Source of the DNA: Terriglobia bacterium | GTDB lineage: Bacteria > Acidobacteriota > Terriglobia > 20CM-2-55-15 | Assembly: GCA_965198225.1 (NCBI GenBank) | Contig: CBDAOY010000003.1 | Location: 32,001 to 96,000, forward strand | Length of the DNA: 64,000 nt | Reading direction: 5' to 3' | Part shown: one piece after another, positions 1 through 64,000 of the stretch | How positions within the stretch are numbered: position 1 is the first letter of the stretch | Layout of the letters: every line of letters starts with the position of its first letter | Program-made: the position numbers and the translations under genes | Notes under the pieces: model-generated | Databases searched by the model: none | What the model was told of the DNA's origin: nothing | Seen by the model: the letters and a program-made list of their open reading frames with translations, nothing else

Positions 1-489
1 GCGTGCTCCAATATCCGCTTCCTTCTTCGAGTCTCCCCTTCAGCCTGATTCATCGGTACAGTCTCCTTTGAGTCCTTTAAGGACAGGATAAAACTGTCCG
101 ACAAGCTCCTACATATATACAGGGACCCTTAGCGTGCGATTTTGCTCCGTTACTGTCGGAACCCCTATTATCTTGGTCGACCTTCAATCTCATGAACGTC
201 AGGCGTTCCCATATGATCGTGCGACACTGCTTCGTGCGATTATTAGCCGGTGACGTGGCCGACCGGTTCGCACCATACGACCGACAAAAGCCATTGGTCA
301 ACAGTGACGTACGTAGCGTTACCGATCGTGTGATCGCGTACGGCAAGTGGTGCCCCGATGTGTCCTACGTCGCAGTTCTCCACGAATTCACTAGGACAAC
401 GTGATCCATTCGTGGGGGCACTGGTACTGTCGATCCAGCCGTCGTAGCATATTTCCCCGGATTCCTCCGACTGATAGCGCAAGATTCGA

Positions 490-615
490 ATGGCCATTCT
501 GAGAACCGACATCGAAAGGGCTCTTGATGAACTCACCTCTCAAGAGGAAGGGATGCGTTTTCAGGGGCTGGCGGTAGTAATCGGCAAGAAGCGCTGGCCC
601 GAACTCATCGCCTAG
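490..615 (+). pseudogene. Short truncated ORF (MAILRTDIERALDELTSQEEGMRFQGLAVVIGKKRWPELIA*) ending at the IS target site
   Basis: ATG at 490; protein-like frame stops at the TAG within the CTAG duplicated by the IS; no convincing continuation after the IS. Confidence 0.4.
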
Positions 616-1692
616 GAGTCTGCGCGGCAGAAGGACCGGAATTGGGCGGATAAAGATCGAAGATATGTCATGGCACGAACCTATCGGACTTATAGCCCAG
701 AACAAACACTGCTGATGCCACCGTCGTTGAGAGATTGGTTGGCCGAAGATCACCTGTCGTACTTCATATCGGACGCGGTGGACGCGATGGATTTGAGCGC
801 GTTCGAACAGCGGTATGGAACCGAGGGTCCGGGCACCTGGCCACGATACAGGCGGCCATGAAGCGGCTCGAAGAACGTCAGATGGCCGCGGACAAGGAAG
901 CGGGACGGAACACCAAAGATCACAAACCCGGATGCGGAAAGAAGCCATTCAAACGTCCCATGGGGGAACCTAAACCCACGGCCCAGGACAACTTCACCGA
1001 CCCGGAAAGCCGGATGATGAAGACCTCCACCGAAGGGTTCCAGCAATGCTACAACGCGCAAGCGGTGGTGGATTCCCAGGCCCGGATCATCGTGGCAACA
1101 ACGGTGACTGACAATGCATCGGATGTGGGGCAGTTGGAACCCACGCTGGATGCGTTGAGCGACAATCTGGGGGAGCGTCCCGACCGCGTGCTGGCCGATG
1201 CGGGATATCGATCCGAGTCAAATCTGGGGATGTTGGAACAACGTCAGATTGACGGGTATGTTGCGATGGGTCGCGAGAAGGATCTCGCCCGTGCCCCACT
1301 CCCACCCAAAGACACCGCTGTTGGTCGGATGATGAGAAAGATGAAAACCAAGCGTGGGCGTGACCGCTACCGGGCCCGAAAGCACATTGGTGAGCCGCCC
1401 TTCGGGTGGATCAAGTCGGTGCTCGGATTCCGACAGTTCAGTCTACGCGGTTTGGACAAAGTGACCGGGGAGTGGAATCTGGTCACTCTGGCGGTGAACT
1501 TACGACGGATGAACGGGAAGATCGAATGGGCATAATCCGGAAAACCGCAACCCGGCAGACCCGATACACGGCCAATTACGGGTGTCCGTACAACTCTGAA
1601 CTCGTCGTATCGGAAGAATCGGTCGATTCTCCTCCGAAGACCCTCTCAAATCCCAATCAGTCCGAGTTCTTTGCGCTCTGCCGCGCAGACTC
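616..1692 (+). mobile_element. IS1182-like insertion sequence, internally deleted (1077 bp)
   Basis: Perfect 16-bp terminal inverted repeats GAGTCTGCGCGGCAGA (616-631) / TCTGCCGCGCAGACTC (1677-1692), flanked by CTAG direct repeats (612-615, 1693-1696). Confidence 0.9.
670..1535 (+). pseudogene. IS1182-family DDE transposase, split by an internal deletion/frame change near 830
   Basis: N-terminus MARTYRTYSPEQTLLMPPSLRDWLAEDHL (670 frame) joined out of frame to the C-terminal half with NFTDPESRMMK, QCYNAQ, LADAGY, EPPFGWIK, FRQFSLRGL. Confidence 0.85.
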
Positions 1693-1744
1693 CTAGGCGA
1701 CGGAATTACGTCTGTGCCGCCCTTGGTTTCTTGGATTGTCCCTG

Positions 1745-1834
1745 GTGGCACCGGTCAGGAATGCGCCCTACTGGTCCATCAGCAGGCTGCGCTTCGCGAA
1801 CACATCCGAACGGAAATAGGCCCCCTCGACGCCG
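1745..1834 (-). repeat. 90-bp copy of the integrase 3' coding region (direct repeat of 5060-5149)
   Basis: Manual alignment 85/90 identical; encodes GVEGAYFRSDVFAKRSLLMDQ* versus GVEGAYFRSDLFAKRRLLMDQW in the intact integrase. Confidence 0.9.
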
Positions 1835-1923
1835 AGCACGATTCCAAAGTGAGATCTGACCGACCATCGCCGAAGGACACGATCGAAACCCAACATGTCT
1901 CGCGGGCCGAAGCACGCATTGCG

Positions 1924-4434
1924 GTGAGACGAAGCGGGCTCGCATCGGTTCTGTACGGAATCGTTCGTCCAGGACACGCCAGGGCTGCGACGGTGAACGC
2001 GAACGCATTGACACTGACGTTTGCGTTCCGATCCAAGGAAATACCTCTCGGCAAGATCGATACGGCAGAGCTCAAGGCAGGGCGGTGCTGGGGCCATGTT
2101 CGGATCCGGCATGTCGCCGGAAACGTGGTCGTGTCGGGGCTGTCGCCCTCCGATGCGACGTCGCTCGCCAGGACGCTGGAAGCGGCGAGAGTCGATTGGT
2201 GGCGCGAGATGCTCGCGGCTCAGTTCGAATCCCTCCGTTCGGTTCACGCGCGCGTCTCGAAGCTTGAGACGCCGCCGAGATACATGACCAACAGTGTCTG
2301 GAGCGATTTGGAACTTGCCGCGCAGAAGGTGGCCGGCCAATTCGCAGCCCGATGTCCGGCCACGCTGTCGAGAACCCCGGAAGTCCAGACGCTAAAGCCG
2401 ATTCGGGACTTTCTGGAAGGCGGCGATCCGCTCAGGGCGAGGGTCAACCAGGCGTTCGTAATGAGTGAACTGAACGAATGCCGACAATTCTTCGACCGCG
2501 TGGAGACGCGGCCGCTCACGGAAGAGCAACGCAAGGCGGTCGTGGTCGATGAAGAGCGGAACCTGGTCGTTGCCGCGGCCGGCAGCGGCAAGACCTCGGT
2601 GATCGTGGCCAAGGCCGGCTGGTTTCTCCATAGAGGCTACCGGCGCCCGTCGGAGCTACTGCTCCTGGCGTTCGCGAAAGACGCCCGGGACGAGATGGAA
2701 GTGCGGGTCCGCAAGCGCCTCGGCAACGAAGCGGCATCCGGCATTGAAGTGAAGACGTTTCACAGCCTGGGAATGGCGATCATCGGCGAAGCCGACGGGA
2801 AGCGTCCGGCGTTGGCCAAGGCTGCGGAAGATGAAAAGGCGCTGATCGACCTGCTCAAGCGCATCGTTGCTGATCTGGCCGCCGACGGAGGATTCTGGAA
2901 ACTGTTGCTGAGTTGGTTCCAGTCTCAGTTCGCACCCTACAGGGGCGAGCACGAATTCCGGAGCCAAGGCGAGTATTGGAGCTACATCCGACGGCATGAG
3001 ATCCGGTCGCTGAACGGAGAACAGGTCCGGAGTTACGAGGAGTGTGAGGTCGCAAACCTCCTCTTCCTTAACGGCGTATCCTACGAGTACGAACGCGTCT
3101 ATGAGCACGACACGGCGACGCCGGAGAAGGGACCCTACAAGCCGGACTTCTATCTGCCCGGCGCCGGGATCTACATCGAGCACTTCGGGATCGACGCTGC
3201 TGGAAATACCGCGCCGTATGTTCCACGGAAGAAATATCTCGATGACATGGCGTGGAAGCGCCAAACGCATGCCGAACACGGCACCATTCTGATCGAGACC
3301 TTCAGCCACGAACACGCCGCCGGCAGGTTGACCGAGAATCTGGCCGCGAAACTGAAAGCTCTCGGGGTAATGATGGCCCCGATACGACGCGACGAGGTCT
3401 TTGCAGTGCTCGATCGGCAGGGACGGATCGGTCCGTTCATGCGCATGCTGGCGACCTTTCTCAAGCACTACAAGGACTCCCGTCTGACATTCCGGGAACT
3501 CGCCCGCCGTGCCACCACGCTTCGAAACCGATTGCGAGCCGAAGCCTTCCTCGCCGTGTTCCGCCCCGTCTTCGAGCGCTACGAGGAAGGACTCCATCGA
3601 TCCGGGCAGATCGATTTCGACGAGATGATCACCCGGGCGACCGACCACGTCGAAACTGGGCGTTATCGCAAGCGGTTCGGCTACATCCTTGTCGACGAGT
3701 TCCAGGACATTTCACCAGGCCGGGCAAGGCTGCTCAAGGCGCTGCTGGAGCAGTCGCCGAGCGCCCAGTTGTTCGCCGTCGGCGATGACTGGCAGGCGAT
3801 ATTCCGGTTCGCCGGCTCCGATATCGCCATCATGCGCGAGTTCGAAGAGCGTTTCGGCAAGAGCGAGCGGGTGGATCTGGAAACGACCTTCCGATGCGCT
3901 GATGGCATCGCCCGAGTCGCGACCAAGTTCGTTCTCCGAAATCCCGCTCAGATTCGTAAAACCGTACGTTCAACGCTGAAAGCGCAGGGGCCGTGCGTGC
4001 ATGTGGGTCTTTCGGTGACGGAAGATCGTCCGTTGTTGAACGAAGCGCTGAACAGGATCGAGGCCGATGCCGCAACGCATCAGGGAGTATCGAGCGTCAT
4101 GCTGTTGAGCCGGTACAGACATCTGCGCCCGCAGAACCTGTCCAGTTTGGCCACGCAGTATCCCCGTTTGCGGCTCTCTTGGATGACCGTGCACGGCTCA
4201 AAAGGGCTCGAAGCCGACTATGTGGTGGTCCTCGGTCTGTGCTCGGGAAAATGGGCTTTTCCGACGGAGGTCGCCGACGACCCGATCCTGAGCCTGGCGC
4301 TCGCGGCTCCGGAGGACCATCCCAATGCCGAGGAGCGGCGTTTGTTCTATGTCGCCATGACTCGCGCCCGGCGCCATGCCTTCCTTCTCGCGGATGGCGG
4401 CCCGGCCCGGCTTCCTCGTTCGTCCAGGAGTTGA
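1924..4434 (+). CDS. helD: DNA helicase IV (HelD)-like UvrD/SF1 helicase with inserted PD-(D/E)xK-like nuclease domain; C-terminus frameshifted; start uncertain
   Basis: Helicase IV-like N-domain, Walker A AAAGSGKT, DEFQD, VGDDWQAIFRFAG, TVHGSKGLE, EERRLFYVAMTRA; insert with RSYEECEVAN...YKPDFYL...YIEHFG. ORF open from 1714 but that part overlaps the integrase-derived repeat. Confidence 0.8.
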   Translation: MRRSGLASVLYGIVRPGHARAATVNANALTLTFAFRSKEIPLGKIDTAELKAGRCWGHVRIRHVAGNVVVSGLSPSDATSLARTLEAARVDWWREMLAAQFESLRSVHARVSKLETPPRYMTNSVWSDLELAAQKVAGQFAARCPATLSRTPEVQTLKPIRDFLEGGDPLRARVNQAFVMSELNECRQFFDRVETRPLTEEQRKAVVVDEERNLVVAAAGSGKTSVIVAKAGWFLHRGYRRPSELLLLAFAKDARDEMEVRVRKRLGNEAASGIEVKTFHSLGMAIIGEADGKRPALAKAAEDEKALIDLLKRIVADLAADGGFWKLLLSWFQSQFAPYRGEHEFRSQGEYWSYIRRHEIRSLNGEQVRSYEECEVANLLFLNGVSYEYERVYEHDTATPEKGPYKPDFYLPGAGIYIEHFGIDAAGNTAPYVPRKKYLDDMAWKRQTHAEHGTILIETFSHEHAAGRLTENLAAKLKALGVMMAPIRRDEVFAVLDRQGRIGPFMRMLATFLKHYKDSRLTFRELARRATTLRNRLRAEAFLAVFRPVFERYEEGLHRSGQIDFDEMITRATDHVETGRYRKRFGYILVDEFQDISPGRARLLKALLEQSPSAQLFAVGDDWQAIFRFAGSDIAIMREFEERFGKSERVDLETTFRCADGIARVATKFVLRNPAQIRKTVRSTLKAQGPCVHVGLSVTEDRPLLNEALNRIEADAATHQGVSSVMLLSRYRHLRPQNLSSLATQYPRLRLSWMTVHGSKGLEADYVVVLGLCSGKWAFPTEVADDPILSLALAAPEDHPNAEERRLFYVAMTRARRHAFLLADGGPARLPRSSRS

Positions 4435-4853
4435 TCGACGGAAGTTATGACATTACCGTCTTCGGACGCCTACCGGAAAGCAAAGTGCCGTGTCCAAAAT
4501 GCGTCGAAGGCCACCTCGTACGCCGGGAAAACGCTCGGGACCGTGGCACCTTCTATGGCTGTTCAAACTGGCCATACTGCGAGCACGCGCAGGCCCCGTG
4601 TCCCAACTGCGGGAAGGGACTGCCGGTCAAGAAAGACGGGGAATTCCATTGCCGCAACTGCGGCAAGTCGGTCGAGGCCTGCCCGAATGGTGACGGCTGG
4701 CTGCGAACGCGGACCGGCACGTACGGCCGCTTCCTCGGTTGTTCGAACTGGCCCGCGTGCGATTACACCCGCGATTTTCGCCAAGAACGAAAGAGGCGCG
4801 GGACTCCAGCCGGGTTCGCCGGGTGGTCAGGGCAAAGGTTCGGGCGAAAGTAG
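4406..4853 (+). pseudogene. Topoisomerase-type C4 zinc-ribbon C-terminus of the helicase, displaced by a 5-bp duplication
   Basis: CPKC...FYGCSNWPYC, CPNC, CRNC, FLGCSNWPAC; removing one CCCGG at 4401-4410 fuses it in frame (DGGPASSFVQELIDG). Confidence 0.8.
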
Positions 4854-5013
4854 ATAGACCCGACAGTTCGGTTTTTGCGCGGGAATCTCGGCAAATCGGT
4901 CGCGTCCCGTGGCAAGGAGGATCGAGTCAACAACCCGGGACTCTGGAGGCAAGAACTGATGCTCTAATCGTCGCTTCACTCCCGCGGGCGTTCACCATCA
5001 TCGGAATCGGGCA

Positions 5014-6207
5014 TCACGATGCCCGGAACCGGCGTTCGCGATCATCTGAATACGCAGTAGTGGCGCCGGTCAGGAATGCGCCCCACTGGTCCATCAGCAG
5101 GCGGCGCTTCGCGAACAAATCCGAACGGAAATAAGCCCCCTCGACGCCGCCGACAACGTGCGCCAAAGCCGCCTCGGCGACCTCACGCGGCTTGCCCGTC
5201 TCGGCGCACCAATCCCTGAAGCTCGATCTGAAACCGTGTACGGTCGCCTTGTCTGCGAGACCTCGATCCCGCAGCACCTTTGTCAATGTCATGTTGCTCA
5301 GCGGCTTTCCCGGCCTCAGCGGTGACGGGAAGACCAAGTCGGAACCATCATTGAGTGCCTGCGCTTGTTCGAGCACGCCGAGCACGGCATCGCTGAGCGG
5401 CACTCGATGCTCTCGCTGTGACTTCATTCGCGTTGACGGGATCGTCCACACCGTTTGATCCGTGTGGATCTCGTCCCAGCGCGCGAAACGCGCCTCGCCG
5501 GACCGTGCCGCCGTCAGCACCAGAAATCGAAGGCACAGTTTTGCGGACATGGAGGCCCCGGACGCTTCCACGGTGTCGAGCGCCGCCCTGACCTCCTGAT
5601 AGGGGAGAGCATGAAAGTGAGTCTTAACGGCAGGCATGGCAGGTAGTGCGCCACTGATCGCATCACCGGCGACGTTACGATCGATAAAGCCGTGAGCCTC
5701 GCACCACCGCAAGACGGTTCGGATACGCTGCCGAACGCGGCGAGCGGTTTCCATGCGGGTGCCCCAGATCGGCGTCAGGACGCGCAGCACATCCTCCCGG
5801 CCGATCCGGTCGACAGGCATATCTCCCAACACTGGGAAGGCGTGACGTTGAAGTGTTTGTATCCAGGAAACGGTGTGGTGGTCATTGCGCCAGCGCGGCT
5901 TGAGCGTCGCATGGGTCTTTTCAGTGGCCTGTCGAAACGTTGGCACTTTCGCCTTGCGTTTCTCGGCGAGCGGATCGCCGCCGGTTCGCGCGAGCCTGCG
6001 ATTCTGGAACGCGGCCTCCCGCGCCTCTGCCAGACTCACCAGCGGAAAACCTCCAAGACCAATGTCGCGGCGCTTGCCGTCAATCGTCAGTCGCTGCACC
6101 CAGCTTTTCGATCCGCCGGGCGCGACGCGCAAAAACAACGTGGCGCCATCGCCGTGCATGCCCCGTTTTGTGATTGATTTTCCCTTAGCGACCGTCAGCC
6201 TTCCCAA
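5014..6207 (-). CDS. P4/IntA-type tyrosine recombinase (integrase) with arm-binding domain
   Basis: DGATLFLRV...GKRRDIGLGGFPLVSLAEARE arm domain; LTAARSGE, MK, HRVPL, HGFRSSFRDW, LAH, AY catalytic motifs; lies directly downstream of the tmRNA 3' end. Confidence 0.93.
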   Translation of the reverse strand: MGRLTVAKGKSITKRGMHGDGATLFLRVAPGGSKSWVQRLTIDGKRRDIGLGGFPLVSLAEAREAAFQNRRLARTGGDPLAEKRKAKVPTFRQATEKTHATLKPRWRNDHHTVSWIQTLQRHAFPVLGDMPVDRIGREDVLRVLTPIWGTRMETARRVRQRIRTVLRWCEAHGFIDRNVAGDAISGALPAMPAVKTHFHALPYQEVRAALDTVEASGASMSAKLCLRFLVLTAARSGEARFARWDEIHTDQTVWTIPSTRMKSQREHRVPLSDAVLGVLEQAQALNDGSDLVFPSPLRPGKPLSNMTLTKVLRDRGLADKATVHGFRSSFRDWCAETGKPREVAEAALAHVVGGVEGAYFRSDLFAKRRLLMDQWGAFLTGATTAYSDDRERRFRAS

Positions 6208-6355
6208 GTCTTACCCCACGTTATTTCCAACGTTCTATCGGGGATTTTATGGGAACGAACATTGCAAGCCTCTATTTGACAATTAACTCCAATATTATCA
6301 TTTATATAATGGTCTTTCTGAGACACTACGGGCTCTAATTGGACAAGGATAAAAA

Positions 6356-6707
6356 TGGAGGCGGCGGGAATCGAACCCGCGTCCGAAAACGTTCAACAGA
6401 AGAGTCTACATACATATCAGGTTCCGATTTGTCTCACGTCCGGCGCGAGGGAACCTGCAACTTCACCGGAACGCCAGCCCGTTGGATTCGCCCCGGCCGG
6501 CCGGGCCAGTCGACCGGGGCTATCCTGCATAAAGTCGTCGCTCTAAGAAAAACCTACAGGCGAATCTTTCGAAGAACGTAGCCGCTTAAGCGGCTAGTGC
6601 TAACTGATTGTCAGCAGTTGATTGTTTTTCCACGGGTTTTACGAGGATCGCGGAACCTCGGCATGCATCTCCTGCCTCATCGCATCCGTCGAAACCGGTG
6701 CGCCCCC
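6356..6707 (-). ncRNA. ssrA: tmRNA, tag peptide (A)ADNQLALAA*
   Basis: 5' GGGGGCGCACCGGTTTCGACGG; 3' GCGGGTTCGATTCCCGCCGCCTCCA T-arm/acceptor with G3-U wobble; internal frame GCT GAC AAT CAG TTA GCA CTA GCC GCT TAA. Confidence 0.96.
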
Positions 6708-6720
6708 GGCAGTCTATTCA

Positions 6721-6749
6721 TTTATAGGGCCCACGCGCCGACCTGTCAA
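6721..6749 (-). promoter_or_regulatory. Sigma70 promoter of ssrA
   Basis: TTGACA (6749-6744), 17 bp, TATAAA (6726-6721). Confidence 0.75.
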
Positions 6750-6790
6750 TCCGCGGTCGATAGCGCGCCACCCAGGGCCCCCTTCGATCG

Positions 6791-6822
6791 ACTCGTCACT
6801 TGTCACTCGTCACTCGTCACTT
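6791..6822 (+). repeat. 7-bp tandem repeat (TCACTCG/TCACTTG)
   Basis: actcgtcacttgtcactcgtcactcgtcactt. Confidence 0.75.
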
Positions 6823-6877
6823 TCCAGGGGTACGAACCGACGGAAGTCACTAGAAACGTTAGCTTTGCGGGCCCCTA

Positions 6878-6886
6878 TGCTATAAT
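6878..6886 (+). promoter_or_regulatory. Extended -10 promoter element
   Basis: TGCTATAAT ending 26 bp before the 6913 start; GGAGG RBS at 6901. Confidence 0.55.
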
Positions 6887-6912
6887 CCGACCTTTCTTCC
6901 GGAGGTCGACTC

Positions 6913-8166
6913 ATGTCGGGGAATTCACCTTCAAATCCACCTGAGGGCAAAACAACTCTCGATCGGCTGCTGGGGGCCGCATCTCCCGCGATGGCGGAAG
7001 AGCTGGACCGCATCATGCAAGAATTTCGCGCCTCCCTCGAGGTCGAGTTCAACGTTCGATTGAAGAAGGCCCTCCTGGAAAAGGAGGCCGATTTCCGCGC
7101 TGAGGCGGACGAGGATCGCCGTCAGGCTGTGGAGGAGACCGAAAAGTCGGTCCGAGTCGGTGTGACCGCGAAGCTCGAGGCCCGGTTCAAGGCGGATTTG
7201 TCGTCCCAACTCCAGGAACTGCGAACCCGGCTGGAAGAGCAAGCACGGCAGGCGATCGATGCTTTGAAGTCCGAGCAGGAGCAGAGGGTGGAGAGGGAAC
7301 GCGAGTCGGTCCGTCTGGGAGTGACGGCGGAGATGGAAGCCCGCTTCAAGGGAGACCTTCAATCGCAGCTCGAGCAATTGCGCGCCAGCATGGAGCAGGA
7401 AGCAAGAGAGGCCGAGGAACGTTTGAAGAAGGAAGCTAGGGAAACGGTCGAACGATTGAAGGAACAAGGCAAAGAGGTTGCCAAGCAAGTCGACCGCTGG
7501 CGCCTGCTCGCCGAATTCAGCCGCCGCATCGGGGATGCCTCTTCACAGGTCGAGATCCTCGCGCGGTTCCTGAGAGCGGCAGGACAGTTTTCGGCCGGTG
7601 TCGCCATGTACCTGAACAAACCGGAAGGTCTGGAGCTGTGGAAGAGCGCTGGCGACAATGCCTTCCCTGATCTGATTTCGGAGGAGACGATCGACCCGGA
7701 ATGGTACTTCTCAGAGATCGTCGTTCGCGACAAGACGGTCGCCGCCATTTGTGCGGCGGGGGTCGAGGATCGTGAATCTCTCCTCGTTCTCGTCGAAGGC
7801 CTGACCAAGGCGATCGAGAACTTCGGGTTGCGCATCCGGTTCTTTGGACCCCCATCCTCGTCCGAAACGGACGAGGAAAACGACGCCGACCGGCGCCAGG
7901 AAGAGACCCGGGCCGAGGCCCGACGGCTGGCCCGGATGCTGGTCTCGGAAATCAAACTCGGCTACGAAAAAGAAGTGCAGGAAGGCCGGGCGAATTCCGA
8001 TCTATACAGCCGGCTCCACAAGGAAATCGACTTGAGCCGTGAGACATACCGGCGGCAGTTTGCGGCTACTATGGACGGCGAAGATTACTTTCACGAGGAG
8101 ATCGTGAAGATTCTCGCAGACAACGATCCGGGACGGCTCGGGGAAGGCTATCCGGGCCCCGCTTAG
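6913..8166 (+). CDS. Hypothetical coiled-coil protein with internal duplication, possible degenerate GAF-like region and helical C-terminal domain
   Basis: 417 aa, good RBS; repeat SVRVGVTAKLEARFKADLSSQLQELR / SVRLGVTAEMEARFKGDLQSQLEQLR; C-terminal ARRLARMLVSEIKL...DYFHEEIVKILA. Confidence 0.75.
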   Translation: MSGNSPSNPPEGKTTLDRLLGAASPAMAEELDRIMQEFRASLEVEFNVRLKKALLEKEADFRAEADEDRRQAVEETEKSVRVGVTAKLEARFKADLSSQLQELRTRLEEQARQAIDALKSEQEQRVERERESVRLGVTAEMEARFKGDLQSQLEQLRASMEQEAREAEERLKKEARETVERLKEQGKEVAKQVDRWRLLAEFSRRIGDASSQVEILARFLRAAGQFSAGVAMYLNKPEGLELWKSAGDNAFPDLISEETIDPEWYFSEIVVRDKTVAAICAAGVEDRESLLVLVEGLTKAIENFGLRIRFFGPPSSSETDEENDADRRQEETRAEARRLARMLVSEIKLGYEKEVQEGRANSDLYSRLHKEIDLSRETYRRQFAATMDGEDYFHEEIVKILADNDPGRLGEGYPGPA

Positions 8167-8180
8167 GAGTAATCATTCCG

Positions 8181-9359
8181 ATGTTCAACAAGCCGATCTC
8201 TCGTAAAGCGGAGCAGTTCACCGAATCGGTGATCCGGGAAATGACCCGGCTCGCGCTCCAACACAACGCGATCAACCTGTCCCAGGGCTTTCCCGATTTT
8301 CCCGCCCCGGACGTCCTTAAAAAAGCAGCCGCGGACGCGGTGTTCGCCGATGTGAACCAGTATGCGATCACATGGGGAGCGAAGAGCTTCCGTGACGCTC
8401 TTGTCGAGAAGACCAAGCACTTCATGGGGATCGATATTGATCCGGAGCGGGAGATCACGGTCGCCTGCGGATCGACCGAAGCGATGATGGATGTCATGCT
8501 GGCCGTCATCAACCCCAGCGACGAGGTGATCGTTTTCGAGCCATTCTACGAGAACTACGGACCCGATGCCATCATCTCGGGCGCCACGCCCCGCTACGTC
8601 CAACTGCGCCGGCCCGACTGGACTTTCGACGAGAAAGAACTCGAAGCGGCCTTCAACGACAATACGAAGGCGCTGATCATGAACACGCCGAACAACCCGA
8701 CTGGGAAGGTCTTCTCGCTGGAAGAGCTCGAACACATCGGGAAGCTCTGCCAGAAATGGGATGTCCTGGTGGTTACCGACGAGATCTACGAGCACATACT
8801 CTACGATGGCGCCAAGCATGTCTCGATGATCCAGGTCGAGGGCATGCGCGACCGAACCATCGTCGTCAACGGCATGTCGAAGACCTACAGCGTGACCGGC
8901 TGGCGCGTGGGTTACTCGATCGCCCCGCCCGAGATCACGAGCGCCATCCGGAAGATGCATGACTTCATCACTGTTGGTGCTCCCGCACCGCTCCAGGAGG
9001 CCGGTGCCGTTGCCATGCGCCTGCCCGATTCTTACTACGAGCAACTGGCTGCGAGCTACCAGATACGACGCGATCGGATGATCAAGATGCTGGATGATGC
9101 GGGGTTCGATTTCATCGTCCCGAAGGGCGCCTACTACATGATGAGCGACATCACACGATGGGGGTACCCGAACGACATCGAGATGTGCAAGTTCCTGGTC
9201 ACTGAAGTCGGCGTCGCAACCGTCCCCGGGAGCAGTTTCTTCAGCAACCCCGAATCTGGCAAGAACCTCATCCGTTTCACCTTCTGCAAGAAGCCCGAAA
9301 CGCTGGCGGCCGCCGAAGAGCGGTTGAAGAAGATGAAGGAGTTGGCAGTTGGAAAGTAG
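8181..9359 (+). CDS. PLP-dependent class I/II aminotransferase
   Basis: INLSQGFPDF, NTPNNPTGKV, DEIY, GMSKTYSVTGWRVGY. Confidence 0.93.
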   Translation: MFNKPISRKAEQFTESVIREMTRLALQHNAINLSQGFPDFPAPDVLKKAAADAVFADVNQYAITWGAKSFRDALVEKTKHFMGIDIDPEREITVACGSTEAMMDVMLAVINPSDEVIVFEPFYENYGPDAIISGATPRYVQLRRPDWTFDEKELEAAFNDNTKALIMNTPNNPTGKVFSLEELEHIGKLCQKWDVLVVTDEIYEHILYDGAKHVSMIQVEGMRDRTIVVNGMSKTYSVTGWRVGYSIAPPEITSAIRKMHDFITVGAPAPLQEAGAVAMRLPDSYYEQLAASYQIRRDRMIKMLDDAGFDFIVPKGAYYMMSDITRWGYPNDIEMCKFLVTEVGVATVPGSSFFSNPESGKNLIRFTFCKKPETLAAAEERLKKMKELAVGK

Positions 9360-9360
9360 T

Positions 9361-9478
9361 GTAGGTGCGCTCTATGAGCGCACATTCGACGAAACAGAAC
9401 AATGTGCGGTCATAGCCGCACCTACACGGGCGTGGGGTTTTGCGGTTCGAAGAATGTGCGGTCATAGACCGCACCTAC
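9361..9478. repeat. GTAG-family REP cluster (3 units)
   Basis: GTAGGTGCGCTCTATGAGCGCAC plus two inverted GTGCGGTCATAG(A)CCGCACCTAC. Confidence 0.85.
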
Positions 9479-9629
9479 ACTTAAGAATGTCAAGAAAATG
9501 TAAACTCGACACCAAATCCTTCCTGGTATCGTCCAAGCATTGTATACACGCCCATGGGGCTCTGTTTTAGGTTTGTGCGCTATAATTCAGCGCAATAGAC
9601 ACCATTAAGTTAGATGGAAGGTTAACCCG

Positions 9630-11138
9630 ATGGCAAAACGACGACTGCTTTTCTCCCTCTTTGTGGTGCTGACGCTCGCTATGGGTGTCGCGATAGGGAC
9701 CATAGTTTCGGACAGGGTAACGGCCGGCCAGCAGCAGGCGCCCGAGCTGATGATTCCCGAACCCGTCCAGCTGTCTAACATCTTTTCGAAGATCGCCAGT
9801 GACATCGGACCCGCCGTGGTCCACATCAATACCGAGGCGCGGATCCGGGCCAGCAACCGGCAGCTGCCGAACCCGTTCGGAGACCCGTTTGACTTCTTCG
9901 ATTTCTTCGGGGGGCAGCCGCCCGATCAGGAGCCCGATCAGGGACGTCGAGCAGCGAATCTGGGTTCCGGCTTCATCGTCGACCAGTCCGGCTACATCAT
10001 GACGAACAACCATGTGGTTGAAGATGCCGACAAGATCACTGTCCGGCTGCCGGATGATTCCGAGTACGAGGCCTCTCTGATCGGTGCGGACAGAGAAACC
10101 GACCTGGCCGTGATCAAGATCGACGCGGGACGGGATCTGCCCTTCGTCCGTTTTGGCAACTCGGACGCGGCGAATGCCGGCGACTGGGTGTTGGCGCTGG
10201 GTAGCCCGTTTGGTTTCGAGAACACTCTGACGGCGGGCATCATCAGCGCGAAGGGTCGCGACGTGCCCGGTGGCGAGCAGTTCCAGAGGTTTATTCAGAC
10301 CGATGCGGCGATCAACCCCGGCAATAGCGGCGGCCCGCTGGTCAGCATGGCGGGCGAAGTCATCGGCGTCAACAGCGCGATCATTTCCAACACGCGTTCG
10401 TTTGCAGGGCTTGGGTTTGCGATGCCGTCGAACATCGCGATCGATGTTTACAATCAGTTGGTAGCTGACGGAAGGGTCACTCGAGGATCGATCGGCATCA
10501 CGTACAACGGTAATCCGGACCCGGCCTTGATCCGCGCCTTCGGGTTGGGCCACGGTGTCGTCGTCGACTCTGTCGTGCCCAACGGCCCAGCTGACGCCGC
10601 GGGTTTCCTTGCCGGGGACGTCATCACCGAGATTGCCGGTCGGCCGGTCACGAATGGAGACGTTCTGCTCGAGATCGTCGCGGCACAAAGGGTCGGTGAT
10701 TCGGTTCCCATAACCGTTCATCGAGGTGGCGACGATGTCACGCTGGTGGTAACGATCGCCGACCGTGCCGAGCTCTTCGCCGACCGAGCCGGTAACCCGA
10801 GGCCGCGGGACAACGAAGCGGTCCCGACGCGACTCGGCATTCGCGTGCAGGAGATTCCGGCGCAGGCCCGTTCTTTGCCGGGCGGCCGCGACCTGCAGGG
10901 TGTCATGGTTTTGTCTGTCGAGCCTGACAGCCTGGCCGCTGAGGCCGGTATGGCCCGGGGCGTGATCATCTCGCGTATCGTAGCAGGGCGGGAGACGTTC
11001 GACATCACCAGCGTCGACGACTTCCAACGCGCCGAGAGAAGCCTGGAATCGGGAATGACAGTGGCTTTCATGGTCCGGATCCGCAACTCCCAGACCCAGC
11101 AGTTCCAGACCACGTTCCTGCCGATGACGATCCCGTAA
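9630..11138 (+). CDS. degP: Do/DegP/HtrA-family periplasmic serine protease with two PDZ domains
   Basis: N-terminal hydrophobic segment, GSGFI, TNNHVV, DLAVIKI, QTDAAINPGNSGGPL; upstream TATAAT at 9581. Confidence 0.9.
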   Translation: MAKRRLLFSLFVVLTLAMGVAIGTIVSDRVTAGQQQAPELMIPEPVQLSNIFSKIASDIGPAVVHINTEARIRASNRQLPNPFGDPFDFFDFFGGQPPDQEPDQGRRAANLGSGFIVDQSGYIMTNNHVVEDADKITVRLPDDSEYEASLIGADRETDLAVIKIDAGRDLPFVRFGNSDAANAGDWVLALGSPFGFENTLTAGIISAKGRDVPGGEQFQRFIQTDAAINPGNSGGPLVSMAGEVIGVNSAIISNTRSFAGLGFAMPSNIAIDVYNQLVADGRVTRGSIGITYNGNPDPALIRAFGLGHGVVVDSVVPNGPADAAGFLAGDVITEIAGRPVTNGDVLLEIVAAQRVGDSVPITVHRGGDDVTLVVTIADRAELFADRAGNPRPRDNEAVPTRLGIRVQEIPAQARSLPGGRDLQGVMVLSVEPDSLAAEAGMARGVIISRIVAGRETFDITSVDDFQRAERSLESGMTVAFMVRIRNSQTQQFQTTFLPMTIP

Positions 11139-11159
11139 ACGGTAGCCATCACGAATACA

Positions 11160-11188
11160 AAGGGGCGCCCCCGAGCGCCCTTTTTTTA
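11160..11188 (+). terminator. Rho-independent terminator
   Basis: AAGGGGCGC-cccga-GCGCCCTTTTTTT. Confidence 0.75.
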
Positions 11189-11193
11189 ATTTA

Positions 11194-11317
11194 ACCACGG
11201 AGGCACGAAGGCACGGAGGTGGAAGAAAGACTGTTTTCTCAAAAGAAAGATCAGCAGTTTCAACCTCCGTGCCTCCGTGGTTAGATTTCCCTCTGTGTTC
11301 TTCGTGCCTTCGCGGTG
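11194..11317. repeat. Inverted arrays of 9-bp repeats
   Basis: AACCACGGAGGCACGAAGGCACGGAGG ... CCTCCGTGCCTCCGTGGTT ... TCTGTGTTCTTCGTGCCTTCGCGGT. Confidence 0.7.
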
Positions 11318-11345
11318 AAACCGATCACTGCTGATAAGCTAACAG

Positions 11346-12113
11346 GTGGCGATGAGCAAAACGTGGGAGCTGATGCTGGATCCGGCACTCGACGGCGAAG
11401 CCAATATGGCTGTCGATGCGGAGCTGCTGGCTTCGGTCGAGTCGGCTGAAGAGCCGCGGACAGTGCTGCGGTTCTATTCCTGGATTCGGCCGACGATTTC
11501 CCTGGGTCGCAACCAGAAGCCCGAAGAGGCGGTCGATTTGAATGTCTGCCGCGAAGAAGGTATCGAGGTTGTCCGGCGCCCGACCGGCGGACGTGCGGTC
11601 CTGCACGATGACGAGCTCACCTATGCGGTGGTTTCCAACGACCTGTCGTACTTTGCGGACGGATCGATCTATGAGACCTACCGCGTGATCTCCGAGGGGT
11701 TGTCGGCGGGCTATGGAAGCCTCGGAGTGAAGACTTTGCTGGCGCCCGACACGCGCCGTATGGGTTCGTCAAGAAACGGGTCCGACTACCCCTGTTTTGT
11801 CTCACCATCCAGGTATGAGTTGATGGTCGATGGTCGAAAGATCGTGGGGAGCGCACAGCGTCGCTTGAGAAGAAGCTTCCTCCAGCACGGGTCCATGCCG
11901 ATCACCTGCAACCGCGAGCTGCTGGCACGGGCCACTTGCCTGGGGGAGGCAGGATTACTGGACGAGGAGATGTGCAGCATCGAGGAATGCCTTGGGGTGA
12001 GGCCGGCGCTGGGCGCAATGCTGAACGCTTTCGTCGGGGCCTTCCAGCATCATTTCGGCGTTGATTTCATCCGTCGGACTTCTTCGGACCACGTACCCGG
12101 TCAATTGCGCTAA
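11346..12113 (+). CDS. Lipoate-protein ligase A / LipM-like octanoyltransferase
   Basis: NMAVD, LRFYSW, VRRPTGGRAVLHD, GRKIVGSAQ, LQHGS. Confidence 0.88.
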   Translation: MAMSKTWELMLDPALDGEANMAVDAELLASVESAEEPRTVLRFYSWIRPTISLGRNQKPEEAVDLNVCREEGIEVVRRPTGGRAVLHDDELTYAVVSNDLSYFADGSIYETYRVISEGLSAGYGSLGVKTLLAPDTRRMGSSRNGSDYPCFVSPSRYELMVDGRKIVGSAQRRLRRSFLQHGSMPITCNRELLARATCLGEAGLLDEEMCSIEECLGVRPALGAMLNAFVGAFQHHFGVDFIRRTSSDHVPGQLR

Positions 12114-12187
12114 GTGGTTTATATAGTTATTTTTGCGATATAGGACGAGTACAACTTGGATCGTTTTTCGACAGGTTTCGGGCTCGG

Positions 12188-12216
12188 TTGACAGCCTACC
12201 TGCCTGATGTTATAAG
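12188..12216 (+). promoter_or_regulatory. Sigma70 promoter of hrcA (near-leaderless transcript)
   Basis: TTGACA, 17 bp, TGtTATAAG; ATG only 8 nt after the -10. Confidence 0.7.
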
Positions 12217-12224
12217 CTAGCTCT

Positions 12225-13292
12225 ATGAAGGCCAAACCGCCAGTGGGAAAAGAACTCGAAGATCGTCCCAGGGAGATCCTCGGACTGATCATCAGTTCCT
12301 ACATCGGTTCAGGCGAGCCCGTGGGCTCACGGACGATTTCGAAGGTGATCGAGAAGCGGTTGAGCGCGGCAACGATCCGCAACATCATGGCCGACCTCGA
12401 GGATGCGGGTTACCTTTCCCAGCCCCACGCCTCGGCCGGGCGCGTGCCTTCCGAGAAGGGATATCGTTTCTACGTCGATTGCCTCGGAGAGTCCCCGAAA
12501 CCGAGCCGCGACGACGAGGAGTACATTATCAAGGCGTTGACCGGGGCCACGACTCCCGAAGACATGATGTCGACGGCGTCCTACCTGTTGTCGGACATCT
12601 GCCACAACGTGGGTATCGTCGTCGCGCCGTCGATGGAATCGAGCGTGCTGCAGCATATCGAGTTTGTCCGGTTGGACGACGGGAAGGTACTCGTCATTCT
12701 GGTCTCAAAACCGGGTCTCGTGCAGCAGAAACTGATTCGAGTTTCGGATCCCTACACCCAGGAAGAGTTGACCCGGGCAGGCAACTATCTCGTCGAGAAG
12801 TTTTCAGGCCAGACGCTGCCGGAGATCCGGCGCAAACTCGTCGAGATGTTGGAAGAAGAGTGGGTCCGCTACGATCGGATGATGCGGAGCCTCCTGGAAT
12901 CCTGGAGTCGGAGCCTGGCCGAATCAGAAGCCGACGCGCCGACGGAATCCGTCTTCGTTCAGGGCACGGGAAACATACTTGCACAAGTCGACCTGTCCGA
13001 TATCGAGCGTATGCAGGAGCTCTTCCGGGTGTTTGAAGAGAAGGAACGTTTGGTCAAGATCCTGAACGCCTGCCTGCCCAAAGGACCCGAAGAAGGCGTG
13101 AAGATCATGATTGGCTCGGAGCTGGGCGCGGCCTGCATGAAAGACTTCACGTTGATCACATCGCCGTATCTCCAGCATGACTCGAAGACCGGCTTCATGG
13201 GCGTGATCGGACCTTCCAGGATGGAATACCGGCGGGGCATTTCCGTCGTCGACTGCATGGCCCGGGTCTTCGGCCGGATGATCGAAGCCTAG
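12225..13292 (+). CDS. hrcA: Heat-inducible transcription repressor HrcA
   Basis: EPVGSRT, SAATIRNIMADLE, QPHASAGRVPSEKGYRFYVD, GVIGPSRMEY. Confidence 0.95.
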   Translation: MKAKPPVGKELEDRPREILGLIISSYIGSGEPVGSRTISKVIEKRLSAATIRNIMADLEDAGYLSQPHASAGRVPSEKGYRFYVDCLGESPKPSRDDEEYIIKALTGATTPEDMMSTASYLLSDICHNVGIVVAPSMESSVLQHIEFVRLDDGKVLVILVSKPGLVQQKLIRVSDPYTQEELTRAGNYLVEKFSGQTLPEIRRKLVEMLEEEWVRYDRMMRSLLESWSRSLAESEADAPTESVFVQGTGNILAQVDLSDIERMQELFRVFEEKERLVKILNACLPKGPEEGVKIMIGSELGAACMKDFTLITSPYLQHDSKTGFMGVIGPSRMEYRRGISVVDCMARVFGRMIEA

Positions 13293-13481
13293 CAGCCACG
13301 GACTGCTCGACTATCTGCCTCTTTCCCAAGGACATCTTGCTCGGTTGACGCATGCCGACACCAAGTCGGCTCGATGTCGTGCTGTTATAATAGGTGATCG
13401 GCCAGATGGCCGAATAGTCTACTTACCGCGCTGCTCTTGATTTGGACTTGAGCAGCCACGGGCTGCTAGTTCAGGGAAAAG

Positions 13482-14075
13482 ATGCAAGATGAGCTTGAAA
13501 ACCAGACGATGCCGACCGAACCCGAAGAAGTAGCTGCGGGCGATCTCGAGACCGAACCCGAAGGGCCGCCCGATCCGATCCAGCTCTCCCGGGACGTCCA
13601 TGCGCTCAGTGAGGAGCGGGATGAGCTCCGAGACAGCCTGCTGAGAAAGCAGGCCGAGTTCGAGAACTTCCGAAAGCGCATCGATCGCGAGCGCGGCGAG
13701 TTCGTCAAGTTTGCGTCGTCCGAGTTGATGCGCGAGGTTCTAAACGTTCTCGATTCTTTCGAGCTGGCGTTGAACGACGTTTCCGCTGATGACGAGAAAA
13801 GTGCCAGCGTGCGGAAGGGGTTCGAGTTGATCTACAAACAGCTGCTCGACAGCCTGAAGCGATTCGGCCTCGATATGGTCGCCGCGCAAGGCGTGAAGTT
13901 CGATCCTCATGTCCACGAGGCCGTGAGTACCCAGCCGACCGACGAAGCCCCCGAAGGCACGGTAATGACGGAACTGCGCAAAGGCTACCTGTTGCACGGG
14001 AAGCTGCTTCGCCCCGCGATGGTCACCGTCGCAGCCGCGGCGCCGACCGCGCCGTCGGAAGAGGGTGACTCTTGA
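13482..14075 (+). CDS. grpE: Nucleotide exchange factor GrpE
   Basis: [33 protein letters not shown]. Confidence 0.96.
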
Positions 14076-15202
14076 GCCGGAAGCGCGATTATTACGACGT
14101 CATGGGCATTGCCCGGGCCGCCTCCGAGCAGGACATCAAGAGTGCCTACCGGAAGCTTGCACTGGAATACCACCCGGACCGCAATCCCGGCGACAAGGTT
14201 GCGGAAGACAAGTTCAAGGAAGCCGCCGAGGCGTACTCGGTCCTGAGCGACGCTCAGAAACGTAGTCAGTATGACCGGTTCGGGCATGCAGGCGTCAGCG
14301 GTGTCGGCGGCCCGGGCGGCAGTGGGTTCGATCCCAGCGTCTTTTCCGATTTCAGCGACATACTGGGAGATCTGTTCGGTTTTGGCGACCTGTTCGGCGG
14401 CGGCACTCGCCGTTCGGGTCGTGCCGCAAACCGGGGCGCGGACCTTCGCTATGACCTCGAACTCAGCTTCGAGGATGCTGCATTCGGCAAGAAGACCCGA
14501 ACCAAAGTGCCCCGCCATGAAAGCTGTAGCGAGTGTGGCGGCACCGGTGTGCCGGAGGGAAGCGGGCCGACGACGTGCCCCACCTGCAACGGTTACGGCC
14601 AGGTTCGATTCCAGCAGGGCTTTTTCAGCATCACGCGGACGTGCAGCCAGTGCCAGGGGAGCGGACAGTTCATCAAAGATCCGTGCGTGCGATGCCACGG
14701 GGAGGGGCGTGTCGTCAAGGAGAAGACGCTCGAGATCAAGATTCCGGCCGGCGTCGACACCGGGTCCCGATTGCGTGTTGCCGGGGAAGGGGACTCGGGA
14801 ACCCGGGGGGGCCCTCCCGGCGATCTTTACGTTCTCATCCACGTTGAAGAACACGAGTTCTTCGACCGCCGTGACGACGATCTCTTCTGTCACATACCCG
14901 TGTCGTTTGCCCAGGCCGCGTTGGGAACGGTGATTCCCGTGCCGACGCTCGACGGCCAGGAGCAACTGAAGATCCCCGCCGGTACCCAACCTGACAGCGT
15001 ATTTCGTATCCGGGGGGTGGGCATTGCCAAGGCCAACGGCCGTGGCCAGGGCGACCTCTACGTTACCGTCGGAGTCCAGATCCCGAGGAAGCTTTCCCGA
15101 GAACAGCGAGAGCTCATCTCGAAGCTGTCCGAAACCGAGGATGCAGAGAATCAGCCGATTCAAAAGAAGATTCTGGAGCGAGTGAAGGAGATCTTTGGTT
15201 GA
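14072..15202 (+). CDS. dnaJ: Chaperone DnaJ
   Basis: J-domain HPD, G/F region, four CxxCxGxG repeats. Confidence 0.97.
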
Positions 15203-15247
15203 ACAAGTAGCCAGTAGCCAGTAGCCAGTTAGAGAGCCCCCCTTTCC

Positions 15248-16096
15248 ATGCCTTTTAACCAGATTGTGGTTGAGGTTCCTGAGAAACTGAGAGAAGTTCT
15301 TGTTGCTGAATGTTCAGGTGACGAGTTCGCCGGACTGTGGGAGCAGGAACTGCCAGGCGCCCGGTCGCGGCTGACGATTTACTTCGATTCCTCGTCAGAC
15401 GTCCGCAGCCTGGAAGATCGAGTGTGCGGGGTGTTCGAGAGGGCCGGGGAAGCGGTGCCGGAGGTTCGGGCAGGCGTCCAGGAAGACAGGGATTGGACTG
15501 CGGAATGGCGGAAAGGCTACACGAGCTTCGACGTCGGCCGCCGTTTCAGGGTCGTGCCGAGCTGGGAGGACCCTCCCCGGGCTGCACGAACCGTCATTCG
15601 CATCGATCCGGGGCAAGCGTTCGGGACCGGCACCCATGAAACGACCCAGTTGGTTATCGAGGCGCTCGAGCGGTGGGCTGTGAGCGATCACTACGTCCTC
15701 GACCTGGGGGCGGGTTCGGGGATTCTGTCCATTGCCGCGAAGAAGCTCGGCTGGCCCCGGGTTGCCGCATGTGAACTGGACCCGGATGCGGCTGGCGTTG
15801 CGGCGGACAATTTCGAAAGGAACTTCGTGCCGGTGGACCTCTTTATCGGCTCGATCGATTCCGTCGACTCCGGATCGGTCGGTCTGCTCCTTGCGAACCT
15901 GTCCGTTGGCACAATCCAGGGACTGCTTCCCGACATCAGCCGGGTTCTCATGCCCGGCTCATGCTCGATCCTGTCAGGAATCCTCGGCGAGCAGGCCGAG
16001 GCGCTGACATCACTTTTCTCGAGTCAGGGATACTCCGTGCTGGCACAGGAAACCCGGGGAGAGTGGGCTGCGATCGTGGTCCGACATGGCGACTAA
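15248..16096 (+). CDS. prmA: Ribosomal protein L11 methyltransferase
   Basis: IDPGQAFGTGTHETT, VLDLGAGSGILSIAA, ILSGIL; follows dnaJ. Confidence 0.9.
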   Translation: MPFNQIVVEVPEKLREVLVAECSGDEFAGLWEQELPGARSRLTIYFDSSSDVRSLEDRVCGVFERAGEAVPEVRAGVQEDRDWTAEWRKGYTSFDVGRRFRVVPSWEDPPRAARTVIRIDPGQAFGTGTHETTQLVIEALERWAVSDHYVLDLGAGSGILSIAAKKLGWPRVAACELDPDAAGVAADNFERNFVPVDLFIGSIDSVDSGSVGLLLANLSVGTIQGLLPDISRVLMPGSCSILSGILGEQAEALTSLFSSQGYSVLAQETRGEWAAIVVRHGD

Positions 16097-16784
16097 ATCG
16101 GTTTACCTTCCGGATCCGACGATCGATGACGGGCTGCTGCGCGTATCCGGTGACGAGCACCATCACTTGAAGGTGTCCCGCACTCAGCCAGGCGAATTGA
16201 TCGACGTCTTCGACGGCGAGGGGCGTGTCTGGGCGGGCGAGGTGGATTCCGTCGACAAGAAGGAGACGCGGATCCGTGTCGTTACAGCTCGCAGCGAGTC
16301 GGGCCGGCAGGTCGAACTCGTTCTCGCCCAGGCACTCATCAAGCCCGCGTCCTTCGAGTGGATCCTCGAGAAGGCCGTCGAGCTCGGGGTGACTCGAATC
16401 ATTCCTTTCCGGGCAGAGCGGTCCAACGCGGCCCGGGGTCGCATCGAACGGTGGCGTCGCATCATCGTCGAGGCGGCCAAGCAGTCGAAGCACTATCGCC
16501 TTCCGCATCTCGATGAGGTCACAGACCTCGATTCCGTCCTCGCGTTTCGGGCAGCCTCCAAGATTCTGTTTGCTGAAAAAGACGGTATTTCGCTAAAGTC
16601 GGCAGTTTCCGGGGGGCCGGTCCTCTATCTCATCGGGCCCGAAGGCGGTTGGACCGACGATGAGCGCTCGCGGGCTCGCGCTACCGGCGTCGCCGAGGTG
16701 CAGCTCGGTTCGCATGTTATGCGCTCGGAAACAGCGGCTGTCGTGGCCACGGCGCTGATTCAGTACGAGTTGGGAGTGTTTTGA
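16086..16784 (+). CDS. rsmE: 16S rRNA m3U1498 methyltransferase
   Basis: EKAVELGV, EAAKQS, IGPEGGW, MRSETA. Confidence 0.93.
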   Translation: MATKSVYLPDPTIDDGLLRVSGDEHHHLKVSRTQPGELIDVFDGEGRVWAGEVDSVDKKETRIRVVTARSESGRQVELVLAQALIKPASFEWILEKAVELGVTRIIPFRAERSNAARGRIERWRRIIVEAAKQSKHYRLPHLDEVTDLDSVLAFRAASKILFAEKDGISLKSAVSGGPVLYLIGPEGGWTDDERSRARATGVAEVQLGSHVMRSETAAVVATALIQYELGVF

Positions 16785-17605
16785 CTATTCACCACTGGAC
16801 CCCGCGATTCAGCCCGCCGGCCCTGCTGCTCTTGCTTTCATGGCTGGTGGCGGCGCCGCTTTCGGCCCAACAGCGGCCGCTGCTCACCGAAGACCCCCGG
16901 CTGATACCCGAAGGCCAACTGGTGACGGAGACTGGTTTCGGATACTTCAACCGAGCTCGATTCCCCGTCAACGGTGTCGGAGGGAACCTGCTTTCGATCC
17001 TGGACGGCGGTTTTCATTTCGGGCTCGGTTCCAGGGCGGAGTTTCAGATAACCGGAACCATACGGAATTACCTCTGGGTGAAGGAGGGCGGGACCGGCCA
17101 GAGAAACGACTGGGGCGACGGCCTCCTGTCGACGAAGATCGCAATCGTCAAGGAATCGGGAAAGCTTCCCGACATCACATTCCGGCCCACCATCCTCCTG
17201 CCCAACTCCAGCAACGAGAGCATCGGGAAGGACGGGACCGACTTCTTCGGTTCGCTGCTGATCGGCAAGAGCGTTGGCGGCGCCTACATCTTCGGCAGCA
17301 TCGGTCTCGGAATCCTGGACGACGCGGTGAGGGTGAGCGCACAGCAGGACGTGCTCACTTACGGTATAGCGGCGCTCGCGCCCGTGACAAACTCGCTGAA
17401 CATCGCCCTGGAGGTCAACGGTCTTGAAAACCCGCAATCAAACCCCACGCCGGGGGGAGAGGATCGGGCACAGGCTCGATTCGGCATCCAGTTGGACGCC
17501 CTTGGTATGCGCTGGGACGTCGGCGCTACCGCAGGACTGACGGACTTGGACCATCGAGTGGGAGTCGTCTTCGGTTTCACCAAAGAAATCACCCTTTGGC
17601 GTTAG
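16781..17605 (+). CDS. Exported hypothetical protein, probable outer-membrane beta-barrel
   Basis: Signal peptide ending LSA-QQRPLLTED; alternating hydrophobic strands; aromatic C-terminus. Confidence 0.65.
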   Translation: MTIHHWTPRFSPPALLLLLSWLVAAPLSAQQRPLLTEDPRLIPEGQLVTETGFGYFNRARFPVNGVGGNLLSILDGGFHFGLGSRAEFQITGTIRNYLWVKEGGTGQRNDWGDGLLSTKIAIVKESGKLPDITFRPTILLPNSSNESIGKDGTDFFGSLLIGKSVGGAYIFGSIGLGILDDAVRVSAQQDVLTYGIAALAPVTNSLNIALEVNGLENPQSNPTPGGEDRAQARFGIQLDALGMRWDVGATAGLTDLDHRVGVVFGFTKEITLWR

Positions 17606-17610
17606 GCGGT

Positions 17611-17678
17611 GTAGGTGCGGTCTATGACCGCACCTTGTTCGGTCCGCACCGTTTTGTGCGCTCATAGAGCGCACCTAC
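17611..17678. repeat. GTAG REP doublet
   Basis: GTAGGTGCGGTCTATGACCGCAC ... GTGCGCTCATAGAGCGCACCTAC. Confidence 0.88.
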
Positions 17679-17710
17679 ACCCCTTCGGGTGTCTTTGGGT
17701 AGCGAGACAG

Positions 17711-17900
17711 TTGGAAGAGCTCCGGGCGTGGTGGGCCCGACGCTAAGGAAATGGTCGGGGACAGGGGTATAGCCCTGTCCCCGGGCGTATGCCTAAGCAG
17801 AAATGTCCGTGAAAGAGAACAGCCAGAGCAGACCATGCCGGGTGTCCGCGAAGCACAAATGTCCCTGACCGCAGAGAGCCCGACCGAATGGCTCTTCCGA
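17711..17900 (+). ncRNA. ssrS: Candidate 6S RNA (rod-like, about 190 nt)
   Basis: Nested long-range pairings GGAAGAGC/GCTCTTCC, GGTGGGC/GCCCGACC, GGTCGGGGACA/TGTCCCTGACC, central bubble, CCCGG..ATG/CATGCCGGG; G-U pairs favour the + strand. Confidence 0.6.
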
Positions 17901-17951
17901 ATTCAATCGGGAATAGTCTAAAATGACAACTTCATACTGAAGCATCATTCT

Positions 17952-18536
17952 ATGGATCCTGAATACCGAGACGAACACGTTCACCCACCCCAGCCGGACG
18001 TTTTCCCCGAGCCTCAGCCTAGTGTTTTAAGTGAGATACGCGGTTGGGCACGAGACGTCTTCTTCGCCATCGGAACCGCGATCATCATCGTCGTGTTCTT
18101 CTACCAGCCGGTGAAGGTGGAAGGCACCAGCATGCTTCCCGAGCTGGTCGATCAGGAGCGGATCTTCGTCAACAAATTCGTCTACCGGATCGAAAACATC
18201 GCCCGCCGGGATATCGTCGTCTTCTGGTACCCACTCGACACAACGAAGTCCTATATCAAGCGCGTCATCGGAATTCCCGGAGACGTCGTCGAGCTGCGGC
18301 GGGGTGAAGTCCTCGTCAACGGACAGACGATCAAAGAGAGCTATGTGCCGTCCAACTACTTCGATCGCAGGAGCTACCCTCCGGTCTATGTCGAACCGGG
18401 TCAGTACTACGTCCTGGGCGACCACCGGAACCAGTCCAACGACAGCCGTATGTGGGGACTGGTACCCGAACAGAATATCTACGGCAAAGCAGTCTTCCGG
18501 TATTGGCCAGTGAGTAAGATGGGTACTATCGATTGA
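17952..18536 (+). CDS. lepB: Signal peptidase I
   Basis: TM segment, [30 protein letters not shown]. Confidence 0.93.
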
Positions 18537-19649
18537 TGAAAGCGACGTTGCTCTTCGAGGACGGAAGAGTTTTCCGTGGTCAGGGACACGGATTCCCCGG
18601 CGAAGCTGTTGGGGAGGTCGTTTTCAACACATCGATGGCCGGGTACCAGGAGATTCTGACCGATCCCTCCTACGCGGGACAGATCGTCACGATGACGTAC
18701 CCGCTGATCGGCAACACCGGCGTCAACCCCGAAGACGTCGAATCCCGCCGGCCTTTCCTCGAAGCGTTCATCGTCCGACGTTTGTCTACCTACCCGAGCA
18801 ATTGGCGGAGTGCGGAATCTCTGGACGACTATCTTCGACGGAACCGGATTCCGGCAATATCCGAGATCGACACCCGGGCCCTGGTTCGTCACGTACGGAC
18901 AAAGGGCGCCATGCGCGCCGTCGTGTCGCTCATCGACGACGACGTCGAATCCCTCAGAACAAAGGTGGAACGTGGGCCCGGGATGGTCGGAAGAGATCTG
19001 GCCAGTGATGTAACGATCGATGCCCGATACGAGCCCGAGAGGGAAGACGTCGACTTCGTCGAGTTCGCCTCGTTCAAGTGCGGAGCGGAGGACTCCTTGC
19101 GGGTGGTGGCTTACGACTTCGGGATCAAGACGAACATTCTTCGGGATCTAGCCCATTGTGGCGCGGACGTGACCGTCGTTCCTTCCCACACGACCGCGTC
19201 GGAAGTCCTCTCGCTCGATCCCGACGGGGTCTTTCTATCGAACGGTCCCGGCGACCCGGAAGCTGTCGACTACGCTGTTCGGAACGTCCGGGAGCTGCTC
19301 GGAAAGAAGCCGGTCTTCGGCATCTGCCTCGGCCACCAGATCATGGGCCTCGCCCTGGGTGCCCGGACATTCAAACTGAAGTTCGGCCATCACGGCGGCA
19401 ACCATCCGGTGATGCACATCGACACGGGACGCGTCGAGATCACCGCCCAGAATCACGGATTTGCGGTCGATCCGCAGAGCCTCGACGACGAGGAAGTGCG
19501 GATCACCCACCTCAACCTGAACGATCAGACCGTCGAGGGTCTGGAGCACCGCAGCCTACCCGCTTTCAGCGTGCAGTACCATCCCGAAGCGTCACCGGGG
19601 CCTCACGACTCCTACTACCTGTTCGAAAAGTTCTTCGACCTGATGCGCG

Positions 19650-19666
<17 letters not shown>
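18533..19666 (+). CDS. carA: Carbamoyl-phosphate synthase small subunit
   Basis: [31 protein letters not shown]. Confidence 0.97.
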
Positions 19667-22865
<3,199 letters not shown>

Positions 22866-22971
22866 GATGTGAATCTGGGATTTAGTCCTAGGAATTTCTG
22901 CCAGTCAATTCCGATTCCCCCTGATTTACAGGGTCATGGCGGACCTTTAAATTGGTTCTATCAGGAAATGT

Positions 22972-23538
22972 GTGGTGAGAAGAAATCGTACGCATTCGTG
23001 TGACGGGTTCAGCCTGACGGAAGTGGTCGTCGTCGTTGGCATCATCATGGTGATGGCCGCGGGTGTTGCGATGCTGCAGTTCGGGTCGGCCCAGGTGCTT
23101 ATTGACGCCGACGCGGCGATCGCGCAAGTCGCATCCCAGATGCGCTACGCGCGGCAGGTGTCGATCGACCAACGGCGCACGGTTCAACTGCTCTTCATCG
23201 GCACCAACCAGATCCAGGTCGTCCGCCAGGACGACGCGAACAACACGACGGTCATGGCGGACGTTACCCTGCCGACTGGCTACACTTTCGCGATGCCCAA
23301 CGGGGCGGCCGATACACCGGAGGGTTTCGGAAACAATGCAGCCGTCGACCTGGGCGGCGGAACGACGGGAAACTTTGTTTCAGACGGGACGTTCGTCACT
23401 GCGAACAACGCGATCCTGAACGGGACGGTGTTCACCATGAGCGCTTCGACGGGAACGGCGCGAGCCGCGACACTGACGGGTGCCACCGGTCGGGTCAAAC
23501 GCTACATCTGGACCAATGGGGCCTGGGCACAGCTATGA
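22972..23538 (+). CDS. Type IV minor pilin, FimT/FimU/GspH-like (set 1)
   Basis: Prepilin motif G|FSLTE plus hydrophobic helix. Confidence 0.8.
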   Translation: MVRRNRTHSCDGFSLTEVVVVVGIIMVMAAGVAMLQFGSAQVLIDADAAIAQVASQMRYARQVSIDQRRTVQLLFIGTNQIQVVRQDDANNTTVMADVTLPTGYTFAMPNGAADTPEGFGNNAAVDLGGGTTGNFVSDGTFVTANNAILNGTVFTMSASTGTARAATLTGATGRVKRYIWTNGAWAQL

Positions 23539-24107
23539 AGAACACTCGCACCAGGGAGGCCGAGAAGAGAGCGCGACAGCGCGGAGTGACTCTGATCGAA
23601 GTCATGATATCGGTAGGTTTCCTGAGCGTTGCCTTGATGGGCGCTGCCCTTACGATGGCGACCGGCATTTCCTCTGTCCTCATCAGTCAGGAGCAACTCC
23701 TGGGCAAGCAGAAGGCCCGCGAGGCGATCGAAAGCGTCTTTACCTCGCGGAACACCCAGAACGTCACTTTCGACCAGATCCGGAACGTGGCCGACGGCGG
23801 TATTTTCCTGGACGGTCTCCAACAGCTCAGGCAGATGGGCGTCGACGGAATCGCCAATACGGCCGACGATGCGGCCGCCAATGTCGAGACTTTGACGACT
23901 ACCGGACCGGACGGCCAGCTTGGAACGGCCGATGACGTGGTTCGAACGCTGACTACTTTTCAACGCAGTGTCACGATTACCGACGTCCTGATGGCAAACA
24001 ATACCGTCGATCCGGACGTTCGCCAGATCCAGGTCCTGGTTCAGTACACATTCAGGGGCGTGCAGCGAACGATCACGATCAGTTCCATGATTTCCCGATT
24101 CAGTTGA
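23535..24107 (+). CDS. Type IV minor pilin, PilV-like (set 1)
   Basis: G|VTLIE; two GxDGxxxTADD acidic loops. Confidence 0.8.
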   Translation: MKNTRTREAEKRARQRGVTLIEVMISVGFLSVALMGAALTMATGISSVLISQEQLLGKQKAREAIESVFTSRNTQNVTFDQIRNVADGGIFLDGLQQLRQMGVDGIANTADDAAANVETLTTTGPDGQLGTADDVVRTLTTFQRSVTITDVLMANNTVDPDVRQIQVLVQYTFRGVQRTITISSMISRFS

Positions 24108-24119
24108 TGGGAGCTTGAT

Positions 24120-25163
24120 TTGATGCTCGAAACACAACGTTTCCAGACTCGCTCAGACCAAAGCGGGTTTACTCTCGTCGAGTTCCTCGTCGCCAGCGGT
24201 GCCACCTTGATCATTATGGCTGCGACTTTCACGCTACTCGGATCCATCTTTTCGTCCAACACGACCATGGTCCGTGTCATGGATACGCAGCAGAAGATCC
24301 GGGTTGGGCTGAACGAACTGGCCCGGGAGACAGTCCGCGCGGGAACCGGGTTGCCGGGCGGCGGAATCAACATCCCGAACGGCAACAACTCCCAGCCCAT
24401 TGTGCGTCCGGGCGTCGCGGGCAACAACCTGCCGACCCCGAACAATATCCTCGCCATCCTCAGTCCCGGAGACGGAGTCGGACCTACGATTGCTAATGTG
24501 CCGACAGACGTGATCACGATTCTGACGGTCGATCAGGCGGCGCCAAACTGGAACATCGACGATATCAATCCCGCGGGGAACAATGTGGACTGGGTCCAGG
24601 ACATCAGCCAGGGAGAGTTTCAGCTGGTCGTCGGCGATCTTCTCCTGTTCAACAACGTGAACGCATCGGTCTTTGCCCAGGTCACGAACGTTCAGACGAA
24701 CGGGAACAACAATAGCGCGATCTTCGCGAACAGCGATCCGCTGGGGTTCAACCAGCCGAGTGCCGCCAACGGGAACATCAACTCGCTCGCCAACGCGGGG
24801 AATCCCGTCACTTTTCCTCCGACGACCGCCACAAGGGTCCGGATCATCACCTACTACCTGGACAACACGGACGTTCTACACCCCAAGTTGATGCGGCAGG
24901 AGAACTCCGGGAGCGTACAGGTCGTCGCGGAGGACATATACAACCTGCAGTTCTCTTATGATTTGTTCGATTTCGCGACGAATACCGACACCGTGAACCA
25001 GGCGACGACGAACTCGCCCAACCAGATTCGTGCGGTTTCGATATCGATCGATGGGCGGTCGACCAGCGTGGACCCCAGGACCAACGATTATTTCCGATTC
25101 GGGCTGGTTTCAAAAGTCAACGTGCGGAACGCGACGTTCCGGAACCGGTACCAGGGAAGCTGA
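24120..25163 (+). CDS. Type IV minor pilin, PilW-like (set 1)
   Basis: G|FTLVE; VVAEDIYNLQFSY...IRAVSI...VNVRN PilW-type C-terminus. Confidence 0.82.
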   Translation: MMLETQRFQTRSDQSGFTLVEFLVASGATLIIMAATFTLLGSIFSSNTTMVRVMDTQQKIRVGLNELARETVRAGTGLPGGGINIPNGNNSQPIVRPGVAGNNLPTPNNILAILSPGDGVGPTIANVPTDVITILTVDQAAPNWNIDDINPAGNNVDWVQDISQGEFQLVVGDLLLFNNVNASVFAQVTNVQTNGNNNSAIFANSDPLGFNQPSAANGNINSLANAGNPVTFPPTTATRVRIITYYLDNTDVLHPKLMRQENSGSVQVVAEDIYNLQFSYDLFDFATNTDTVNQATTNSPNQIRAVSISIDGRSTSVDPRTNDYFRFGLVSKVNVRNATFRNRYQGS

Positions 25164-25173
25164 GGAAACTACC

Positions 25174-27750
25174 ATGAAAAGGGTGCATGACAACCACGAG
25201 GGCTTCGTCCTGTTGACGTCCCTGATCGTCATCGTGATCATGACCGGTCTGATCTTGACGTTCGTGGACCAGGTGCGAACCGAACAGAACATCGCAGGCA
25301 ACGACCTGGACTACACGAATGCGTTCTACGCCGCCGAAGCCGGCCTGGAAAAACAGAACGCCGACCTGTCGAAACTCTTCCAGCTGACCATTTTCCCGAC
25401 GACGGCGCAGATTGACGCGATCGAGGCGGTGGCGAGCCGGCCGGTGTTGCCGAACATCACCTACGCCGAGTACACGGTGACCGGCGGGCAGTCGACGAAC
25501 CTGACCGCTGCGATCAACGACACCACGACCACGATTCCCGTGGTAGCCACGGCAGGATGGCCAACCACCGGATACCTCATGATCGACTCCGAGGAAATCA
25601 CCTACACGGGGTTGACCGCTACGTCTTTCACGGGTGTGGCTCGCGGCGCCAACGCAACGACTGCCGCCGCGCACGGCACCGCCAGGATTGTTTCGCGATC
25701 CCGGGTGGTCCTGATGACCGAGGGGCCCAACGAAGGCCTCGCTGCGCAGGTGATCCCGTTCGACCTGACCGTCACGGCCCAGGCGGGACGCGGGTCTGAA
25801 GCCCGGCTGAATCGGCAGGCGCAGGTCGCGTTGATACCCGTCTTTCAGTTCGGAGTCTTTTCGGATTCCGACCTGGCGTTTCACGCCGGCCCCAGCTTTG
25901 ATTTCGGCGGACGTGTTCACACGAACGGCAACCTGTTCCTGATGCAGGGCGGCGGATCCGGCAACACCTTGACGATGTCCCAGCGAGTCACGGCGGTCGC
26001 AGAGGTGATCCGGATGCAGCGCAGCAACCGTCGGGTCAACGATTCCCACCTGCGCACGGTGCGCGTCCTGACCAGCCCTGGCAACTTCCGGAACCTGGCC
26101 TTGAGCGAGGGCAGTGTCGTCGCCGGGCTTGGTTCGGCCTCCAACGCCGCCTGGCCGGGGCTTTCGCTGACGACTTACAACGGCAACATCCTGAACGGCG
26201 ACACGGGTGCCAAACCGCTCACGCTGCCGTTCGCCGGGGGAGGAGCGGCGCCGATCGAAATCATACGCCGGCCTCCAGCGGCCGAAGATCCGACTTCGAT
26301 CCTGGGCCAGTCCCGTCTCTACAATCAGGCCAGCGTTCGGATCCTCGTGTCGGATTCGACGGCGAACCTGCCGGGTAACGTCGGCTATCCGCTGAACGCC
26401 AACCTGGAGGGGAATCCCTGGAATTACACCGTGGATGCCACGCATCCGCCGTTCGCGATGACCGACGCCTCGGACTCTGATTTCAAGGATGCGCTCGGAA
26501 ACGACGAGACCACCGACAGCCCCGCGATCGACGGGTTCATCAAGGTCGACATCAAGCTGCTGAATGGGAACTGGCAGGATGTGACGATGGAGGTGCTCAA
26601 CCTGGGAATCTCCCAGAACAATGCGGACGCGATCCTGAAGTTCCAGCGGCTGAAGACCGGAGCGTCGGCGGGGAGCACAACCGCCACGGACTACTGGTCG
26701 CTGAAGCTTTACGACACGCGTGAGGGAGAACTCCGGCAGTACATTTCGTCGGGCCCGAACACTAAGCCGTCGAACATGACGAAGCTGGGGCTGATGGGGC
26801 TCGTCGAGCTGGACGTCACAAACTTGAGGCGCTGGTTCGAGGGCACGATAGGCATCAACGGCGTGAACGCCTTGAACAACAGCGGCTACATCGTTTACTT
26901 CTCGGATCGTCGTGGAAACCGGGACAACAACGGCAACGAAACCGGGCAGTTCGGCTGGGAAGACTACGTGAACCCTGGCAGCCAGCAGGGAACGCCGAAC
27001 GGCACGCTGGACGAAGGCGAAGACGTGAACGAGAATGCCACATTGGAGACGTACGGAGCCAACCAGCCGATCGCGCCGTTCGCACCGAGCACCGACCTCT
27101 GGGCGAACCGCTACAACCAGAACCAGGCGAAGAAGAACAGGATCTACTATTTCCGCCGAGGGTTAAGACTCGTCAACGGCAGTGGCGCCAACCTGCCAGA
27201 TCCAGGTTTCACGGTCTCGGCCGAGAACGCTGTCTATGTCCAGGGAAACTACAACGCCGACAACACCGGCTTCGGCGGGACGCACTCCTACGCCGCGGTC
27301 ATCGCCGACACGGTCAAACTGCTGTCCAACGCCTGGTCGGACGACAAGTCGTTCAGCCATCCCCAGAGTCTGTCCTCGTCGGGACGCAACGCCACATCGA
27401 CCTGGTTCCGCGTCGCGCTTGCGGCGGGGAAGACCCCGATGTTCACCTACCCGACCAACACGATCAGCGACGGCGGTTTTGGGGGCGACGGCGGCGTGCA
27501 CAATTTCTTCCACTACATGGAGCGCTGGTCCGGCGACACCTTGAGCTACCTCGGTTCCCTGGTCTCGCTCTATCATTCCCATCAGACGATCGGCCTGATG
27601 AAGTGCTGTGCGATCACGTACTCTCCGCCGACACGGAACTTCACGTTCGACGTCGAGTTCCTGGTGCCGTCCCAGCTGCCGCCCGGGACGCCCCGGTTCC
27701 GGGACATCAACAACCTGTCGTTCCGGCAGACGATTCGGTCCGACTTTTGA
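25174..27750 (+). CDS. Large PilX-like pilin with extended C-terminal (adhesin-like) region, 858 aa
   Basis: RBS GAGG plus ATG at 25174; G|FVLLT (no Glu5, PilX hallmark), AFYAAEAGLE, GRVHTNGNLF, LPPGTP. Confidence 0.82.
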   Translation: MKRVHDNHEGFVLLTSLIVIVIMTGLILTFVDQVRTEQNIAGNDLDYTNAFYAAEAGLEKQNADLSKLFQLTIFPTTAQIDAIEAVASRPVLPNITYAEYTVTGGQSTNLTAAINDTTTTIPVVATAGWPTTGYLMIDSEEITYTGLTATSFTGVARGANATTAAAHGTARIVSRSRVVLMTEGPNEGLAAQVIPFDLTVTAQAGRGSEARLNRQAQVALIPVFQFGVFSDSDLAFHAGPSFDFGGRVHTNGNLFLMQGGGSGNTLTMSQRVTAVAEVIRMQRSNRRVNDSHLRTVRVLTSPGNFRNLALSEGSVVAGLGSASNAAWPGLSLTTYNGNILNGDTGAKPLTLPFAGGGAAPIEIIRRPPAAEDPTSILGQSRLYNQASVRILVSDSTANLPGNVGYPLNANLEGNPWNYTVDATHPPFAMTDASDSDFKDALGNDETTDSPAIDGFIKVDIKLLNGNWQDVTMEVLNLGISQNNADAILKFQRLKTGASAGSTTATDYWSLKLYDTREGELRQYISSGPNTKPSNMTKLGLMGLVELDVTNLRRWFEGTIGINGVNALNNSGYIVYFSDRRGNRDNNGNETGQFGWEDYVNPGSQQGTPNGTLDEGEDVNENATLETYGANQPIAPFAPSTDLWANRYNQNQAKKNRIYYFRRGLRLVNGSGANLPDPGFTVSAENAVYVQGNYNADNTGFGGTHSYAAVIADTVKLLSNAWSDDKSFSHPQSLSSSGRNATSTWFRVALAAGKTPMFTYPTNTISDGGFGGDGGVHNFFHYMERWSGDTLSYLGSLVSLYHSHQTIGLMKCCAITYSPPTRNFTFDVEFLVPSQLPPGTPRFRDINNLSFRQTIRSDF

Positions 27751-27844
27751 GTGAGATCCTCGTCCTGACGACGAGCGAGCATCAGGCTCTTCCCTAAGAA
27801 ATCTTGCCGTGCCTGCCGTCCCGGGGGTAAGGGCCCGGGTCCGG

Positions 27845-28296
27845 TTGAGCCGGCAGCTCGGAATGACAATGTTCGAAGTCCTTATCGTCGTGATGATCCT
27901 CGCGACGTGTCCTTTCTAACGATCGTCGGCATGGCCGCGCTCCCGCAGCTACTGGAAACCCGCGACAATTATCGATTGACGGCCGTGGCGAGCGAGCTCA
28001 CTGGAAACATCACCAACGCCCGGATCATGTCGATAACACGGAACGTGGACGTCCGTGTGACAACGTTGAGCACGACCAGCTACGTCCTGCAACAGGCGAA
28101 CGGCAACAACTGGACCACCCAGGAGACACACACGATGGCGACGGGGTTTACGCTGGCCCCCGCAAATCCCGGGGAAACAGCGGTGTTCCACTCCAGGGGG
28201 AACGCCAGCCCCGTCACCACCTTTACGATCACGAATCCCAACAGCCTTACCCGACAGGTCGTCGTCGAGGCTTCGGGTCGAATCCATGCGCAATAG
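27845..28296 (+). pseudogene. FimT/FimU-like minor pilin (set 2), frameshifted by a 17-nt insertion
   Basis: TTG start MSRQLG|MTMFEVLIVVMILA, then a stop; body IVGMAALPQL...FHSRG...VVVEASGRI in another frame; deleting CGTGTCCTTTCTAACGA restores LAIVGMA. Confidence 0.75.
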
Positions 28297-28726
28297 CCGA
28301 GGCTTCACGCTGATCGAAACCCTGGTCGCCACCGCTATCCTGGTGTCGGGTCTGGTTGCGGTGGCCTATATGTTCAGCTATTCGGCACGGACGAACATCA
28401 CGACCCAGCAGATCACCTCGGGTACGCTGCTCCTCTACAATAAGATGGAGGAGCTGAAGGCGTCAGGGATGGCGAACCTCACCGTCGGCGGCGGGCTGAG
28501 CGGAGCGGCTCCGACGCCCAACTACTTCGACTACGTCTCGATTGGCACCAACGGCGCAATTGTTTCCGATACGGTGACGGCCTCTGCGCCATACGTGCGT
28601 GTCTGGCAGATCACGGGCGCGAACCCGAGGACGGTGACGATCGTCGTCTTCGCTCAGCGGGCCGGAATAGGAGGTCAGCGGATGGAACTGATCCGTGCGA
28701 CGACCAGCGTGACTTCGACGTTCTGA
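28286..28726 (+). CDS. Type IV minor pilin, PilV-like (set 2)
   Basis: G|FTLIE, NKMEELK, YVRVWQI. Confidence 0.82.
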   Translation: MRNSRGFTLIETLVATAILVSGLVAVAYMFSYSARTNITTQQITSGTLLLYNKMEELKASGMANLTVGGGLSGAAPTPNYFDYVSIGTNGAIVSDTVTASAPYVRVWQITGANPRTVTIVVFAQRAGIGGQRMELIRATTSVTSTF

Positions 28727-29622
28727 TGCTCCAAGGAAACGCCATCGCTAGAGCGCGGGGCTTCTCGCTCATCGAGTTGATGTTCGCGATGTCGATCACG
28801 ATGGGTCTCGGTCTGATCGTCTTCCAGATGTTCCTGCAGAACGAACGAGTGTTCCAGGACCAGAACCTGGTTCTGGAGATGCAACAGAGTACCCGCGCGG
28901 TCGCCTCGATGGTCGTCGACGAGGTGCGGAAGGCCGGCCAGGGAATCCCGGTTTACAGCGCCGGCCAGGACGCGGCCGTCGCGGAGGCCGCCCAGGCTTT
29001 CCTGGACGGGACGAACGCCGGGACGCTGCGCTTCCGGGCCGGAATCCGCAACGCCGTAACTACGACCGCCAACCCCCTGGCCTACACCCTGAACAACTCG
29101 GCGACGATCACGGTGGCCAGCGCGGCGTCGATCAACGCCATTGTCGGCGCCAATACAGGGCGGTTCGTCTACCTGTGGGGACCGACAGCGAACTCCTGGA
29201 CATGGGTGCGGGCGGAAATCACGGCCATCAACGCCGGAGCCAACCAGATCACCGCGACGACGCGACAGATGAGCGGTCAGGGCGGAACGTTCTCATCGAC
29301 TCCGACGGTATCCCTGGAGGAGGGCATTTCCTACCGCCTGTCCAACGGCGCGATCCTTCGTGGGACAACCACGACTTTCACGAACCTCACGAATCCGACG
29401 TTCACCGAAAGCACCGTCGGAAACAACTTCGCGACGCTGGCCTTCACCTACTACGACGCCAGTAACACGGCCGTCAATCCGACGAACTTGGCCTCGCGGT
29501 CGACGATTCGGCGGGTGGACCTCACGGTGGCCGGCGAAACTTCGGATACGTTATCGACCGGTTCCCGGCAATCCTACCCGGTGACGCTTTCGGTGTACCC
29601 CAGGAATGCCGGTTTGAATTGA
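28726..29622 (+). CDS. Type IV minor pilin, PilW-like (set 2)
   Basis: G|FSLIE, EVRKAG, LAFTYYD...IRRVDL...VYPRN. Confidence 0.82.
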   Translation: MLQGNAIARARGFSLIELMFAMSITMGLGLIVFQMFLQNERVFQDQNLVLEMQQSTRAVASMVVDEVRKAGQGIPVYSAGQDAAVAEAAQAFLDGTNAGTLRFRAGIRNAVTTTANPLAYTLNNSATITVASAASINAIVGANTGRFVYLWGPTANSWTWVRAEITAINAGANQITATTRQMSGQGGTFSSTPTVSLEEGISYRLSNGAILRGTTTTFTNLTNPTFTESTVGNNFATLAFTYYDASNTAVNPTNLASRSTIRRVDLTVAGETSDTLSTGSRQSYPVTLSVYPRNAGLN

Positions 29623-29654
29623 CGCTGCCAGAGAGCGAAACTTCAGCATGGGGT

Positions 29655-29947
29655 GTAGGGGCGCTCTATGAGGGCAGGTGGTCTGGGTTCGAAACGTGTA
29701 GGTGCGCTCTATGAGCGTACGTGGTTTCGGTTCGAACAATGTGCGGTCATAGACCATTGGTGTCCAAAGCGTCTGCAGGGAACTCCTCTGGTGCGGGATA
29801 AGCCCGTTCGAATCAGTAGGCGCAGGGTCAAGTCCCCAGAGAGGTTTCGGTGCCGGAGACAAGCGAAACTCTTGGCTCGGGTGTAGGGGCGCTCTATGAG
29901 CGCACGTGTTTCGGTTCGAAGAGTGTGCGGTCATAGACCGCACCTAC
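29655..29947. repeat. GTAG REP cluster (about 5 units) between convergent pilin genes
   Basis: GTAGG(G/T)GCGCTCTATGAGCG units and inverted GTGCGGTCATAGACCGCACCTAC with TTCGGTTCGAA spacers. Confidence 0.85.
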
Positions 29948-29981
29948 ACCTCGTGCGCACAAGGGCCGGCAGATCAAGCGT

Positions 29982-31247
29982 CTAGTACTCCCGCAGGGAT
30001 ATGGGCGAGTACGGGAAACTGCCGTTGGCGTTGGCAATCGTGGAAGTATCGTAGCGGATTCCATTGCCGCCGCCGCCGTTGAAATCGGCGATCACGTCGC
30101 CGCGTGAAGCGAGCACGGGCCCGAGCGGGTCCTGAGCCGTCTGGGTTCCGCGGCTCTTTGCGATGAGTATTCCCCCTCGGACCTCTCCATTTCCGCCACC
30201 GTTCCAGTGCAACTCTCCCTGACCGATGACCAGGATCAGACCGTTCCAGGCGAAGTTACCGCGCACCGTGAGGACTCCACGGACGAGCAGGATGCCGTAC
30301 CCGGTGCCGGGACCGAACTCGGCGTCGCCGTGCACGACCACGACACGGTAGTCATTGGCCGCCCCGATGCTTCCGATAGCCTGAGTGTTCCCAAATCCCG
30401 GTGTATACGAGTCGGTCGCCGCACCTGACAGGCTCGAAACCACCGTCTCGAGTCCCGCAGGGGTCGTCAGCAGCCCAGTCAGCTCCCCGCTGACGTCTGC
30501 GACGTCTGGAATGCCACCACCGTCACCGGTGTAGTTTGCCTGGCGGTTGTTGGGGATCGCGTTGGTTATCGTCGTGTCGTCCTGGCCCGAAATCGCGCCG
30601 ATAGCGTTCTCGTTGTTCCCGCTGCCGGCCTGATCGTTCCCGTCTATCCGGAAGAGGTTGGAGTTGGCCGCATCGAAGCATGGGGGGGGACCCGTACAAA
30701 CGCCACCATCGAGCGTCAACGCGGCAGGAATTGCGGGGAAGCTCCCACGTTTTGCATCGACCTCGATGATTCGAGTGGCGCTACCGATCCGAGCGATACT
30801 CACGAGCGTGATGACCTCGTTGGTATCTACCGTGGAGGCCGCTCCGTCCGCGACATCGTTGCGCAAGAACACGTGGTAGGTCCCGACCGTCCGACCGTCC
30901 GGGTCTACCAGAACCTGACCGGTGGCCCTCAGGTTGGCGTCTGACGGTAGAAGAGGGCGATCGTCGGTGGCCAGGAGCGTTGTCAGGTCGGCGGCCGTGG
31001 ACAGATTCGAGTCGACTCCGGCAGCCGTTACGAGGTCCGTATTGATGGCGTTCGCCGATCCCCGCAGAGCTTCTCGACCGGCGTCGATCCCGGCCTCGGC
31101 CAGAAACAGCAACTGAGTGTTGACCTTGTAGTTGTCGGCAATCTTGACGTCGACGGTCGTTGATGTCAGCAGGGCGGCGCCGACGATCGTTAGAAAGGAC
31201 AACAAGATCAGGGCCGTGATCAGGGCCATGCCTCGCTGTGGTTTCAC
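29982..31247 (-). CDS. PilX-like minor pilin (set 2), opposite strand
   Basis: QRG|MALIT (no Glu5), LFLAEAGID, Gly-rich beta C-terminus GYGILLVRGVL...GLILVIG. Confidence 0.82.
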   Translation of the reverse strand: MKPQRGMALITALILLSFLTIVGAALLTSTTVDVKIADNYKVNTQLLFLAEAGIDAGREALRGSANAINTDLVTAAGVDSNLSTAADLTTLLATDDRPLLPSDANLRATGQVLVDPDGRTVGTYHVFLRNDVADGAASTVDTNEVITLVSIARIGSATRIIEVDAKRGSFPAIPAALTLDGGVCTGPPPCFDAANSNLFRIDGNDQAGSGNNENAIGAISGQDDTTITNAIPNNRQANYTGDGGGIPDVADVSGELTGLLTTPAGLETVVSSLSGAATDSYTPGFGNTQAIGSIGAANDYRVVVVHGDAEFGPGTGYGILLVRGVLTVRGNFAWNGLILVIGQGELHWNGGGNGEVRGGILIAKSRGTQTAQDPLGPVLASRGDVIADFNGGGGNGIRYDTSTIANANGSFPYSPISLREY

Positions 31248-31499
31248 CGCATCACACTCCCGGGAACAAGTTACCCACAGTAGTTCATGCTTGGCTCCAC
31301 AGGCAATACAGGAAACACCTAGGTGATTCCCTGCAATATAATCAGAATTTAACCTACTACAGGATAATGAAACAGCAAGGGCAGGGAAAGGGCAAGCACT
31401 TTGGCTACCACGGGCTGCTAGAGGTCGCCGGTGCTGCAGATTCGCGAGAAGATAGGCAGATCGGGCCGAAGGTCGTCTCCGGCCCGAAATCGCAGGAGA

Positions 31500-32150
31500 T
31501 CAGACGGCCTTGACGAGGCCTTCCCGGATTGCGTACCGGATCAGCTCTCCGATCGTCCGGAGTCCCAGCTTGTCCATGATGTGCTGTCGATGCGTGTGGA
31601 TCGTCTTTGGGCTGACGAACAGCGTCTTTGCGACCTCGCTGGATGACTTGCCCTCCGCGAGCAGGTAGAAGACTTCCTTCTCACGTGGAGTCAGCGCCTC
31701 CAGGCCCCGTCGCGATTGTTCCTCACCCGGCTGCAGGTTCGCGAGGACCTTCGTCACGTCGGTGGAGAAGACCGAGCCTCCCTGATGAATCGTGCGGACC
31801 GCGGTGACGAGCTCGTTGTCGAGCGAGTCCTTCAGCAGGTACCCGGCAGCTCCGGCGGTCACGGCACCCGCGATCACCTGTCGCTCGCTGTGCACGGTAA
31901 GCATCAGAACCTTCGAGCCGCCCTTGGTGGCGATCTCCCGGGTGCTTTCGATACCGTTCTGACCGGGCATCGAGATGTCCATGATCACAATATCGGGATG
32001 CAACTTCGCGGCGAGTTCGACGGCTTCGGTGCCCGACGAGGCTTCGCCGACTACTTCCATGTCCGGCTCCTCCTCCAGAATCCGTTTCAGTCCCTGCCTC
32101 AAGATGGCGTGATCGTCAGCGATTACCAGTTTTATTTTTTCGTTTGTCAT
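31500..32150 (-). CDS. NarL/LuxR-family response regulator (copy 1)
   Basis: ADDH, MDISMP, GYLLKD, LTPREKEV...SPKTIHTHRQHIMDKL. Confidence 0.93.
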   Translation of the reverse strand: MTNEKIKLVIADDHAILRQGLKRILEEEPDMEVVGEASSGTEAVELAAKLHPDIVIMDISMPGQNGIESTREIATKGGSKVLMLTVHSERQVIAGAVTAGAAGYLLKDSLDNELVTAVRTIHQGGSVFSTDVTKVLANLQPGEEQSRRGLEALTPREKEVFYLLAEGKSSSEVAKTLFVSPKTIHTHRQHIMDKLGLRTIGELIRYAIREGLVKAV

Positions 32151-33219
32151 CTTCTTCACTCGTTCCCCTGGGGATAATCATTTCGACCGTGGTCCCCTGA
32201 CCCGACGCCGTACCGACCCGGAAGGATCCGCCGACGTCATTCATCCGCTGCCGGATGGTCCAGAAGCCAGAGCTCATCAATTTCCCACTTGTATCAAAAT
32301 AGCGGCGGGGATCGAATCCCCTTCCGTTGTCCTCTACCGCGACCCGAACCTCCGAATCGGAGAAACTCACTGCGATGTCTACCGCAGACGCCCCGGAATG
32401 CCGGATTGCATTGCTGATCGCTTCCTGACAACACCGATATAGCGCCATCGTCGGCGACTCGTCAAGCGGGTACGGTTTGCCATGAGTCCTGCAGCGCACA
32501 GCCACGTCCGAGGAGCTCGATACCTGTCCGGCCAGTTCCTCCAACGCGGGGACAAAACCCAGCGTGTCGAGGATCCTCGGGTAGAGCGTGTGCGATAGAT
32601 CGCGTATCTTCGACAGCAGGCTACCGACTTCGGCGCGCGCCTCTGCCAGTTCTTCGACGGCCTTTGCCGCGCTCCCGTTGCGCTTCATCTCGCTCTCGAG
32701 CAGCTTGAGCTTCAGCTTCAACGCGGCAATCGTCTGACCGACGTCGTCGTGCAGCTCGTGAGTGATCCGGCGACGTTCTTCATCCCGTGCACGCAGCGTC
32801 TCCCGTACGAGAACTGTTTCCGACACGGTGTTCTTCTGGGCGCGACGGAGGGCCGCGTGCATCGTCCGAGCCGCCGCGATCTGGGGCGCAAGCAGTTCCA
32901 GAATCCAGCCGTGATCTTCCGACGCGGGGCTCGTCGAGACAAAGCCGAACTGTTGGTCTCCGTTGCCGAACGACACGGTCTGGGCGGCCGGTGAAGGAGC
33001 GGGCCATTCCCCGAGCTCGAATTCCCGGATCCGGCGTCCCGTGGCATACCATTCCTTCCACTCGGACGCGGATCGGTAGACCACTCGCAGCTCCTTGGCC
33101 GGCGTCAGCTTCCGGACAATCTTCATTGTTTCCGCCACGACCGACCGCATGTCCTTGGCCTGCGTGATGGTTCGTCCGAATCGGCTGATCAGGCTGACGT
33201 CTGATTTGGAGATGTCCAT
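32116..33219 (-). CDS. Soluble HisKA_3 (NarX/UhpB-type) histidine kinase (copy 1)
   Basis: EERRRITHELHDDVGQ, QEAISNAIRHS, EDNGRGF, GTTVE; no TM segment evident. Confidence 0.88.
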   Translation of the reverse strand: MDISKSDVSLISRFGRTITQAKDMRSVVAETMKIVRKLTPAKELRVVYRSASEWKEWYATGRRIREFELGEWPAPSPAAQTVSFGNGDQQFGFVSTSPASEDHGWILELLAPQIAAARTMHAALRRAQKNTVSETVLVRETLRARDEERRRITHELHDDVGQTIAALKLKLKLLESEMKRNGSAAKAVEELAEARAEVGSLLSKIRDLSHTLYPRILDTLGFVPALEELAGQVSSSSDVAVRCRTHGKPYPLDESPTMALYRCCQEAISNAIRHSGASAVDIAVSFSDSEVRVAVEDNGRGFDPRRYFDTSGKLMSSGFWTIRQRMNDVGGSFRVGTASGQGTTVEMIIPRGTSEEDDKRKNKTGNR

Positions 33220-33228
33220 TCCGTTCAA

Positions 33229-34854
33229 TTAGTGCTTCTTTCCTAAAGCGTTCAACAGATTGATGCGTCCTTTGCCCAGGAGTTTTTCAAACTCCGGGTT
33301 CAGTCCGTCGATCGAATCTGCGGTCACTATAATCGTGCGTGCGGCTGTGTTGGCCCTCCCACCCAGGGACACCAGCAGTGCGACCGACCCACTGACGAGC
33401 GGTGCACTGAAAGACGTCCCAGAAGCCCTCGCATAGAGACCTCCCGGAAACGTCGTGACAACCTCGTCCCCGGGTGCGGTTACCGAAATATTTTTTCCGA
33501 AGTTCGAGAAGTCGGCCAGCCGGTCCCCGAGATCGGTCGCCGCGACTGCGATGACGGTCGGGTAGGACGCCGGGTAGACATCGCTGGCATCTTCGGCGTT
33601 GTTTCCGGCGGACGCGACGAGAACAATGCCGTCGGACCAGGCCTTCTGCACCACCCGCCCGAAAGCTTCGGAATCCTGGCCGATCGAGAAACTCATGTTG
33701 ATGACGTCTACTTCCTGATCGATTGCCGCGTACACGGCAGTCATCGCTAGAAACAGCGTGGACTGACCCTGGGAGTCGAATGCGCGGATCGGCACCAGTT
33801 GCGCCTCGGGCGCGACCGCGTGAAGGAGCCCGGCGACCAGCGTGCCGTGTCCCAGGCGGTCGAACATGCCGTTACCGAACAGGGACATGGTCGACTGGTT
33901 TACGTGGAAGAACTGGAGCTGTTCCCAGAACAGGGACATGGTCGACTGGTCCAGGGTGAACTGCTGCATCTCCTCCCAGAACAGGGACATAGTCGACTGG
34001 TCCAGCGTGCCCGCCAGCAATTGCTCCCAGAACAGGGACATGGTCGATTGATCCAGGTTGAGCCGTTGGAGCTCTTCCCAGAACAGGGACATGGTCGACT
34101 GGTCCAGCGTACCCGCACGCAGCTGCTCCCAGAACAGGGACATGGTCGATTGGTCCAGGCCGAGCCTCAGCAATTGCTCCCAGAACAGAGACATCGTCGA
34201 CATGTCGATCGAGCTGTTCTTCAGAGCCCGTACGAGATCTTCAAAGAGAGACATCGTGGACTGATCGATGCCGCCGAACTCCGAGACCGTCCCCCCGCCC
34301 AGCAGGTTAACGCCGGGTTCCAGCCAGGTCCGAATCGCCGGATGGTCCAGATCGACGCCGGTGTCGATGAACGCGATGCGCGTCCCCGCACCCGTCGTAA
34401 TGTCACGTGTGTCGGAGGCGTGAATTACATCCAGCCCAATCTGCTCTGCGTAGTGTTCGGGTACTTCCGTTCCAAAGAAATAGGTGGGCGAACCCTCTCC
34501 GAACAGCGACATCACGCTCTGGAAGAGCGACATCGTGCTCTGGTCCAGATCGATTTCGCCGTCTGAGCCCGTTTTCTCCCGGTCCATCCGAATTATCTTG
34601 TTCTCTTCGGCGTCGATGACTGCCTTTTCCTTCTTCAGCTTTTTCTTGACGCTCTTCTTGTTCTCGACTTCGACCAGGTATATCGGTTCGTCGCCGATCT
34701 GTCCGAGAACCCTGCCCTTGTATCTTTTCAGGATCTTGTCTATCGACTTTCCGTCCTTGAGAGTCACGATCAACGTCCGGGTGCCCGCAGCTACAGCCAC
34801 GCCGGGCAGCAGCCAGCCGAGGAGGACCAGAACGAGGATGATGCGTCGATGCAT
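33229..34854 (-). CDS. Secreted S8 subtilisin-family protease with internal QSTMSLF repeats (copy 1)
   Basis: Sec signal peptide; triad FIDTG / GHGT / GTSFSAP, oxyanion SAGN; repeat array between Asp and His. Confidence 0.9.
   Translation of the reverse strand: MHRRIILVLVLLGWLLPGVAVAAGTRTLIVTLKDGKSIDKILKRYKGRVLGQIGDEPIYLVEVENKKSVKKKLKKEKAVIDAEENKIIRMDREKTGSDGEIDLDQSTMSLFQSVMSLFGEGSPTYFFGTEVPEHYAEQIGLDVIHASDTRDITTGAGTRIAFIDTGVDLDHPAIRTWLEPGVNLLGGGTVSEFGGIDQSTMSLFEDLVRALKNSSIDMSTMSLFWEQLLRLGLDQSTMSLFWEQLRAGTLDQSTMSLFWEELQRLNLDQSTMSLFWEQLLAGTLDQSTMSLFWEEMQQFTLDQSTMSLFWEQLQFFHVNQSTMSLFGNGMFDRLGHGTLVAGLLHAVAPEAQLVPIRAFDSQGQSTLFLAMTAVYAAIDQEVDVINMSFSIGQDSEAFGRVVQKAWSDGIVLVASAGNNAEDASDVYPASYPTVIAVAATDLGDRLADFSNFGKNISVTAPGDEVVTTFPGGLYARASGTSFSAPLVSGSVALLVSLGGRANTAARTIIVTADSIDGLNPEFEKLLGKGRINLLNALGKKH
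33877..34269 (-). repeat. Coding repeat array, 8 x (L/I/V)(D/N)(Q/M)STMSLF, mostly 51-bp period
   Basis: Recurring CCCAGAACAGGGACATGGTCGACTGGTCCAG on the + strand; all units in frame. Confidence 0.95.
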
Positions 34855-34869
34855 CGTTTCTAGGCCTCC

Positions 34870-35292
34870 TTATGCCTGTGCTTGCATGGAATAGGCGAGT
34901 CGCCAGTCGCGAGGATCGTTATGGGACAATCCTCGAACGACAAAACGGCGATCGTCGAGCGAGATCGTCAGATCGAAGTCCCCGTCGGGCACGGTGTGAA
35001 ACATGAACTCTCCGATGGGATTCGTCCGCGTCAACGTCTTCTGCCGGTCCGTTTCGATCACGACCGGGAGGTTGGAGACATTACCCAGGGAGGCGGTTTC
35101 CGGCATCACCTGACCTCCGACATGGAGGCACGGGCTGCCGTCCGACTGCTTGACGAGAAGGTCGAGGATGACCCCCCCGCCTTCATAGATCAGGTGCCGA
35201 TCCTCGGCAGAGGCATCCCGGATCAGGGGCACCTCTTCAAACCAGGAATCAAACAGGAGCGAGCCACGAATTTCGACAACGTCATGGTTCAT
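34870..35292 (-). CDS. Small beta-rich hypothetical protein (copy 1), resembling the C-terminal domain of CHAT-associated anti-sigma-like proteins
   Basis: RBS GAGGAGG; GSLLFDSW...RHLIYEGG..LDL...VGGQV...TNPIGEFMF; paralogue at 39280-39696. Confidence 0.75.
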   Translation of the reverse strand: MNHDVVEIRGSLLFDSWFEEVPLIRDASAEDRHLIYEGGGVILDLLVKQSDGSPCLHVGGQVMPETASLGNVSNLPVVIETDRQKTLTRTNPIGEFMFHTVPDGDFDLTISLDDRRFVVRGLSHNDPRDWRLAYSMQAQA

Positions 35293-35375
35293 AATCAGTT
35301 CCTCCTCGTCTTCGGACAAAAGTTCCGAACAAACCAACAAAAGTACGGATTCGCAACGTGGCCCGAGTGTTCTTG
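35283..35375 (-). pseudogene. Decayed 3' end of a second CHAT gene
   Basis: GTTCCTCC..TTCGGACAAAAGTTCCGAA...AAGTACGGAT...AACGTGGC aligns with 39702-39767 of the intact CHAT 3' end. Confidence 0.7.
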
Positions 35376-35704
35376 TTGGCGCCAGTGCAGCATGCTGGGG
35401 CCGGAGCCTTCGGGCCGTCGTTATAGATCGGTGTCCGTATTCTATGCTAAAGACCTAAGATGTTGGGATAGGAAACCTTCTCAGGCGAGGTGTAGTCAGG
35501 GGGGCTTGAAGAGTGTGATTTCCCCGGTGGCTGGCCCGAATCAAAGAGCCTCGCGGGCCCCTCGGCGGAGGATTGGGGAGAATGAGGTCGGATCGGAACC
35601 CGGCAGACACAGCGGATCAAGACGGATCGAGCGAACGGGTGCGACGCGCCACAACCCGCCGACCGACGCCGCGCGCGACCGACTCTTGGCGGGCGCGACC
35701 CGAC

Positions 35705-36355
35705 TCACACCGTGTTGACCAGTCCTTCGCGGATCGCGTACCGAATCAACTCGCCGATCGTCCGAATGCGAAGCTTGTCCATGATGTGCTGCCGATGCGT
35801 ATGGATCGTTTTGGCGCTCACGAACAGCGCATCGGCGACCTCGCTCGACGACTTGCCCTCGGCAAGGAGGTAAAACACTTCCTTTTCGCGTTTAGTGAGT
35901 GCTTCCAGGCCTCTGCGGCTTTCGTCCTCAACTGACCCGAGATTGGCGAGCGTTTTCGTCACTTTGGAGGAGAAGACGGACCCGCCCGAGTGAATCGTTC
36001 GGATCGCCGTGACGAGTTCGTTGTCGAGCGAATCTTTCAGCAGGTACCCGGCAGCGCCGGCGGTGACGGCGCTGGCGATGACCTGCCTTTCATCGTGGAC
36101 GGTCAGCATCAAGACTTTGGAGCCGCCTTCCGTGGCGATTTCCCGGGTGCTTTCGATCCCGTTCTGCCCGGGCATCGATATGTCCATGATGACGATATCC
36201 GGATGCAGTTCCCCGGCCAGTGCGACCGCCTCGGACCCGGTGGAAGCTTCGCCCACGACTTCCATGTCCTGTTCTTCTTCCAGTATTCGTCTCAGCCCCT
36301 GTCTCAGTATTGCGTGATCATCCGCGATCAACAGTCGTATCTTTCCGTTCGTCAT
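35705..36355 (-). CDS. NarL/LuxR-family response regulator (copy 2)
   Basis: 216 aa, same motifs as copy 1 and highly similar. Confidence 0.93.
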   Translation of the reverse strand: MTNGKIRLLIADDHAILRQGLRRILEEEQDMEVVGEASTGSEAVALAGELHPDIVIMDISMPGQNGIESTREIATEGGSKVLMLTVHDERQVIASAVTAGAAGYLLKDSLDNELVTAIRTIHSGGSVFSSKVTKTLANLGSVEDESRRGLEALTKREKEVFYLLAEGKSSSEVADALFVSAKTIHTHRQHIMDKLRIRTIGELIRYAIREGLVNTV

Positions 36356-37514
36356 CCTTTTCTCCCGTTGTTAAGGGCACAATCATTTCAACCGTGGTTC
36401 CCTGGCCCGACGCCGTGCCGAGCCGGAAAGATCCGCCGGTGTCGCTCATCCGCTGGCGGATCGTCCAGAATCCCGAGCTCATCAACTTCCCACTGGCATC
36501 GTAGAAACGACGAGGGTCGAACCCGCATCCATTGTCTTCGACCGATACTCTTACCTCCTGTTCCGCAAAATAGACGTGTATGGTCGCTCTGGAGGCGCCG
36601 GAATGCCTGATCGCGTTGCTGAGCGCCTCCTGACAACATCGGTACAATGCGAGGGTCGTGGGTTCATCCAGGGGTCTTGGGGTGCCGCGCACGCTGCAAC
36701 GGGCTCTGATGCCCGAAGGCCCCGACACCTGGTTCGCCAGTTCCTCCAGCGCGGGGACGAAACCCAGAGTGTCGAGGATCCTCGGATACAGCGTGTGAGA
36801 CAGGTTCCGAACCCTTGCCAGCAACTGGCCCACGTTCTCGCGGGCTTCGGCCAGCTCCTCGATCGTTGTGGCCGAAAAACCGTTCTGTGCGATCCGATTC
36901 TCCAACAGCTTGAGCTTCAGCTTGAGTGTCGCGATCATCTGCCCCACGTCATCGTGCAGGTCGTGGGTAATCCGTCGCCGCTCTGCGTCACGAGCGCGCA
37001 GAGTTTCACGAACCAGTTCCATCTCCGAGATTGCATGCTTCTGGGCTCGAAGCAGGGCCGCGCGGAGGGTCAGTACGGCGGAAATCTGCGGAGCCATCAA
37101 CTCCAGGACCCACGTCGTGTCCTCGGATGTCGGGCTGATCGAAACAAAACCGTATTGCTCGCTTCCGGTTTCGAATGCGACGGTCTGTGCGGCCGGCGAC
37201 GGGGACGGCCATTCCGCCTGATCGTAGGAACGGATGCTGCGTCCGAGGGCGTGCCACTCCTTCCAGGCTCCCGCCACCGCGTACACGACGCGCAGCTCGA
37301 CGGCGGGCGTCAGCTTCCGGACGATCTTCAGGGCCTCGGCGACGACCTTTCGGACGTCCTGGGTTTGCGTGATCGTCCGTCCGAACCGCCCGATCAGGCT
37401 GACGTCAGCGGGCGAAATCCCCGTCGTATCCGCAGCCTGTTTCGATTTCCTGCTCTCCCCGCCTGCAGCGAGCGGCTTAGTTATTTTTTTTCTTTTTGCC
37501 TTTGGCTTTGCCAT
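36318..37514 (-). CDS. Soluble HisKA_3 histidine kinase (copy 2); start uncertain
   Basis: AERRRITHDLHDDVGQ, QEALSNAIRHS, EDNGCGF; similarity to copy 1 starts at ISPADVSLIGRFG. Confidence 0.86.
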   Translation of the reverse strand: MAKPKAKRKKITKPLAAGGESRKSKQAADTTGISPADVSLIGRFGRTITQTQDVRKVVAEALKIVRKLTPAVELRVVYAVAGAWKEWHALGRSIRSYDQAEWPSPSPAAQTVAFETGSEQYGFVSISPTSEDTTWVLELMAPQISAVLTLRAALLRAQKHAISEMELVRETLRARDAERRRITHDLHDDVGQMIATLKLKLKLLENRIAQNGFSATTIEELAEARENVGQLLARVRNLSHTLYPRILDTLGFVPALEELANQVSGPSGIRARCSVRGTPRPLDEPTTLALYRCCQEALSNAIRHSGASRATIHVYFAEQEVRVSVEDNGCGFDPRRFYDASGKLMSSGFWTIRQRMSDTGGSFRLGTASGQGTTVEMIVPLTTGEKDDERKDTTVDRG

Positions 37515-39246
37515 TCCCGTTTCCGTTGGAATTCCCGGTACTGCCTGTGTTCGAGCCAGTTGTATCGCTGTCATCCAACGCCTCAGTCAGGTTGATGCGT
37601 CCCCAGCCCAGCTCGTTCCAGAGAGCCGGGTTCAACGATGACGATTCGATGGAGTCCGCCGTGTGTAGGATAGTGTGTCTGGCGGATATATTGTTCTTAC
37701 CCACGGACATGAGCAACGCCAGCCCGGCGCTCACCATCGGCGCACTGAACGATGTGCCGGACGCTCTGGCATACAGGCCTCCAGGGAACGTGGTTGCCAC
37801 GCCAACCCCCGGAGCCAGGACGTCGACGAAACCGTAGTTCGAGAACGACGCGAGGTGGTCTTCGAAATCCGTCGAGGCGACCGCGATCACCTTGTTGTGT
37901 TGCGCCGGATAAATGTCGTTGTTTATGTAGGCGGCGTCGTTTCCGATCGATGCGACCAGTGCGACTCCTTGCGACCATGCATCGTTCAGTGCCCGGTTCA
38001 TGGCTTTGGATTCGGTACCGATCGAAAAACTCATGTTGATGACGTCGACGTCCAGGGCGAGGGCGGCATAGACGGCGGCGACGGCGAAGAACAGCGTCGA
38101 CCGACCCTGGGAGTCGAATGCGCGGATCGGCACCAGTTGGGCTTCGGGCGCGACCGCGTGCAGGAGCCCGGCGACCAGCGTGCCGTGTCCCAGGCGGTCG
38201 AACATGCCGTTACCGAACAGGGACATCGTCGACTGGTTCACGTAGAAGAACTCGAGCTGTTCCCAGAACAGGGACATGGTCGACTGGTCCAGGGTGAACT
38301 GCTGCATCTCTTCCCAGAACAGGGACATGACCGACTGGTCCACGTCGAGCCTCTGCAGGACTTCCCAGAAAAGCGACATGGTCGACTGGTCCAGAGTACC
38401 TGCGAACAGTTGCTCCCAGAACAGGGACATGGTCGATTGATCCAGGTTGAGTCTCTGGAGCTCTTCCCAGAACAGGGACATGGTCGACTGGTCCAGGGCG
38501 CCAGCCGCGAGCCGCTCCCAGAACAGCGACATGACGGACTGATCCAGGCCAGCCCTCAGCAATTGATCCCAGAACAGCGACATCGTCGACATGTCGATCG
38601 AGCTGTTCTTCAGGGCCCGCACGAGATCTTCAAAGAGCGACATCGTAGACTGGTCGATGCTGCCGTACTCCGAGGCCGACCCCCCACCCAGCAGGTTGAC
38701 GCCGGGCTCCAGCCAGGTCCGAATCGCCGGATGGTCCAGATCGACGCCGGTGTCGATGAACGCGATGCGCGTCCCCGCACCCGTCGTAATGTCACGCGTG
38801 TCGGACGCGTGAATCACATCCAGCGCAATCTGCTCGGCGTAGTGTTCAGGCACTTCCGTCCCGAAGAAATCGGTAGGGGATCCTTCTCCGAATAACGACA
38901 TCACGCTCTGGAACAGCGACATCGTGCTCTGATCCAGATCGAGAAACCCACCGGGTATCGATGGAGGCTTGCTCTCCAGCGATACGAGGCCGTTCGGTTC
39001 CACATCGGTGACCCACTTGTCGCCGGCCAGGTCCTCGATCGGGTCTTCGTCCGTCCCGTCGGTAAGAACCAGGAAAACCGGCTCCTGGCCCATCTGTCCG
39101 AGAACCTGGAGATCGTATTTCGCCTTGACCTGGTTGATCTTGTTTGCGCTCTTGAGTGTTACGATCAGCTCCAGCCCGCCGGCTGAGGCTGCGGTCGGGA
39201 GCAGGAGCCCCGCGATCAGTAAGGTGAGAATTATGCATCTTCGCAT
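37477..39246 (-). CDS. Secreted S8 subtilisin-family protease with QSTMSLF repeats and G/N/K-rich tail (copy 2)
   Basis: Signal peptide; FIDTG / GHGT / GTSFSAP, SIGN; tail GNSNGNGNGKAKGKKKKNN. Confidence 0.9.
   Translation of the reverse strand: MRRCIILTLLIAGLLLPTAASAGGLELIVTLKSANKINQVKAKYDLQVLGQMGQEPVFLVLTDGTDEDPIEDLAGDKWVTDVEPNGLVSLESKPPSIPGGFLDLDQSTMSLFQSVMSLFGEGSPTDFFGTEVPEHYAEQIALDVIHASDTRDITTGAGTRIAFIDTGVDLDHPAIRTWLEPGVNLLGGGSASEYGSIDQSTMSLFEDLVRALKNSSIDMSTMSLFWDQLLRAGLDQSVMSLFWERLAAGALDQSTMSLFWEELQRLNLDQSTMSLFWEQLFAGTLDQSTMSLFWEVLQRLDVDQSVMSLFWEEMQQFTLDQSTMSLFWEQLEFFYVNQSTMSLFGNGMFDRLGHGTLVAGLLHAVAPEAQLVPIRAFDSQGRSTLFFAVAAVYAALALDVDVINMSFSIGTESKAMNRALNDAWSQGVALVASIGNDAAYINNDIYPAQHNKVIAVASTDFEDHLASFSNYGFVDVLAPGVGVATTFPGGLYARASGTSFSAPMVSAGLALLMSVGKNNISARHTILHTADSIESSSLNPALWNELGWGRINLTEALDDSDTTGSNTGSTGNSNGNGNGKAKGKKKKNN
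38215..38658 (-). repeat. Coding repeat array, 9 x (D/N)(Q/M)S(T/V)MSLF, mostly 51-bp period
   Basis: Same unit as 33877-34269 with one extra copy. Confidence 0.95.
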
Positions 39247-39279
39247 TTCTTGAGTTCTCCATCCATGGAAAGAAATCGG

Positions 39280-39696
39280 TTAACAGTCAGTCGAACACGC
39301 TAATTGCCAGTTTCGGGGATCGCTCCGCGAGAGCCCTCGCACCACAAACCGCCGACCCTCCAGCAGGATCGTGAGATCGAAGTCCACGTTCGAGACCGAA
39401 TGAAACATGAATTCTCCGATCGGATTCGTCCGCGTCGCCGTCTTCTTCCTTCGAGTCTCGATCACGACCGGGAGGTTTGCGACGTCCCCCATGGAATCCG
39501 TGTCGGGCAGCACCTGGCCCCCGACGTGAAGGCAGGGGTCTCCGTTCGTGCGTTTGACCAGAAGATCGAGGATGACTCCGCCGCCCTCGTAGATCAGATG
39601 CCGGTCCTCGGGGGACGGGTTCCGGACCCGGGGCGTTTCTTCGAACCAGGAATCGAACAAAAGTGAGCCCCGAATTTCGACAACATCATGTTGCAT
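39280..39696 (-). CDS. Small beta-rich hypothetical protein (copy 2), translationally coupled to CHAT
   Basis: MQHDVVEIRGSLLFDSW; start overlaps the CHAT stop. Confidence 0.75.
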   Translation of the reverse strand: MQHDVVEIRGSLLFDSWFEETPRVRNPSPEDRHLIYEGGGVILDLLVKRTNGDPCLHVGGQVLPDTDSMGDVANLPVVIETRRKKTATRTNPIGEFMFHSVSNVDFDLTILLEGRRFVVRGLSRSDPRNWQLACSTDC

Positions 39697-41708
39697 AACG
39701 AGTTCCTCCGTGTTTTCGGACGAAAGTTCCGAATCCGCCCCAGAAGTACGGATGCGGAAACGTGGCGCGGATCGTCGCCGCGGCGCCATGAGTGGCCGCA
39801 GGCGCGTTCGTGCCGTCGTAAAGTTGATAGAACTGTCTGGAAAAAGATTGCGCCGCCTCATCCCGAATTGCCCAGAACGCCGAGACGATCGTGTGCGCAC
39901 CGGACAGGTAGAAAGCTCTCATCAGCCCCTGCCACTCGTCGCCGGCCGAGATCACCCGGCGTGCGGTATGACAGCCGGTGACGACCAGGGTGCCCGCCCG
40001 GAACTGCATGTCCATCAGTTCCCGGCTCGTCAGGCGACCCTCACTGGTTTCCAGCCAGGAAAGCGCCCCCTGGACCGTGTCGATGCCCGCATGTCCTGCG
40101 ACGTGGACCAACTCCCGATATTGCTTCAAGTGGTGGCCGAGCTCATCAGGAGACGGATTGATGAGCACGACCGCGTCATCGAAGTGTGCCGCGGACTGTT
40201 CCACTTCCGTGACGATGTCTTCCTTTTTGTCCGTGGAAAAAGCGACGAACAGCGGCGGTTCCGCTGGTTCCTCCTCCCGGACCGGGGATGCATACAGCGT
40301 CGCGCTCGGACTGTAGCCGATGGAATGATCCTCGCATAAGAACGATGCGCCATCGTGGAGGGCGTGGAATGGAACGCCGTGCAGGAATCCATGAGGCACG
40401 ACGGTGACGTGCTTGCCCACTTTGTCACGAACGGGCTCGACCAGAGCCTGGTAGAGCTGCTGCAGATGTTCCCTCGCCGTCCGCTCCAGGTGATGAATGA
40501 CCTTACCCAGCCGCTCGAACTTGACACTGCAGCTTGCGATGTGCCGCTCGAGATGGCTCGATTCGGACCGGATCGAGGGGCCCACGCCGGGTCGATGGAC
40601 GCACTCGGTGGTTCCTCGATTGACGATGAAGATGTACAGATCCTTTCCGGAGATGAAGTACTCGAGGATGGTTTCGTCGAGGTCCAGACGTTGGGCCAAC
40701 CCCTCGGATAAGACGCCCTCATCGGCGGGAGCCAGCCGCTCCACCAGGACCCGGGAGCGAGCCCGCTCCGAAAGCCGGAATGCATCCGGAACCGAAGTGG
40801 ACGCGGCGGTCGGCATCATTTGCGTGTAAACGTTCTCTCGATCGGTCATGAAGGCCATCTTGAGGTCGTCCGAGCCGATCCGATGCCAGAGGGAATCCAG
40901 CATGGATTCGGCTTTCCCCAGGAATGGAACACTCCGCGTCTCATCGATCTCGGCAAGCGACGCCCCTAATTCGTAGTAGGCGTGGAATTGCATCCATTCC
41001 GATCGACTCTCCTCTGCAAGCTTCGCGGCGGATTCGAAAGAGTCGATGGCGCACGCTCGATCCCCGGTTTTTCGTTGGATTCGCCCGATGACGATGTCGG
41101 CCATAGCTAACCGGTCGGGCAGGGAACGCTCTTCCAGCAGCGCCCGGGCCGCCGTCGCCTCTCGCAACGCCTGAGCCTCCCCCCGCTCGCCCCTGAACAG
41201 GGCCGCTTGCACCTTTGAAACGGCCGTCCAGACGCTGTTGCCTTCAGACTCGAAGCGTTTGACGGCTTCTCCCAGCAGCCGATCGACTTCTTCGTTCTGG
41301 CCCATCCGAAGCGATGCGACCGCTTCGAAGAGCAACGTCTTGCCGACTTCGTAGTTCAGCCCGATCTTCATACCCAGGGCTCGGGCTCGGCGTGCCGATC
41401 GGATCGCTTCCGAAAGATCGCCGATCTCGAGCAGCATCTCGGCCTCATCGAGCCAGCACAGGCTAACGTGACGGTCGTCGGCCTCGCGCTCGAACTCCTG
41501 CTTCAAGTCTGACATGCCGCGCAGAGCTTGACCGCTGTCTCCTCTCAGGTAATCCAGGTAGGTGCGGTTGTACCGGCTCTGCAGCTCGATCGCGTGCATG
41601 CCGAGTTCGGCAGCGAGCTCGAGGGCCCTTTCATAGCGCCCGTCGGCCTGATCGAATCGATGCAGAGCGGTGAGGACGACTCCTGAGTTCAGGGAGGACG
41701 CGAGGAGG
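39686..41708 (-). CDS. TPR + CHAT (caspase/HetF-like cysteine protease), 5'-truncated
   Basis: TPR-like helices, SERARSR, VPHGFLHGVPFHAL, His motif HVAGHAG, Cys motif VTGCHT, SAFWAIRD, HPYFWGGF; TPR-like reading continues upstream of ATG 41599 to about 41708, then breaks. Confidence 0.82.
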
Positions 41709-41765
41709 CCCGGCCGCCACCCACAGGACGCCAGAACCAGAAGAGGGTTGTTCCGTACGACTCAT
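41709..41765 (-). pseudogene. Displaced, inverted N-terminus of the EamA gene (MSRTEQPSSGSGVLWVAAG)
   Basis: ATG 41765 just downstream of CATAAT; re-inverting about 41709-41911 joins VLWVAAG in frame to ATLWGTD. Confidence 0.7.
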
Positions 41766-41844
41766 TGGTAGGGATTATGGCGCATTGGAACTGGGAGGGC
41801 GGGAAAGAAGTAGGCAATGGGCCGTGGTCGGAAGGCAGGCGCGT

Positions 41845-41910
41845 GTAGGTGCGGTCTATGACCGCACATTGTTCGAACCGAAACAACGTGCGCTCACAGA
41901 GCGCATCTAC
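41845..41910. repeat. GTAG REP doublet
   Basis: GTAGGTGCGGTCTATGACCGCAC ... GTGCGCTCACAGAGCGCATCTAC. Confidence 0.85.
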
Positions 41911-41911
41911 A

Positions 41912-42784
41912 GCTACTCTCTGGGGGACCGACACCGTGTTCCGCGCCCCGCTGACCGAGGTCATCGGACCCACCCACATCGTTCTCTATGAGCACCTGAT
42001 CCTGTCGCTCGTCGTCCTGCCGATCGTGATTCGGCATCGAGGCGTGTTGCGACACCTCGGCAGATCCGAATGGCTGGCGGTGCTCGGTATTTCCTGGATC
42101 GGGTCGGCGGCGGCAACCGTTCTGTTCACCTACGCGATCCAGGCGGGCAACCCGACGACCGCGGTGCTGCTCCAGAAGCTGCAGCCTTTGTTCGCGATGA
42201 CGCTGGCATGGAGTTTTCTCGGCGAGCGCTGGTCTCGAAAGTTTCCATACGTTGCGCTCGGAGCCCTGCTTGGCGGCTACTTGATCTCTTTCGGGGGAGC
42301 GAACCTTCTGGATCCGCTTTCCGCGGTCGAGCTTCGGCCGGCGCTCCTGGCGACGACTGCGGCGATGGGTTGGGGCAGCGCGACCGTTCTGGGTCGCTGG
42401 ATGGTGCCCAAGGTTCCGTTCACCTTACTCACAGGACTGCGGGTTGTCTGTGCCGTGCCGCTTCTCACGCTGTTCTCGCTGATGGAGACTCCGGTCGTGC
42501 CGCGGGGCGAACACGTCCTGCCACTCCTTTTCATGGCGCTCGTACCCGGATTCGCCGGTCTGATGCTGTACTATCGGGGCCTCCGTAGGACGCCGGCGTT
42601 CCGGGCGACGTTGGCCGAGCTGGCCTTTCCCGCGACCGCCGCGCTTCTGAACTGGACGTTTCTCGGTGCGGAGACGAACGCCGTTCAGCTCTTTGGATTC
42701 ATGCTGGTGTGGTTGTCGATCGTTCTGCTGCGAACCGGAGCACGGATTGCACGGACAAATCCAGCCACGGATTACACGGATTAA
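41912..42784 (+). CDS. EamA/DMT-family membrane transporter (body; start displaced)
   Basis: Multiple hydrophobic helices; LWGTD, LLQKLQPLFA, LYYRGLRRTPA...ELAFP. Confidence 0.8.
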   Translation, partial: ATLWGTDTVFRAPLTEVIGPTHIVLYEHLILSLVVLPIVIRHRGVLRHLGRSEWLAVLGISWIGSAAATVLFTYAIQAGNPTTAVLLQKLQPLFAMTLAWSFLGERWSRKFPYVALGALLGGYLISFGGANLLDPLSAVELRPALLATTAAMGWGSATVLGRWMVPKVPFTLLTGLRVVCAVPLLTLFSLMETPVVPRGEHVLPLLFMALVPGFAGLMLYYRGLRRTPAFRATLAELAFPATAALLNWTFLGAETNAVQLFGFMLVWLSIVLLRTGARIARTNPATDYTD

Positions 42785-42937
42785 GCGGATTGGTTGAGGT
42801 CTTTCGGATAGCAGAGCCCAGGTTTTTGCCATCCGTGTAATCTGTGCAATCCGTGGCCTTCCGATGCTGGACTCGACACCTCAGTTCGCGCTTGCGAAAT
42901 CTGCGAGAATCCGTGCAATCCGTGTAACATCCGCGTA
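42764..42937. repeat. Inverted arrays of 9-10 bp repeats (CACGGATTA / AATCCGTG)
   Basis: GCCACGGATTACACGGATTAAGCGGATT; ATCCGTGTAATCTGTGCAATCCGTGGC; AATCTGCGAGAATCCGTGCAATCCGTGT. Confidence 0.75.
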
Positions 42938-44683
42938 ATGGCTTTCAAGAACCTGCAGGACTTCACCACGCACCTCGAAAAGAACGGTCAACTCCGGAGG
43001 ATTCGCGCCGAGGTCGATCCCGTGCTCGAAGCGCCGGAGATCGCCCAACGGGTCCTCCGAGAAGGCGGCCCGGCGTTGTTGTTCGAAAACCCAAAGAGTG
43101 CCTCCTTTCCGCTCCTGATGAACCTCTTCGGCACCATGGATCGCGTCGTGAGGGCCATCGGGCGGGACCCGGCGGAAATCGGAAAGGAACTTCTCGGCAC
43201 GATCCAGCGCGTCAACCCGCCGTCGCTCAAGGGTTTCTGGGAGTCCCGGAACACGCTCAAGAAGGCCGCGCTGATGCAGCCGCGTCGGACCTCGTCCGCC
43301 GCCTGCCAGCAAGTCGTCGAAAACCCGGATCTCGAGCGGCTGCCCATTGTCCAATGCTGGCCCGAAGACGCCGGCCGTTTCATAACCTACGGTATGGTCA
43401 TCACCCGTCACCCCGAAACAAAGCGCCGGAACTTTGCCCTGTATCGCCTGCAGGTCTACGACGACGACAAGACAGGCATGCACTGGCAGAGCATGAAGGG
43501 CGGGCGCGGGCACTACTGGGCCGCCGAGCAGCGGGGGGAGAGCCTGGAGGTTGCAGTCGTAATCGGTTGCAGCCCGATCCTGATGCTTGCATCGATCCTG
43601 CCGCTGCCCGAAGACATGGACGAGATCGCCTTTGCGGGATTCCTCGAGGGCCGGGGCATCAGGATGGCGCAAGCGGCCTCCATCGACATGCGGGTTCCCG
43701 CAGAAGCGGAGTTTGTCCTGGAAGGGGTTGTGCCGCCGAAGGAGCGTCGACTGGAAGGCCCGTTTGGAGATCATTTCGGCCACTACTCCGACGCGGCCGA
43801 TTTCCCCGTGTTCCACATCCGGAAGGTGACGCGCAGACGCAACCCCATTTATGTGGCTACCGTCGTGGGAAAGCCTCCACAGGAGGACAAGTTCATCGGT
43901 ATTGCGGCGGGCCAGATGGTCGGGCCGCTGATCCGTGTGATCAACCCGAACGTGGTCGACATGTGCGCTTACGTCGGTGCGGGATTCCACAACCTCCTCG
44001 TGGTGGCCGTCCAGGAACGCCACCCGAAGGAGGTGCTCAAGACGGCGATGTCGCTGCTCGGAACCGGGCAACTCTCGTTGACGAAGGTCATGGTCCTCGT
44101 CCGGGCCGATCAAGACCCCTCCGTGTTCTCCCGGGTCCTGGCCGAGATCGGTCGTCGCTGCGGGATCCAGGACAACCTTCTCCTGCTGCCGGTGGCGCCG
44201 CTCGACACGCTCGACTTCACGTCGTTCACGATGCACGTCGGAAGCAAGCTGATCATCGATGCGGCCGGCGAGGTCGTCAACGCCGAGGAACCCCGGTTGC
44301 GCGATACCCCTGAGCGCTTTGATCCGCTGGTGCGTCGGTGGAAACTGCTGGACGGGGGGTTCCTCGTCGTCGTCGTTGAGGGGAACGCTCGCGCGGTGCT
44401 GGAGCGGCTGATCGAGGCCGCGATCGGTGCGCGCTTCATCGTCGCAGTCAGCTCCGACGTCGACCTCGACGACGAGGAGAACCTGCAGTGGGGAATCTTT
44501 ACGCGTTTCGATCCGGCGCGCGATATGCTTTTTGAAAGCCAGAAATTCGTCGGTGCGCGCCCCGTATACGGCGGCACCGTCGGAATCGATGCCACCTGGA
44601 AGGAGGGCTATCCGAAGCCGCTCGAACCGGAGCCCTCGACTACCCGCCTGGTCGACCGACGTTGGGACGAGTACTGGAAATAG
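42938..44683 (+). CDS. UbiD-family prFMN-dependent decarboxylase (MqnL-like, menaquinone pathway)
   Basis: GGPALLFENP, WPEDAGRFIT, YRLQV, EGPFGDHFGHY, VVGKPPQED, GIDATWK. Confidence 0.88.
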   Translation: MAFKNLQDFTTHLEKNGQLRRIRAEVDPVLEAPEIAQRVLREGGPALLFENPKSASFPLLMNLFGTMDRVVRAIGRDPAEIGKELLGTIQRVNPPSLKGFWESRNTLKKAALMQPRRTSSAACQQVVENPDLERLPIVQCWPEDAGRFITYGMVITRHPETKRRNFALYRLQVYDDDKTGMHWQSMKGGRGHYWAAEQRGESLEVAVVIGCSPILMLASILPLPEDMDEIAFAGFLEGRGIRMAQAASIDMRVPAEAEFVLEGVVPPKERRLEGPFGDHFGHYSDAADFPVFHIRKVTRRRNPIYVATVVGKPPQEDKFIGIAAGQMVGPLIRVINPNVVDMCAYVGAGFHNLLVVAVQERHPKEVLKTAMSLLGTGQLSLTKVMVLVRADQDPSVFSRVLAEIGRRCGIQDNLLLLPVAPLDTLDFTSFTMHVGSKLIIDAAGEVVNAEEPRLRDTPERFDPLVRRWKLLDGGFLVVVVEGNARAVLERLIEAAIGARFIVAVSSDVDLDDEENLQWGIFTRFDPARDMLFESQKFVGARPVYGGTVGIDATWKEGYPKPLEPEPSTTRLVDRRWDEYWK

Positions 44684-44840
44684 ATCGGGGACGGAGACCG
44701 AATTCGCGTGAGGATCGAGATCAGGGACGGAGACTGAATTACCCGGACTGCTAAACCGTTGGTTTTCGGTTCCCAAGAATTCGGTCTCCGTCCCCGATCT
44801 CCTCGATTTTGCGAATTCGGTCTCCGTCCCCGATCTATTT
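44678..44840. repeat. Nested inverted-repeat element (4 copies of AGATCGGGGACGGAGACCGAATTC)
   Basis: 30-bp perfect outer IR 44678-44707 / 44811-44840; inner IR about 44718-44740 / 44777-44800. Confidence 0.88.
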
Positions 44841-44904
44841 TCTGATCTATTTTTTGCCAACCGCATCGGGGCAGGGGTGTCTATGACACCGACAAGGACA
44901 GTGA

Positions 44905-45495
44905 ATGGCGCCGGCTGACGAGACGCAACTTATTCAAAAAGCTCAAGATGGGGATGTCGACGCGTTCTGCGCCCTGGTGGCACAGCACCAGCGCTCCATG
45001 TATCTGCTGGCCTACCGGTACGACGCCGAGGACCTGGCCCAGGAGGTTTTCCTGAACGCTCATCGGGCAATCGACCGGTTTCAGGGGAGGAGTTCTTTTC
45101 GCACCTGGCTGTCGCGGATTCTGGTGAATGCATTCCTGAATCACCGGAGGAAGAATGATCCGCTCTCGGAGAAACGACGGTCCGACAGCGATCCGGAAGC
45201 CAGTCCCCCGGCTCCGGGGTTCCAGACCGCGAACGCGTCGGCCCGCACGACCGAGAACCGGCTACTCGTCCAGGAAGTGTTGCGTTTTCTGGACACCGTT
45301 CCGGAAAGGCAGCGACTGATGTTCCTGCTCAAGCACCAGGAGGGTCAGACCTGCGAGGAGATCGCCAAGCTGATGGGCACCTCTGTCGGCACCGTGAAGA
45401 AGACGCTGTTCCGTGTCGTGGGGAAGCTCAGATCCGAGTTCGCTCGGAAGGAAGAACAACCATGCATCGCTGCGAAAGTTTCAGAACAAGCGTAA
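44905..45495 (+). CDS. ECF RNA polymerase sigma factor
   Basis: DAEDLAQEVF, FQGRSSFRTWL, EEIAKLMGTSVGTVK. Confidence 0.88.
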   Translation: MAPADETQLIQKAQDGDVDAFCALVAQHQRSMYLLAYRYDAEDLAQEVFLNAHRAIDRFQGRSSFRTWLSRILVNAFLNHRRKNDPLSEKRRSDSDPEASPPAPGFQTANASARTTENRLLVQEVLRFLDTVPERQRLMFLLKHQEGQTCEEIAKLMGTSVGTVKKTLFRVVGKLRSEFARKEEQPCIAAKVSEQA

Positions 45496-46202
45496 TCGAG
45501 CCGATCCTGGACGGGCGAGAGCTCAGCGCGGAGGAACGCCTCGAGTTGTCGTCCTGCCAAGACTGCATGGACTTCTACAGAGAGTCGGTCCAAGCCCTGG
45601 AGATTCTGGCACTTGCATCTGAGGAGCCGGATGAGGAGTTCTTTGCCGGGTTCAACGACCGCCTCCGGCGCCGGATTATCAACGATCGCGTCGCGGAAGA
45701 ACGGGGCGTGGGCGGGCGACCCTCCTGGCTCGCACTTTTGAAGCCGCTGGTTCCCGCAGCAAGCCTCCTCGCTGTGATGGTCGCCGTTTACAGTAGCATC
45801 GGGCCGGCAGACGTTCCCTCGCCCGCCGGGAATCTGATTGTCTGGGAGCCTGTTCTGGAGATTGACCCCGGCACAGTGGACTTCCTCGAACGGTCGGAGT
45901 TGTTCCTCCGAACGTTCACGAAACTGAGGGTCACCGACGTGGAAGACCTGGCAGAGGCCCAGGCGATCTCCCACGCCCAGATCCTGGCGATCGAGCCACG
46001 GAAGGAAGCCGTAGTCGATTTCCCGCCCGTGTTGATGGTCTTCGAAGAATACGAGAACGTCTTGCGAGACATCCGTAACCTGCCCGAAGCGGCGGCTGAG
46101 GAAGATGTCGCCGATATCCAGGAAAGGATCGAGCGCAATGGACTCGTTGCCAGGATGAAGGGGTATCAGCCCGAGGTCACGCTGGTGGCGCTCGAACAAT
46201 GA
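45462..46202 (+). CDS. Putative membrane-anchored anti-sigma factor
   Basis: Overlaps sigma; CxxC (CQDC) N-terminus, single TM. Confidence 0.65.
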   Translation: MHRCESFRTSVIEPILDGRELSAEERLELSSCQDCMDFYRESVQALEILALASEEPDEEFFAGFNDRLRRRIINDRVAEERGVGGRPSWLALLKPLVPAASLLAVMVAVYSSIGPADVPSPAGNLIVWEPVLEIDPGTVDFLERSELFLRTFTKLRVTDVEDLAEAQAISHAQILAIEPRKEAVVDFPPVLMVFEEYENVLRDIRNLPEAAAEEDVADIQERIERNGLVARMKGYQPEVTLVALEQ

Positions 46203-46263
46203 AGTGAAGAAGGAAGAAAAGCTCCAAATGCCATTACCCGTTGAGTATACGAGGAAAGAATCA

Positions 46264-47616
46264 ATGCAACGTCATCCATTAACATTTCGGATAATCGGAC
46301 TGGTTGTGCTGTCCGTGGTTGCGCTGCCGCCCGCCGAGGCCCAGGTTGTGTCCCCAGCGCTCGTGTCGCAGTTCGCCGCCGAGCTGGATGAGGCGCGGGA
46401 CATCTTCAACGAAGGTCTGCGAATGTTCGAACAGGGACGCTGGGAAGGGGCCGAGCAGAATTTCCGCGAAGTGATGCGTCGTTTCCCGGACAACGCGATC
46501 GCCGACCGTTCATCCTACTATCACATCCGGACCCTGGTCCGGTTGAACCGGGCGACACAGGCGCTGGAAGAGATCGGTGCGTTCCCGACGCGGTTCCCGG
46601 ATTCCCGCTGGCTGAGCGATGTTCACGAGGAGCGGCTCCGTCTGACGAACAATCTCCCCAGGGTGATGGCATTCCAGGCACCCGCGGCTCCGCCGGCCCC
46701 ACCGGCTCCCCCCGCAGCCGAGCTACCTCCGGTTCCACCCGCTCCCCCGGCTCCGCCGCGTCCTTTTGAGTTCGCGGACCTGGAAGAGGTCATCGAACAG
46801 TCCATGGAAGGAATGGAGGAGAGGATGATGGAAGCTCGCGAGGGCTTCCGGGTGGCCGAGAGCGTCCTGCGCGGTATGCAGGGTGTGGTTGCCGGCGGCG
46901 AGGAAGTCGATCCCGAAACCAGCCTGCAGCAGGAAATCCTTCGATCCCTGTTTCGGAACGACCCGGACCGCGCGCTGGAGGTTGCGGCCGATCGCCTGGA
47001 AGCGAACCCGAGCGATCCTGTCGTGATGGCCAACTTCCACATGATTGCGCGGGAGGATTCCGACGCATCGCTCGAGATGCTTGCGAACCTGGCGAAGAAC
47101 TCGCCCGATGACCGTGTCCGCAAGGAAGCCATCTTCTGGATCAGCCGATGGGACGGAGACGAGGATCGCGTCGTCGAGGTGCTGCTCGACATCCTGCCCA
47201 CGATTGACGACGACGAGACTGCATCGTCGGTGGCCTTCTCCCTGAGCCGGGTTGACAGCGAAAGCGCGGTCCAGGCGCTGCTGACGATTGCCAACGACGC
47301 CGTTCGCAACGTCGAACTCCGTAAGAACGCGATCTTCTACATCGGGCGAACAGATGCAGGTAATCAGGTCGACGCTTTGAGACAGATCTACTCGAATGCC
47401 TCCGACAGCGAGGAGATTCGCAAACAGGTGGCTTTTGCTCTCAGCCGGCTGGATGAAGACGACGAAGGCGGAGCCGGCGCCATCGCGCTGATGGGAGAGA
47501 TCGCCAGGAACGATCCCAGCATCGAGGTCAAGAAGCAGGCCGTCTTCTGGCTCGGCCGGATGGACAGTCCCGAAGCTCTGCAGATTCTGGAAGATCTTCT
47601 GCGCGGTCCGCAGTGA
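46264..47616 (+). CDS. Exported TPR/BamD-like plus HEAT-repeat protein with Pro/Ala linker
   Basis: Signal peptide, FPDSRW, PAAPPAPP, repeated VRKEAIFWI / VKKQAVFWLG. Confidence 0.75.
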   Translation: MQRHPLTFRIIGLVVLSVVALPPAEAQVVSPALVSQFAAELDEARDIFNEGLRMFEQGRWEGAEQNFREVMRRFPDNAIADRSSYYHIRTLVRLNRATQALEEIGAFPTRFPDSRWLSDVHEERLRLTNNLPRVMAFQAPAAPPAPPAPPAAELPPVPPAPPAPPRPFEFADLEEVIEQSMEGMEERMMEAREGFRVAESVLRGMQGVVAGGEEVDPETSLQQEILRSLFRNDPDRALEVAADRLEANPSDPVVMANFHMIAREDSDASLEMLANLAKNSPDDRVRKEAIFWISRWDGDEDRVVEVLLDILPTIDDDETASSVAFSLSRVDSESAVQALLTIANDAVRNVELRKNAIFYIGRTDAGNQVDALRQIYSNASDSEEIRKQVAFALSRLDEDDEGGAGAIALMGEIARNDPSIEVKKQAVFWLGRMDSPEALQILEDLLRGPQ

Positions 47617-47619
47617 GGT

Positions 47620-47676
47620 GTAGGTGCGGTCTATGACCGCACAACAAAGGGACGGGCGCTCATAGAGCGCCCCTAC
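47620..47676. repeat. GTAG REP doublet
   Basis: GTAGGTGCGGTCTATGACCGCAC ... GGGCGCTCATAGAGCGCCCCTAC. Confidence 0.85.
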
Positions 47677-47688
47677 AGGCATCGCATC

Positions 47689-48525
47689 ATGATCTACCTG
47701 ATTCCAGCGCTGTTCGTGCTGAACTTGCAAGTTGCGACAGGGGATTTTGTCCAGATTGCGGGTCCGAGCCTCGAGTCGCGTTTCGAGAGCGCGATCGCGC
47801 GGGGCAGGAGCGCAGCGGACGAGACGTTCTGGGTGGCATACCAGTTTCCCGTGGAAGACGGTGTCCGAGTCGGCGGACGCGGCGCGACCCTCAACACCGA
47901 TCGGGGTTCGCAGACTGTTTACCGGTCCCGGGACGGTATTGTCTTGATCCCAGAGGAAGGGGTGCCCACTCAGCGGGTAGGACTCTTCTTGATGGCCCGC
48001 AAGTCCGATGGTGCGATCCGGAGGATGCGGGTCCTGGATCTGGACGAGAATTACGAGATACGAGACCGCGAGGTCTACTGGCTGGGCGCTGCCGAAGCGG
48101 ACGAGAGCGTCGACATGGTCGCCCGAGTCGCGGCCGGCGGCCAGAACCGCAACGTCTCGAGCCTGATGATGGTGATGAGCCTCCACGAAACCGAACGCTC
48201 GACCGACCGACTGATCGAGATCGCCCGCGGCTCCGCACCACGAGATGTGCGCAAGGACGCCTTGTTCTGGCTCGGCCAGGAGGTCAGCCAGCGGGCCGGC
48301 GACGCGTTGCGGGACATGGTCATGGAAGACGGACCTGAGACAGAGATCCAAAAACAGGCGGTCTTCGCCATCAGCCGCCGCGACGATGATGAGTCAATCC
48401 CGCTGCTGATCGAAGTCGCCGCCGACCACTCCAGCCTGGCAGTCCGCAAGCAGGCCATCTTCTGGCTCGGCCGCAAACAAGACCCCCGCGTCGTCGATTT
48501 CTTCGAACGCATGTTGAGGAACTAA
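47689..48525 (+). CDS. HEAT-repeat protein
   Basis: VRKDALFWLGQ, IQKQAVFAIS, VRKQAIFWLG, DPRVVDFFE. Confidence 0.78.
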   Translation: MIYLIPALFVLNLQVATGDFVQIAGPSLESRFESAIARGRSAADETFWVAYQFPVEDGVRVGGRGATLNTDRGSQTVYRSRDGIVLIPEEGVPTQRVGLFLMARKSDGAIRRMRVLDLDENYEIRDREVYWLGAAEADESVDMVARVAAGGQNRNVSSLMMVMSLHETERSTDRLIEIARGSAPRDVRKDALFWLGQEVSQRAGDALRDMVMEDGPETEIQKQAVFAISRRDDDESIPLLIEVAADHSSLAVRKQAIFWLGRKQDPRVVDFFERMLRN

Positions 48526-48648
48526 TATGGGGGCAGAGCCCCCGTTCCCTCGATCCATTTTTCACTTATTACAGTCTCGCAAGCGCGAGATTGACGCTCT
48601 GCGCCCCTATTTAGGCTTTGCGGGATGTGGACCGTTTATAATGAGGTC

Positions 48649-48939
48649 ATGGATAACAGGAAGAAAATCGAGGTCCGGTGTTCGTGTTGCGATGCAACAC
48701 TGACGGTCGATGCCGCGAGCGGGGAAGTCCTGTTTACGAAGGAGCCGGAGAAGAAAGGCCTTTCATTCGACGACGCGCTTGCGAAGGTCAAGGCTCACGA
48801 GGCCACCGCGTCGGCTCGCTTCGATGAGGCGTTCCAGAAAGAGAAGGGCCGGAAGGATCTGATCGACGCTAAATTCCAGGAAGCGATGGAGCGCGCCGAC
48901 GAACTGGAAATGCCCGTCCGGGATATTGATTTAGACTGA
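48649..48939 (+). CDS. Small hypothetical protein with N-terminal CxCC motif
   Basis: IEVRCSCCDATLTVD...RDIDLD; GAGG RBS; upstream TATAAT. Confidence 0.7.
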   Translation: MDNRKKIEVRCSCCDATLTVDAASGEVLFTKEPEKKGLSFDDALAKVKAHEATASARFDEAFQKEKGRKDLIDAKFQEAMERADELEMPVRDIDLD

Positions 48940-48959
48940 AGACTGCTTGCTCAAACGAG

Positions 48960-48991
48960 AAAAAGGGCGGCCAATAAGGCCGCCCTTTTTT
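48960..48991. terminator. Bidirectional Rho-independent terminator
   Basis: AAAAAGGGCGGCC-aataa-GGCCGCCCTTTTTT between convergent genes. Confidence 0.85.
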
Positions 48992-49005
48992 GTTCGCTTT
49001 CTTCT

Positions 49006-49069
49006 GTAGGTGCGGTCTATGACCGCACGGTCTTCGCGCCGAGACAAGGTGCGCTCATAGAGCACCTGC
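49006..49069. repeat. GTAG REP doublet (second unit degenerate)
   Basis: GTAGGTGCGGTCTATGACCGCAC ... GTGCGCTCATAGAGCACCTGC. Confidence 0.75.
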
Positions 49070-49082
49070 ACCTGCCTGACGT

Positions 49083-51284
49083 CTATCTCCTCCCTCTCGG
49101 CCCCCGGCCCCGGTCTCCACGGGGGGGGCCGCCGCGCCCACGTCCACCCCGGTCACGGCCTCCTCCTCCTCCGCTGGGGATCTCAGCCGGCTCACCACGC
49201 TGCTCGCGCAGCAACGCGCGTCGGGAGAGCTTGACCTTGTTTCCTTCAACGGCGATGACCTTGACCTGAAGCTGGTCGCCTTCCTTCAGCTCATCGTGGA
49301 TGTCGCGGATGCGATGCTCGGCCACCTCCGAGATATGCAGCAGTCCGTCCGTGCCCGGGAAGATCTCGACGAAGGCGCCGAAATCGACCAGGCGGACGAC
49401 CTTGCCGAGGTATGTCTTGCCGATCTCCGCTTCGGCTGTCAGGTCCTTGATGATCTGGATCGCCTGTTCCGCCGACTGGCCATCGCTGGAAGCGATGTTG
49501 ACACGACCGTCGTCGTTGACGTCGATCTTGACCCCGGTTCGTTCGACGATCGAACGAATCATTTTGCCGCCCGGTCCGATCACGTCGCGGATTTTGTCGA
49601 CTGGGATCTGGATCGTGTGGATCCTGGGAGCGTGGGGCGAGATATCATCCTTGATGGCTGGAATCGCTTCCTGCATCTTGTCGAGGATGTGCATCCGGCC
49701 GGCCTTGGCTTGTTCCATGGCTTTGGACATGATCTCGAACGTCACGTTCGTGATCTTGATGTCCATCTGGAGCGCCGTGATACCCTCGCGCGTGCCGGCG
49801 ACCTTGAAGTCCATATCACCGTAGTGGTCCTCGGCGCCTGCGATGTCGCTCAGGACGGCATACTTGCCGCCTTCCGACACCAGGCCCATCGCGACACCGG
49901 CAACCGGCCGCTTGATCGGCACACCGGCTTCCATCAAGGCGAGGGCGGCACCGCAGACCGTCGCCATCGACGACGAACCGTTCGACTCCAGGATGTCGGA
50001 GACAACCCGGACGGTGTAAGGAAAGTCGTCCTCGGAGGGCATCATCGGCAGCAAGGCCCGTTCGGCCAGCGTGCCGTGTCCCACCTCGCGTCGGCTGGTT
50101 CCCATCAGCCGACGAACTTCGCCGACTGAAAACGGCGGGAAGTTATAGTGCAACAGGAAACGCTTGAACGATTCTCCCTCTAGACGGTCCATCCTTTGCG
50201 CGTCGTCGGCCGTACCCAGCGTCGCTGTCACAAGCGCCTGGGTTTCCCCGCGGGTAAAGATCACCGATCCATGCGTGCGGGGCAGGAGGTTTCCTTCGAT
50301 CCAGATCGGACGGATTTCGTCCGTCGCGCGCCGGTCCGGACGGATGCTATCGTAAAGGATCTGGTCCCTGAAGATTTTCTCCTTCAGCTGGCTGAAAGCG
50401 CGCCCGGCGAGCTTGAGCGTTTCCTCTTCGGCTTCCTCGAAGCTCGCGAGAACCTTGGCCTTGGCGTTGTCGACTTTGGCGTAGCTGGTCAGCTTGTCGT
50501 ACTTTTGTGTGTTGAGCGCGTCTTCGAGCTCCTCTCGGATCAGACTTTCAACCTTCTTGTCGATTTCAGCATCCTCAGCCGGTCCCTCAGGCTGCGTCTT
50601 CTCTGGCTGGATGATGTCGTAGAGCTGCTGCTCGAGTCCGATGATCTGCTTCACGAGGTCGTGACCGAAGGCGATGGCCTCGATCATGACTTCCTCCGAA
50701 ACCTCCTCGGCCCCCGCCTCGACCATCGTGACCCCTTCGGCTGTACCGGCAACCACCAGGTTCAACCGGCTCTCTTCCATCTCCGTGTACGAGGGGTTGA
50801 CGATGTAGCTGCCGTCGACCAGGCCGACGCGAACCGCCGCGATCGGCTGAGTGAAGGGAAGGGTCGACAGATAGAGTGCCGTCGAAGCGCCGATGATGCT
50901 GAGCGTCGACGGATCGGTGTCCGGGTCGGCCGACAACACGAGCGCGATAATCTGAGTTTCGTTCCGGTAACCATCGGGGAACAACGGGCGGATCGGCCGG
51001 TCGATCATGCGGCTGTTGAGCACCTCACGGTCCGACGGTTTGCCCTCGCGCTTGAAAAAACCGCCCGGGATCTTGCCGGCGGCGTAAAAATTCTCTCTGT
51101 GGTCGCATGTGAGCGGGAAAAAATTCAGACCCTCGCGGGGCTCTTTCGCTCCGCATGCAGAGACAAGAACGACCGTTTCGCCGTACGTTATGTAGGCGGC
51201 ACCGTCGGCCTGCGTGGCCAGCTTTCCCACTTCGATCGACAGTTCGCGACCGCCGATCTCCATGCTGACTTTGTGAACATTCAT
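49083..51284 (-). CDS. pnp: Polyribonucleotide nucleotidyltransferase
   Basis: GKIPGGFFKREG, RREVGHG, ESNGSSSMA, GDMDFKVAG, KH and S1 domains. Confidence 0.98.
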   Translation of the reverse strand: MNVHKVSMEIGGRELSIEVGKLATQADGAAYITYGETVVLVSACGAKEPREGLNFFPLTCDHRENFYAAGKIPGGFFKREGKPSDREVLNSRMIDRPIRPLFPDGYRNETQIIALVLSADPDTDPSTLSIIGASTALYLSTLPFTQPIAAVRVGLVDGSYIVNPSYTEMEESRLNLVVAGTAEGVTMVEAGAEEVSEEVMIEAIAFGHDLVKQIIGLEQQLYDIIQPEKTQPEGPAEDAEIDKKVESLIREELEDALNTQKYDKLTSYAKVDNAKAKVLASFEEAEEETLKLAGRAFSQLKEKIFRDQILYDSIRPDRRATDEIRPIWIEGNLLPRTHGSVIFTRGETQALVTATLGTADDAQRMDRLEGESFKRFLLHYNFPPFSVGEVRRLMGTSRREVGHGTLAERALLPMMPSEDDFPYTVRVVSDILESNGSSSMATVCGAALALMEAGVPIKRPVAGVAMGLVSEGGKYAVLSDIAGAEDHYGDMDFKVAGTREGITALQMDIKITNVTFEIMSKAMEQAKAGRMHILDKMQEAIPAIKDDISPHAPRIHTIQIPVDKIRDVIGPGGKMIRSIVERTGVKIDVNDDGRVNIASSDGQSAEQAIQIIKDLTAEAEIGKTYLGKVVRLVDFGAFVEIFPGTDGLLHISEVAEHRIRDIHDELKEGDQLQVKVIAVEGNKVKLSRRALLREQRGEPAEIPSGGGGGRDRGGRGRGGPPRGDRGRGPRGRR

Positions 51285-51450
51285 GATTGTTTGAACTTCC
51301 TTTCGTCGGCGTCCGACGAGGCTTGCGATAAGCGAAACGAACAGTCGCTTCGACTACGGGTCGTTACACGACCCCCAAAATGATAATTGGAGTGGTACAT
51401 CCCACGGGTTGGATTCTTAATCCGGAGCTTGGAGACGGGATCCGGTGTGC

Positions 51451-51720
51451 TTACTTACGCAGGCCCAGCTTCGAGATCACTTCACGATAGCGACCGACTT
51501 CGGCTCGCTTCAGGTACTCGAGTAGACGCCGACGTCTTCCGACTAGTTTCAGCAGTCCTCGCCGCGACCCATGATCCTTCTTGTGTGTCTTGAAATGCTC
51601 AGTAAGGTAAGAGATTCGTTCACTGAGTATTGCGATCTGGACTTCCGGAGACCCCGTATCCGAAGGATGGATTCTGAACTGATCGATAATTGAGCCTTTT
51701 GATTCCCTCGTCAGAGCCAT
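51451..51720 (-). CDS. rpsO: 30S ribosomal protein S15
   Basis: [24 protein letters not shown]. Confidence 0.98.
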
Positions 51721-51753
51721 TCTCTACTTTTTTCTTCCTCCGTATAGTAGCGT

Positions 51754-52596
51754 TCAGAGTAGCACAACTTTGGGGTGCGCCCAACCATTTTCCATGGTCG
51801 CGACAGCGATAAGTTCGAGTTTTTTGTTAAAGATGCGGACAGTCGACCCTACTTCGGTACACTCTACTGGACGTCCGTGACGGACGTCGTCTTCTCCCGC
51901 CCCATCGACCTGGAAGCGGCCCAAATCGGTCAGCAGTTCCTCCGGCGGAATCACGTCCGCGGCCGAGACCTGATCGAGAGCCACGGCGCGATCGAGGCCG
52001 AAAGGTCCGGACCGGGTTCGTCGCAGAGAATCCAGGTGAGCCCCTGTACCGATCTGTTCCCCCAGATCCCGTGCCAGGCTCCGCACGTATGTGCCGCCGG
52101 AGCAGCGGATCCGGAATTCGACACACGGTAGATCGAGCGCTACCAGATCGAAAGCCTCCACCTCGACCGAAACGGGAGGGAGGTCGAGGGCGATGCCTCG
52201 GCGCGCCAACCGGTAAGCCGTTACGCCGGATACCTTCTTGGCGGAATAGGCCGGAGGGATCTGTTCGAGCCGACCGGTCATGCCATCCATCGCGTTGACG
52301 ATGTCTTCTCGATCGAGATCGACCGGCTGCGGAGAGGCCAGGGCTTCACCTTCTCGATCGCAGGTCGTCGTAGCCCATCCGAATCGGATCCGACCCGTGT
52401 ATTCCTTGGGAGAAGCGGGTATGAATCGCGCCAATCGAGTCGCTTTCCCGATGCTGAGGGGAAGAACGCCCGTAGCCATCGGATCCAGTGTTCCCAGGTG
52501 TCCGACTTTCTTGATCCCGAGCTGCCGGCGGACGTGGGCGACGACGTCGTGCGACGTCATGCCGCCGGGCTTGTCGACGATGAGAACGCCGTTCAA
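51754..52596 (-). CDS. truB: tRNA pseudouridine(55) synthase
   Basis: DKPGGMTSHDVV, GHLGTLDP, PPAYSA, CSGGTYVRSL. Confidence 0.96.
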   Translation of the reverse strand: MNGVLIVDKPGGMTSHDVVAHVRRQLGIKKVGHLGTLDPMATGVLPLSIGKATRLARFIPASPKEYTGRIRFGWATTTCDREGEALASPQPVDLDREDIVNAMDGMTGRLEQIPPAYSAKKVSGVTAYRLARRGIALDLPPVSVEVEAFDLVALDLPCVEFRIRCSGGTYVRSLARDLGEQIGTGAHLDSLRRTRSGPFGLDRAVALDQVSAADVIPPEELLTDLGRFQVDGAGEDDVRHGRPVECTEVGSTVRIFNKKLELIAVATMENGWAHPKVVLL

Positions 52597-52614
52597 ATCG
52601 TGGTACCGGATCGA

Positions 52615-53610
52615 TCAGGCAGTCTGGGAGGGCGAAGAGATCGACGAATCTCTTGGAGAGTTGTGGTTCAGCTGGGCCCGGACCATCGAAACAACCTGTT
52701 CCTGAACGTCTTCCAGCGGGCCGACCATTCGACATCCTGCGGCCTTGCGGTGTCCACCGCCACCGAACCCGGCGGCTATTCGCGAGACGTCCAATTCGCT
52801 TTTCGATCGCAGGCTGACCCGGAAAGACCCGTCGTCCAACTCGCGGAATAACACAGCGACGTCGACGCCGACGATCGTGAGCGGGTAGTTCACGAGGCCC
52901 TCGACATCTTCGTCCATGCACCCGTGCCGGATCATATCGTCCCTCGTCAGTGCCGTCCATACGATGCGGCCACTCTCGTCGAGTTGCATCGCGTTCAGGA
53001 TCACGCCCATCGAACGTACTTTTTCGAGCGTGTTGGAGTAGAAGATCCTCATCGCCAGGCCGGCGACATCGGCACCGTGCTCGGCCAGTTCGGCAGCTAG
53101 TCGAAAAGTGGCCGCCGTCGTCGTGTCGAACTGGAACGAGCCCGTATCGGTCAGGACGGCGACGTAGACGTTCGTAGCGATTTCCGGCGTGATGTCCACG
53201 CCCAGGGCCTTCGAGAGACGAAAGATCATCTCGCCGACCGCACAGGCCGAGGACTCGATCCAGTTCACCGCACCGAAGGGCTCTGTCGAATGATGGTGGT
53301 CGATGTTGACCACGAACTGATCGTGCAGCCCTCCGATACCCGGCCGCTCCAGCGTTCCGCACTCCAGGACGAAAGCGGCGCCGAAGGGTCGGTCGAGCCG
53401 GTCGGCGACCTGGACCTGGTCTGAGGCGGGCAGCGCCTCGTAGCGCGAGGGCACCGGATCGTGGCTGATGATCGTGACCTTCTTGCCCAGCGCCCGCAGC
53501 GAGAGGGCCAGCGCGAGCTGGGATCCGAGCGAATCGCCATCGGGTCGCACGTGCGACGCGATCACGAAGTCGTCGCGAGTCTGGATGACTTCGATTACTT
53601 TCTTGATCAT
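52615..53610 (-). CDS. nrnA: DHH-family oligoribonuclease/pAp phosphatase
   Basis: HVRPDGD, NIDHH, TDTGSF, GGGGHRKAAG. Confidence 0.9.
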   Translation of the reverse strand: MIKKVIEVIQTRDDFVIASHVRPDGDSLGSQLALALSLRALGKKVTIISHDPVPSRYEALPASDQVQVADRLDRPFGAAFVLECGTLERPGIGGLHDQFVVNIDHHHSTEPFGAVNWIESSACAVGEMIFRLSKALGVDITPEIATNVYVAVLTDTGSFQFDTTTAATFRLAAELAEHGADVAGLAMRIFYSNTLEKVRSMGVILNAMQLDESGRIVWTALTRDDMIRHGCMDEDVEGLVNYPLTIVGVDVAVLFRELDDGSFRVSLRSKSELDVSRIAAGFGGGGHRKAAGCRMVGPLEDVQEQVVSMVRAQLNHNSPRDSSISSPSQTA

Positions 53611-53963
53611 TGTTGCGACGAATGAATCTCTTCTATCAGCTCTTCGACGCGGCTGCCTTTTTCGACAGAGGAGTCGTAGCCGAACGTCAACTCCGGCGTC
53701 CTTCGCAGGTGTGGCAAGCGCTGGCTGAGCTGGCTTCGAAGGAAGCCGCGCGCCGATTCCAACCCCGCCAGTGTATCCGCGCGCCCTTTCGCGTCACCGA
53801 GCGTGCTCACGTATACGCGCGCGTGTCGCATATCTGCCGATAGTCGGACCTCGGTTACCGTGACCGTCCCGATTCGAGGGTCTGCGAGAGCGCTCTCGAC
53901 GAGCGCGGCTATCTCTGTGCGAAGCTGCTGCGACAACCTGTTGATGCGCCTCTTCTCGATCAT
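53607..53963 (-). CDS. rbfA: Ribosome-binding factor A
   Basis: DPRIGTVTVTEVRLSADMRHARVYVS, RRTPELTFGYD. Confidence 0.93.
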   Translation of the reverse strand: MIEKRRINRLSQQLRTEIAALVESALADPRIGTVTVTEVRLSADMRHARVYVSTLGDAKGRADTLAGLESARGFLRSQLSQRLPHLRRTPELTFGYDSSVEKGSRVEELIEEIHSSQQ

Positions 53964-54244
53964 CACAAGAACTCGATGTTTCCGTTGACCGTGCAATCGG
54001 GCAGCGCTCGCTCGACCTCCTGCAGTGCCAGGTTCAATTGCTGTTCCAGGTAACCATGGTCCGGTCCTATCGAAACGATGCCGACTTCTGCACGTTGCCA
54101 GAGCTCCTGGTGGTTCACTTCCGACACGGCCACGTTGAATCTTCCCCTCAGACGATCCTTGAGCCTGCGGACGGCCATCCGCTTGTCCTTGAGCGAATGC
54201 GCGTACGGAATATGCAAGTCGAGTTGGAGCAGCCCGATGTGCAT
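53963..54244 (-). CDS. DUF503/YlxP-family protein
   Basis: SLKDKR, FNVAVSEV, LWQRA; position between infB and rbfA. Confidence 0.88.
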   Translation of the reverse strand: MHIGLLQLDLHIPYAHSLKDKRMAVRRLKDRLRGRFNVAVSEVNHQELWQRAEVGIVSIGPDHGYLEQQLNLALQEVERALPDCTVNGNIEFL

Positions 54245-54246
54245 TG

Positions 54247-54502
54247 TCAGTAGTCAGTAATCAGTAGTCAGGAGTCAGTTGCGCGTAGCCAACTGATAAC
54301 TCGTAACTGATGCGTGGCAACTAGCGGTTGCGGCCCTGCCCGGCCCAAAGTCGAGCTGGCCTAGCTTGACTTCACACCGGGTGTTCCGACACCGCAAGCC
54401 CCGGGTCGCAGGGAACGCGCCGTCGCGTGTCCCACCTTCAAAGAGCCCCCGCGAACACGGATTCGACCGTCGAGTTACCAGTTGACTGACAACTGACAAC
54501 TA
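54247..54502. repeat. Intergenic region bounded by inverted 7-bp repeat arrays
   Basis: TCAGTAG/TCAGTAA/TCAGGAG run at 54248-54281 and AACTGAT/ACTGACA runs at 54291-54311 and 54481-54502. Confidence 0.65.
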
Positions 54503-54514
54503 GCCGCGAAGCGG

Positions 54515-57106
54515 CTACACCCCGATATCTGCCGTGACTTTTTCGGTGACGAAGGCTTCGATGAGGTCGCCGACTTTGACGTCGTTGTAGTTCTGGAGGC
54601 CGATGCCGCACTCGTAGCCCGTTTTCACCTCGGTCGTGTCTTCCTTGAACCGCTTCAACGAAGAGATCTTGCCTTCGTAGATCACGACGTTGTTACGCAG
54701 CAGTCGAACGTCGGCATTCCGCAGCACACGTCCGTCGGTGATATAGCACCCGGCAATCACGCCGACTTTGGGAATCTTGAAGGTATCGCGAACCTCGGCG
54801 GTGCCGAGATAGGTTTCCTTCGTGACCGGTTCCAGGACACCCACCATCGCGCTCTTGATCTCGTCCACGACGTTATAGATCACGGTATGCAGCCGGATAT
54901 CCACCTTCTCGCGGTCGGCCAGTTCCGCGGCTTTTCTCTCCGGGCGGACGTTGAAGCCGATGATGATGGCGTTCGAAGTTGCCGCCAGAAGGACGTCGTA
55001 CTCCGTGATCCCGCCGACCATGGAGTGGATGATGCGAACCTTGACCTTTTCCGTACTCGTCTTGTTGAGCATGTCGGTCAGCACCTCGACCGAACCCTGG
55101 ACGTCGGCCTTGAGGATGATCGGCACTTCCTTGATGTCACCCTTCGCCAACTGAAGATGGAGTTGGTCGAGCGTGAGCCGAGCGCTCTTGGCCATCGCGA
55201 TTTCCCGCGCCTTTTCCTGCCGGAACCCGGCGATCTGCCGGGCCTTGTTGTCGTCGGCAATCATCTGGAACGGATCGCCGGCTTGAGGCAGTCCCTGGAG
55301 GCCGAGGACCTCGACCGGAACTGACGGCCCGGCTTCCTTGACCTGTTCACCGTGCTCGTCATACATCGCTCGGACCTTGCCGTACACGGCTCCGACGATG
55401 AAGTTGTCGCCGACCCGCAGCGTGCCGTTCTGGATGAGAACGGTCGCGACATTGCCCCGTCCTCTGTCGAGCTTTGCTTCGAGCACCGTACCCATCGCCG
55501 GGAAATCCGGGTCCCCCTTGAGCTGCCGCATGTCCGAGACCAGCAGGATCATCTCCTGCAATCCGTCGAGGTTCGTCTTTTGTTTGGCCGAAACCTCCAC
55601 GGTCACGACGTCACCACCCCAGTCTTCCGCCAGCAGGTTCTGTTCGGCCAACTCACGCTTGACCCGATCCACGTCGGCGTTTGGAACATCGATCTTGTTG
55701 ATCGCGACGAGGATGGGAACGTTGGCAGCCCGTGTGTGCGCAATCGACTCGATCGTCTGCGGCATCACCCCGTCATCGGCCGCGACGACGAGGATCACGA
55801 CATCGGTCACCGAAGCGCCCCGAGCACGCATCAACGTAAAAGCCTCGTGACCCGGAGTATCCAGGAACGTGATCTTTCGGTTTCCTGTCTGAACCTGGTA
55901 CGCCCCGATGTGCTGCGTGATCCCGCCGTGCTCCTGTTCGGTGACGCTCGTCTCGCGGATCGCGTCCAGCAGCGACGTCTTGCCGTGGTCGACGTGCCCC
56001 ATGATCGTCACGACCGGAGACCGTTCCACCATCTTCTCGGGTTCGGCGACTTCAACGGCTTCGAGCAGCACGCTCTCCTCGAAGGTTACGAATTCGGCTT
56101 CTGCGTTGAAGTCCTTACAGAGCTGCTCGGCCAGTTCTCTGTCAAGGGCGTGATTGATATTCGCAAAGACCCCGCGGTCCATCAGTTTCTTGATAACGTC
56201 CTTGGTTCGCGCGTCGAGCGTTTCGGCAAGTTCCTTGACCGTCAGATTTTCCGTCAGGGTCACGTGCATGAACTCGCGCGGGGCTTCGGGCTTCGGCTGC
56301 GGCCGGGGCATCGGTCGCCGGTTCATCTGCCGTTCGACCCTCGATGCACGGGTCGGTCTCGGTCGGTCCCTGCGTGGCGGTGCCGGACCGCGACCCCACG
56401 GCCGGCCTCCCGGCGGCGGCGCCTGCGGAGGGCGTCCCGTTCGAGACGGTGGCGCGCCGGTTCGAGGGTGGCCCGGACGGACAGGTCGGCGACCCCGTGT
56501 CGGGACCGGTCGATTCTGCTGACGTAGCCGCTCCTGGGCGAGCTGCTGCATTGTTTTCTTTGGAGGTGGAGCCGGTGGGGCAGCCGCCGGCTTCTTTTCC
56601 GCGGGTGGCGCTTGCGCCGCCGCGGGCGGGGTAGATGCTGCAGGCGCCTGGGCAGGCTGTGGTGCTTCCGTCGCGGGTGGCGGGCTCGCGGCGACCTTCT
56701 GCGGCGCTACGGGTGCCGCCGCTGCTTTGGGTGGCGCTTCCGGACTCGGCTTGACGACCCTGGCTGCCGGAGCCTCGACGGGCGCAGCGACCTCGACCGG
56801 CTTCGGCTTTGCCTTGACCACGTGCGGCTTGTCGGCCGGAATCTCCTCGATCTTTTCTTCGGCTGCTTCTTCCTCGGCAGCCTTTGTTTTCTTGGCGGCC
56901 GTCGTCTTTTTCGCAGCCTTGCGTTTGGGTTTCGGCTTTTCGATGACGAGCACGCCAAGAATGTGGCGCAGCTGTTCGGCCATCCGGTCCTCGACCGTAT
57001 TCGAGTGCGAGGTCACCGGGGCACCCAAGTGTTGAAGTTCTCGAATCACTTCGCTATTGTCGCGGTTGAGTTCCCGCGCCAGCTGGTAGACTCGAAGCTT
57101 TCCCAT
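54515..57106 (-). CDS. infB: Translation initiation factor IF-2
   Basis: GHVDHGKTS, GGITQHIGA, DTPGHEAF, NKID. Confidence 0.98.
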   Translation of the reverse strand: MGKLRVYQLARELNRDNSEVIRELQHLGAPVTSHSNTVEDRMAEQLRHILGVLVIEKPKPKRKAAKKTTAAKKTKAAEEEAAEEKIEEIPADKPHVVKAKPKPVEVAAPVEAPAARVVKPSPEAPPKAAAAPVAPQKVAASPPPATEAPQPAQAPAASTPPAAAQAPPAEKKPAAAPPAPPPKKTMQQLAQERLRQQNRPVPTRGRRPVRPGHPRTGAPPSRTGRPPQAPPPGGRPWGRGPAPPRRDRPRPTRASRVERQMNRRPMPRPQPKPEAPREFMHVTLTENLTVKELAETLDARTKDVIKKLMDRGVFANINHALDRELAEQLCKDFNAEAEFVTFEESVLLEAVEVAEPEKMVERSPVVTIMGHVDHGKTSLLDAIRETSVTEQEHGGITQHIGAYQVQTGNRKITFLDTPGHEAFTLMRARGASVTDVVILVVAADDGVMPQTIESIAHTRAANVPILVAINKIDVPNADVDRVKRELAEQNLLAEDWGGDVVTVEVSAKQKTNLDGLQEMILLVSDMRQLKGDPDFPAMGTVLEAKLDRGRGNVATVLIQNGTLRVGDNFIVGAVYGKVRAMYDEHGEQVKEAGPSVPVEVLGLQGLPQAGDPFQMIADDNKARQIAGFRQEKAREIAMAKSARLTLDQLHLQLAKGDIKEVPIILKADVQGSVEVLTDMLNKTSTEKVKVRIIHSMVGGITEYDVLLAATSNAIIIGFNVRPERKAAELADREKVDIRLHTVIYNVVDEIKSAMVGVLEPVTKETYLGTAEVRDTFKIPKVGVIAGCYITDGRVLRNADVRLLRNNVVIYEGKISSLKRFKEDTTEVKTGYECGIGLQNYNDVKVGDLIEAFVTEKVTADIGV

Positions 57107-57375
57107 CCTCTTAGCTAGACCTCTCCTTCAGGGTAACCACCAAGAATATCACGGCCATCGTCGGCTCGACCCCTGCCAGGCTTCTTCGCCTTCCACCGCT
57201 TCGGCCAGGGCGATTTCGGCGGCAGACTCTTGGTCCGCCGCCGCGGTTTCCGCGCCGGACTCCTGGTCCGCCACCCGCGGCAGACTCTTCGTCCGCCGCC
57301 GCGGCTTCGACGGACTCCGGCGCGCTTTCGGCGGATTCCGCCGCGTCTTCAGGCCCCGCCTCCCCACTCGGTTCG

Positions 57376-57532
57376 CCATCGCCCCCTGGCGCGCCATCGC
57401 CCGCCGGCCCGCCATCGCCCGCCGCCGCGTCATCGCCTGCCGGCGCACCATCGCCTGCCGGCGCACCATCGCCTGCCGGCGCACCATGCCGGCGCGTCAT
57501 CGCCTGCCGGCGCGTCATCGCCTGCCGGCGCA
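57376..57532 (-). repeat. 18-bp tandem repeats in the NusA tail (AGDDAP/AGDGAP)
   Basis: CATCGCCTGCCGGCGC(A/G)(C/T) units on +; one unit at about 57485 lacks 5 bp. Confidence 0.85.
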
Positions 57533-58920
57533 GTGTCGTCCGCCTCGTCGGAGGGGTCTCCGAAGAAGTCCTCCGACTTGCTGAACATCCGCTCCTGCGC
57601 TACGCGCTCCATCTCGTCCTGGTAGGAGGACTGGTTGGCGTAGTATTCCGAGAGCGCGTCCCGGATCCTGTCGATTGTCTTCCCCCCGATGCCTGGAACC
57701 GCCTCCAGGTCCTCGGGGGCCAGGTCGGCCAGCTGCTCCACCGTCATGATCTCGGCCGACTGCAGCTTCTTGATCAGGCCCGGGGTCAGATCTTCTATCG
57801 TCTCCAGCGGAGTGGCCGCCTGCATTCGCTCGATCTGTTCCTCGATCTCAGCTCGTTTTTCTTCCTCACTCTTGATGTCGATCCGCCACCCGATCAGCCT
57901 CGAGGCCAGCCGGACGTTCTGTCCCTTCTTGCCGATGGCCAGCGACAGCTGACCTTCCTCGACGATGATCTCCATGACCCGCTCGATCTCTTGTTCGTCT
58001 TCTCGAAGCGTGACGTCGGGTGCGTCCAGCGTCGTCACTCGGCTCACCTTTGCCGGACTGATCGCGTTGGTCGCGAAGCTGACGATGTCGTCCGACCACT
58101 GGATGATATCGATCTTCTCCCCGCGCAACTCCCGGATGATGGACTGAACACGCGATCCCTTCATACCGACACACGCTCCGACCGGGTCCACGTCTCTTTC
58201 ACGTGAGGCTACAGCGATCTTGGTCCGCTCCCCCGCTTCGCGGGCGATACTCCTGATCTGTACGGTTCCGTCGTAGATTTCCGGTACCTCTGTCTGGAAT
58301 AGATGCTGGACGAGTATCGGGTCCCCGCGGGAGACGACGACCTGGGGGCCCTTGGCGGTCTTCTCCACGCGAACGATGACCACACGAATCCGATCGCCCA
58401 TGGCGAAGGCTTCCAGCCGGGACTGTTCGCGCCGCGGAATGCGACCCTCTGTCTTCCCCAGCTCGACGATGACGTCACCGTTCTCGAAACGTTTCACAAC
58501 GGAGTTGACGATTTCACCGACGTGTTCGTGGTATTCGGCATAGACGCTTTCACGCTCTGCCTCGCGCACCTTCTGGAAGATCACCTGCTTCGCCATCTGT
58601 GCCGCGATGCGACCCAGGCCGGCGGTCGGTTTCGGAAACTCGACTTCGTCGTCGACCTGTGCGTCATCCTTGATTGCCCGTGCCTCTTCGAGCGAGATCT
58701 CTATGGAGTCGTCTTCGACCGCCTCCACCACGCTCTTGACGGCAAACACTTCGATCTCACCGGTTTCCGGGTTGATTCTCGAGCGCAGCTCCTCGCTCGA
58801 CTTGAAGTACTTCCGCGAGGCCACAACGATGGCGTCCTCGATCGCGTCGACGACTATCTGCGGATCGATGCCCTTTTCCCGGCTGATCTGGTCGATCATC
58901 TGAAAAAGCTGATTCGACAT
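57430..58920 (-). CDS. nusA: Transcription termination/antitermination factor NusA (acidic tail frameshifted, probably extends to about 57115-57150)
   Basis: GRIAAQMAKQVIFQK, AREAGERTK, GACVGMKGSRV, SLAIGKKGQNVRLA. Confidence 0.95.
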   Translation of the reverse strand: MSNQLFQMIDQISREKGIDPQIVVDAIEDAIVVASRKYFKSSEELRSRINPETGEIEVFAVKSVVEAVEDDSIEISLEEARAIKDDAQVDDEVEFPKPTAGLGRIAAQMAKQVIFQKVREAERESVYAEYHEHVGEIVNSVVKRFENGDVIVELGKTEGRIPRREQSRLEAFAMGDRIRVVIVRVEKTAKGPQVVVSRGDPILVQHLFQTEVPEIYDGTVQIRSIAREAGERTKIAVASRERDVDPVGACVGMKGSRVQSIIRELRGEKIDIIQWSDDIVSFATNAISPAKVSRVTTLDAPDVTLREDEQEIERVMEIIVEEGQLSLAIGKKGQNVRLASRLIGWRIDIKSEEEKRAEIEEQIERMQAATPLETIEDLTPGLIKKLQSAEIMTVEQLADLAPEDLEAVPGIGGKTIDRIRDALSEYYANQSSYQDEMERVAQERMFSKSEDFFGDPSDEADDTAPAGDDAPAGDDAPAWCAGRRWCAGRRWCAGRR

Positions 58921-58949
58921 CCGTCAATGACTCCTGGCTCGTATGATCG

Positions 58950-59429
58950 TCATTTGCGGGCCATCTCGGTGGTCCAGTCGACTTCGAGTCGCGCCTCCTG
59001 GATCACGTCCAGAGGAATCTCGATCAGGTTTCCTTCGCCGAGCTCCATCCAGACCTTGTTTCCCTGGAGACCCTTGAGTCGCCCCTTGAATACCTTCTGA
59101 TTGTCGAGTGAAAGCCGGGTCCGGATCTTGGCCAAGCGTCCCTCAAACCGCTTGTAGTCGTTGTTCCTGACCAGTTTGCGATCCAGACCGGGGGAGGAAA
59201 CTTCCAGCGTGTATGAAAATGGGATTAGATTTTCAACATCCAGGACTGTTCCAACCTGTTCGCTGATCAGTTCGCAATCGCGATGTGAGATCCCTCCGTC
59301 CCGATCGATAAAGACCCGAAGAACCCGATGGCGACCAGTCCCCCTGAGCTCGACCTCGACTGGCTCATAACCTTCCGATTCGACGACTTCTTCGACGACC
59401 TGACGGACCTTCTCCAGCTCAACTCCCAT
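58950..59429 (-). CDS. rimP: Ribosome maturation factor RimP
   Basis: LRVFID, DC..IS, YTLEVSSPGLDR. Confidence 0.95.
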   Translation of the reverse strand: MGVELEKVRQVVEEVVESEGYEPVEVELRGTGRHRVLRVFIDRDGGISHRDCELISEQVGTVLDVENLIPFSYTLEVSSPGLDRKLVRNNDYKRFEGRLAKIRTRLSLDNQKVFKGRLKGLQGNKVWMELGEGNLIEIPLDVIQEARLEVDWTTEMARK

Positions 59430-59441
59430 GCCAAACAACAA

Positions 59442-59508
59442 AAAAGTGGGCTAAAGCCCACTTTTCCCTTCAGGAGTAGAGTATAGGTGCCAAAGGGAAT
59501 GAAATCAA
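59442..59508 (-). promoter_or_regulatory. rimP operon promoter and leader hairpin
   Basis: TTGATT (59508-59503), 17 bp, TATACT (59485-59480); hairpin AAAAGTGGGC-N4-GCCCACTTTT before the start. Confidence 0.7.
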
Positions 59509-59613
59509 CCCGTTATTTAGCTTGCGACCCCTCCCAGCGGACGTCACATCATCGCAAAATCACTTGCGGAAACCGGGTTTTACACCCTTTCGGCCAGACA
59601 TTCGGAGGCGAAC

Positions 59614-60138
59614 TCACCCCGTCTGAAGGAACAGCTTTACGAGAAGGACCACAGTGGCGCCGGCGAAGCCGGCCAGGGCGTTGTGCTCTCGGTTGGCGAG
59701 ATACTGCTCGAGCGAAAACCCCTCGAAAACCCGCAGGTCCAGCCGTGCCGGGAAGAACAGGCGGACGCGGCTCTTGAACCGATCGAAATCCTGCCCGAAC
59801 AGATCTTCCAGGTGCCGTTCCTCCTTGCGCATCACCGCAGGGTAAATGATGACGAATGGTACCAGCAGGCTTGCGGCCGAAGCCAGGCTGCCGCTCATCA
59901 CAGCGAACCCTGTAGCCAACAAGAAACTCCCGAAATAGAGTGGGTTGCGGGTCATGCGGTACGGACCGGTCTGTGCCAGAGCCGCGTCCTTGTGGATGAC
60001 GCCCGCCGCAGCCGCCCGAAAGGCGAGCCCCAGCAGCGCGACGGGAAACCCGGCCAGCATGAATTGGGAGGTAGGCGTCGAGAAATAGAAAACGACTGCA
60101 GCCACCCCGAAACCCAGCGGGACCCGAAACGCGGCCAT
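59614..60138 (-). CDS. Isoprenylcysteine carboxyl methyltransferase/PEMT-family membrane protein
   Basis: LAQTGPYRMTRNPLYFGS, EERHL..FG, RVRLFFP. Confidence 0.85.
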   Translation of the reverse strand: MAAFRVPLGFGVAAVVFYFSTPTSQFMLAGFPVALLGLAFRAAAAGVIHKDAALAQTGPYRMTRNPLYFGSFLLATGFAVMSGSLASAASLLVPFVIIYPAVMRKEERHLEDLFGQDFDRFKSRVRLFFPARLDLRVFEGFSLEQYLANREHNALAGFAGATVVLLVKLFLQTG

Positions 60139-61226
60139 CAGGCCGTCGGGTCGGCTGTCCGCTCGGTATCGAACTCGAGCCGCCGGGTGCAGGCTTCATA
60201 GACACGATCGACGCTGATGTCGGTCAGGCAGCCGAGGTGCTCCAAGGGGCATGCATCCCTAGCGTAGCAGGGGCGACAGTCCATGCGCTGCTCGACGACG
60301 ATGTCCTCCCGGCGGAAGGGCCCGTTGCGATCGCTGCTGGTCGGTCCGAATATCGACACGATCGGGGTTCCGACCGCGGCGGCAAAGTGCATCGGTCCCG
60401 TGTCGCCGCCGACGAACAGACGCGCACGCTCGCAGAGAGCCACAAGTTCCTGGAGACTCGCCGGAATCATGCGGACTCGATCACCTGCAACGGCTTGAAC
60501 CGCGGACGCGATATCGTCCTCTCCCGGTCCCCACGTCACGGCCACGGTCAGGTCGTCGTCGAGAAGCCGCTTTGCCAATGCCCCGTAGCGTTTGGGATCC
60601 CAGCGCTTGGTCGGCCATCCGCCGCCGGGGTTGATCAAAACGTACCCGGTCAGGCCGTCGAGCGCCCGGGCGAGAGAATCGCGGGCCGTCGATGGCGCCG
60701 CGAGCGGTGCGGGGGTATCCCAGTCGGGATCGATGCCGAGCGGCTTCAACAGCTCCATCTGCTGGTCGATGATATGGATCCGCCGAGGCGTCACGACCTC
60801 CGTGTAGAAAAAGCGGCTCGTGGATTCTTTCAGGAAGTCGCGTTCCCACCCGATTCGAATCGGGGCGGCGGACAGATACCCGACAAAAGCCGACTTCAAC
60901 AGCCCCTGGAAATCGATCGTGCAGTCGTATCCGTCGGTGCGTAACGCCCAGACGAACTCGAGTATCTCCTTCGCGCTGCCGATACCGGGCGAGTACCGCC
61001 ACTGGTAGGTGTCGATGGGGACCAGTCGGACTCCCAGGCCGCTCATCTCGACGACAGACTTGTTCTTTCGCTCGATCAGCCAGTCGATTTCGGCATTCGG
61101 GAAATGATCCAGGAGCAGTCGGACGGACGGGAGACAATGCACGATATCACCGAGCGATCCGAACTTCACGACGAGGATCCGTTTCGGTTCCGCGGTCGGT
61201 TTCATCTGCGAGGAATTCCTGCTCAT
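60138..61226 (-). CDS. waaC: GT9 LPS heptosyltransferase I-like
   Basis: ILVVKFGSLGDIVH, DFQGLLKSA, GGDTGPMHFAAA. Confidence 0.8.
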   Translation of the reverse strand: MSRNSSQMKPTAEPKRILVVKFGSLGDIVHCLPSVRLLLDHFPNAEIDWLIERKNKSVVEMSGLGVRLVPIDTYQWRYSPGIGSAKEILEFVWALRTDGYDCTIDFQGLLKSAFVGYLSAAPIRIGWERDFLKESTSRFFYTEVVTPRRIHIIDQQMELLKPLGIDPDWDTPAPLAAPSTARDSLARALDGLTGYVLINPGGGWPTKRWDPKRYGALAKRLLDDDLTVAVTWGPGEDDIASAVQAVAGDRVRMIPASLQELVALCERARLFVGGDTGPMHFAAAVGTPIVSIFGPTSSDRNGPFRREDIVVEQRMDCRPCYARDACPLEHLGCLTDISVDRVYEACTRRLEFDTERTADPTA

Positions 61227-61236
61227 CGGTCCGTGT

Positions 61237-61695
61237 TCAACCGTATCGTTCCAGTATTGTACCCAGAATATCCTTGGTGGAGTGGTCTTTAGGGTCGCCG
61301 GCGATTCGGACTTCGCCTCCGTATCCGCGGACTTGATCCCCCTCGGGAACCGTAGCCTCGGTGTAATCGGTCCCCTTTGCGTGCACACTCGGTCGAAGTG
61401 CCTCGATTACCCTGGACACATCAGTCTCGTCGAAGACCACGACGTAGTCGACACATTCCAATGCCGAGACCAGCACCACGCGATCGTCCTCGTTCATGAT
61501 CGGGCGACCTTCCCCTTTAAGCCGCCGCACGGATCGGTCGCTGTTTACCGCCACGACGAGGGTGTCGCCTAGCTCGGCTGCGCCCTCCAGGTATCGGACA
61601 TGACCGGCATGGAGAATGTCGAAGCATCCATTCGCCAGCACCGTCCGATGCCCGCGGGTGATCGCCGACAGCTCCTCCAGCCCGCGTCGTTTCAT
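61237..61695 (-). CDS. rfaE2: D-glycero-beta-D-manno-heptose 1-phosphate adenylyltransferase (HldE domain II)
   Basis: [35 protein letters not shown]. Confidence 0.9.
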
Positions 61696-62669
61696 CAGGA
61701 TGCCCCAACGGCGGACCGTAGCTCTTCCAGGGTCACCGCACGCGTGCCGTGCTTCATGACGACGATCCCCCCGGCGTAGTTGGCCAGCCTCGCGGCGTCC
61801 CTGAACGACCCTCCCGCGGCCAGTGCGAGCGTGAAGGTCGCGATGACCGTGTCACCGGCGCCGGTGACGTCGGCGATCTCGTCGGTGCCGTAGATCGGGA
61901 TGTGGGTCGTCTTCCGCCTCCGCTCGAACAGCGCCATTCCATCCTTCCCGCGTGTGATGAGGATCGCGCCGTGCTTCAGGCGTCGCAGCAGCGTGCGGCC
62001 GGCCCATTCCAGCTTCTCGAGGTCGTTTCCGATCCGGATGCCCAGAGCCGCTTCGACCTCCGGCTCGTTCGGAGTCGCTGCGGTCATTCCTTTGTAATCA
62101 CCGATGACGAAGCGGGAGTCGAGGGTAACCGGCAGCCCGGACGCCGTGAGCGTCGACGCAAGCTCCGGTGTCACCGTCCCGTACCCGTAGTCGGACATCA
62201 GTACCGCGTCGGCCCGCTTCAACCGGCTTTCGAGCCTGCGCCGGATGGTTTGGGAGTGGCCACTGTTCGCGACAGCTCGGCCGGCGTCCAGACGCAGGAC
62301 CTGCTGGCGGTAAGAGTGGACCGCGCCGGCAAGGATTCGCGTTTTGGTCGGCGTTCGGTAGGAGCGAACCTTGCGGATACCGGTCGTGTCGATCCCCCGC
62401 GAGGAGAAATACTCGATCAGCTGAAGGCCTTCCGCGTCCTCGCCGACGATACCGACCGGCAAGGGATTGGCTCCCAGCGTGCGCAGGTTGTGAACGGCGT
62501 TGGCCCCTCCTCCGGGCACAAGTTGGGTTTCCCGGTGGGACAGGATCAAGACCGGGGCTTCGCGAGATACTCTTGAAATCTCACCGTAGACAAAGACATC
62601 CGCCACGAGGTCTGCGAGGACGACGACCCTGCGTCCTTCGAACTTGTCGATCAGCTTCTTCAGGTTCAT
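61695..62669 (-). CDS. rfaE1: Heptose 7-phosphate kinase (HldE domain I, PfkB family)
   Basis: [35 protein letters not shown]. Confidence 0.9.
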
Positions 62670-62675
62670 CCTGTC

Positions 62676-63239
62676 CTACCGGTTCTTCAGGATAAGGTCG
62701 ACTGCTTCGGCCAGGTCTTCGGCGACGAAATCCGGCTGCTCGTCGGCGGCCTTGAACTCTGCGTATTCCTGTCGGCCGTCACCGGTCAGCACAAGCACCG
62801 TGCCGGCTCCGGCGGCTTTGCCCGTCCGGACATCCAGGTAGCGGTCGCCCACCATGTAGGATCGACCGAGGTCGAGGCCGAGTTCATCCCGAGCTCGGAG
62901 CAGCATACCGGGACGGGGCTTTCGGCAATTGCAACCGGTTTCCGGGTGGTGCGGGCAGAAGTAGACACCATCGAGTCTCGCCTGCGAGAGGGCGATCTTC
63001 TCGCGCAGCCGATCATGAACGCGGTGGACCATCGACTCCTGGAAGTAGCCGCGCTCGATACCCGACTGGTTCGTAGCCAGGAGCACCTTCATCCCGCTCT
63101 GGTTGATCCGCCGGATCGCCTCGCCTGTCCAGGGAAAAACCCGGTAAAGCGAGACGTCGTACATGTAGCCCACTTCTTCCGACACGGTTCCGTCGCGGTC
63201 GAGGAAGATCGCTGACGCGCTGTGGTCGGTGCCGCTCAT
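62676..63239 (-). CDS. gmhB: D,D-heptose 1,7-bisphosphate phosphatase
   Basis: FLDRDGT, TNQSG, CPHHP...CNCRKPRPGM, MVGD. Confidence 0.9.
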   Translation of the reverse strand: MSGTDHSASAIFLDRDGTVSEEVGYMYDVSLYRVFPWTGEAIRRINQSGMKVLLATNQSGIERGYFQESMVHRVHDRLREKIALSQARLDGVYFCPHHPETGCNCRKPRPGMLLRARDELGLDLGRSYMVGDRYLDVRTGKAAGAGTVLVLTGDGRQEYAEFKAADEQPDFVAEDLAEAVDLILKNR

Positions 63240-64000
63240 GCCGGGGTCCGGGCGACCAGGGCCATCGCCGACGAACAAACCTCTGACACCGTGACCGCGT
63301 CCATGCACCGATGATCGATGGGACACTCGCGGAGCATGCAGGGGCTGCAGTCGACGGCGTGCCGCACGACGCTCGTATTGGGGCCGACCGGACTGGTGAC
63401 CTCCGCGTCAGTAGACCCGAAAACCGCGACGGTCGGGGTTCCCAGCGCTGCGCCGATGTGCATCGGTCCCGAGTCGTTCGTGACCATTAATGACGCTTCA
63501 GCAAGAATGCCGACCAGGGTTTCCAGGCTCGTCAGTCCCGACAGGAGAGCGGCTCCGCTTTTCATCCGATCCCGAACGCGTTCTCCGATCGTCCGTTCCG
63601 ATTCCGATCCGATGATCGCCACCGAGAGATCCAACTCGTCCGCCAACCTGTCTGCCACCTCGGCGAAGCGATCCTCTCGCCAGCGCTTGGCTCCCCCGAA
63701 GGCAGCACCAGGGTTGACGACCAGAAAACTCCTGGCCGCCCCGATGCCCTCGAGTTCCAGCAGCCGCCGGGCGTCGGTCGTCTCGTCCGTCGAGGCTTTG
63801 ATCCGAAGCTCGGGTTCCGCACTCGGGCCAAAGGCCTCGGCAACCAGTCTCAGGTAGTAGCTACACTGGTGCTGCCTGGCCGGCGACGGCCGGACTGAGC
63901 GGGTCAGCAGCAGGCTGCGTCCGTCGGTTCGGTAGCCGACTCTTTCCGGTATGCCGCCCGCCCAGACCGTCAGGGCGGCTTCGAAGGAGTTTGGCAGCAG
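63236..64000 (-). CDS. waaF: GT9 LPS heptosyltransferase II (partial, starts beyond the window)
   Basis: LLPNSFEAA, NPGAAFGGAKRW, TNDSGPMH, CSPCMLRECPIDHRCM. Confidence 0.85.
   Translation of the reverse strand: MLPNSFEAALTVWAGGIPERVGYRTDGRSLLLTRSVRPSPARQHQCSYYLRLVAEAFGPSAEPELRIKASTDETTDARRLLELEGIGAARSFLVVNPGAAFGGAKRWREDRFAEVADRLADELDLSVAIIGSESERTIGERVRDRMKSGAALLSGLTSLETLVGILAEASLMVTNDSGPMHIGAALGTPTVAVFGSTDAEVTSPVGPNTSVVRHAVDCSPCMLRECPIDHRCMDAVTVSEVCSSAMALVARTPA

Follow-up and report, generated by a model that had tools for sequence, protein, structure and literature searches.

A candidate two-component version of an acidobacterial CHAT protease and subtilase cassette

In the type III-E CRISPR accessory module, which comprises Csx29 (TPR-CHAT), Csx30, Csx31 and CASP-sigma, the target of the protease is a dedicated partner protein, which in turn controls a transcription factor. 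In the RRNPP systems (Rap-Phr, NprR-NprX and PlcR-PapR), the ligand of the TPR receptor is a short imported peptide matured by secreted subtilisin-type proteases, and paralogous systems within a genome differ in their peptides. Precursors with several peptide copies that are processed by S8 proteases, such as yeast alpha-factor with Kex2 and cyanobactin PatE with PatA/PatG, contain tandem identical peptides with flanking sites suited to the S8 enzyme. ECF sigma factors under the control of a TPR-CHAT module are known for DdvA (PMC11506125) and Csx29 (PMC10028731). For DdvA-DdvS of Myxococcus xanthus, a passage of the DdvA paper places a zinc-finger anti-sigma part and a TPR-CHAT part in one sigma-release pathway and proposes self-cleavage (PMC11506125). 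A section of a review names carboxypeptidase, subtilase and CHAT domain proteins as conserved beside ECF54 sigma factors (PMC8999054). This ECF54-type context (acidobacterial or actinobacterial ECF sigma, anti-sigma, TPR-CHAT and S8) is catalogued but uncharacterised; "ECF54-type" names the gene context here and carries no claim that sigma factors of Acidobacteriota are themselves members of group ECF54.

Herein, we analysed a window of 64,000 nucleotides from a Terriglobia bacterium, an acidobacterium of soil, containing a conserved five-gene unit that looks like an undescribed signalling circuit. The preliminary description knew of no described system with this combination; pieces of it are on record in the ECF54 context, DdvA and Csx29. 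Three components make up the conserved core: a TPR-CHAT protease in the cytoplasm, its beta-sandwich partner, and an S8 subtilase that is secreted. We put at roughly 0.55 the probability that the cassette is a two-component version of a protease-gated transcription switch in Acidobacteriota.

Locus layout and recurrence in related genomes

The gene order in the window is CHAT, a 138-aa protein, S8, a soluble kinase and a NarL regulator, and the last four genes are present twice (copies A and B). The ten features of the preliminary description, which had reported a co-oriented run with a tandem duplication, all lay on the minus strand at the positions it gave. They are listed here together with the two peptide-repeat regions.

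39686..41599, minus strand: CHAT caspase-like protease, 637 aa, 5'-truncated (PF12770, E = 1e-34)
39280..39696, minus strand: small partner A, 138 aa, beta-sandwich, homologous to the ZAS anti-sigma C-terminal domain
37477..39246, minus strand: S8A secreted subtilase, 589 aa (PF00082), with a hydrophobic N-terminal segment and 11 motif copies
38212..38931, minus strand: S8A peptide-repeat region, 11 copies of Q-S-[TV]-M-S-L-F
36318..37574, minus strand: HKA soluble histidine kinase, start uncertain (HisKA_3 and HATPase_c)
35705..36355, minus strand: RRA NarL/FixJ-type response regulator (Response_reg and GerE)
35291..35401, minus strand: remnant of a second CHAT, last 37 codons (tblastn: 54% identity, E = 6e-7)
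34870..35292, minus strand: small partner B, 140 aa, 74% identical to copy A
33229..34854, minus strand: S8B secreted subtilase, 541 aa (PF00082 and the Fervidolysin N-terminal prodomain family)
33874..34542, minus strand: S8B peptide-repeat region, 10 motif copies
32116..33228, minus strand: HKB soluble histidine kinase, 370 aa (HisKA_3 and HATPase_c)
31500..32159, minus strand: RRB NarL/FixJ-type response regulator (Response_reg and GerE)

The duplication is old, the two copies being 74–88% identical in DNA; the S8 repeat region was their most similar part, and RRB and RRA were 85% identical. The tight junctions claimed earlier were confirmed: the CHAT and small-protein genes overlap by 11 nt, S8B and HKB abut with a gap of zero, and the kinase and regulator genes overlap by 38–44 nt, while the small protein is separated from S8 by 33 nt in copy A and 15 nt in copy B. 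The catalytic motifs were also present as described, namely His503 and Cys543 of CHAT (invariant in 22 aligned CHAT proteins), the S8 triad (His336 and Ser481 invariant and Asp164 at least 90% conserved in 59 sequences), and the HELHD H-box and receiver Asp, which can be read off directly. Homology of HKA to HKB begins at 37418 (tblastn), and HKA had no transmembrane segment (maximum Kyte-Doolittle 1.39). The N-terminal domain of HKB (145 aa) is cassette-specific, its matches in the whole genome being the two cassette kinases only, and GAF was only a weak lead for it. Two points were absent from the preliminary description, the 5' truncation of CHAT and the identity of the small protein as a domain of an anti-sigma factor.

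The preliminary description had asked whether the CHAT-small-S8-HK-RR synteny recurs. This order was found in 11 of the 39 other, related genomes searched, with genes overlapping or a few bases apart. All 11 belong to the window's family (11 of its 23 searched genomes), where relatives are titled Solibacteraceae or Terriglobia, and the order persisted at identities as low as 47% for CHAT and 42% for the kinase. In one further genome, CHAT-small-S8 was present but the kinase pair was not. When species-representative genomes were scanned with the small-protein alignment, 11 loci emerged, all of them titled Acidobacteria, Terriglobia, Solibacteraceae or Candidatus Sulfopaludibacter.

A second form was evident in many loci, where an ECF sigma factor, CHAT, an anti-sigma factor and S8 occurred together; CHAT lay inside the fetched stretch in 31 of 38 S8-anchored loci, two of them overlapping. 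The partner of most cassettes has a zinc-finger anti-sigma domain at its N-terminus and is encoded next to an ECF sigma factor. In the window's family there is neither sigma factor nor zinc-finger domain, and a HisKA_3 kinase and a NarL-type regulator follow S8; no ECF sigma gene was found in the window itself.

The CHAT protease and its small partner

Neither small partner, A or B, matched any Pfam or NCBIfam family, and a 140-aa sequence identical to B is present in the protein collection (P0077). The small protein aligned with the C-terminal 115–125 residues of seven anti-sigma factors of about 205 aa each, with Leu12, Asp15, Arg25, Arg32, Gly60, Gln61, Glu95 and Phe96 invariant, and the N-terminal part of the anti-sigma profile matched RsiW (E = 2.6e-4) and the DdvA zinc-finger chain (E = 0.015). 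A profile search of solved structures turned up no CHAT complex with a sequence relative of the small protein, and the Csx30 chain was absent from its matches. The family comprised 118 clusters of 87–151 aa, all but four of them 132–151 aa, and forms without ZAS made up 6 among the best 150 of 7602 profile hits. The alignments identify the small protein as the beta-sandwich domain that forms the C-terminal part of zinc-finger anti-sigma factors, and the cassette would thus be a two-component rewiring of the widespread acidobacterial ECF/anti-sigma/TPR-CHAT/S8 cassette.

The link between CHAT and the small protein was upheld by complex prediction with controls. Three runs gave ipSAE values of 0.74, 0.76 and 0.76, whereas the best of three control pairs gave 0.00; 58 of 80 solved complexes attained the mark of the CHAT-small model, as did 2 of 110 mismatched pairs. 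At least 95% of contacts agreed between runs, with a pLDDT of at least 73 for the small partner. The modelled interface joins CHAT residues 502–506 and 541–544, which hold the His/Cys dyad, to a loop of small-protein residues 21–28 that contains the invariant Arg25. The model, built from author-supplied alignments and unable to distinguish substrate from inhibitor, supports binding of the small protein by CHAT with the dyad and the Arg25 loop at the interface. Because both lie there, the small protein may be a CHAT substrate or a securin-like pseudo-substrate. In the proposed mechanism, CHAT would cut or release the small protein and thereby alter kinase-to-regulator signalling, which would set transcription, probably of the cassette operon. 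The small protein is tied to the kinase and regulator only by gene order and by extra small-protein and regulator gene pairs in three same-genus genomes.

The preliminary description had proposed a TPR-CHAT sensor. Its CHAT part stood, with PF12770 at 120.8 bits against a cut-off of 24 and the dyad in place, but its TPR part is mostly lost. The window CHAT aligned only to residues 161–844 of an 844-aa orthologue, whose first 160 residues have no counterpart; homology begins at position 41743, and from there to 41599 it continues in frame through a stretch without a start codon. CHAT proteins of relatives are 826–880 aa long against 637 aa here. This first CHAT thus lacks about 160–207 N-terminal residues, among them the strongest TPR repeats, and the missing N-terminus had no close match elsewhere in the same genome. 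TPR families matched residues 133–203 of a full-length relative, and no Pfam TPR family was detected in the window CHAT. Given this truncation, the proposed sensor may not work in the window's genome, and the input arm may be impaired in this Terriglobia genome, with both S8-HK-RR sets intact.

On this evidence it is possible, though at less than even odds, that the window's cassette is a decaying remnant, in which the truncated CHAT either lacks activity or is never produced, and the two S8-HK-RR sets act as ordinary two-component-regulated proteases or are drifting to loss. Besides the truncation, the second CHAT is reduced to 37 codons where relatives have a full gene, same-genus genomes keep two CHAT genes of 826–854 aa each, a palindromic repeat of high copy number is located some 100 bp from where CHAT is truncated, and no sigma-70-like promoter was found in the cassette region. 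However, all nine remaining reading frames are open with catalytic residues intact, and the truncated CHAT retains the entire predicted interface with the small protein (residues 345–583). Moreover, three independent DNA runs, from three studies, have contigs that cover this stretch; the pieces listed for them, the CHAT-remnant junction included, showed zero differences from the window.

The CHAT domain also raises the thought of a module for phage defence or cell suicide, comparable to craspase or to gasdermin proteases, with CHAT and S8 as death or defence proteases and the kinase pair regulating expression only. According to a passage of the DdvA paper, TPR-CHAT proteins operate in type III-E CRISPR and also in defence islands under DdvA control (PMC11506125), and the window CHAT matched the Csx29 model, although at 49.6 bits, far under the cut-off of 300. 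None of CHAT, the small protein and the kinase matched PADLOC models, S8 matched a generic subtilase model only, and no cas, gasdermin or effector gene was found among the neighbours scanned. That a genome has several paralogous cassettes, each accompanied by a sigma factor, suggests signalling more than defence, and a defence module is highly improbable.

Peptide repeats in the subtilases

The claim that the S8 proteins carry peptide repeats proved correct for both copies. Of the 11 motif copies in S8A, two mark the prodomain/catalytic junction and the other nine fall between the catalytic Asp and His; of the 10 in S8B, two are at the junction and eight belong to the Asp-His insert, the repeat unit being W-E-x-L-x4-L-D-Q-S-T-M-S-L-F (17 aa). 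Serine codons are AGC in junction copies and TCN in insert copies, indicating that neither set was recently copied from the other. Among cassette proteins, a hydrophobic segment at the N-terminus is confined to the S8s (Kyte-Doolittle 2.20 at residues 4–22 of S8A and 2.67 at residues 5–23 of S8B, where it is signal-like), and no signal peptide was found in CHAT N-termini. The AlphaFold2 model of S8B (mean pLDDT 75) was confident for the prodomain and catalytic domain, with the insert below 50, and the repeat regions were of low confidence and flexible in two AlphaFold2 models.

Each S8 carries one repeated peptide, the same at the junction and in the insert of one protein and varying between lineages. 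The motif differed in every pair of CHAT-bearing cassettes compared within one genome and was constant within one cassette. Three pairs of S8s serving one cassette had a common motif at 64–74% catalytic identity, and two S8s without an adjacent CHAT carried the motif of a full cassette of the same genome at 51% and 82% identity. Such common motifs could reflect shared descent or gene conversion, and orthology within the window's genus was a mosaic.

The S8 heptapeptide may be a cassette-specific recognition peptide. Our leading reading, put forward tentatively, is that the exported S8 cuts itself at the motif sites and that the released peptides are imported and sensed by the CHAT TPR. In two of the six ECF-type loci with the upstream gene scanned, a gene for a family-5 peptide-binding protein (SBP_bac_5) runs into the sigma gene, which fits an imported-peptide signal. 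No peptide importer was found beside the two-component loci checked, and the seven SBP_bac_5 genes of the window genome are all on other contigs.

The motif could also serve S8 alone. S8 would then be only an output or effector, turned on by the regulator of a cytoplasmic CHAT-small-kinase-regulator switch with an internal cue, and the motif would be a site through which the enzyme matures or inhibits itself, acting as a pseudo-substrate both where the prodomain ends and in a loop by the catalytic His; slippage would have multiplied it, and it would carry no signal. Subtilisins prefer hydrophobic residues at P1 and P4. The motif is hydrophobic at both, one copy sits at the prodomain/catalytic junction, the place of a short modelled strand (S8B residues 114–118), and the simplest S8 forms have a single copy there and a single one in the insert. 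The separate compartments of S8 and CHAT, like the two-component loci without an adjacent importer, also agree with this alternative. However, a protease's own site has no evident reason to differ per cassette, yet to match in S8s 51–74% identical. Copies number 2–12 in two-component cassettes and at least 16 in one ECF-type locus, nearly all at the junction, and units of 8 or 17 residues suit multiplied release products better than one inhibitory loop. With peptide-binding-protein genes coupled to some ECF-type cassettes as well, an effector-only S8 seems rather doubtful.

Comparison with described systems

The window's cassette is close to the ECF54-type cassette, with which it shares a homologous TPR-CHAT, the beta-sandwich partner domain, an S8 with short-peptide repeats and tight gene packing. 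It differs in having a soluble kinase and a NarL regulator instead of the ECF sigma and the zinc-finger domain, and in its repeat unit of 17 residues with a spacer, whereas the ECF54-type cassette has back-to-back octapeptides. As in the Csx29 module, a TPR-CHAT protease appears to be paired with a dedicated partner protein; unlike that module, the window has no Cas7-11 or RNA trigger, its output is two-component, and an S8 protease belongs to the unit. The match to the DdvA zinc-finger chain is a likeness to DdvA, but DdvA is a single transmembrane protein with a periplasmic TPR-CHAT, whereas CHAT here is separate and cytoplasmic, and the window cassette lacks the zinc-finger domain and sigma factor of DdvA-DdvS.

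The likeness to RRNPP systems concerns a possible mode of working. Here the receptor would be a protease rather than a phosphatase or DNA-binding protein, and the peptide lies inside the protease itself rather than in a small precursor gene. Compared with alpha-factor and PatE, no modification enzymes are found in the window's cassette, and PatA/PatG was a weak NCBIfam match of the S8 catalytic domain, far under the cut-off; precursor and protease are one polypeptide, with most copies between the catalytic Asp and His.

Gene order, domains, and erosion of the cassette

The preliminary description had proposed a run of genes for a CHAT protease, a small protein, an S8 subtilase, a histidine kinase (HK), and a response regulator (RR), followed by a CHAT remnant and a second small/S8/HK/RR set. 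This run proved to be real, with domains and catalytic residues in place. It occupies positions 31500-41743 of the window as a single co-oriented series on the minus strand, in which neighboring genes overlap or are separated by 0-33 nt.

Genes of the cassette (position in the window, strand, description; A, upstream copy; B, downstream copy)
39686-41599, minus strand: CHAT, with a Pfam/NCBIfam CHAT match
39280-39696, minus strand: small protein A, 138 aa, without Pfam or NCBIfam match
37477-39246, minus strand: S8A, with a Peptidase_S8 match
36318-37574, minus strand: kinase HKA, with HisKA_3 and HATPase_c
35705-36355, minus strand: regulator RRA, with Response_reg and GerE
35291-35401, minus strand: tail of a second CHAT, 37 codons, 54% identical, E = 6e-7
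34870-35292, minus strand: small protein B, 140 aa, without Pfam or NCBIfam match
33229-34854, minus strand: S8B, with a Peptidase_S8 match
32116-33228, minus strand: kinase HKB, with HisKA_3 and HATPase_c
31500-32159, minus strand: regulator RRB, with Response_reg and GerE

The CHAT scored 120.8 bits against PF12770 (cut-off 24) over residues 377-623, and its dyad, His503 and Cys543, was invariant in 22 aligned sequences. The two S8s scored 123 and 129.8 bits against PF00082; in the alignment, His336 and Ser481 of the triad were invariant, and Asp164 was at least 90% conserved. The kinase H-box HELHD and the receiver Asp of the regulator were both read from the translations. In a 19-residue Kyte-Doolittle scan, only S8A and S8B had an N-terminal hydrophobic segment, and no segment above 1.4 was found in the CHAT, small protein, kinase, or regulator; therefore, four parts are predicted to be cytoplasmic and one, the S8, to be exported. 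Within this genome, the 145-aa N-terminal domain of the kinase occurred in the two cassette kinases only. A search of solved structures with the kinase matched its core and gave no match for this domain, and a word-limited search with the domain returned 10 relatives, all kinases of 359-398 aa. Comparison with the Atlas gave GAF-family clusters at 0.87-0.88, scores under the counting level, so GAF is a lead only.

Copies A and B shared 74-88% DNA identity, with a peak over the S8 repeat region. A gene-conversion argument for the two copies was dropped when orthology with same-genus copies came out mosaic. Contigs from three DNA runs (three studies) span the cassette, and no differences were found in the pieces listed, among them the ones that cross the CHAT remnant; contig joints whose shorter side spans 20-26 letters, or which fall at the repeat element, were set aside. 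Three short contigs of one metatranscriptome library (0-1 differences, depth 3-4) matched HKB, small B plus the CHAT remnant, and the CHAT, which does not show expression because DNA carry-over is possible. A scan for promoters and terminators found no promoter and 6 terminator-like sites, neither count exceeding its shuffle mean. PADLOC gave no defense assignment, and identity as a defense system is unlikely. Directly downstream of the cassette lie pilin-like genes (28726-31247; PilX_N in a 421-aa minus-strand frame and an N-terminal methylation motif in a 298-aa plus-strand frame). Upstream, a 661-aa open frame (42881-44866, minus strand) had no Pfam or PADLOC match.

The first gene had been described as a TPR-CHAT protease with an intact His/Cys motif. 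The CHAT assignment and the dyad stood, but the gene is cut at its 5' end. CHAT orthologues are 826-880 aa long versus 637 aa for the window CHAT, whose frame aligns with an 844-aa orthologue from residue 161 only, at window position 41743. The frame has no start codon between 41743 and 41599, and therefore its product would be at most 637 aa, beginning at orthologue residue 161 by homology and at about 208 by the first start codon. In the full-length orthologue, residues 133-203 match TPR_12 and other Pfam TPR families; no Pfam TPR family matched the window CHAT at E <= 0.01. The lost N-terminus had no close match elsewhere in the genome (97% complete). In same-genus genomes, both CHAT genes are present, at 826-854 aa; the window genome has therefore lost one of the pair and the front part of its partner. 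The window's cassette copy is thus partly eroded.

A DDE transposase gene (DDE_Tnp_1_4, E = 2e-156; L045:11540-12958) separates the two cassettes of one same-genus genome, at the site where the window lost the second CHAT. A palindromic repeat of about 70 bp (41843-41912) lies between the truncated CHAT and an EamA transporter gene. It had 88 genome matches (from 428 first-look candidates), of which about 40, all on one strand, were near full length at 89-94% identity; contig depth at the repeat was 269-1998 versus approximately 5-30 alongside, and public-run contigs break there. Another contig of the same genome carries a 971-aa TPR-CHAT frame (G000:C5:34510-37227), 25-28% identical to the cassette CHAT.

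Recurrence and ECF-type relatives

Whether the CHAT-small-S8-HK-RR synteny recurs had been posed as a neighborhood check, and the answer was positive. S8B as a query gave a match in 22 of 40 related genomes, and the 18 fetched loci revealed the order CHAT > small > S8 > HK > RR in 11 genomes besides the window's own, all in its family (11 of the 23 other members). Across the syntenic cassettes, the CHAT and the small protein each went as low as 47% identity, the kinase as low as 42%, and the regulator as low as 61%. In one additional genome, CHAT > small > S8 was followed by a catalase gene on the opposite strand. When species-representative genomes were scanned with the small-protein alignment, 11 loci were obtained, with titles of Terriglobia, Solibacteraceae, Candidatus Sulfopaludibacter, or Acidobacteria. 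The small-protein family comprised 118 clusters in the protein collection (87-151 aa, all but four 132-151 aa), and every source name given in them was 'hypothetical protein'. The cassette is a genuine and conserved unit, previously undescribed.

Three same-genus genomes have an extra small+RR pair downstream of their cassettes (L044:3967-5023, L045:3358-4390, and L047:10745-11779), which is absent from the window. Its small paralogue, 54-57% identical to copy B, overlaps a complete NarL-type regulator gene, and no CHAT, S8, or kinase accompanies it; this pairing is a hint that small protein and regulator act together.

Weak relatives of the small protein were detected in 11 of 401 genomes sampled phylum-wide, the window's own included, as frames of approximately 200-260 aa adjoining CHAT genes of 921-982 aa. 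Each has an H-x3-C-x2-C region near its N-terminus, and its C-terminal domain aligns with the entire small protein; sub-threshold Pfam matches were to zf-HC2 and CarboxypepD_reg, and an ECF sigma gene adjoins them. Judged from their sequences, these relatives are soluble anti-sigma factors. The small protein matched the cassette anti-sigma factors in tblastn at E = 1e-8 to 2e-12, with eight invariant columns (Leu12, Asp15, Arg25, Arg32, Gly60, Gln61, Glu95, and Phe96); it has no N-terminal H-x3-C-x2-C zinc-finger domain and begins after it. Among solved structures, the N-terminal end of the profile matched the anti-sigma factors RsiW (E = 2.6e-4) and DdvA (E = 0.015), and the C-terminal end matched a transthyretin-like beta-sandwich. 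Two cassette ECF sigma queries found no ECF sigma gene in the 64-kb window at E <= 1e-4. Given this homology and the missing sigma gene, the cassette thus corresponds to the ECF-type form (ECF sigma, ZAS anti-sigma factor, TPR-CHAT, and S8) minus the sigma factor and the zinc-finger domain, plus a kinase-regulator pair.

A CHAT lay within the fetched stretch at 31 of the 38 S8-anchored loci (two loci overlap); the other seven comprised two with an anti-sigma gene, one of which also had an ECF sigma gene, and five with the S8 alone. Several ECF-type cassettes occur within single genomes of the window's family. The family of ECF-type and two-component cassettes is large: the partner-protein profile matched 7602 cluster representatives at E <= 0.001, although some matched through the beta-sandwich domain alone, which makes the figure an upper bound. 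ZAS-less forms made up 6 of the best 150 of these 7602 matches. Sequence comparison of the two forms shows the CHAT, partner domain, and S8 as a likely portable core with an exchangeable output, the sigma factor being replaced by a kinase-regulator pair, and this exchange narrows the location of the partner's function.

Some neighboring arrangements differed. A full-length ZAS anti-sigma paralogue in the window's genome (G000:C9:349334-349699; L023:9826-11155) stands beside an ECF sigma gene, with no adjoining CHAT or S8. At a locus elsewhere in the same class (L021:4709-11976), a sigma-54-dependent response regulator (receiver, Sigma54_activat, and HTH_8) lies between the CHAT and the anti-sigma gene. 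Fused ABC exporter genes (ABC_membrane + ABC_tran) lie divergently beside the ECF sigma gene of two ECF-type cassettes (L076:1435-3351 and L085:1652-3496).

Peptide repeats of the S8 subtilases

The subtilase with its peptide repeats is unusual. The motif Q-S-T-M-S-L-F or a one-residue variant occurs in 10 copies in S8B and 11 in S8A. Two copies per protein lie at the prodomain end; the others, most of them in 17-residue units W-E-x-L-x4-L-D-Q-S-T-M-S-L-F, fall within a stretch of approximately 150 residues inserted between catalytic Asp and His. The serine codons are AGC in the junction copies and TCN in the insert copies; neither set can therefore have been copied recently from the other. 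Approximately 50 database relatives repeat a motif at the same two sites, with 2-12 copies in the relatives' two-component cassettes. The motif is uniform within one S8 and depends on the lineage (QSVMSLF, WSVMSLF, QSTMALF, QSLIWLF, QSTVALL, QSTMSIL, and QSMAALL). Among ECF-type cassettes, those in the window's family and in a neighboring family of its class have an insert of back-to-back octapeptides such as ESAGGFLD, QSEAGFLD, QSSASFLD, QASAGFLD, QSSSEFLD, QSTSSFLD, QSSGSFLD, DSSASYLD, QSTESFLD, QSEAAFLD, and QSTVAFLD. Six motif strings had no occurrence in the literature searched.

In the S8 of L021:4709-11976, D-Q-S-T-G-A-I-L occurs 16 times or more, almost always at the prodomain junction and not in the Asp-His insert. 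Double-domain S8s of 857-861 aa (L075:6723-9308 and L083:6991-9564) carry the octapeptide run in domain one, with a different S8 domain behind it.

AlphaFold2 models of S8B and of a relative with one copy at each site were confident for the prodomain and catalytic domain; the repeat regions had pLDDT below 50, or 57-66 at the junction. This fits flexible linear motifs, and the confidence of the repeats in these models was too low to place the motif in the active site. The motif has hydrophobic residues at P1 and P4, where subtilisins prefer them.

Between CHAT-bearing cassettes of one genome, the motif differed in every pair compared, sometimes by one residue, and such cassette-specific motifs point towards release and sensing of the peptides. 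Shared descent could explain the motifs held in common, which counts against a peptide signal. In three cases, the window included, S8s of the same cassette have a common motif at only 64-74% identity of their catalytic parts, and two S8s without an adjoining CHAT carry the motif of a full cassette elsewhere in their own genome at 82% and 51% identity (the latter being L083 versus L084 in the catalytic part). S8 pairs with different motifs reach 64% identity, overlapping the same-motif range, and age alone therefore does not account for a shared motif. In the two same-genus genomes with two CHAT genes, the S8s differ from each other (T versus V); in the window, where one CHAT is left, both S8s have the same motif.

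A possible circuit and its relation to known systems

The window CHAT and small protein A were modeled as a complex, each with a 22-row alignment. The ipSAE was 0.74, 0.76, and 0.76 in three runs versus 0.00 for the best of 3 controls, with a contact agreement of at least 95% and a partner pLDDT of at least 73. Of 80 solved complexes, 58 score this high, as do 2 of 110 mismatched pairs; these counts are only rough here because the alignments were user-supplied. On the CHAT side, the predicted interface covers residues 345-377, 461, 502-506, 541-544, and 574-583, including the dyad His503/Cys543; on the small-protein side, it covers residues 13-16, 21-28, 31-35, 42-46, 59-69, and 91-97. Residues 21-28 form the loop T-P-R-V-R-N-P-S, which contains the invariant Arg25. 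Because a sequence search brought up no solved CHAT complex containing a relative of the small protein, the model is unlikely to reproduce a known structure. The model supports a pairing of protease with substrate or pseudo-substrate, in which the CHAT would engage the Arg25 loop.

These parts may form a self-contained circuit of a kind not described before, to which we give a probability of roughly one in three. The secreted S8 would carry many copies of its own signal peptide and excise them from itself; the peptides would be imported and recognized by the TPR arm of the cytoplasmic CHAT protease. The CHAT would then cut its dedicated beta-sandwich partner, and the cut would switch a transcription factor, the ECF sigma in most cassettes and the kinase-regulator pair in that of the window. 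The peptide would serve as an address label that keeps the paralogous cassettes of one cell apart. In parallel to sigma release by anti-sigma cleavage in the ECF form, we infer that CHAT action on the small protein alters kinase-to-regulator signaling. Self-excision by the exported S8 and sensing of imported peptides by the TPR arm are a tentative part of this circuit. At 2 of 6 ECF-type loci with the upstream gene scanned, SBP_bac_5 peptide-binding-protein genes run into the ECF sigma gene, which points towards imported peptides. Conversely, no peptide importer gene adjoins the two-component cassettes at the loci checked, the window's included, which counts against uptake.

To our knowledge, only Csx29 and DdvA are understood among TPR-CHAT proteases tied to sigma-factor control, and we know of no activating cue for the many free-standing bacterial CHAT proteases. 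Acidobacteriota are an abundant soil phylum whose signaling is poorly known. If the S8 repeats are signals, they would represent a new form of peptide communication in this phylum and the first precursor built into its own maturation protease. The parts are simple to test, with one protease, one substrate loop, and one peptide per cassette.

We take RRNPP quorum sensing, and alpha-factor with Kex2, to be likenesses to the possible working of the circuit. RRNPP systems have a TPR receptor fused to a DNA-binding or phosphatase domain, encode the pro-peptide in a small gene of its own, and import their peptide, whereas the candidate receptor here is a protease with no adjoining importer. Tandem identical peptides, as in multi-copy peptide precursors processed by S8 proteases, are present in the window S8s too. 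The closest characterized TPR-CHAT systems are DdvA-DdvS (PMC11506125) and type III-E CRISPR Csx29-Csx30-sigma (PMC10028731). The combination had been put forward as undescribed, and this holds for the two-component form and the S8 repeats, for which no paper was found in the literature searched. For the gene combination, only an ECF54 remark was found: the CHAT and subtilase parts are not new, since ECF54, the closest catalogued context, is reported to have carboxypeptidase, subtilase, and CHAT neighbors (PMC8999054); the ECF text seen of PMC7826278 makes no mention of CHAT. The window CHAT scored 49.6 bits against the Csx29 family (NF041237; cut-off 300). The window unit has no sigma factor and no zinc-finger domain: the ECF sigma/CHAT/S8 cassette of the ECF54-type context includes an ECF sigma, and ZAS anti-sigma factors share the C-terminal beta-sandwich domain of the small protein but add an N-terminal zinc finger. 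On these sequence features, the unit falls outside Csx29-Csx30-sigma, DdvA-DdvS, and the ECF54 context, and the cassette is a previously undescribed variant of TPR-CHAT-gated transcription switches.

Follow-up and report, generated by a model that had tools for sequence, protein, structure and literature searches.

Tandem copies of a candidate self-recognition motif inside the catalytic domain of two acidobacterial subtilases

The window analysed (the whole stretch of 64,000 nt from a Terriglobia bacterium) contained two neighbouring paralogous genes for predicted secreted subtilases, in each of which a short peptide was repeated many times within the catalytic domain, raising the question of what such an array does for the protease that carries it. 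The explanation that we favour, at slightly less than an even chance, is that the subtilase itself recognises or cleaves the repeated core, which would form an internal, repetitive pseudo-substrate or activation loop.

Two subtilases with intact catalytic residues

Both genes lay on the minus strand. Copy 1 (nt 33229-34854) encoded a protein of 541 aa with a signal-peptide-like N-terminus (hydrophobicity peak of 2.67 at residue 5), a fervidolysin-type N-terminal prodomain and a catalytic domain, while copy 2 (nt 37477-39246; 589 aa) ended in a C-terminal tail rich in N, G, S and K. Scores against Peptidase_S8 (Pfam PF00082) were 129.8 bits for copy 1 and 123 bits for copy 2, the gathering cut-off being 21.8. 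The catalytic triad and the oxyanion Asn were intact and in the S8 order in both copies (D164/H336/N418/S481 in copy 1 and D165/H354/N436/S499 in copy 2), their columns were invariant in an alignment of 41 sequences, and His64 of subtilisin BPN' aligned with H336 of copy 1. The prodomain of copy 1 matched PF22148 (Fervidolysin_NPro-like) with 25 bits versus a cut-off of 21, and its residues 25-89 were modelled by AlphaFold as a beta-alpha-beta-beta-alpha-beta-beta unit with pLDDT 86-91; no Pfam match at E 0.01 was found for the prodomain of copy 2, which aligned with copy 1 over the full length. Membership in the PatA/PatG family (NCBIfam TIGR03895; 73.3 and 51.8 bits versus a cut-off of 421.05) and in the type VII secretion mycosins (NCBIfam TIGR03921; 144.8 and 125.3 bits versus 278.75) was rejected. 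In PADLOC, the sole match was the generic "subtilase" model (E 2.1e-18), and the CHAT protein, small protein and kinase encoded nearby (see below) matched no model; no known defence system was indicated.

Organization of the arrays and of the junction cores

The array of copy 1 (nt 33877-34269, minus strand; aa 196-326) consisted of 8 S[TV]MSLF cores, from IDQSTMSLF to VNQSTMSLF, mostly in 17-aa units, and that of copy 2 (nt 38215-38658, minus strand; aa 197-344) of 9 such cores. Both were situated in the interval between the catalytic Asp and His, the last residue of the copy 1 array being 9 residues ahead of His336. These numbers, obtained from core counts and Tandem Repeats Finder, agree with an earlier sequence-only reading of the locus, which had described 8 and 9 units, mostly of 17 aa. 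Tandem Repeats Finder placed 51-nt arrays at nt 33877-34201 and 38215-38548, with higher-order periods of 102 and 153 nt. Back-to-back cores lacking a linker, WSVMSLFWSVMSLF, were also present.

Two further cores, LDQSTMSLF-QSVMSLF, were found past the prodomain in both copies, as had been reported before, at nt 34501-34548 (aa 103-118) in copy 1 and nt 38890-38937 (aa 104-119) in copy 2, both on the minus strand; a 21-nt duplication was detected at nt 34501-34543. They occupied the linker that joins the prodomain to the catalytic domain, a site at which self-processing is expected; in the AlphaFold model of copy 1 they fell, with pLDDT 34-45, in the segment connecting the final strand of the prodomain to the first strand of the catalytic domain.

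A six-frame motif search of the whole 6.4-Mb genome yielded 22 matches, of which 21 fell in the two subtilase genes and 1 stood isolated elsewhere, none being in any other gene. The arrays are therefore not a product of chance. DNA contigs from three studies covered copy 1 but broke within the array. A read joint from nt 34157 to 34522 is likely a repeat artefact, since one of its sides comprised no more than 21 letters and the joint linked two cores. Copy 1 was also matched by two contigs of 221 and 232 nt from RNA libraries, a match that does not amount to proof of transcription.

Uniform cores, conserved linkers and the predicted fold

The layout of a constant core with variable linkers, noted in the earlier reading, is real. 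Among 78 pairs compared, core positions 2, 4 and 6-10 were nonsynonymous in none and synonymous in up to 39 pairs, whereas linker positions 12 and 14-17 were nonsynonymous in 51 to 66. Purifying selection at the protein level maintains the core, although gene conversion could account in part for its uniformity. In the relatives also, all copies within one protein shared a single core, for example QSVMSLF in 9 of 9, QSTMSLF in 11 of 11, WSVMSLF in 7-9 and QSLIWLF in 7 of 7 copies. Recognition by one site would be expected to give this combination of uniform cores and differing linkers.

The description of the linkers as variable holds within one protein and fails among orthologues, in which they were conserved position by position: the first unit was always xDxVRxxK..., and the last units were always WEEMQxFTL and WEQLQF.YV. 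The linkers are therefore not free spacers. Together with the 34-aa higher-order period, this suggests constraints beyond those on a simple spacer, which has to be set against an array serving recognition alone. Such constraints would be met if the array were a folded or conditionally folded helical repeat, retained uncut in the mature enzyme and acting beside the active site as a lid or binding platform, with one helix per 17-aa unit, possibly paired in 34-aa hairpins, and a role in substrate selection or surface attachment. We consider this alternative unlikely, yet it accounts for several observations. AlphaFold drew 8 helices of 7-15 residues in the copy 1 array, one per repeat and each beginning just past the Asp; W, E, L and LD recurred at set positions of the position-conserved linkers; and the 102-nt (34-aa) period matched better than the 51-nt period (83% versus 77%). 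Each unit was modelled as a 13-residue helix, and this helix would have to unwind for its unit to enter the substrate cleft, which weighs against a pseudo-substrate.

However, pLDDT was low throughout the array (27-52) and likewise in the insert of a short-insert relative (38-47). Structure prediction, which had been proposed as a check, thus gave no confident fold for the array, and, with such values, the stable structural domain that would speak against its cleavage was not seen. The helical hydrophobic moment of the 8 units (0.18-0.46) was no higher than that of shuffled sequences, which matched it in 8-65% of trials, with 0 of 8 units below a shuffle fraction of 0.05, and the idea of an amphipathic helix was dropped. 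Furthermore, back-to-back cores, copy numbers ranging from 3 to 11 among close relatives, and pure 9-aa arrays in other relatives (LNQSTVSLL about 12 times, LDQSSATF 6 times) point to the core as the repeat unit, and 9-aa arrays cannot form the same helix-turn unit. Finally, packing of helices requires neither identical cores within a protein nor cores at the pro/mature junction.

Distribution among relatives and the match between junction and insert

Hundreds of relatives, mainly from soil and sponge-associated Acidobacteriota, carried 1-12 short repeats at the same site of the subtilase; the array is a family trait and not a local oddity. The repeat motif was specific to each lineage. The most conserved feature, present in all lineages, was two hydrophobic residues followed by Asp/Asn and Gln (ILDQ, LLNQ, TLDQ, TADQ).

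A comparison of the insert with the pro/mature junction covered 120 listed relatives, of which 111 were parsed and 82 had a 6-mer repeated in the insert. In 67 of these 82, all from the near subfamily, the insert 6-mer matched the protein's own junction with at least 5 of 6 residues identical; the control, for which junctions were taken from proteins that had another motif, gave 58 of 410. This correspondence between junction and insert, lineage by lineage, supports self-recognition. It was not universal: among 16 more distant loci, the motif ahead of the catalytic domain was missing in 12 and present in 4 (L001, L003, L021 and L022), although it was also present in L002. A further point against the favoured explanation is that no clear covariation was seen between the S1-pocket residues and the last hydrophobic residue of the core.

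From these data, we infer self-recognition, in which the enzyme would bind or cut its own motif. The sequence at the pro/mature junction may have been copied many times into a surface loop just ahead of the catalytic His, so that in the exported zymogen the tethered cores would occupy, or compete for, the substrate cleft. Upon activation, the enzyme would cut at the cores, probably past the hydrophobic pair (...MSLF|), to give a nicked two-chain enzyme and to shed 17-residue pieces together with a 7-residue piece from the junction. A small residue followed by two hydrophobic residues and an acidic or polar one (MSLF|W-E, SILD, SLLD) fits the P4-P1 preferences of subtilisins.

Comparison with known subtilases

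Control of subtilases by an N-terminal prodomain is textbook knowledge; in pro-subtilisins BPN' and E, the C-terminal residues of the prodomain act as a product inhibitor by remaining in the substrate cleft, and intracellular subtilisin proteases have a short N-terminal extension that must be removed to free an otherwise blocked active site. As in the autoprocessing of pro-subtilisin (PDB entries such as 1spb and 3whi), the proteins described here combine an S8 domain and an N-terminal prodomain with a tethered segment at the junction that would match the specificity of the enzyme, but their junction motif is tandemly duplicated and occurs in 8-9 additional copies (1-12 in relatives) in a loop of the catalytic domain. 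In the intracellular subtilisin proteases (PDB 2x8j, 2wv7 and 2xrm), the S8 site is likewise closed by a tethered segment of the same chain, for which the array is only a candidate here; unlike their single N-terminal segment, it is repetitive, internal and lineage-specific.

No occurrence of the core motif strings was found in literature text, and internal arrays of this kind were not encountered in the literature on subtilase autoprocessing, tandem repeats, insertions or Acidobacteria, although the supplements of the ECF papers might list these subtilases; none was found in that on internal propeptides and pseudosubstrates either. Subtilases are among the best-studied enzymes, and, should the favoured explanation be true, an array of an enzyme's own junction motif within its catalytic domain would add a new mode of regulation to the subtilase fold. 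Because the protein itself contains the predicted substrate sequence, specificity, activation and possible peptide signals are directly testable.

Gene neighbourhood and the TPR-CHAT cassette

The subtilase belonged to a conserved cassette that comprised a TPR-CHAT protease, a small beta-sandwich protein and the subtilase, usually with an ECF sigma factor in the related cassettes, as in locus L029, where genes for an ECF sigma, a TPR-CHAT protease, S8, a 234-aa protein and an HD_5 protein stand in one row. The subtilase of the window, like that of L001, was instead followed by a soluble HisKA_3 kinase and a NarL-type regulator (Response_reg+GerE). Histidine kinase 1 (nt 32116-33228; HisKA_3 and HATPase_c), probably soluble since it had no hydrophobic segment, and the NarL/LuxR-type response regulator 1 (nt 31500-32159), assigned by Pfam, had the paralogues kinase 2 (nt 36318-37574) and regulator 2 (nt 35705-36355), all four on the minus strand. 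An ECF sigma factor as a member of this cassette was rejected, the nearest sigma gene (nt 44905-45495) being on the other strand past two unrelated genes. The TPR-CHAT protease (nt 39686-41599, minus strand; 637 aa) scored 120.8 bits against PF12770 (CHAT). It retained the His/Cys dyad, invariant in 21 sequences, and its gene was shortened at the 5' end, the first ~180 residues of the relatives being missing. No signal peptide was found on the CHAT proteins, either in the window or in those ORFs of relatives with N-termini read. According to the favoured explanation, the subtilase would be the exported member of the cassette, wired here to a kinase and a regulator and not to an ECF sigma; the array would offer a first concrete way into the secreted component of this widespread, putative TPR-CHAT/subtilase signalling cassette.

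This context also suits a more elaborate scheme, which we regard as improbable, in which the subtilase would serve as a precursor that contains signalling peptides in multiple copies and processes itself. After export, the array and the junction would be self-cut into 7- and 17-residue peptides ending in ...MSLF and taken up by cells; the imported peptides would be sensed by the TPR of the cytoplasmic TPR-CHAT protein, and CHAT would cut the small anti-sigma-derived protein, thereby switching the kinase/regulator pair or, in relatives, the ECF sigma. Multi-core precursors cut by S8 proteases are known in cyanobactin PatE, cut by PatA/PatG, and yeast alpha-factor, cut by Kex2, and in RRNPP systems TPR receptors bind imported peptides cut by subtilisins, a precedent for signalling. 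The likeness to PatE and alpha-factor, drawn in the sequence-only reading, stands for the tandem identical cores under purifying selection, the spacers and a subtilase as processing enzyme. It fails in that the cores form part of the protease, the PatA/PatG score was far below its cut-off, and no known peptide-modifying (RiPP-type) or dedicated export gene was found among the Pfam-scanned neighbours, which encoded the kinase, regulator and CHAT proteins, PilX_N, an EamA transporter, UbiD, a sigma factor and a HEAT-repeat protein; nor was an oligopeptide importer seen among them. In 70 parsed loci, repeats and CHAT occurred together in 17, repeats alone in 5, CHAT alone in 9 and neither in 39, an association confounded by phylogeny. 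This co-occurrence, the invariant dyad and the two regulators that always accompany the genes speak for signalling; the nine CHAT-linked subtilases without exact repeats and the shortened CHAT gene of the window speak against it. Strain-specific cores (pherotypes), which had been envisaged, did not appear: orthologues at 61-77% identity retained QST/VMSLF, and the core differed only between deeper lineages, so that no pherotype-like diversification was seen. If signalling were nevertheless true, the system would amount to a counterpart, Gram-negative and embedded in a protease, of the peptide/TPR-receptor quorum sensing of Firmicutes, with lineage-specific cores as signal dialects.

Very improbable, in our judgement, is a third possibility, that the motif is the target of another protease, such as the adjoining caspase-like CHAT cutting past Asp/Asn (..LD|Q..), with the array as substrate or decoy. 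Some clan CD peptidases do cut after Asp or Asn, and the hydrophobic pair, Asp/Asn and Gln common to all lineages would provide a site; for the caspase-like cleavage after Asp suggested earlier, the sole support is the CHAT gene next to the subtilase. Against it, the subtilase has a signal-peptide-like N-terminus and CHAT has no signal peptide, so that the two should occupy different compartments. Moreover, none of the characterised CHAT relatives is known to cut after Asp. Separase, one of these relatives, is described as cutting after a residue other than Asp (PMC11506125). A complex prediction for TPR-CHAT with residues 186-336 of copy 1 gave 0.00 twice versus a mark of 0.32, a value obtained without controls and with the fold of the partner uncertain, which carries no weight for or against binding.

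The cassette resembles the ECF54 neighbourhood, described as ECF sigma, CHAT, carboxypeptidase-like and subtilase genes (PMC8999054; Casas-Pastor et al. 2021, PMC7826278), in that it groups genes for TPR-CHAT, a small beta-sandwich protein and a subtilase. The differences are that ECF54 is described there for Actinobacteria, whereas the present loci are mostly from Acidobacteriota, and that the kinase and regulator replace the sigma factor in the window and L001; the descriptions of ECF54 in these two sources make no mention of subtilase repeats. A TPR-CHAT protease is also tied to the control of a transcription regulator in Craspase (Cas7-11 with TPR-CHAT Csx29, substrate Csx30 and sigma factor RpoE) and in DdvA/DdvS of Myxococcus xanthus, as described in PMC11506125 (see also PMC10028731). 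The CHAT protein of the window matched the Csx29 model weakly (E 2.8e-13; 49.6 bits versus a cut-off of 300), and there were no CRISPR genes. In contrast to Craspase and DdvA, the CHAT and the anti-sigma-like protein are two separate proteins here, the CHAT lacks a membrane segment, and a repeat-bearing secreted subtilase belongs to the set.

The small cytoplasmic protein 1 (nt 34870-35340; longest ORF 156 aa) and its paralogue, small protein 2 (nt 39280-39900; longest ORF 206 aa, the true start being probably internal), both on the minus strand, had no Pfam match. The L001 orthologue matched CarboxypepD_reg weakly (E 0.0048; 17.7 bits, below the cut-off of 32.3). Anti-sigma-like proteins of ~230 aa in related cassettes have a C-terminal domain to which small protein 1 was related, aligning with residues 86-190 of the 234-aa protein of L029 (BLASTP E 1e-5), and the CHAT protein of the window matched 42 ORFs in 80 loci.

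Tandem subtilase cassettes

One gene cassette was present in two tandem copies on the minus strand, each beginning with a small protein gene (34870–35340 and 39280–39900) that was followed by genes for an S8 subtilase, a HisKA_3/HATPase_c histidine kinase (32116–33228 and 36318–37574) and a Response_reg+GerE regulator (31500–32159 and 35705–36355). A single TPR-CHAT protease gene (39686–41599, minus strand) preceded the upstream copy. The subtilases of copy 1 (33229–34854, 541 aa) and copy 2 (37477–39246, 589 aa) greatly exceeded the Pfam threshold for Peptidase_S8 and retained the catalytic and oxyanion residues (D164, H336, N418 and S481 in copy 1; D165, H354, N436 and S499 in copy 2). Both had signal-peptide-like N-termini, with hydrophobicity peaks of 2.67 (residue 5) and 2.20 (residue 4), and no such hydrophobic segment was found in the kinases, small proteins or CHAT protein of the window. 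Both the cassette and this family of enzymes are already known.

Copy 2 ended in an N/G/S/K-rich low-complexity tail (...SNGNGNGKAKGKKKKNN; window 37477–37580) absent from copy 1, and several relatives of 565–595 aa were likewise longer. DNA identity between the two copies was 87.7% in the stretch that takes in the array, Asp region and prodomain/catalytic-domain junction (33868–34553 versus 38256–38942), but only about 74% in the kinase and regulator genes and 78% in the small ORF; blastn gave no match between the 3′ parts of the subtilase genes. This pattern suggests that the repeat-bearing half has undergone gene conversion or is more strongly constrained.

Repeat arrays and constancy of the core

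Tandem Repeats Finder located 51-nt arrays at 33877–34201 and 38215–38548, with higher-order periods of 102 and 153 nt, and a 21-nt duplication at 34501–34543. The copy 1 protein possessed eight S[TV]MSLF cores (aa 196–326) between Asp164 and His336 and two further cores back-to-back at aa 103–118; the corresponding numbers in copy 2 were nine (aa 197–344) and two (aa 104–119). In a six-frame scan of the 6.4-Mb genome the core occurred 22 times, 21 of them in the two subtilase genes and one isolated. The counts, units and coordinates of the repeats in a previous sequence-only reading were thus correct.

Thirteen regular 17-aa units from both genes were compared in 78 pairs. At core positions 2, 4 and 6–10 (D, S, M, S, L, F and W), none of the 78 pairs was nonsynonymous and the synonymous differences numbered 30, 12, 0, 39, 12, 0 and 0, respectively; at linker positions 12 and 14–17, 51 to 66 pairs were nonsynonymous. 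Since the core differences were synonymous only, the constancy of the core is held at the protein level and does not merely reflect recent duplication. The linkers were conserved position by position among orthologues and hence are not free: the first unit was invariably of the form xDxVRxxK..., and the last two were WEEMQxFTL and WEQLQF.YV (in this listing the relatives P0024 and P0035 were parsed wrongly, and the search pattern did not pick up P0019). The closest relatives had 3 to 11 cores, via duplication or loss of middle units.

Lineage-specific motifs in the array and at the junction

A word-indexed search yielded 609 relatives at E ≤ 1e-3 among 7999 scored candidates, 120 of which were listed, and an exhaustive representative search yielded 429 clusters at E ≤ 1e-30. 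Short repeats were observed in the Asp–His loop of nearly all of the 120 listed relatives (of 609), with a motif that depended on lineage: QSTMSLF, QSVMSLF, WSVMSLF, QSLIWLF, QDMMSLLD, QQMASLLD, QNMDLLLD, DAMTSLLD, TAETLFLLD or YTAYLLD. Loci of named genomes, mainly Acidobacteriota, added QSTTSILD, QETTPILD, QDTTPILD, QSTMAILD, QSTAAVVD, LNQSTVSLL (about 12 copies) and LDQSSATF (6 copies). Shared by all motifs were two hydrophobic residues, Asp/Asn, Gln, and then x-Thr/Met; the 17-aa unit of the window looks like an ancestral unit of 8–9 aa that has been extended by a WEQLxxxxLD spacer.

In the near subfamily, the motif of the protein's own lineage also stood 45–60 residues ahead of the catalytic Asp. 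Among the 120 listed proteins 111 were parsed, and 82 of these had a 6-mer repeated in the insert, which matched the protein's own junction region at 5 or more of 6 positions in 67 of the 82 (exactly in 44), as against 58 of 410 comparisons with the junctions of different-motif proteins at the same criterion. Within one protein, the cores were all alike and the linkers unlike. The junction copy was usually missing in more distant subfamilies, being present in 4 of 16 inspected loci, plus locus L002. Searches of article texts turned up no published account of a repetitive, lineage-specific copy of the junction motif within the catalytic domain.

Five loci of other subtilase lineages showed tandem repeats at the junction and none in the Asp–His loop (L031:2410–3762, L045:7497–9284, L054:7368–9080, L057:7368–9254 and L080:2428–4026); the units were TADQFIF (5 times) in L031, a Chthonomonadaceae locus, and AWAGG-like in four Deinococcota loci, and a CHAT gene was also found at L031 and L057. 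In P0001–P0120 and the loci, the segment ahead of GTSFSAP (catalytic Ser) covaried with motif class, a covariation confounded by phylogeny, with (R/K/H)YAAAW in ..LLD/..ILD lineages and L(Y/W)A(R/K)AS in ..SLF lineages; it may reflect a fit between prime-side subsites and the acidic residue that follows the core.

Predicted structure and reading of the array

AlphaFold2 modelled copy 1 from a 41-row alignment with a mean pLDDT of 71.4. The model was confident in the prodomain and in the catalytic core; pLDDT was 34–45 in the junction linker (92–117) and 27–52 in the array (197–331). The short-insert relative P0076 (61-row alignment; mean 82.7) showed the same pattern, with 38–47 in the insert and about 50 at the junction. 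Comparison with solved structures matched copy 1 residues 328–532 to BPN′ residues 56–260, so that His336 corresponds to His64 and the array lies in the loop immediately ahead of His. The modelled array had one helix of 7–15 residues per unit, beginning directly after Asp, and the hydrophobic moment of the copy 1 array units was not notable. These predicted helices and the position-specific linkers speak for an array that stays intact as a helical lid, which we regard as unlikely. Several findings nevertheless favour a short linear motif that a single site recognises over a repeat that serves for packing: the array is without a confident predicted fold; each protein has cores of one kind only, which change together between lineages and stand also at the pro/mature linker; and any copy number is tolerated, with or without a spacer.

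The prodomain C-terminus of subtilisins must fit the cleft, and the cleft of the subtilase itself is the most economical candidate for recognising the motif. We therefore read the array as a pseudo-substrate or activation loop within the enzyme, self-cut on maturation; we favour this reading tentatively and hold it to be quite possible, if short of probable. The sequence-only reading is thus supported in part: the architecture that it described and the tie to the self-processing site were upheld. The maturing subtilase would cut its own array, and peptides would be shed as a necessary consequence. That these peptides in turn signal, for instance to the TPR-CHAT protein, is improbable, and the suggestion that the cores represent pherotypes was not sustained.

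The CHAT gene and its surroundings

Across the 80 related loci, the window CHAT protein matched 42 ORFs; these were typically of about 960 aa, directly upstream of the subtilase on the same strand and without a signal peptide. The caspase-like element of the sequence-only reading did not hold up, and cleavage of the motif after Asp by the CHAT enzyme is very improbable because of compartment. Repeat-bearing subtilases tended to occur together with CHAT: among 70 parsed loci, 17 had repeats and CHAT, 5 repeats only, 9 CHAT only and 39 neither, an association that is confounded by phylogeny.

The usual gene order in relatives was ECF sigma factor (Sigma70_r2/r4), TPR-CHAT, a soluble protein of about 230 aa with an HxxxxCxxC N-terminus, S8 and an HD_5 protein. 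The small ORFs of the window aligned to the C-terminal domain of the 230-aa protein (E 1e-5) and lacked its N-terminal part, and the kinase/regulator wiring was common only to L001 among the related loci. The HD_5 (HD-GYP-like) gene lay directly downstream of the subtilase in ECF-type relatives (L029:9107–9841, with equivalents in L023 and L032), a hint that the output of the cassette may be a cyclic nucleotide. The review PMC8999054 names carboxypeptidase, subtilase and CHAT proteins as conserved neighbours of ECF54 sigma factors, a group that the classification paper PMC7826278 assigns to Actinobacteria, without a known anti-sigma factor; Myxococcus DdvA is presented in PMC11506125 as a membrane anti-sigma factor whose TPR-CHAT domain lies in the periplasm.

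Similarity to the TPR-CHAT proteins of relatives extended upstream past the first start codon (41599) by some 138 nt, where an in-frame stop cut it off (window 41540–41860, minus strand), and the first 180 or so residues of the relatives' protein had no counterpart in the window. The gene is 5′-shortened and may be impaired, although its His/Cys dyad is intact. An ECF-type sigma factor gene (Sigma70_r2/r4_2; 44905–45495, plus strand) lay on the opposite strand, 3.3 kb away from the CHAT gene, with EamA and UbiD genes in between. Next to it came an overlapping ORF and then a gene for a HEAT/TPR repeat protein (46204–47616, plus strand); this group looks like a separate module.

Five consecutive ORFs (188–906 aa) at window 22972–29622, beside a PilX_N protein gene (29982–31247), had no Pfam match at E 1e-4. 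Two RNA-library contigs labelled as sponge metagenome matched copy 1 at 33697–33917 and 34617–34848, with 3 and 1 differences, and DNA contigs from three other studies covered the copy 1 gene at 99% or more; these matches are hints, not proof, that the organism is associated with sponges and that the gene may be transcribed.
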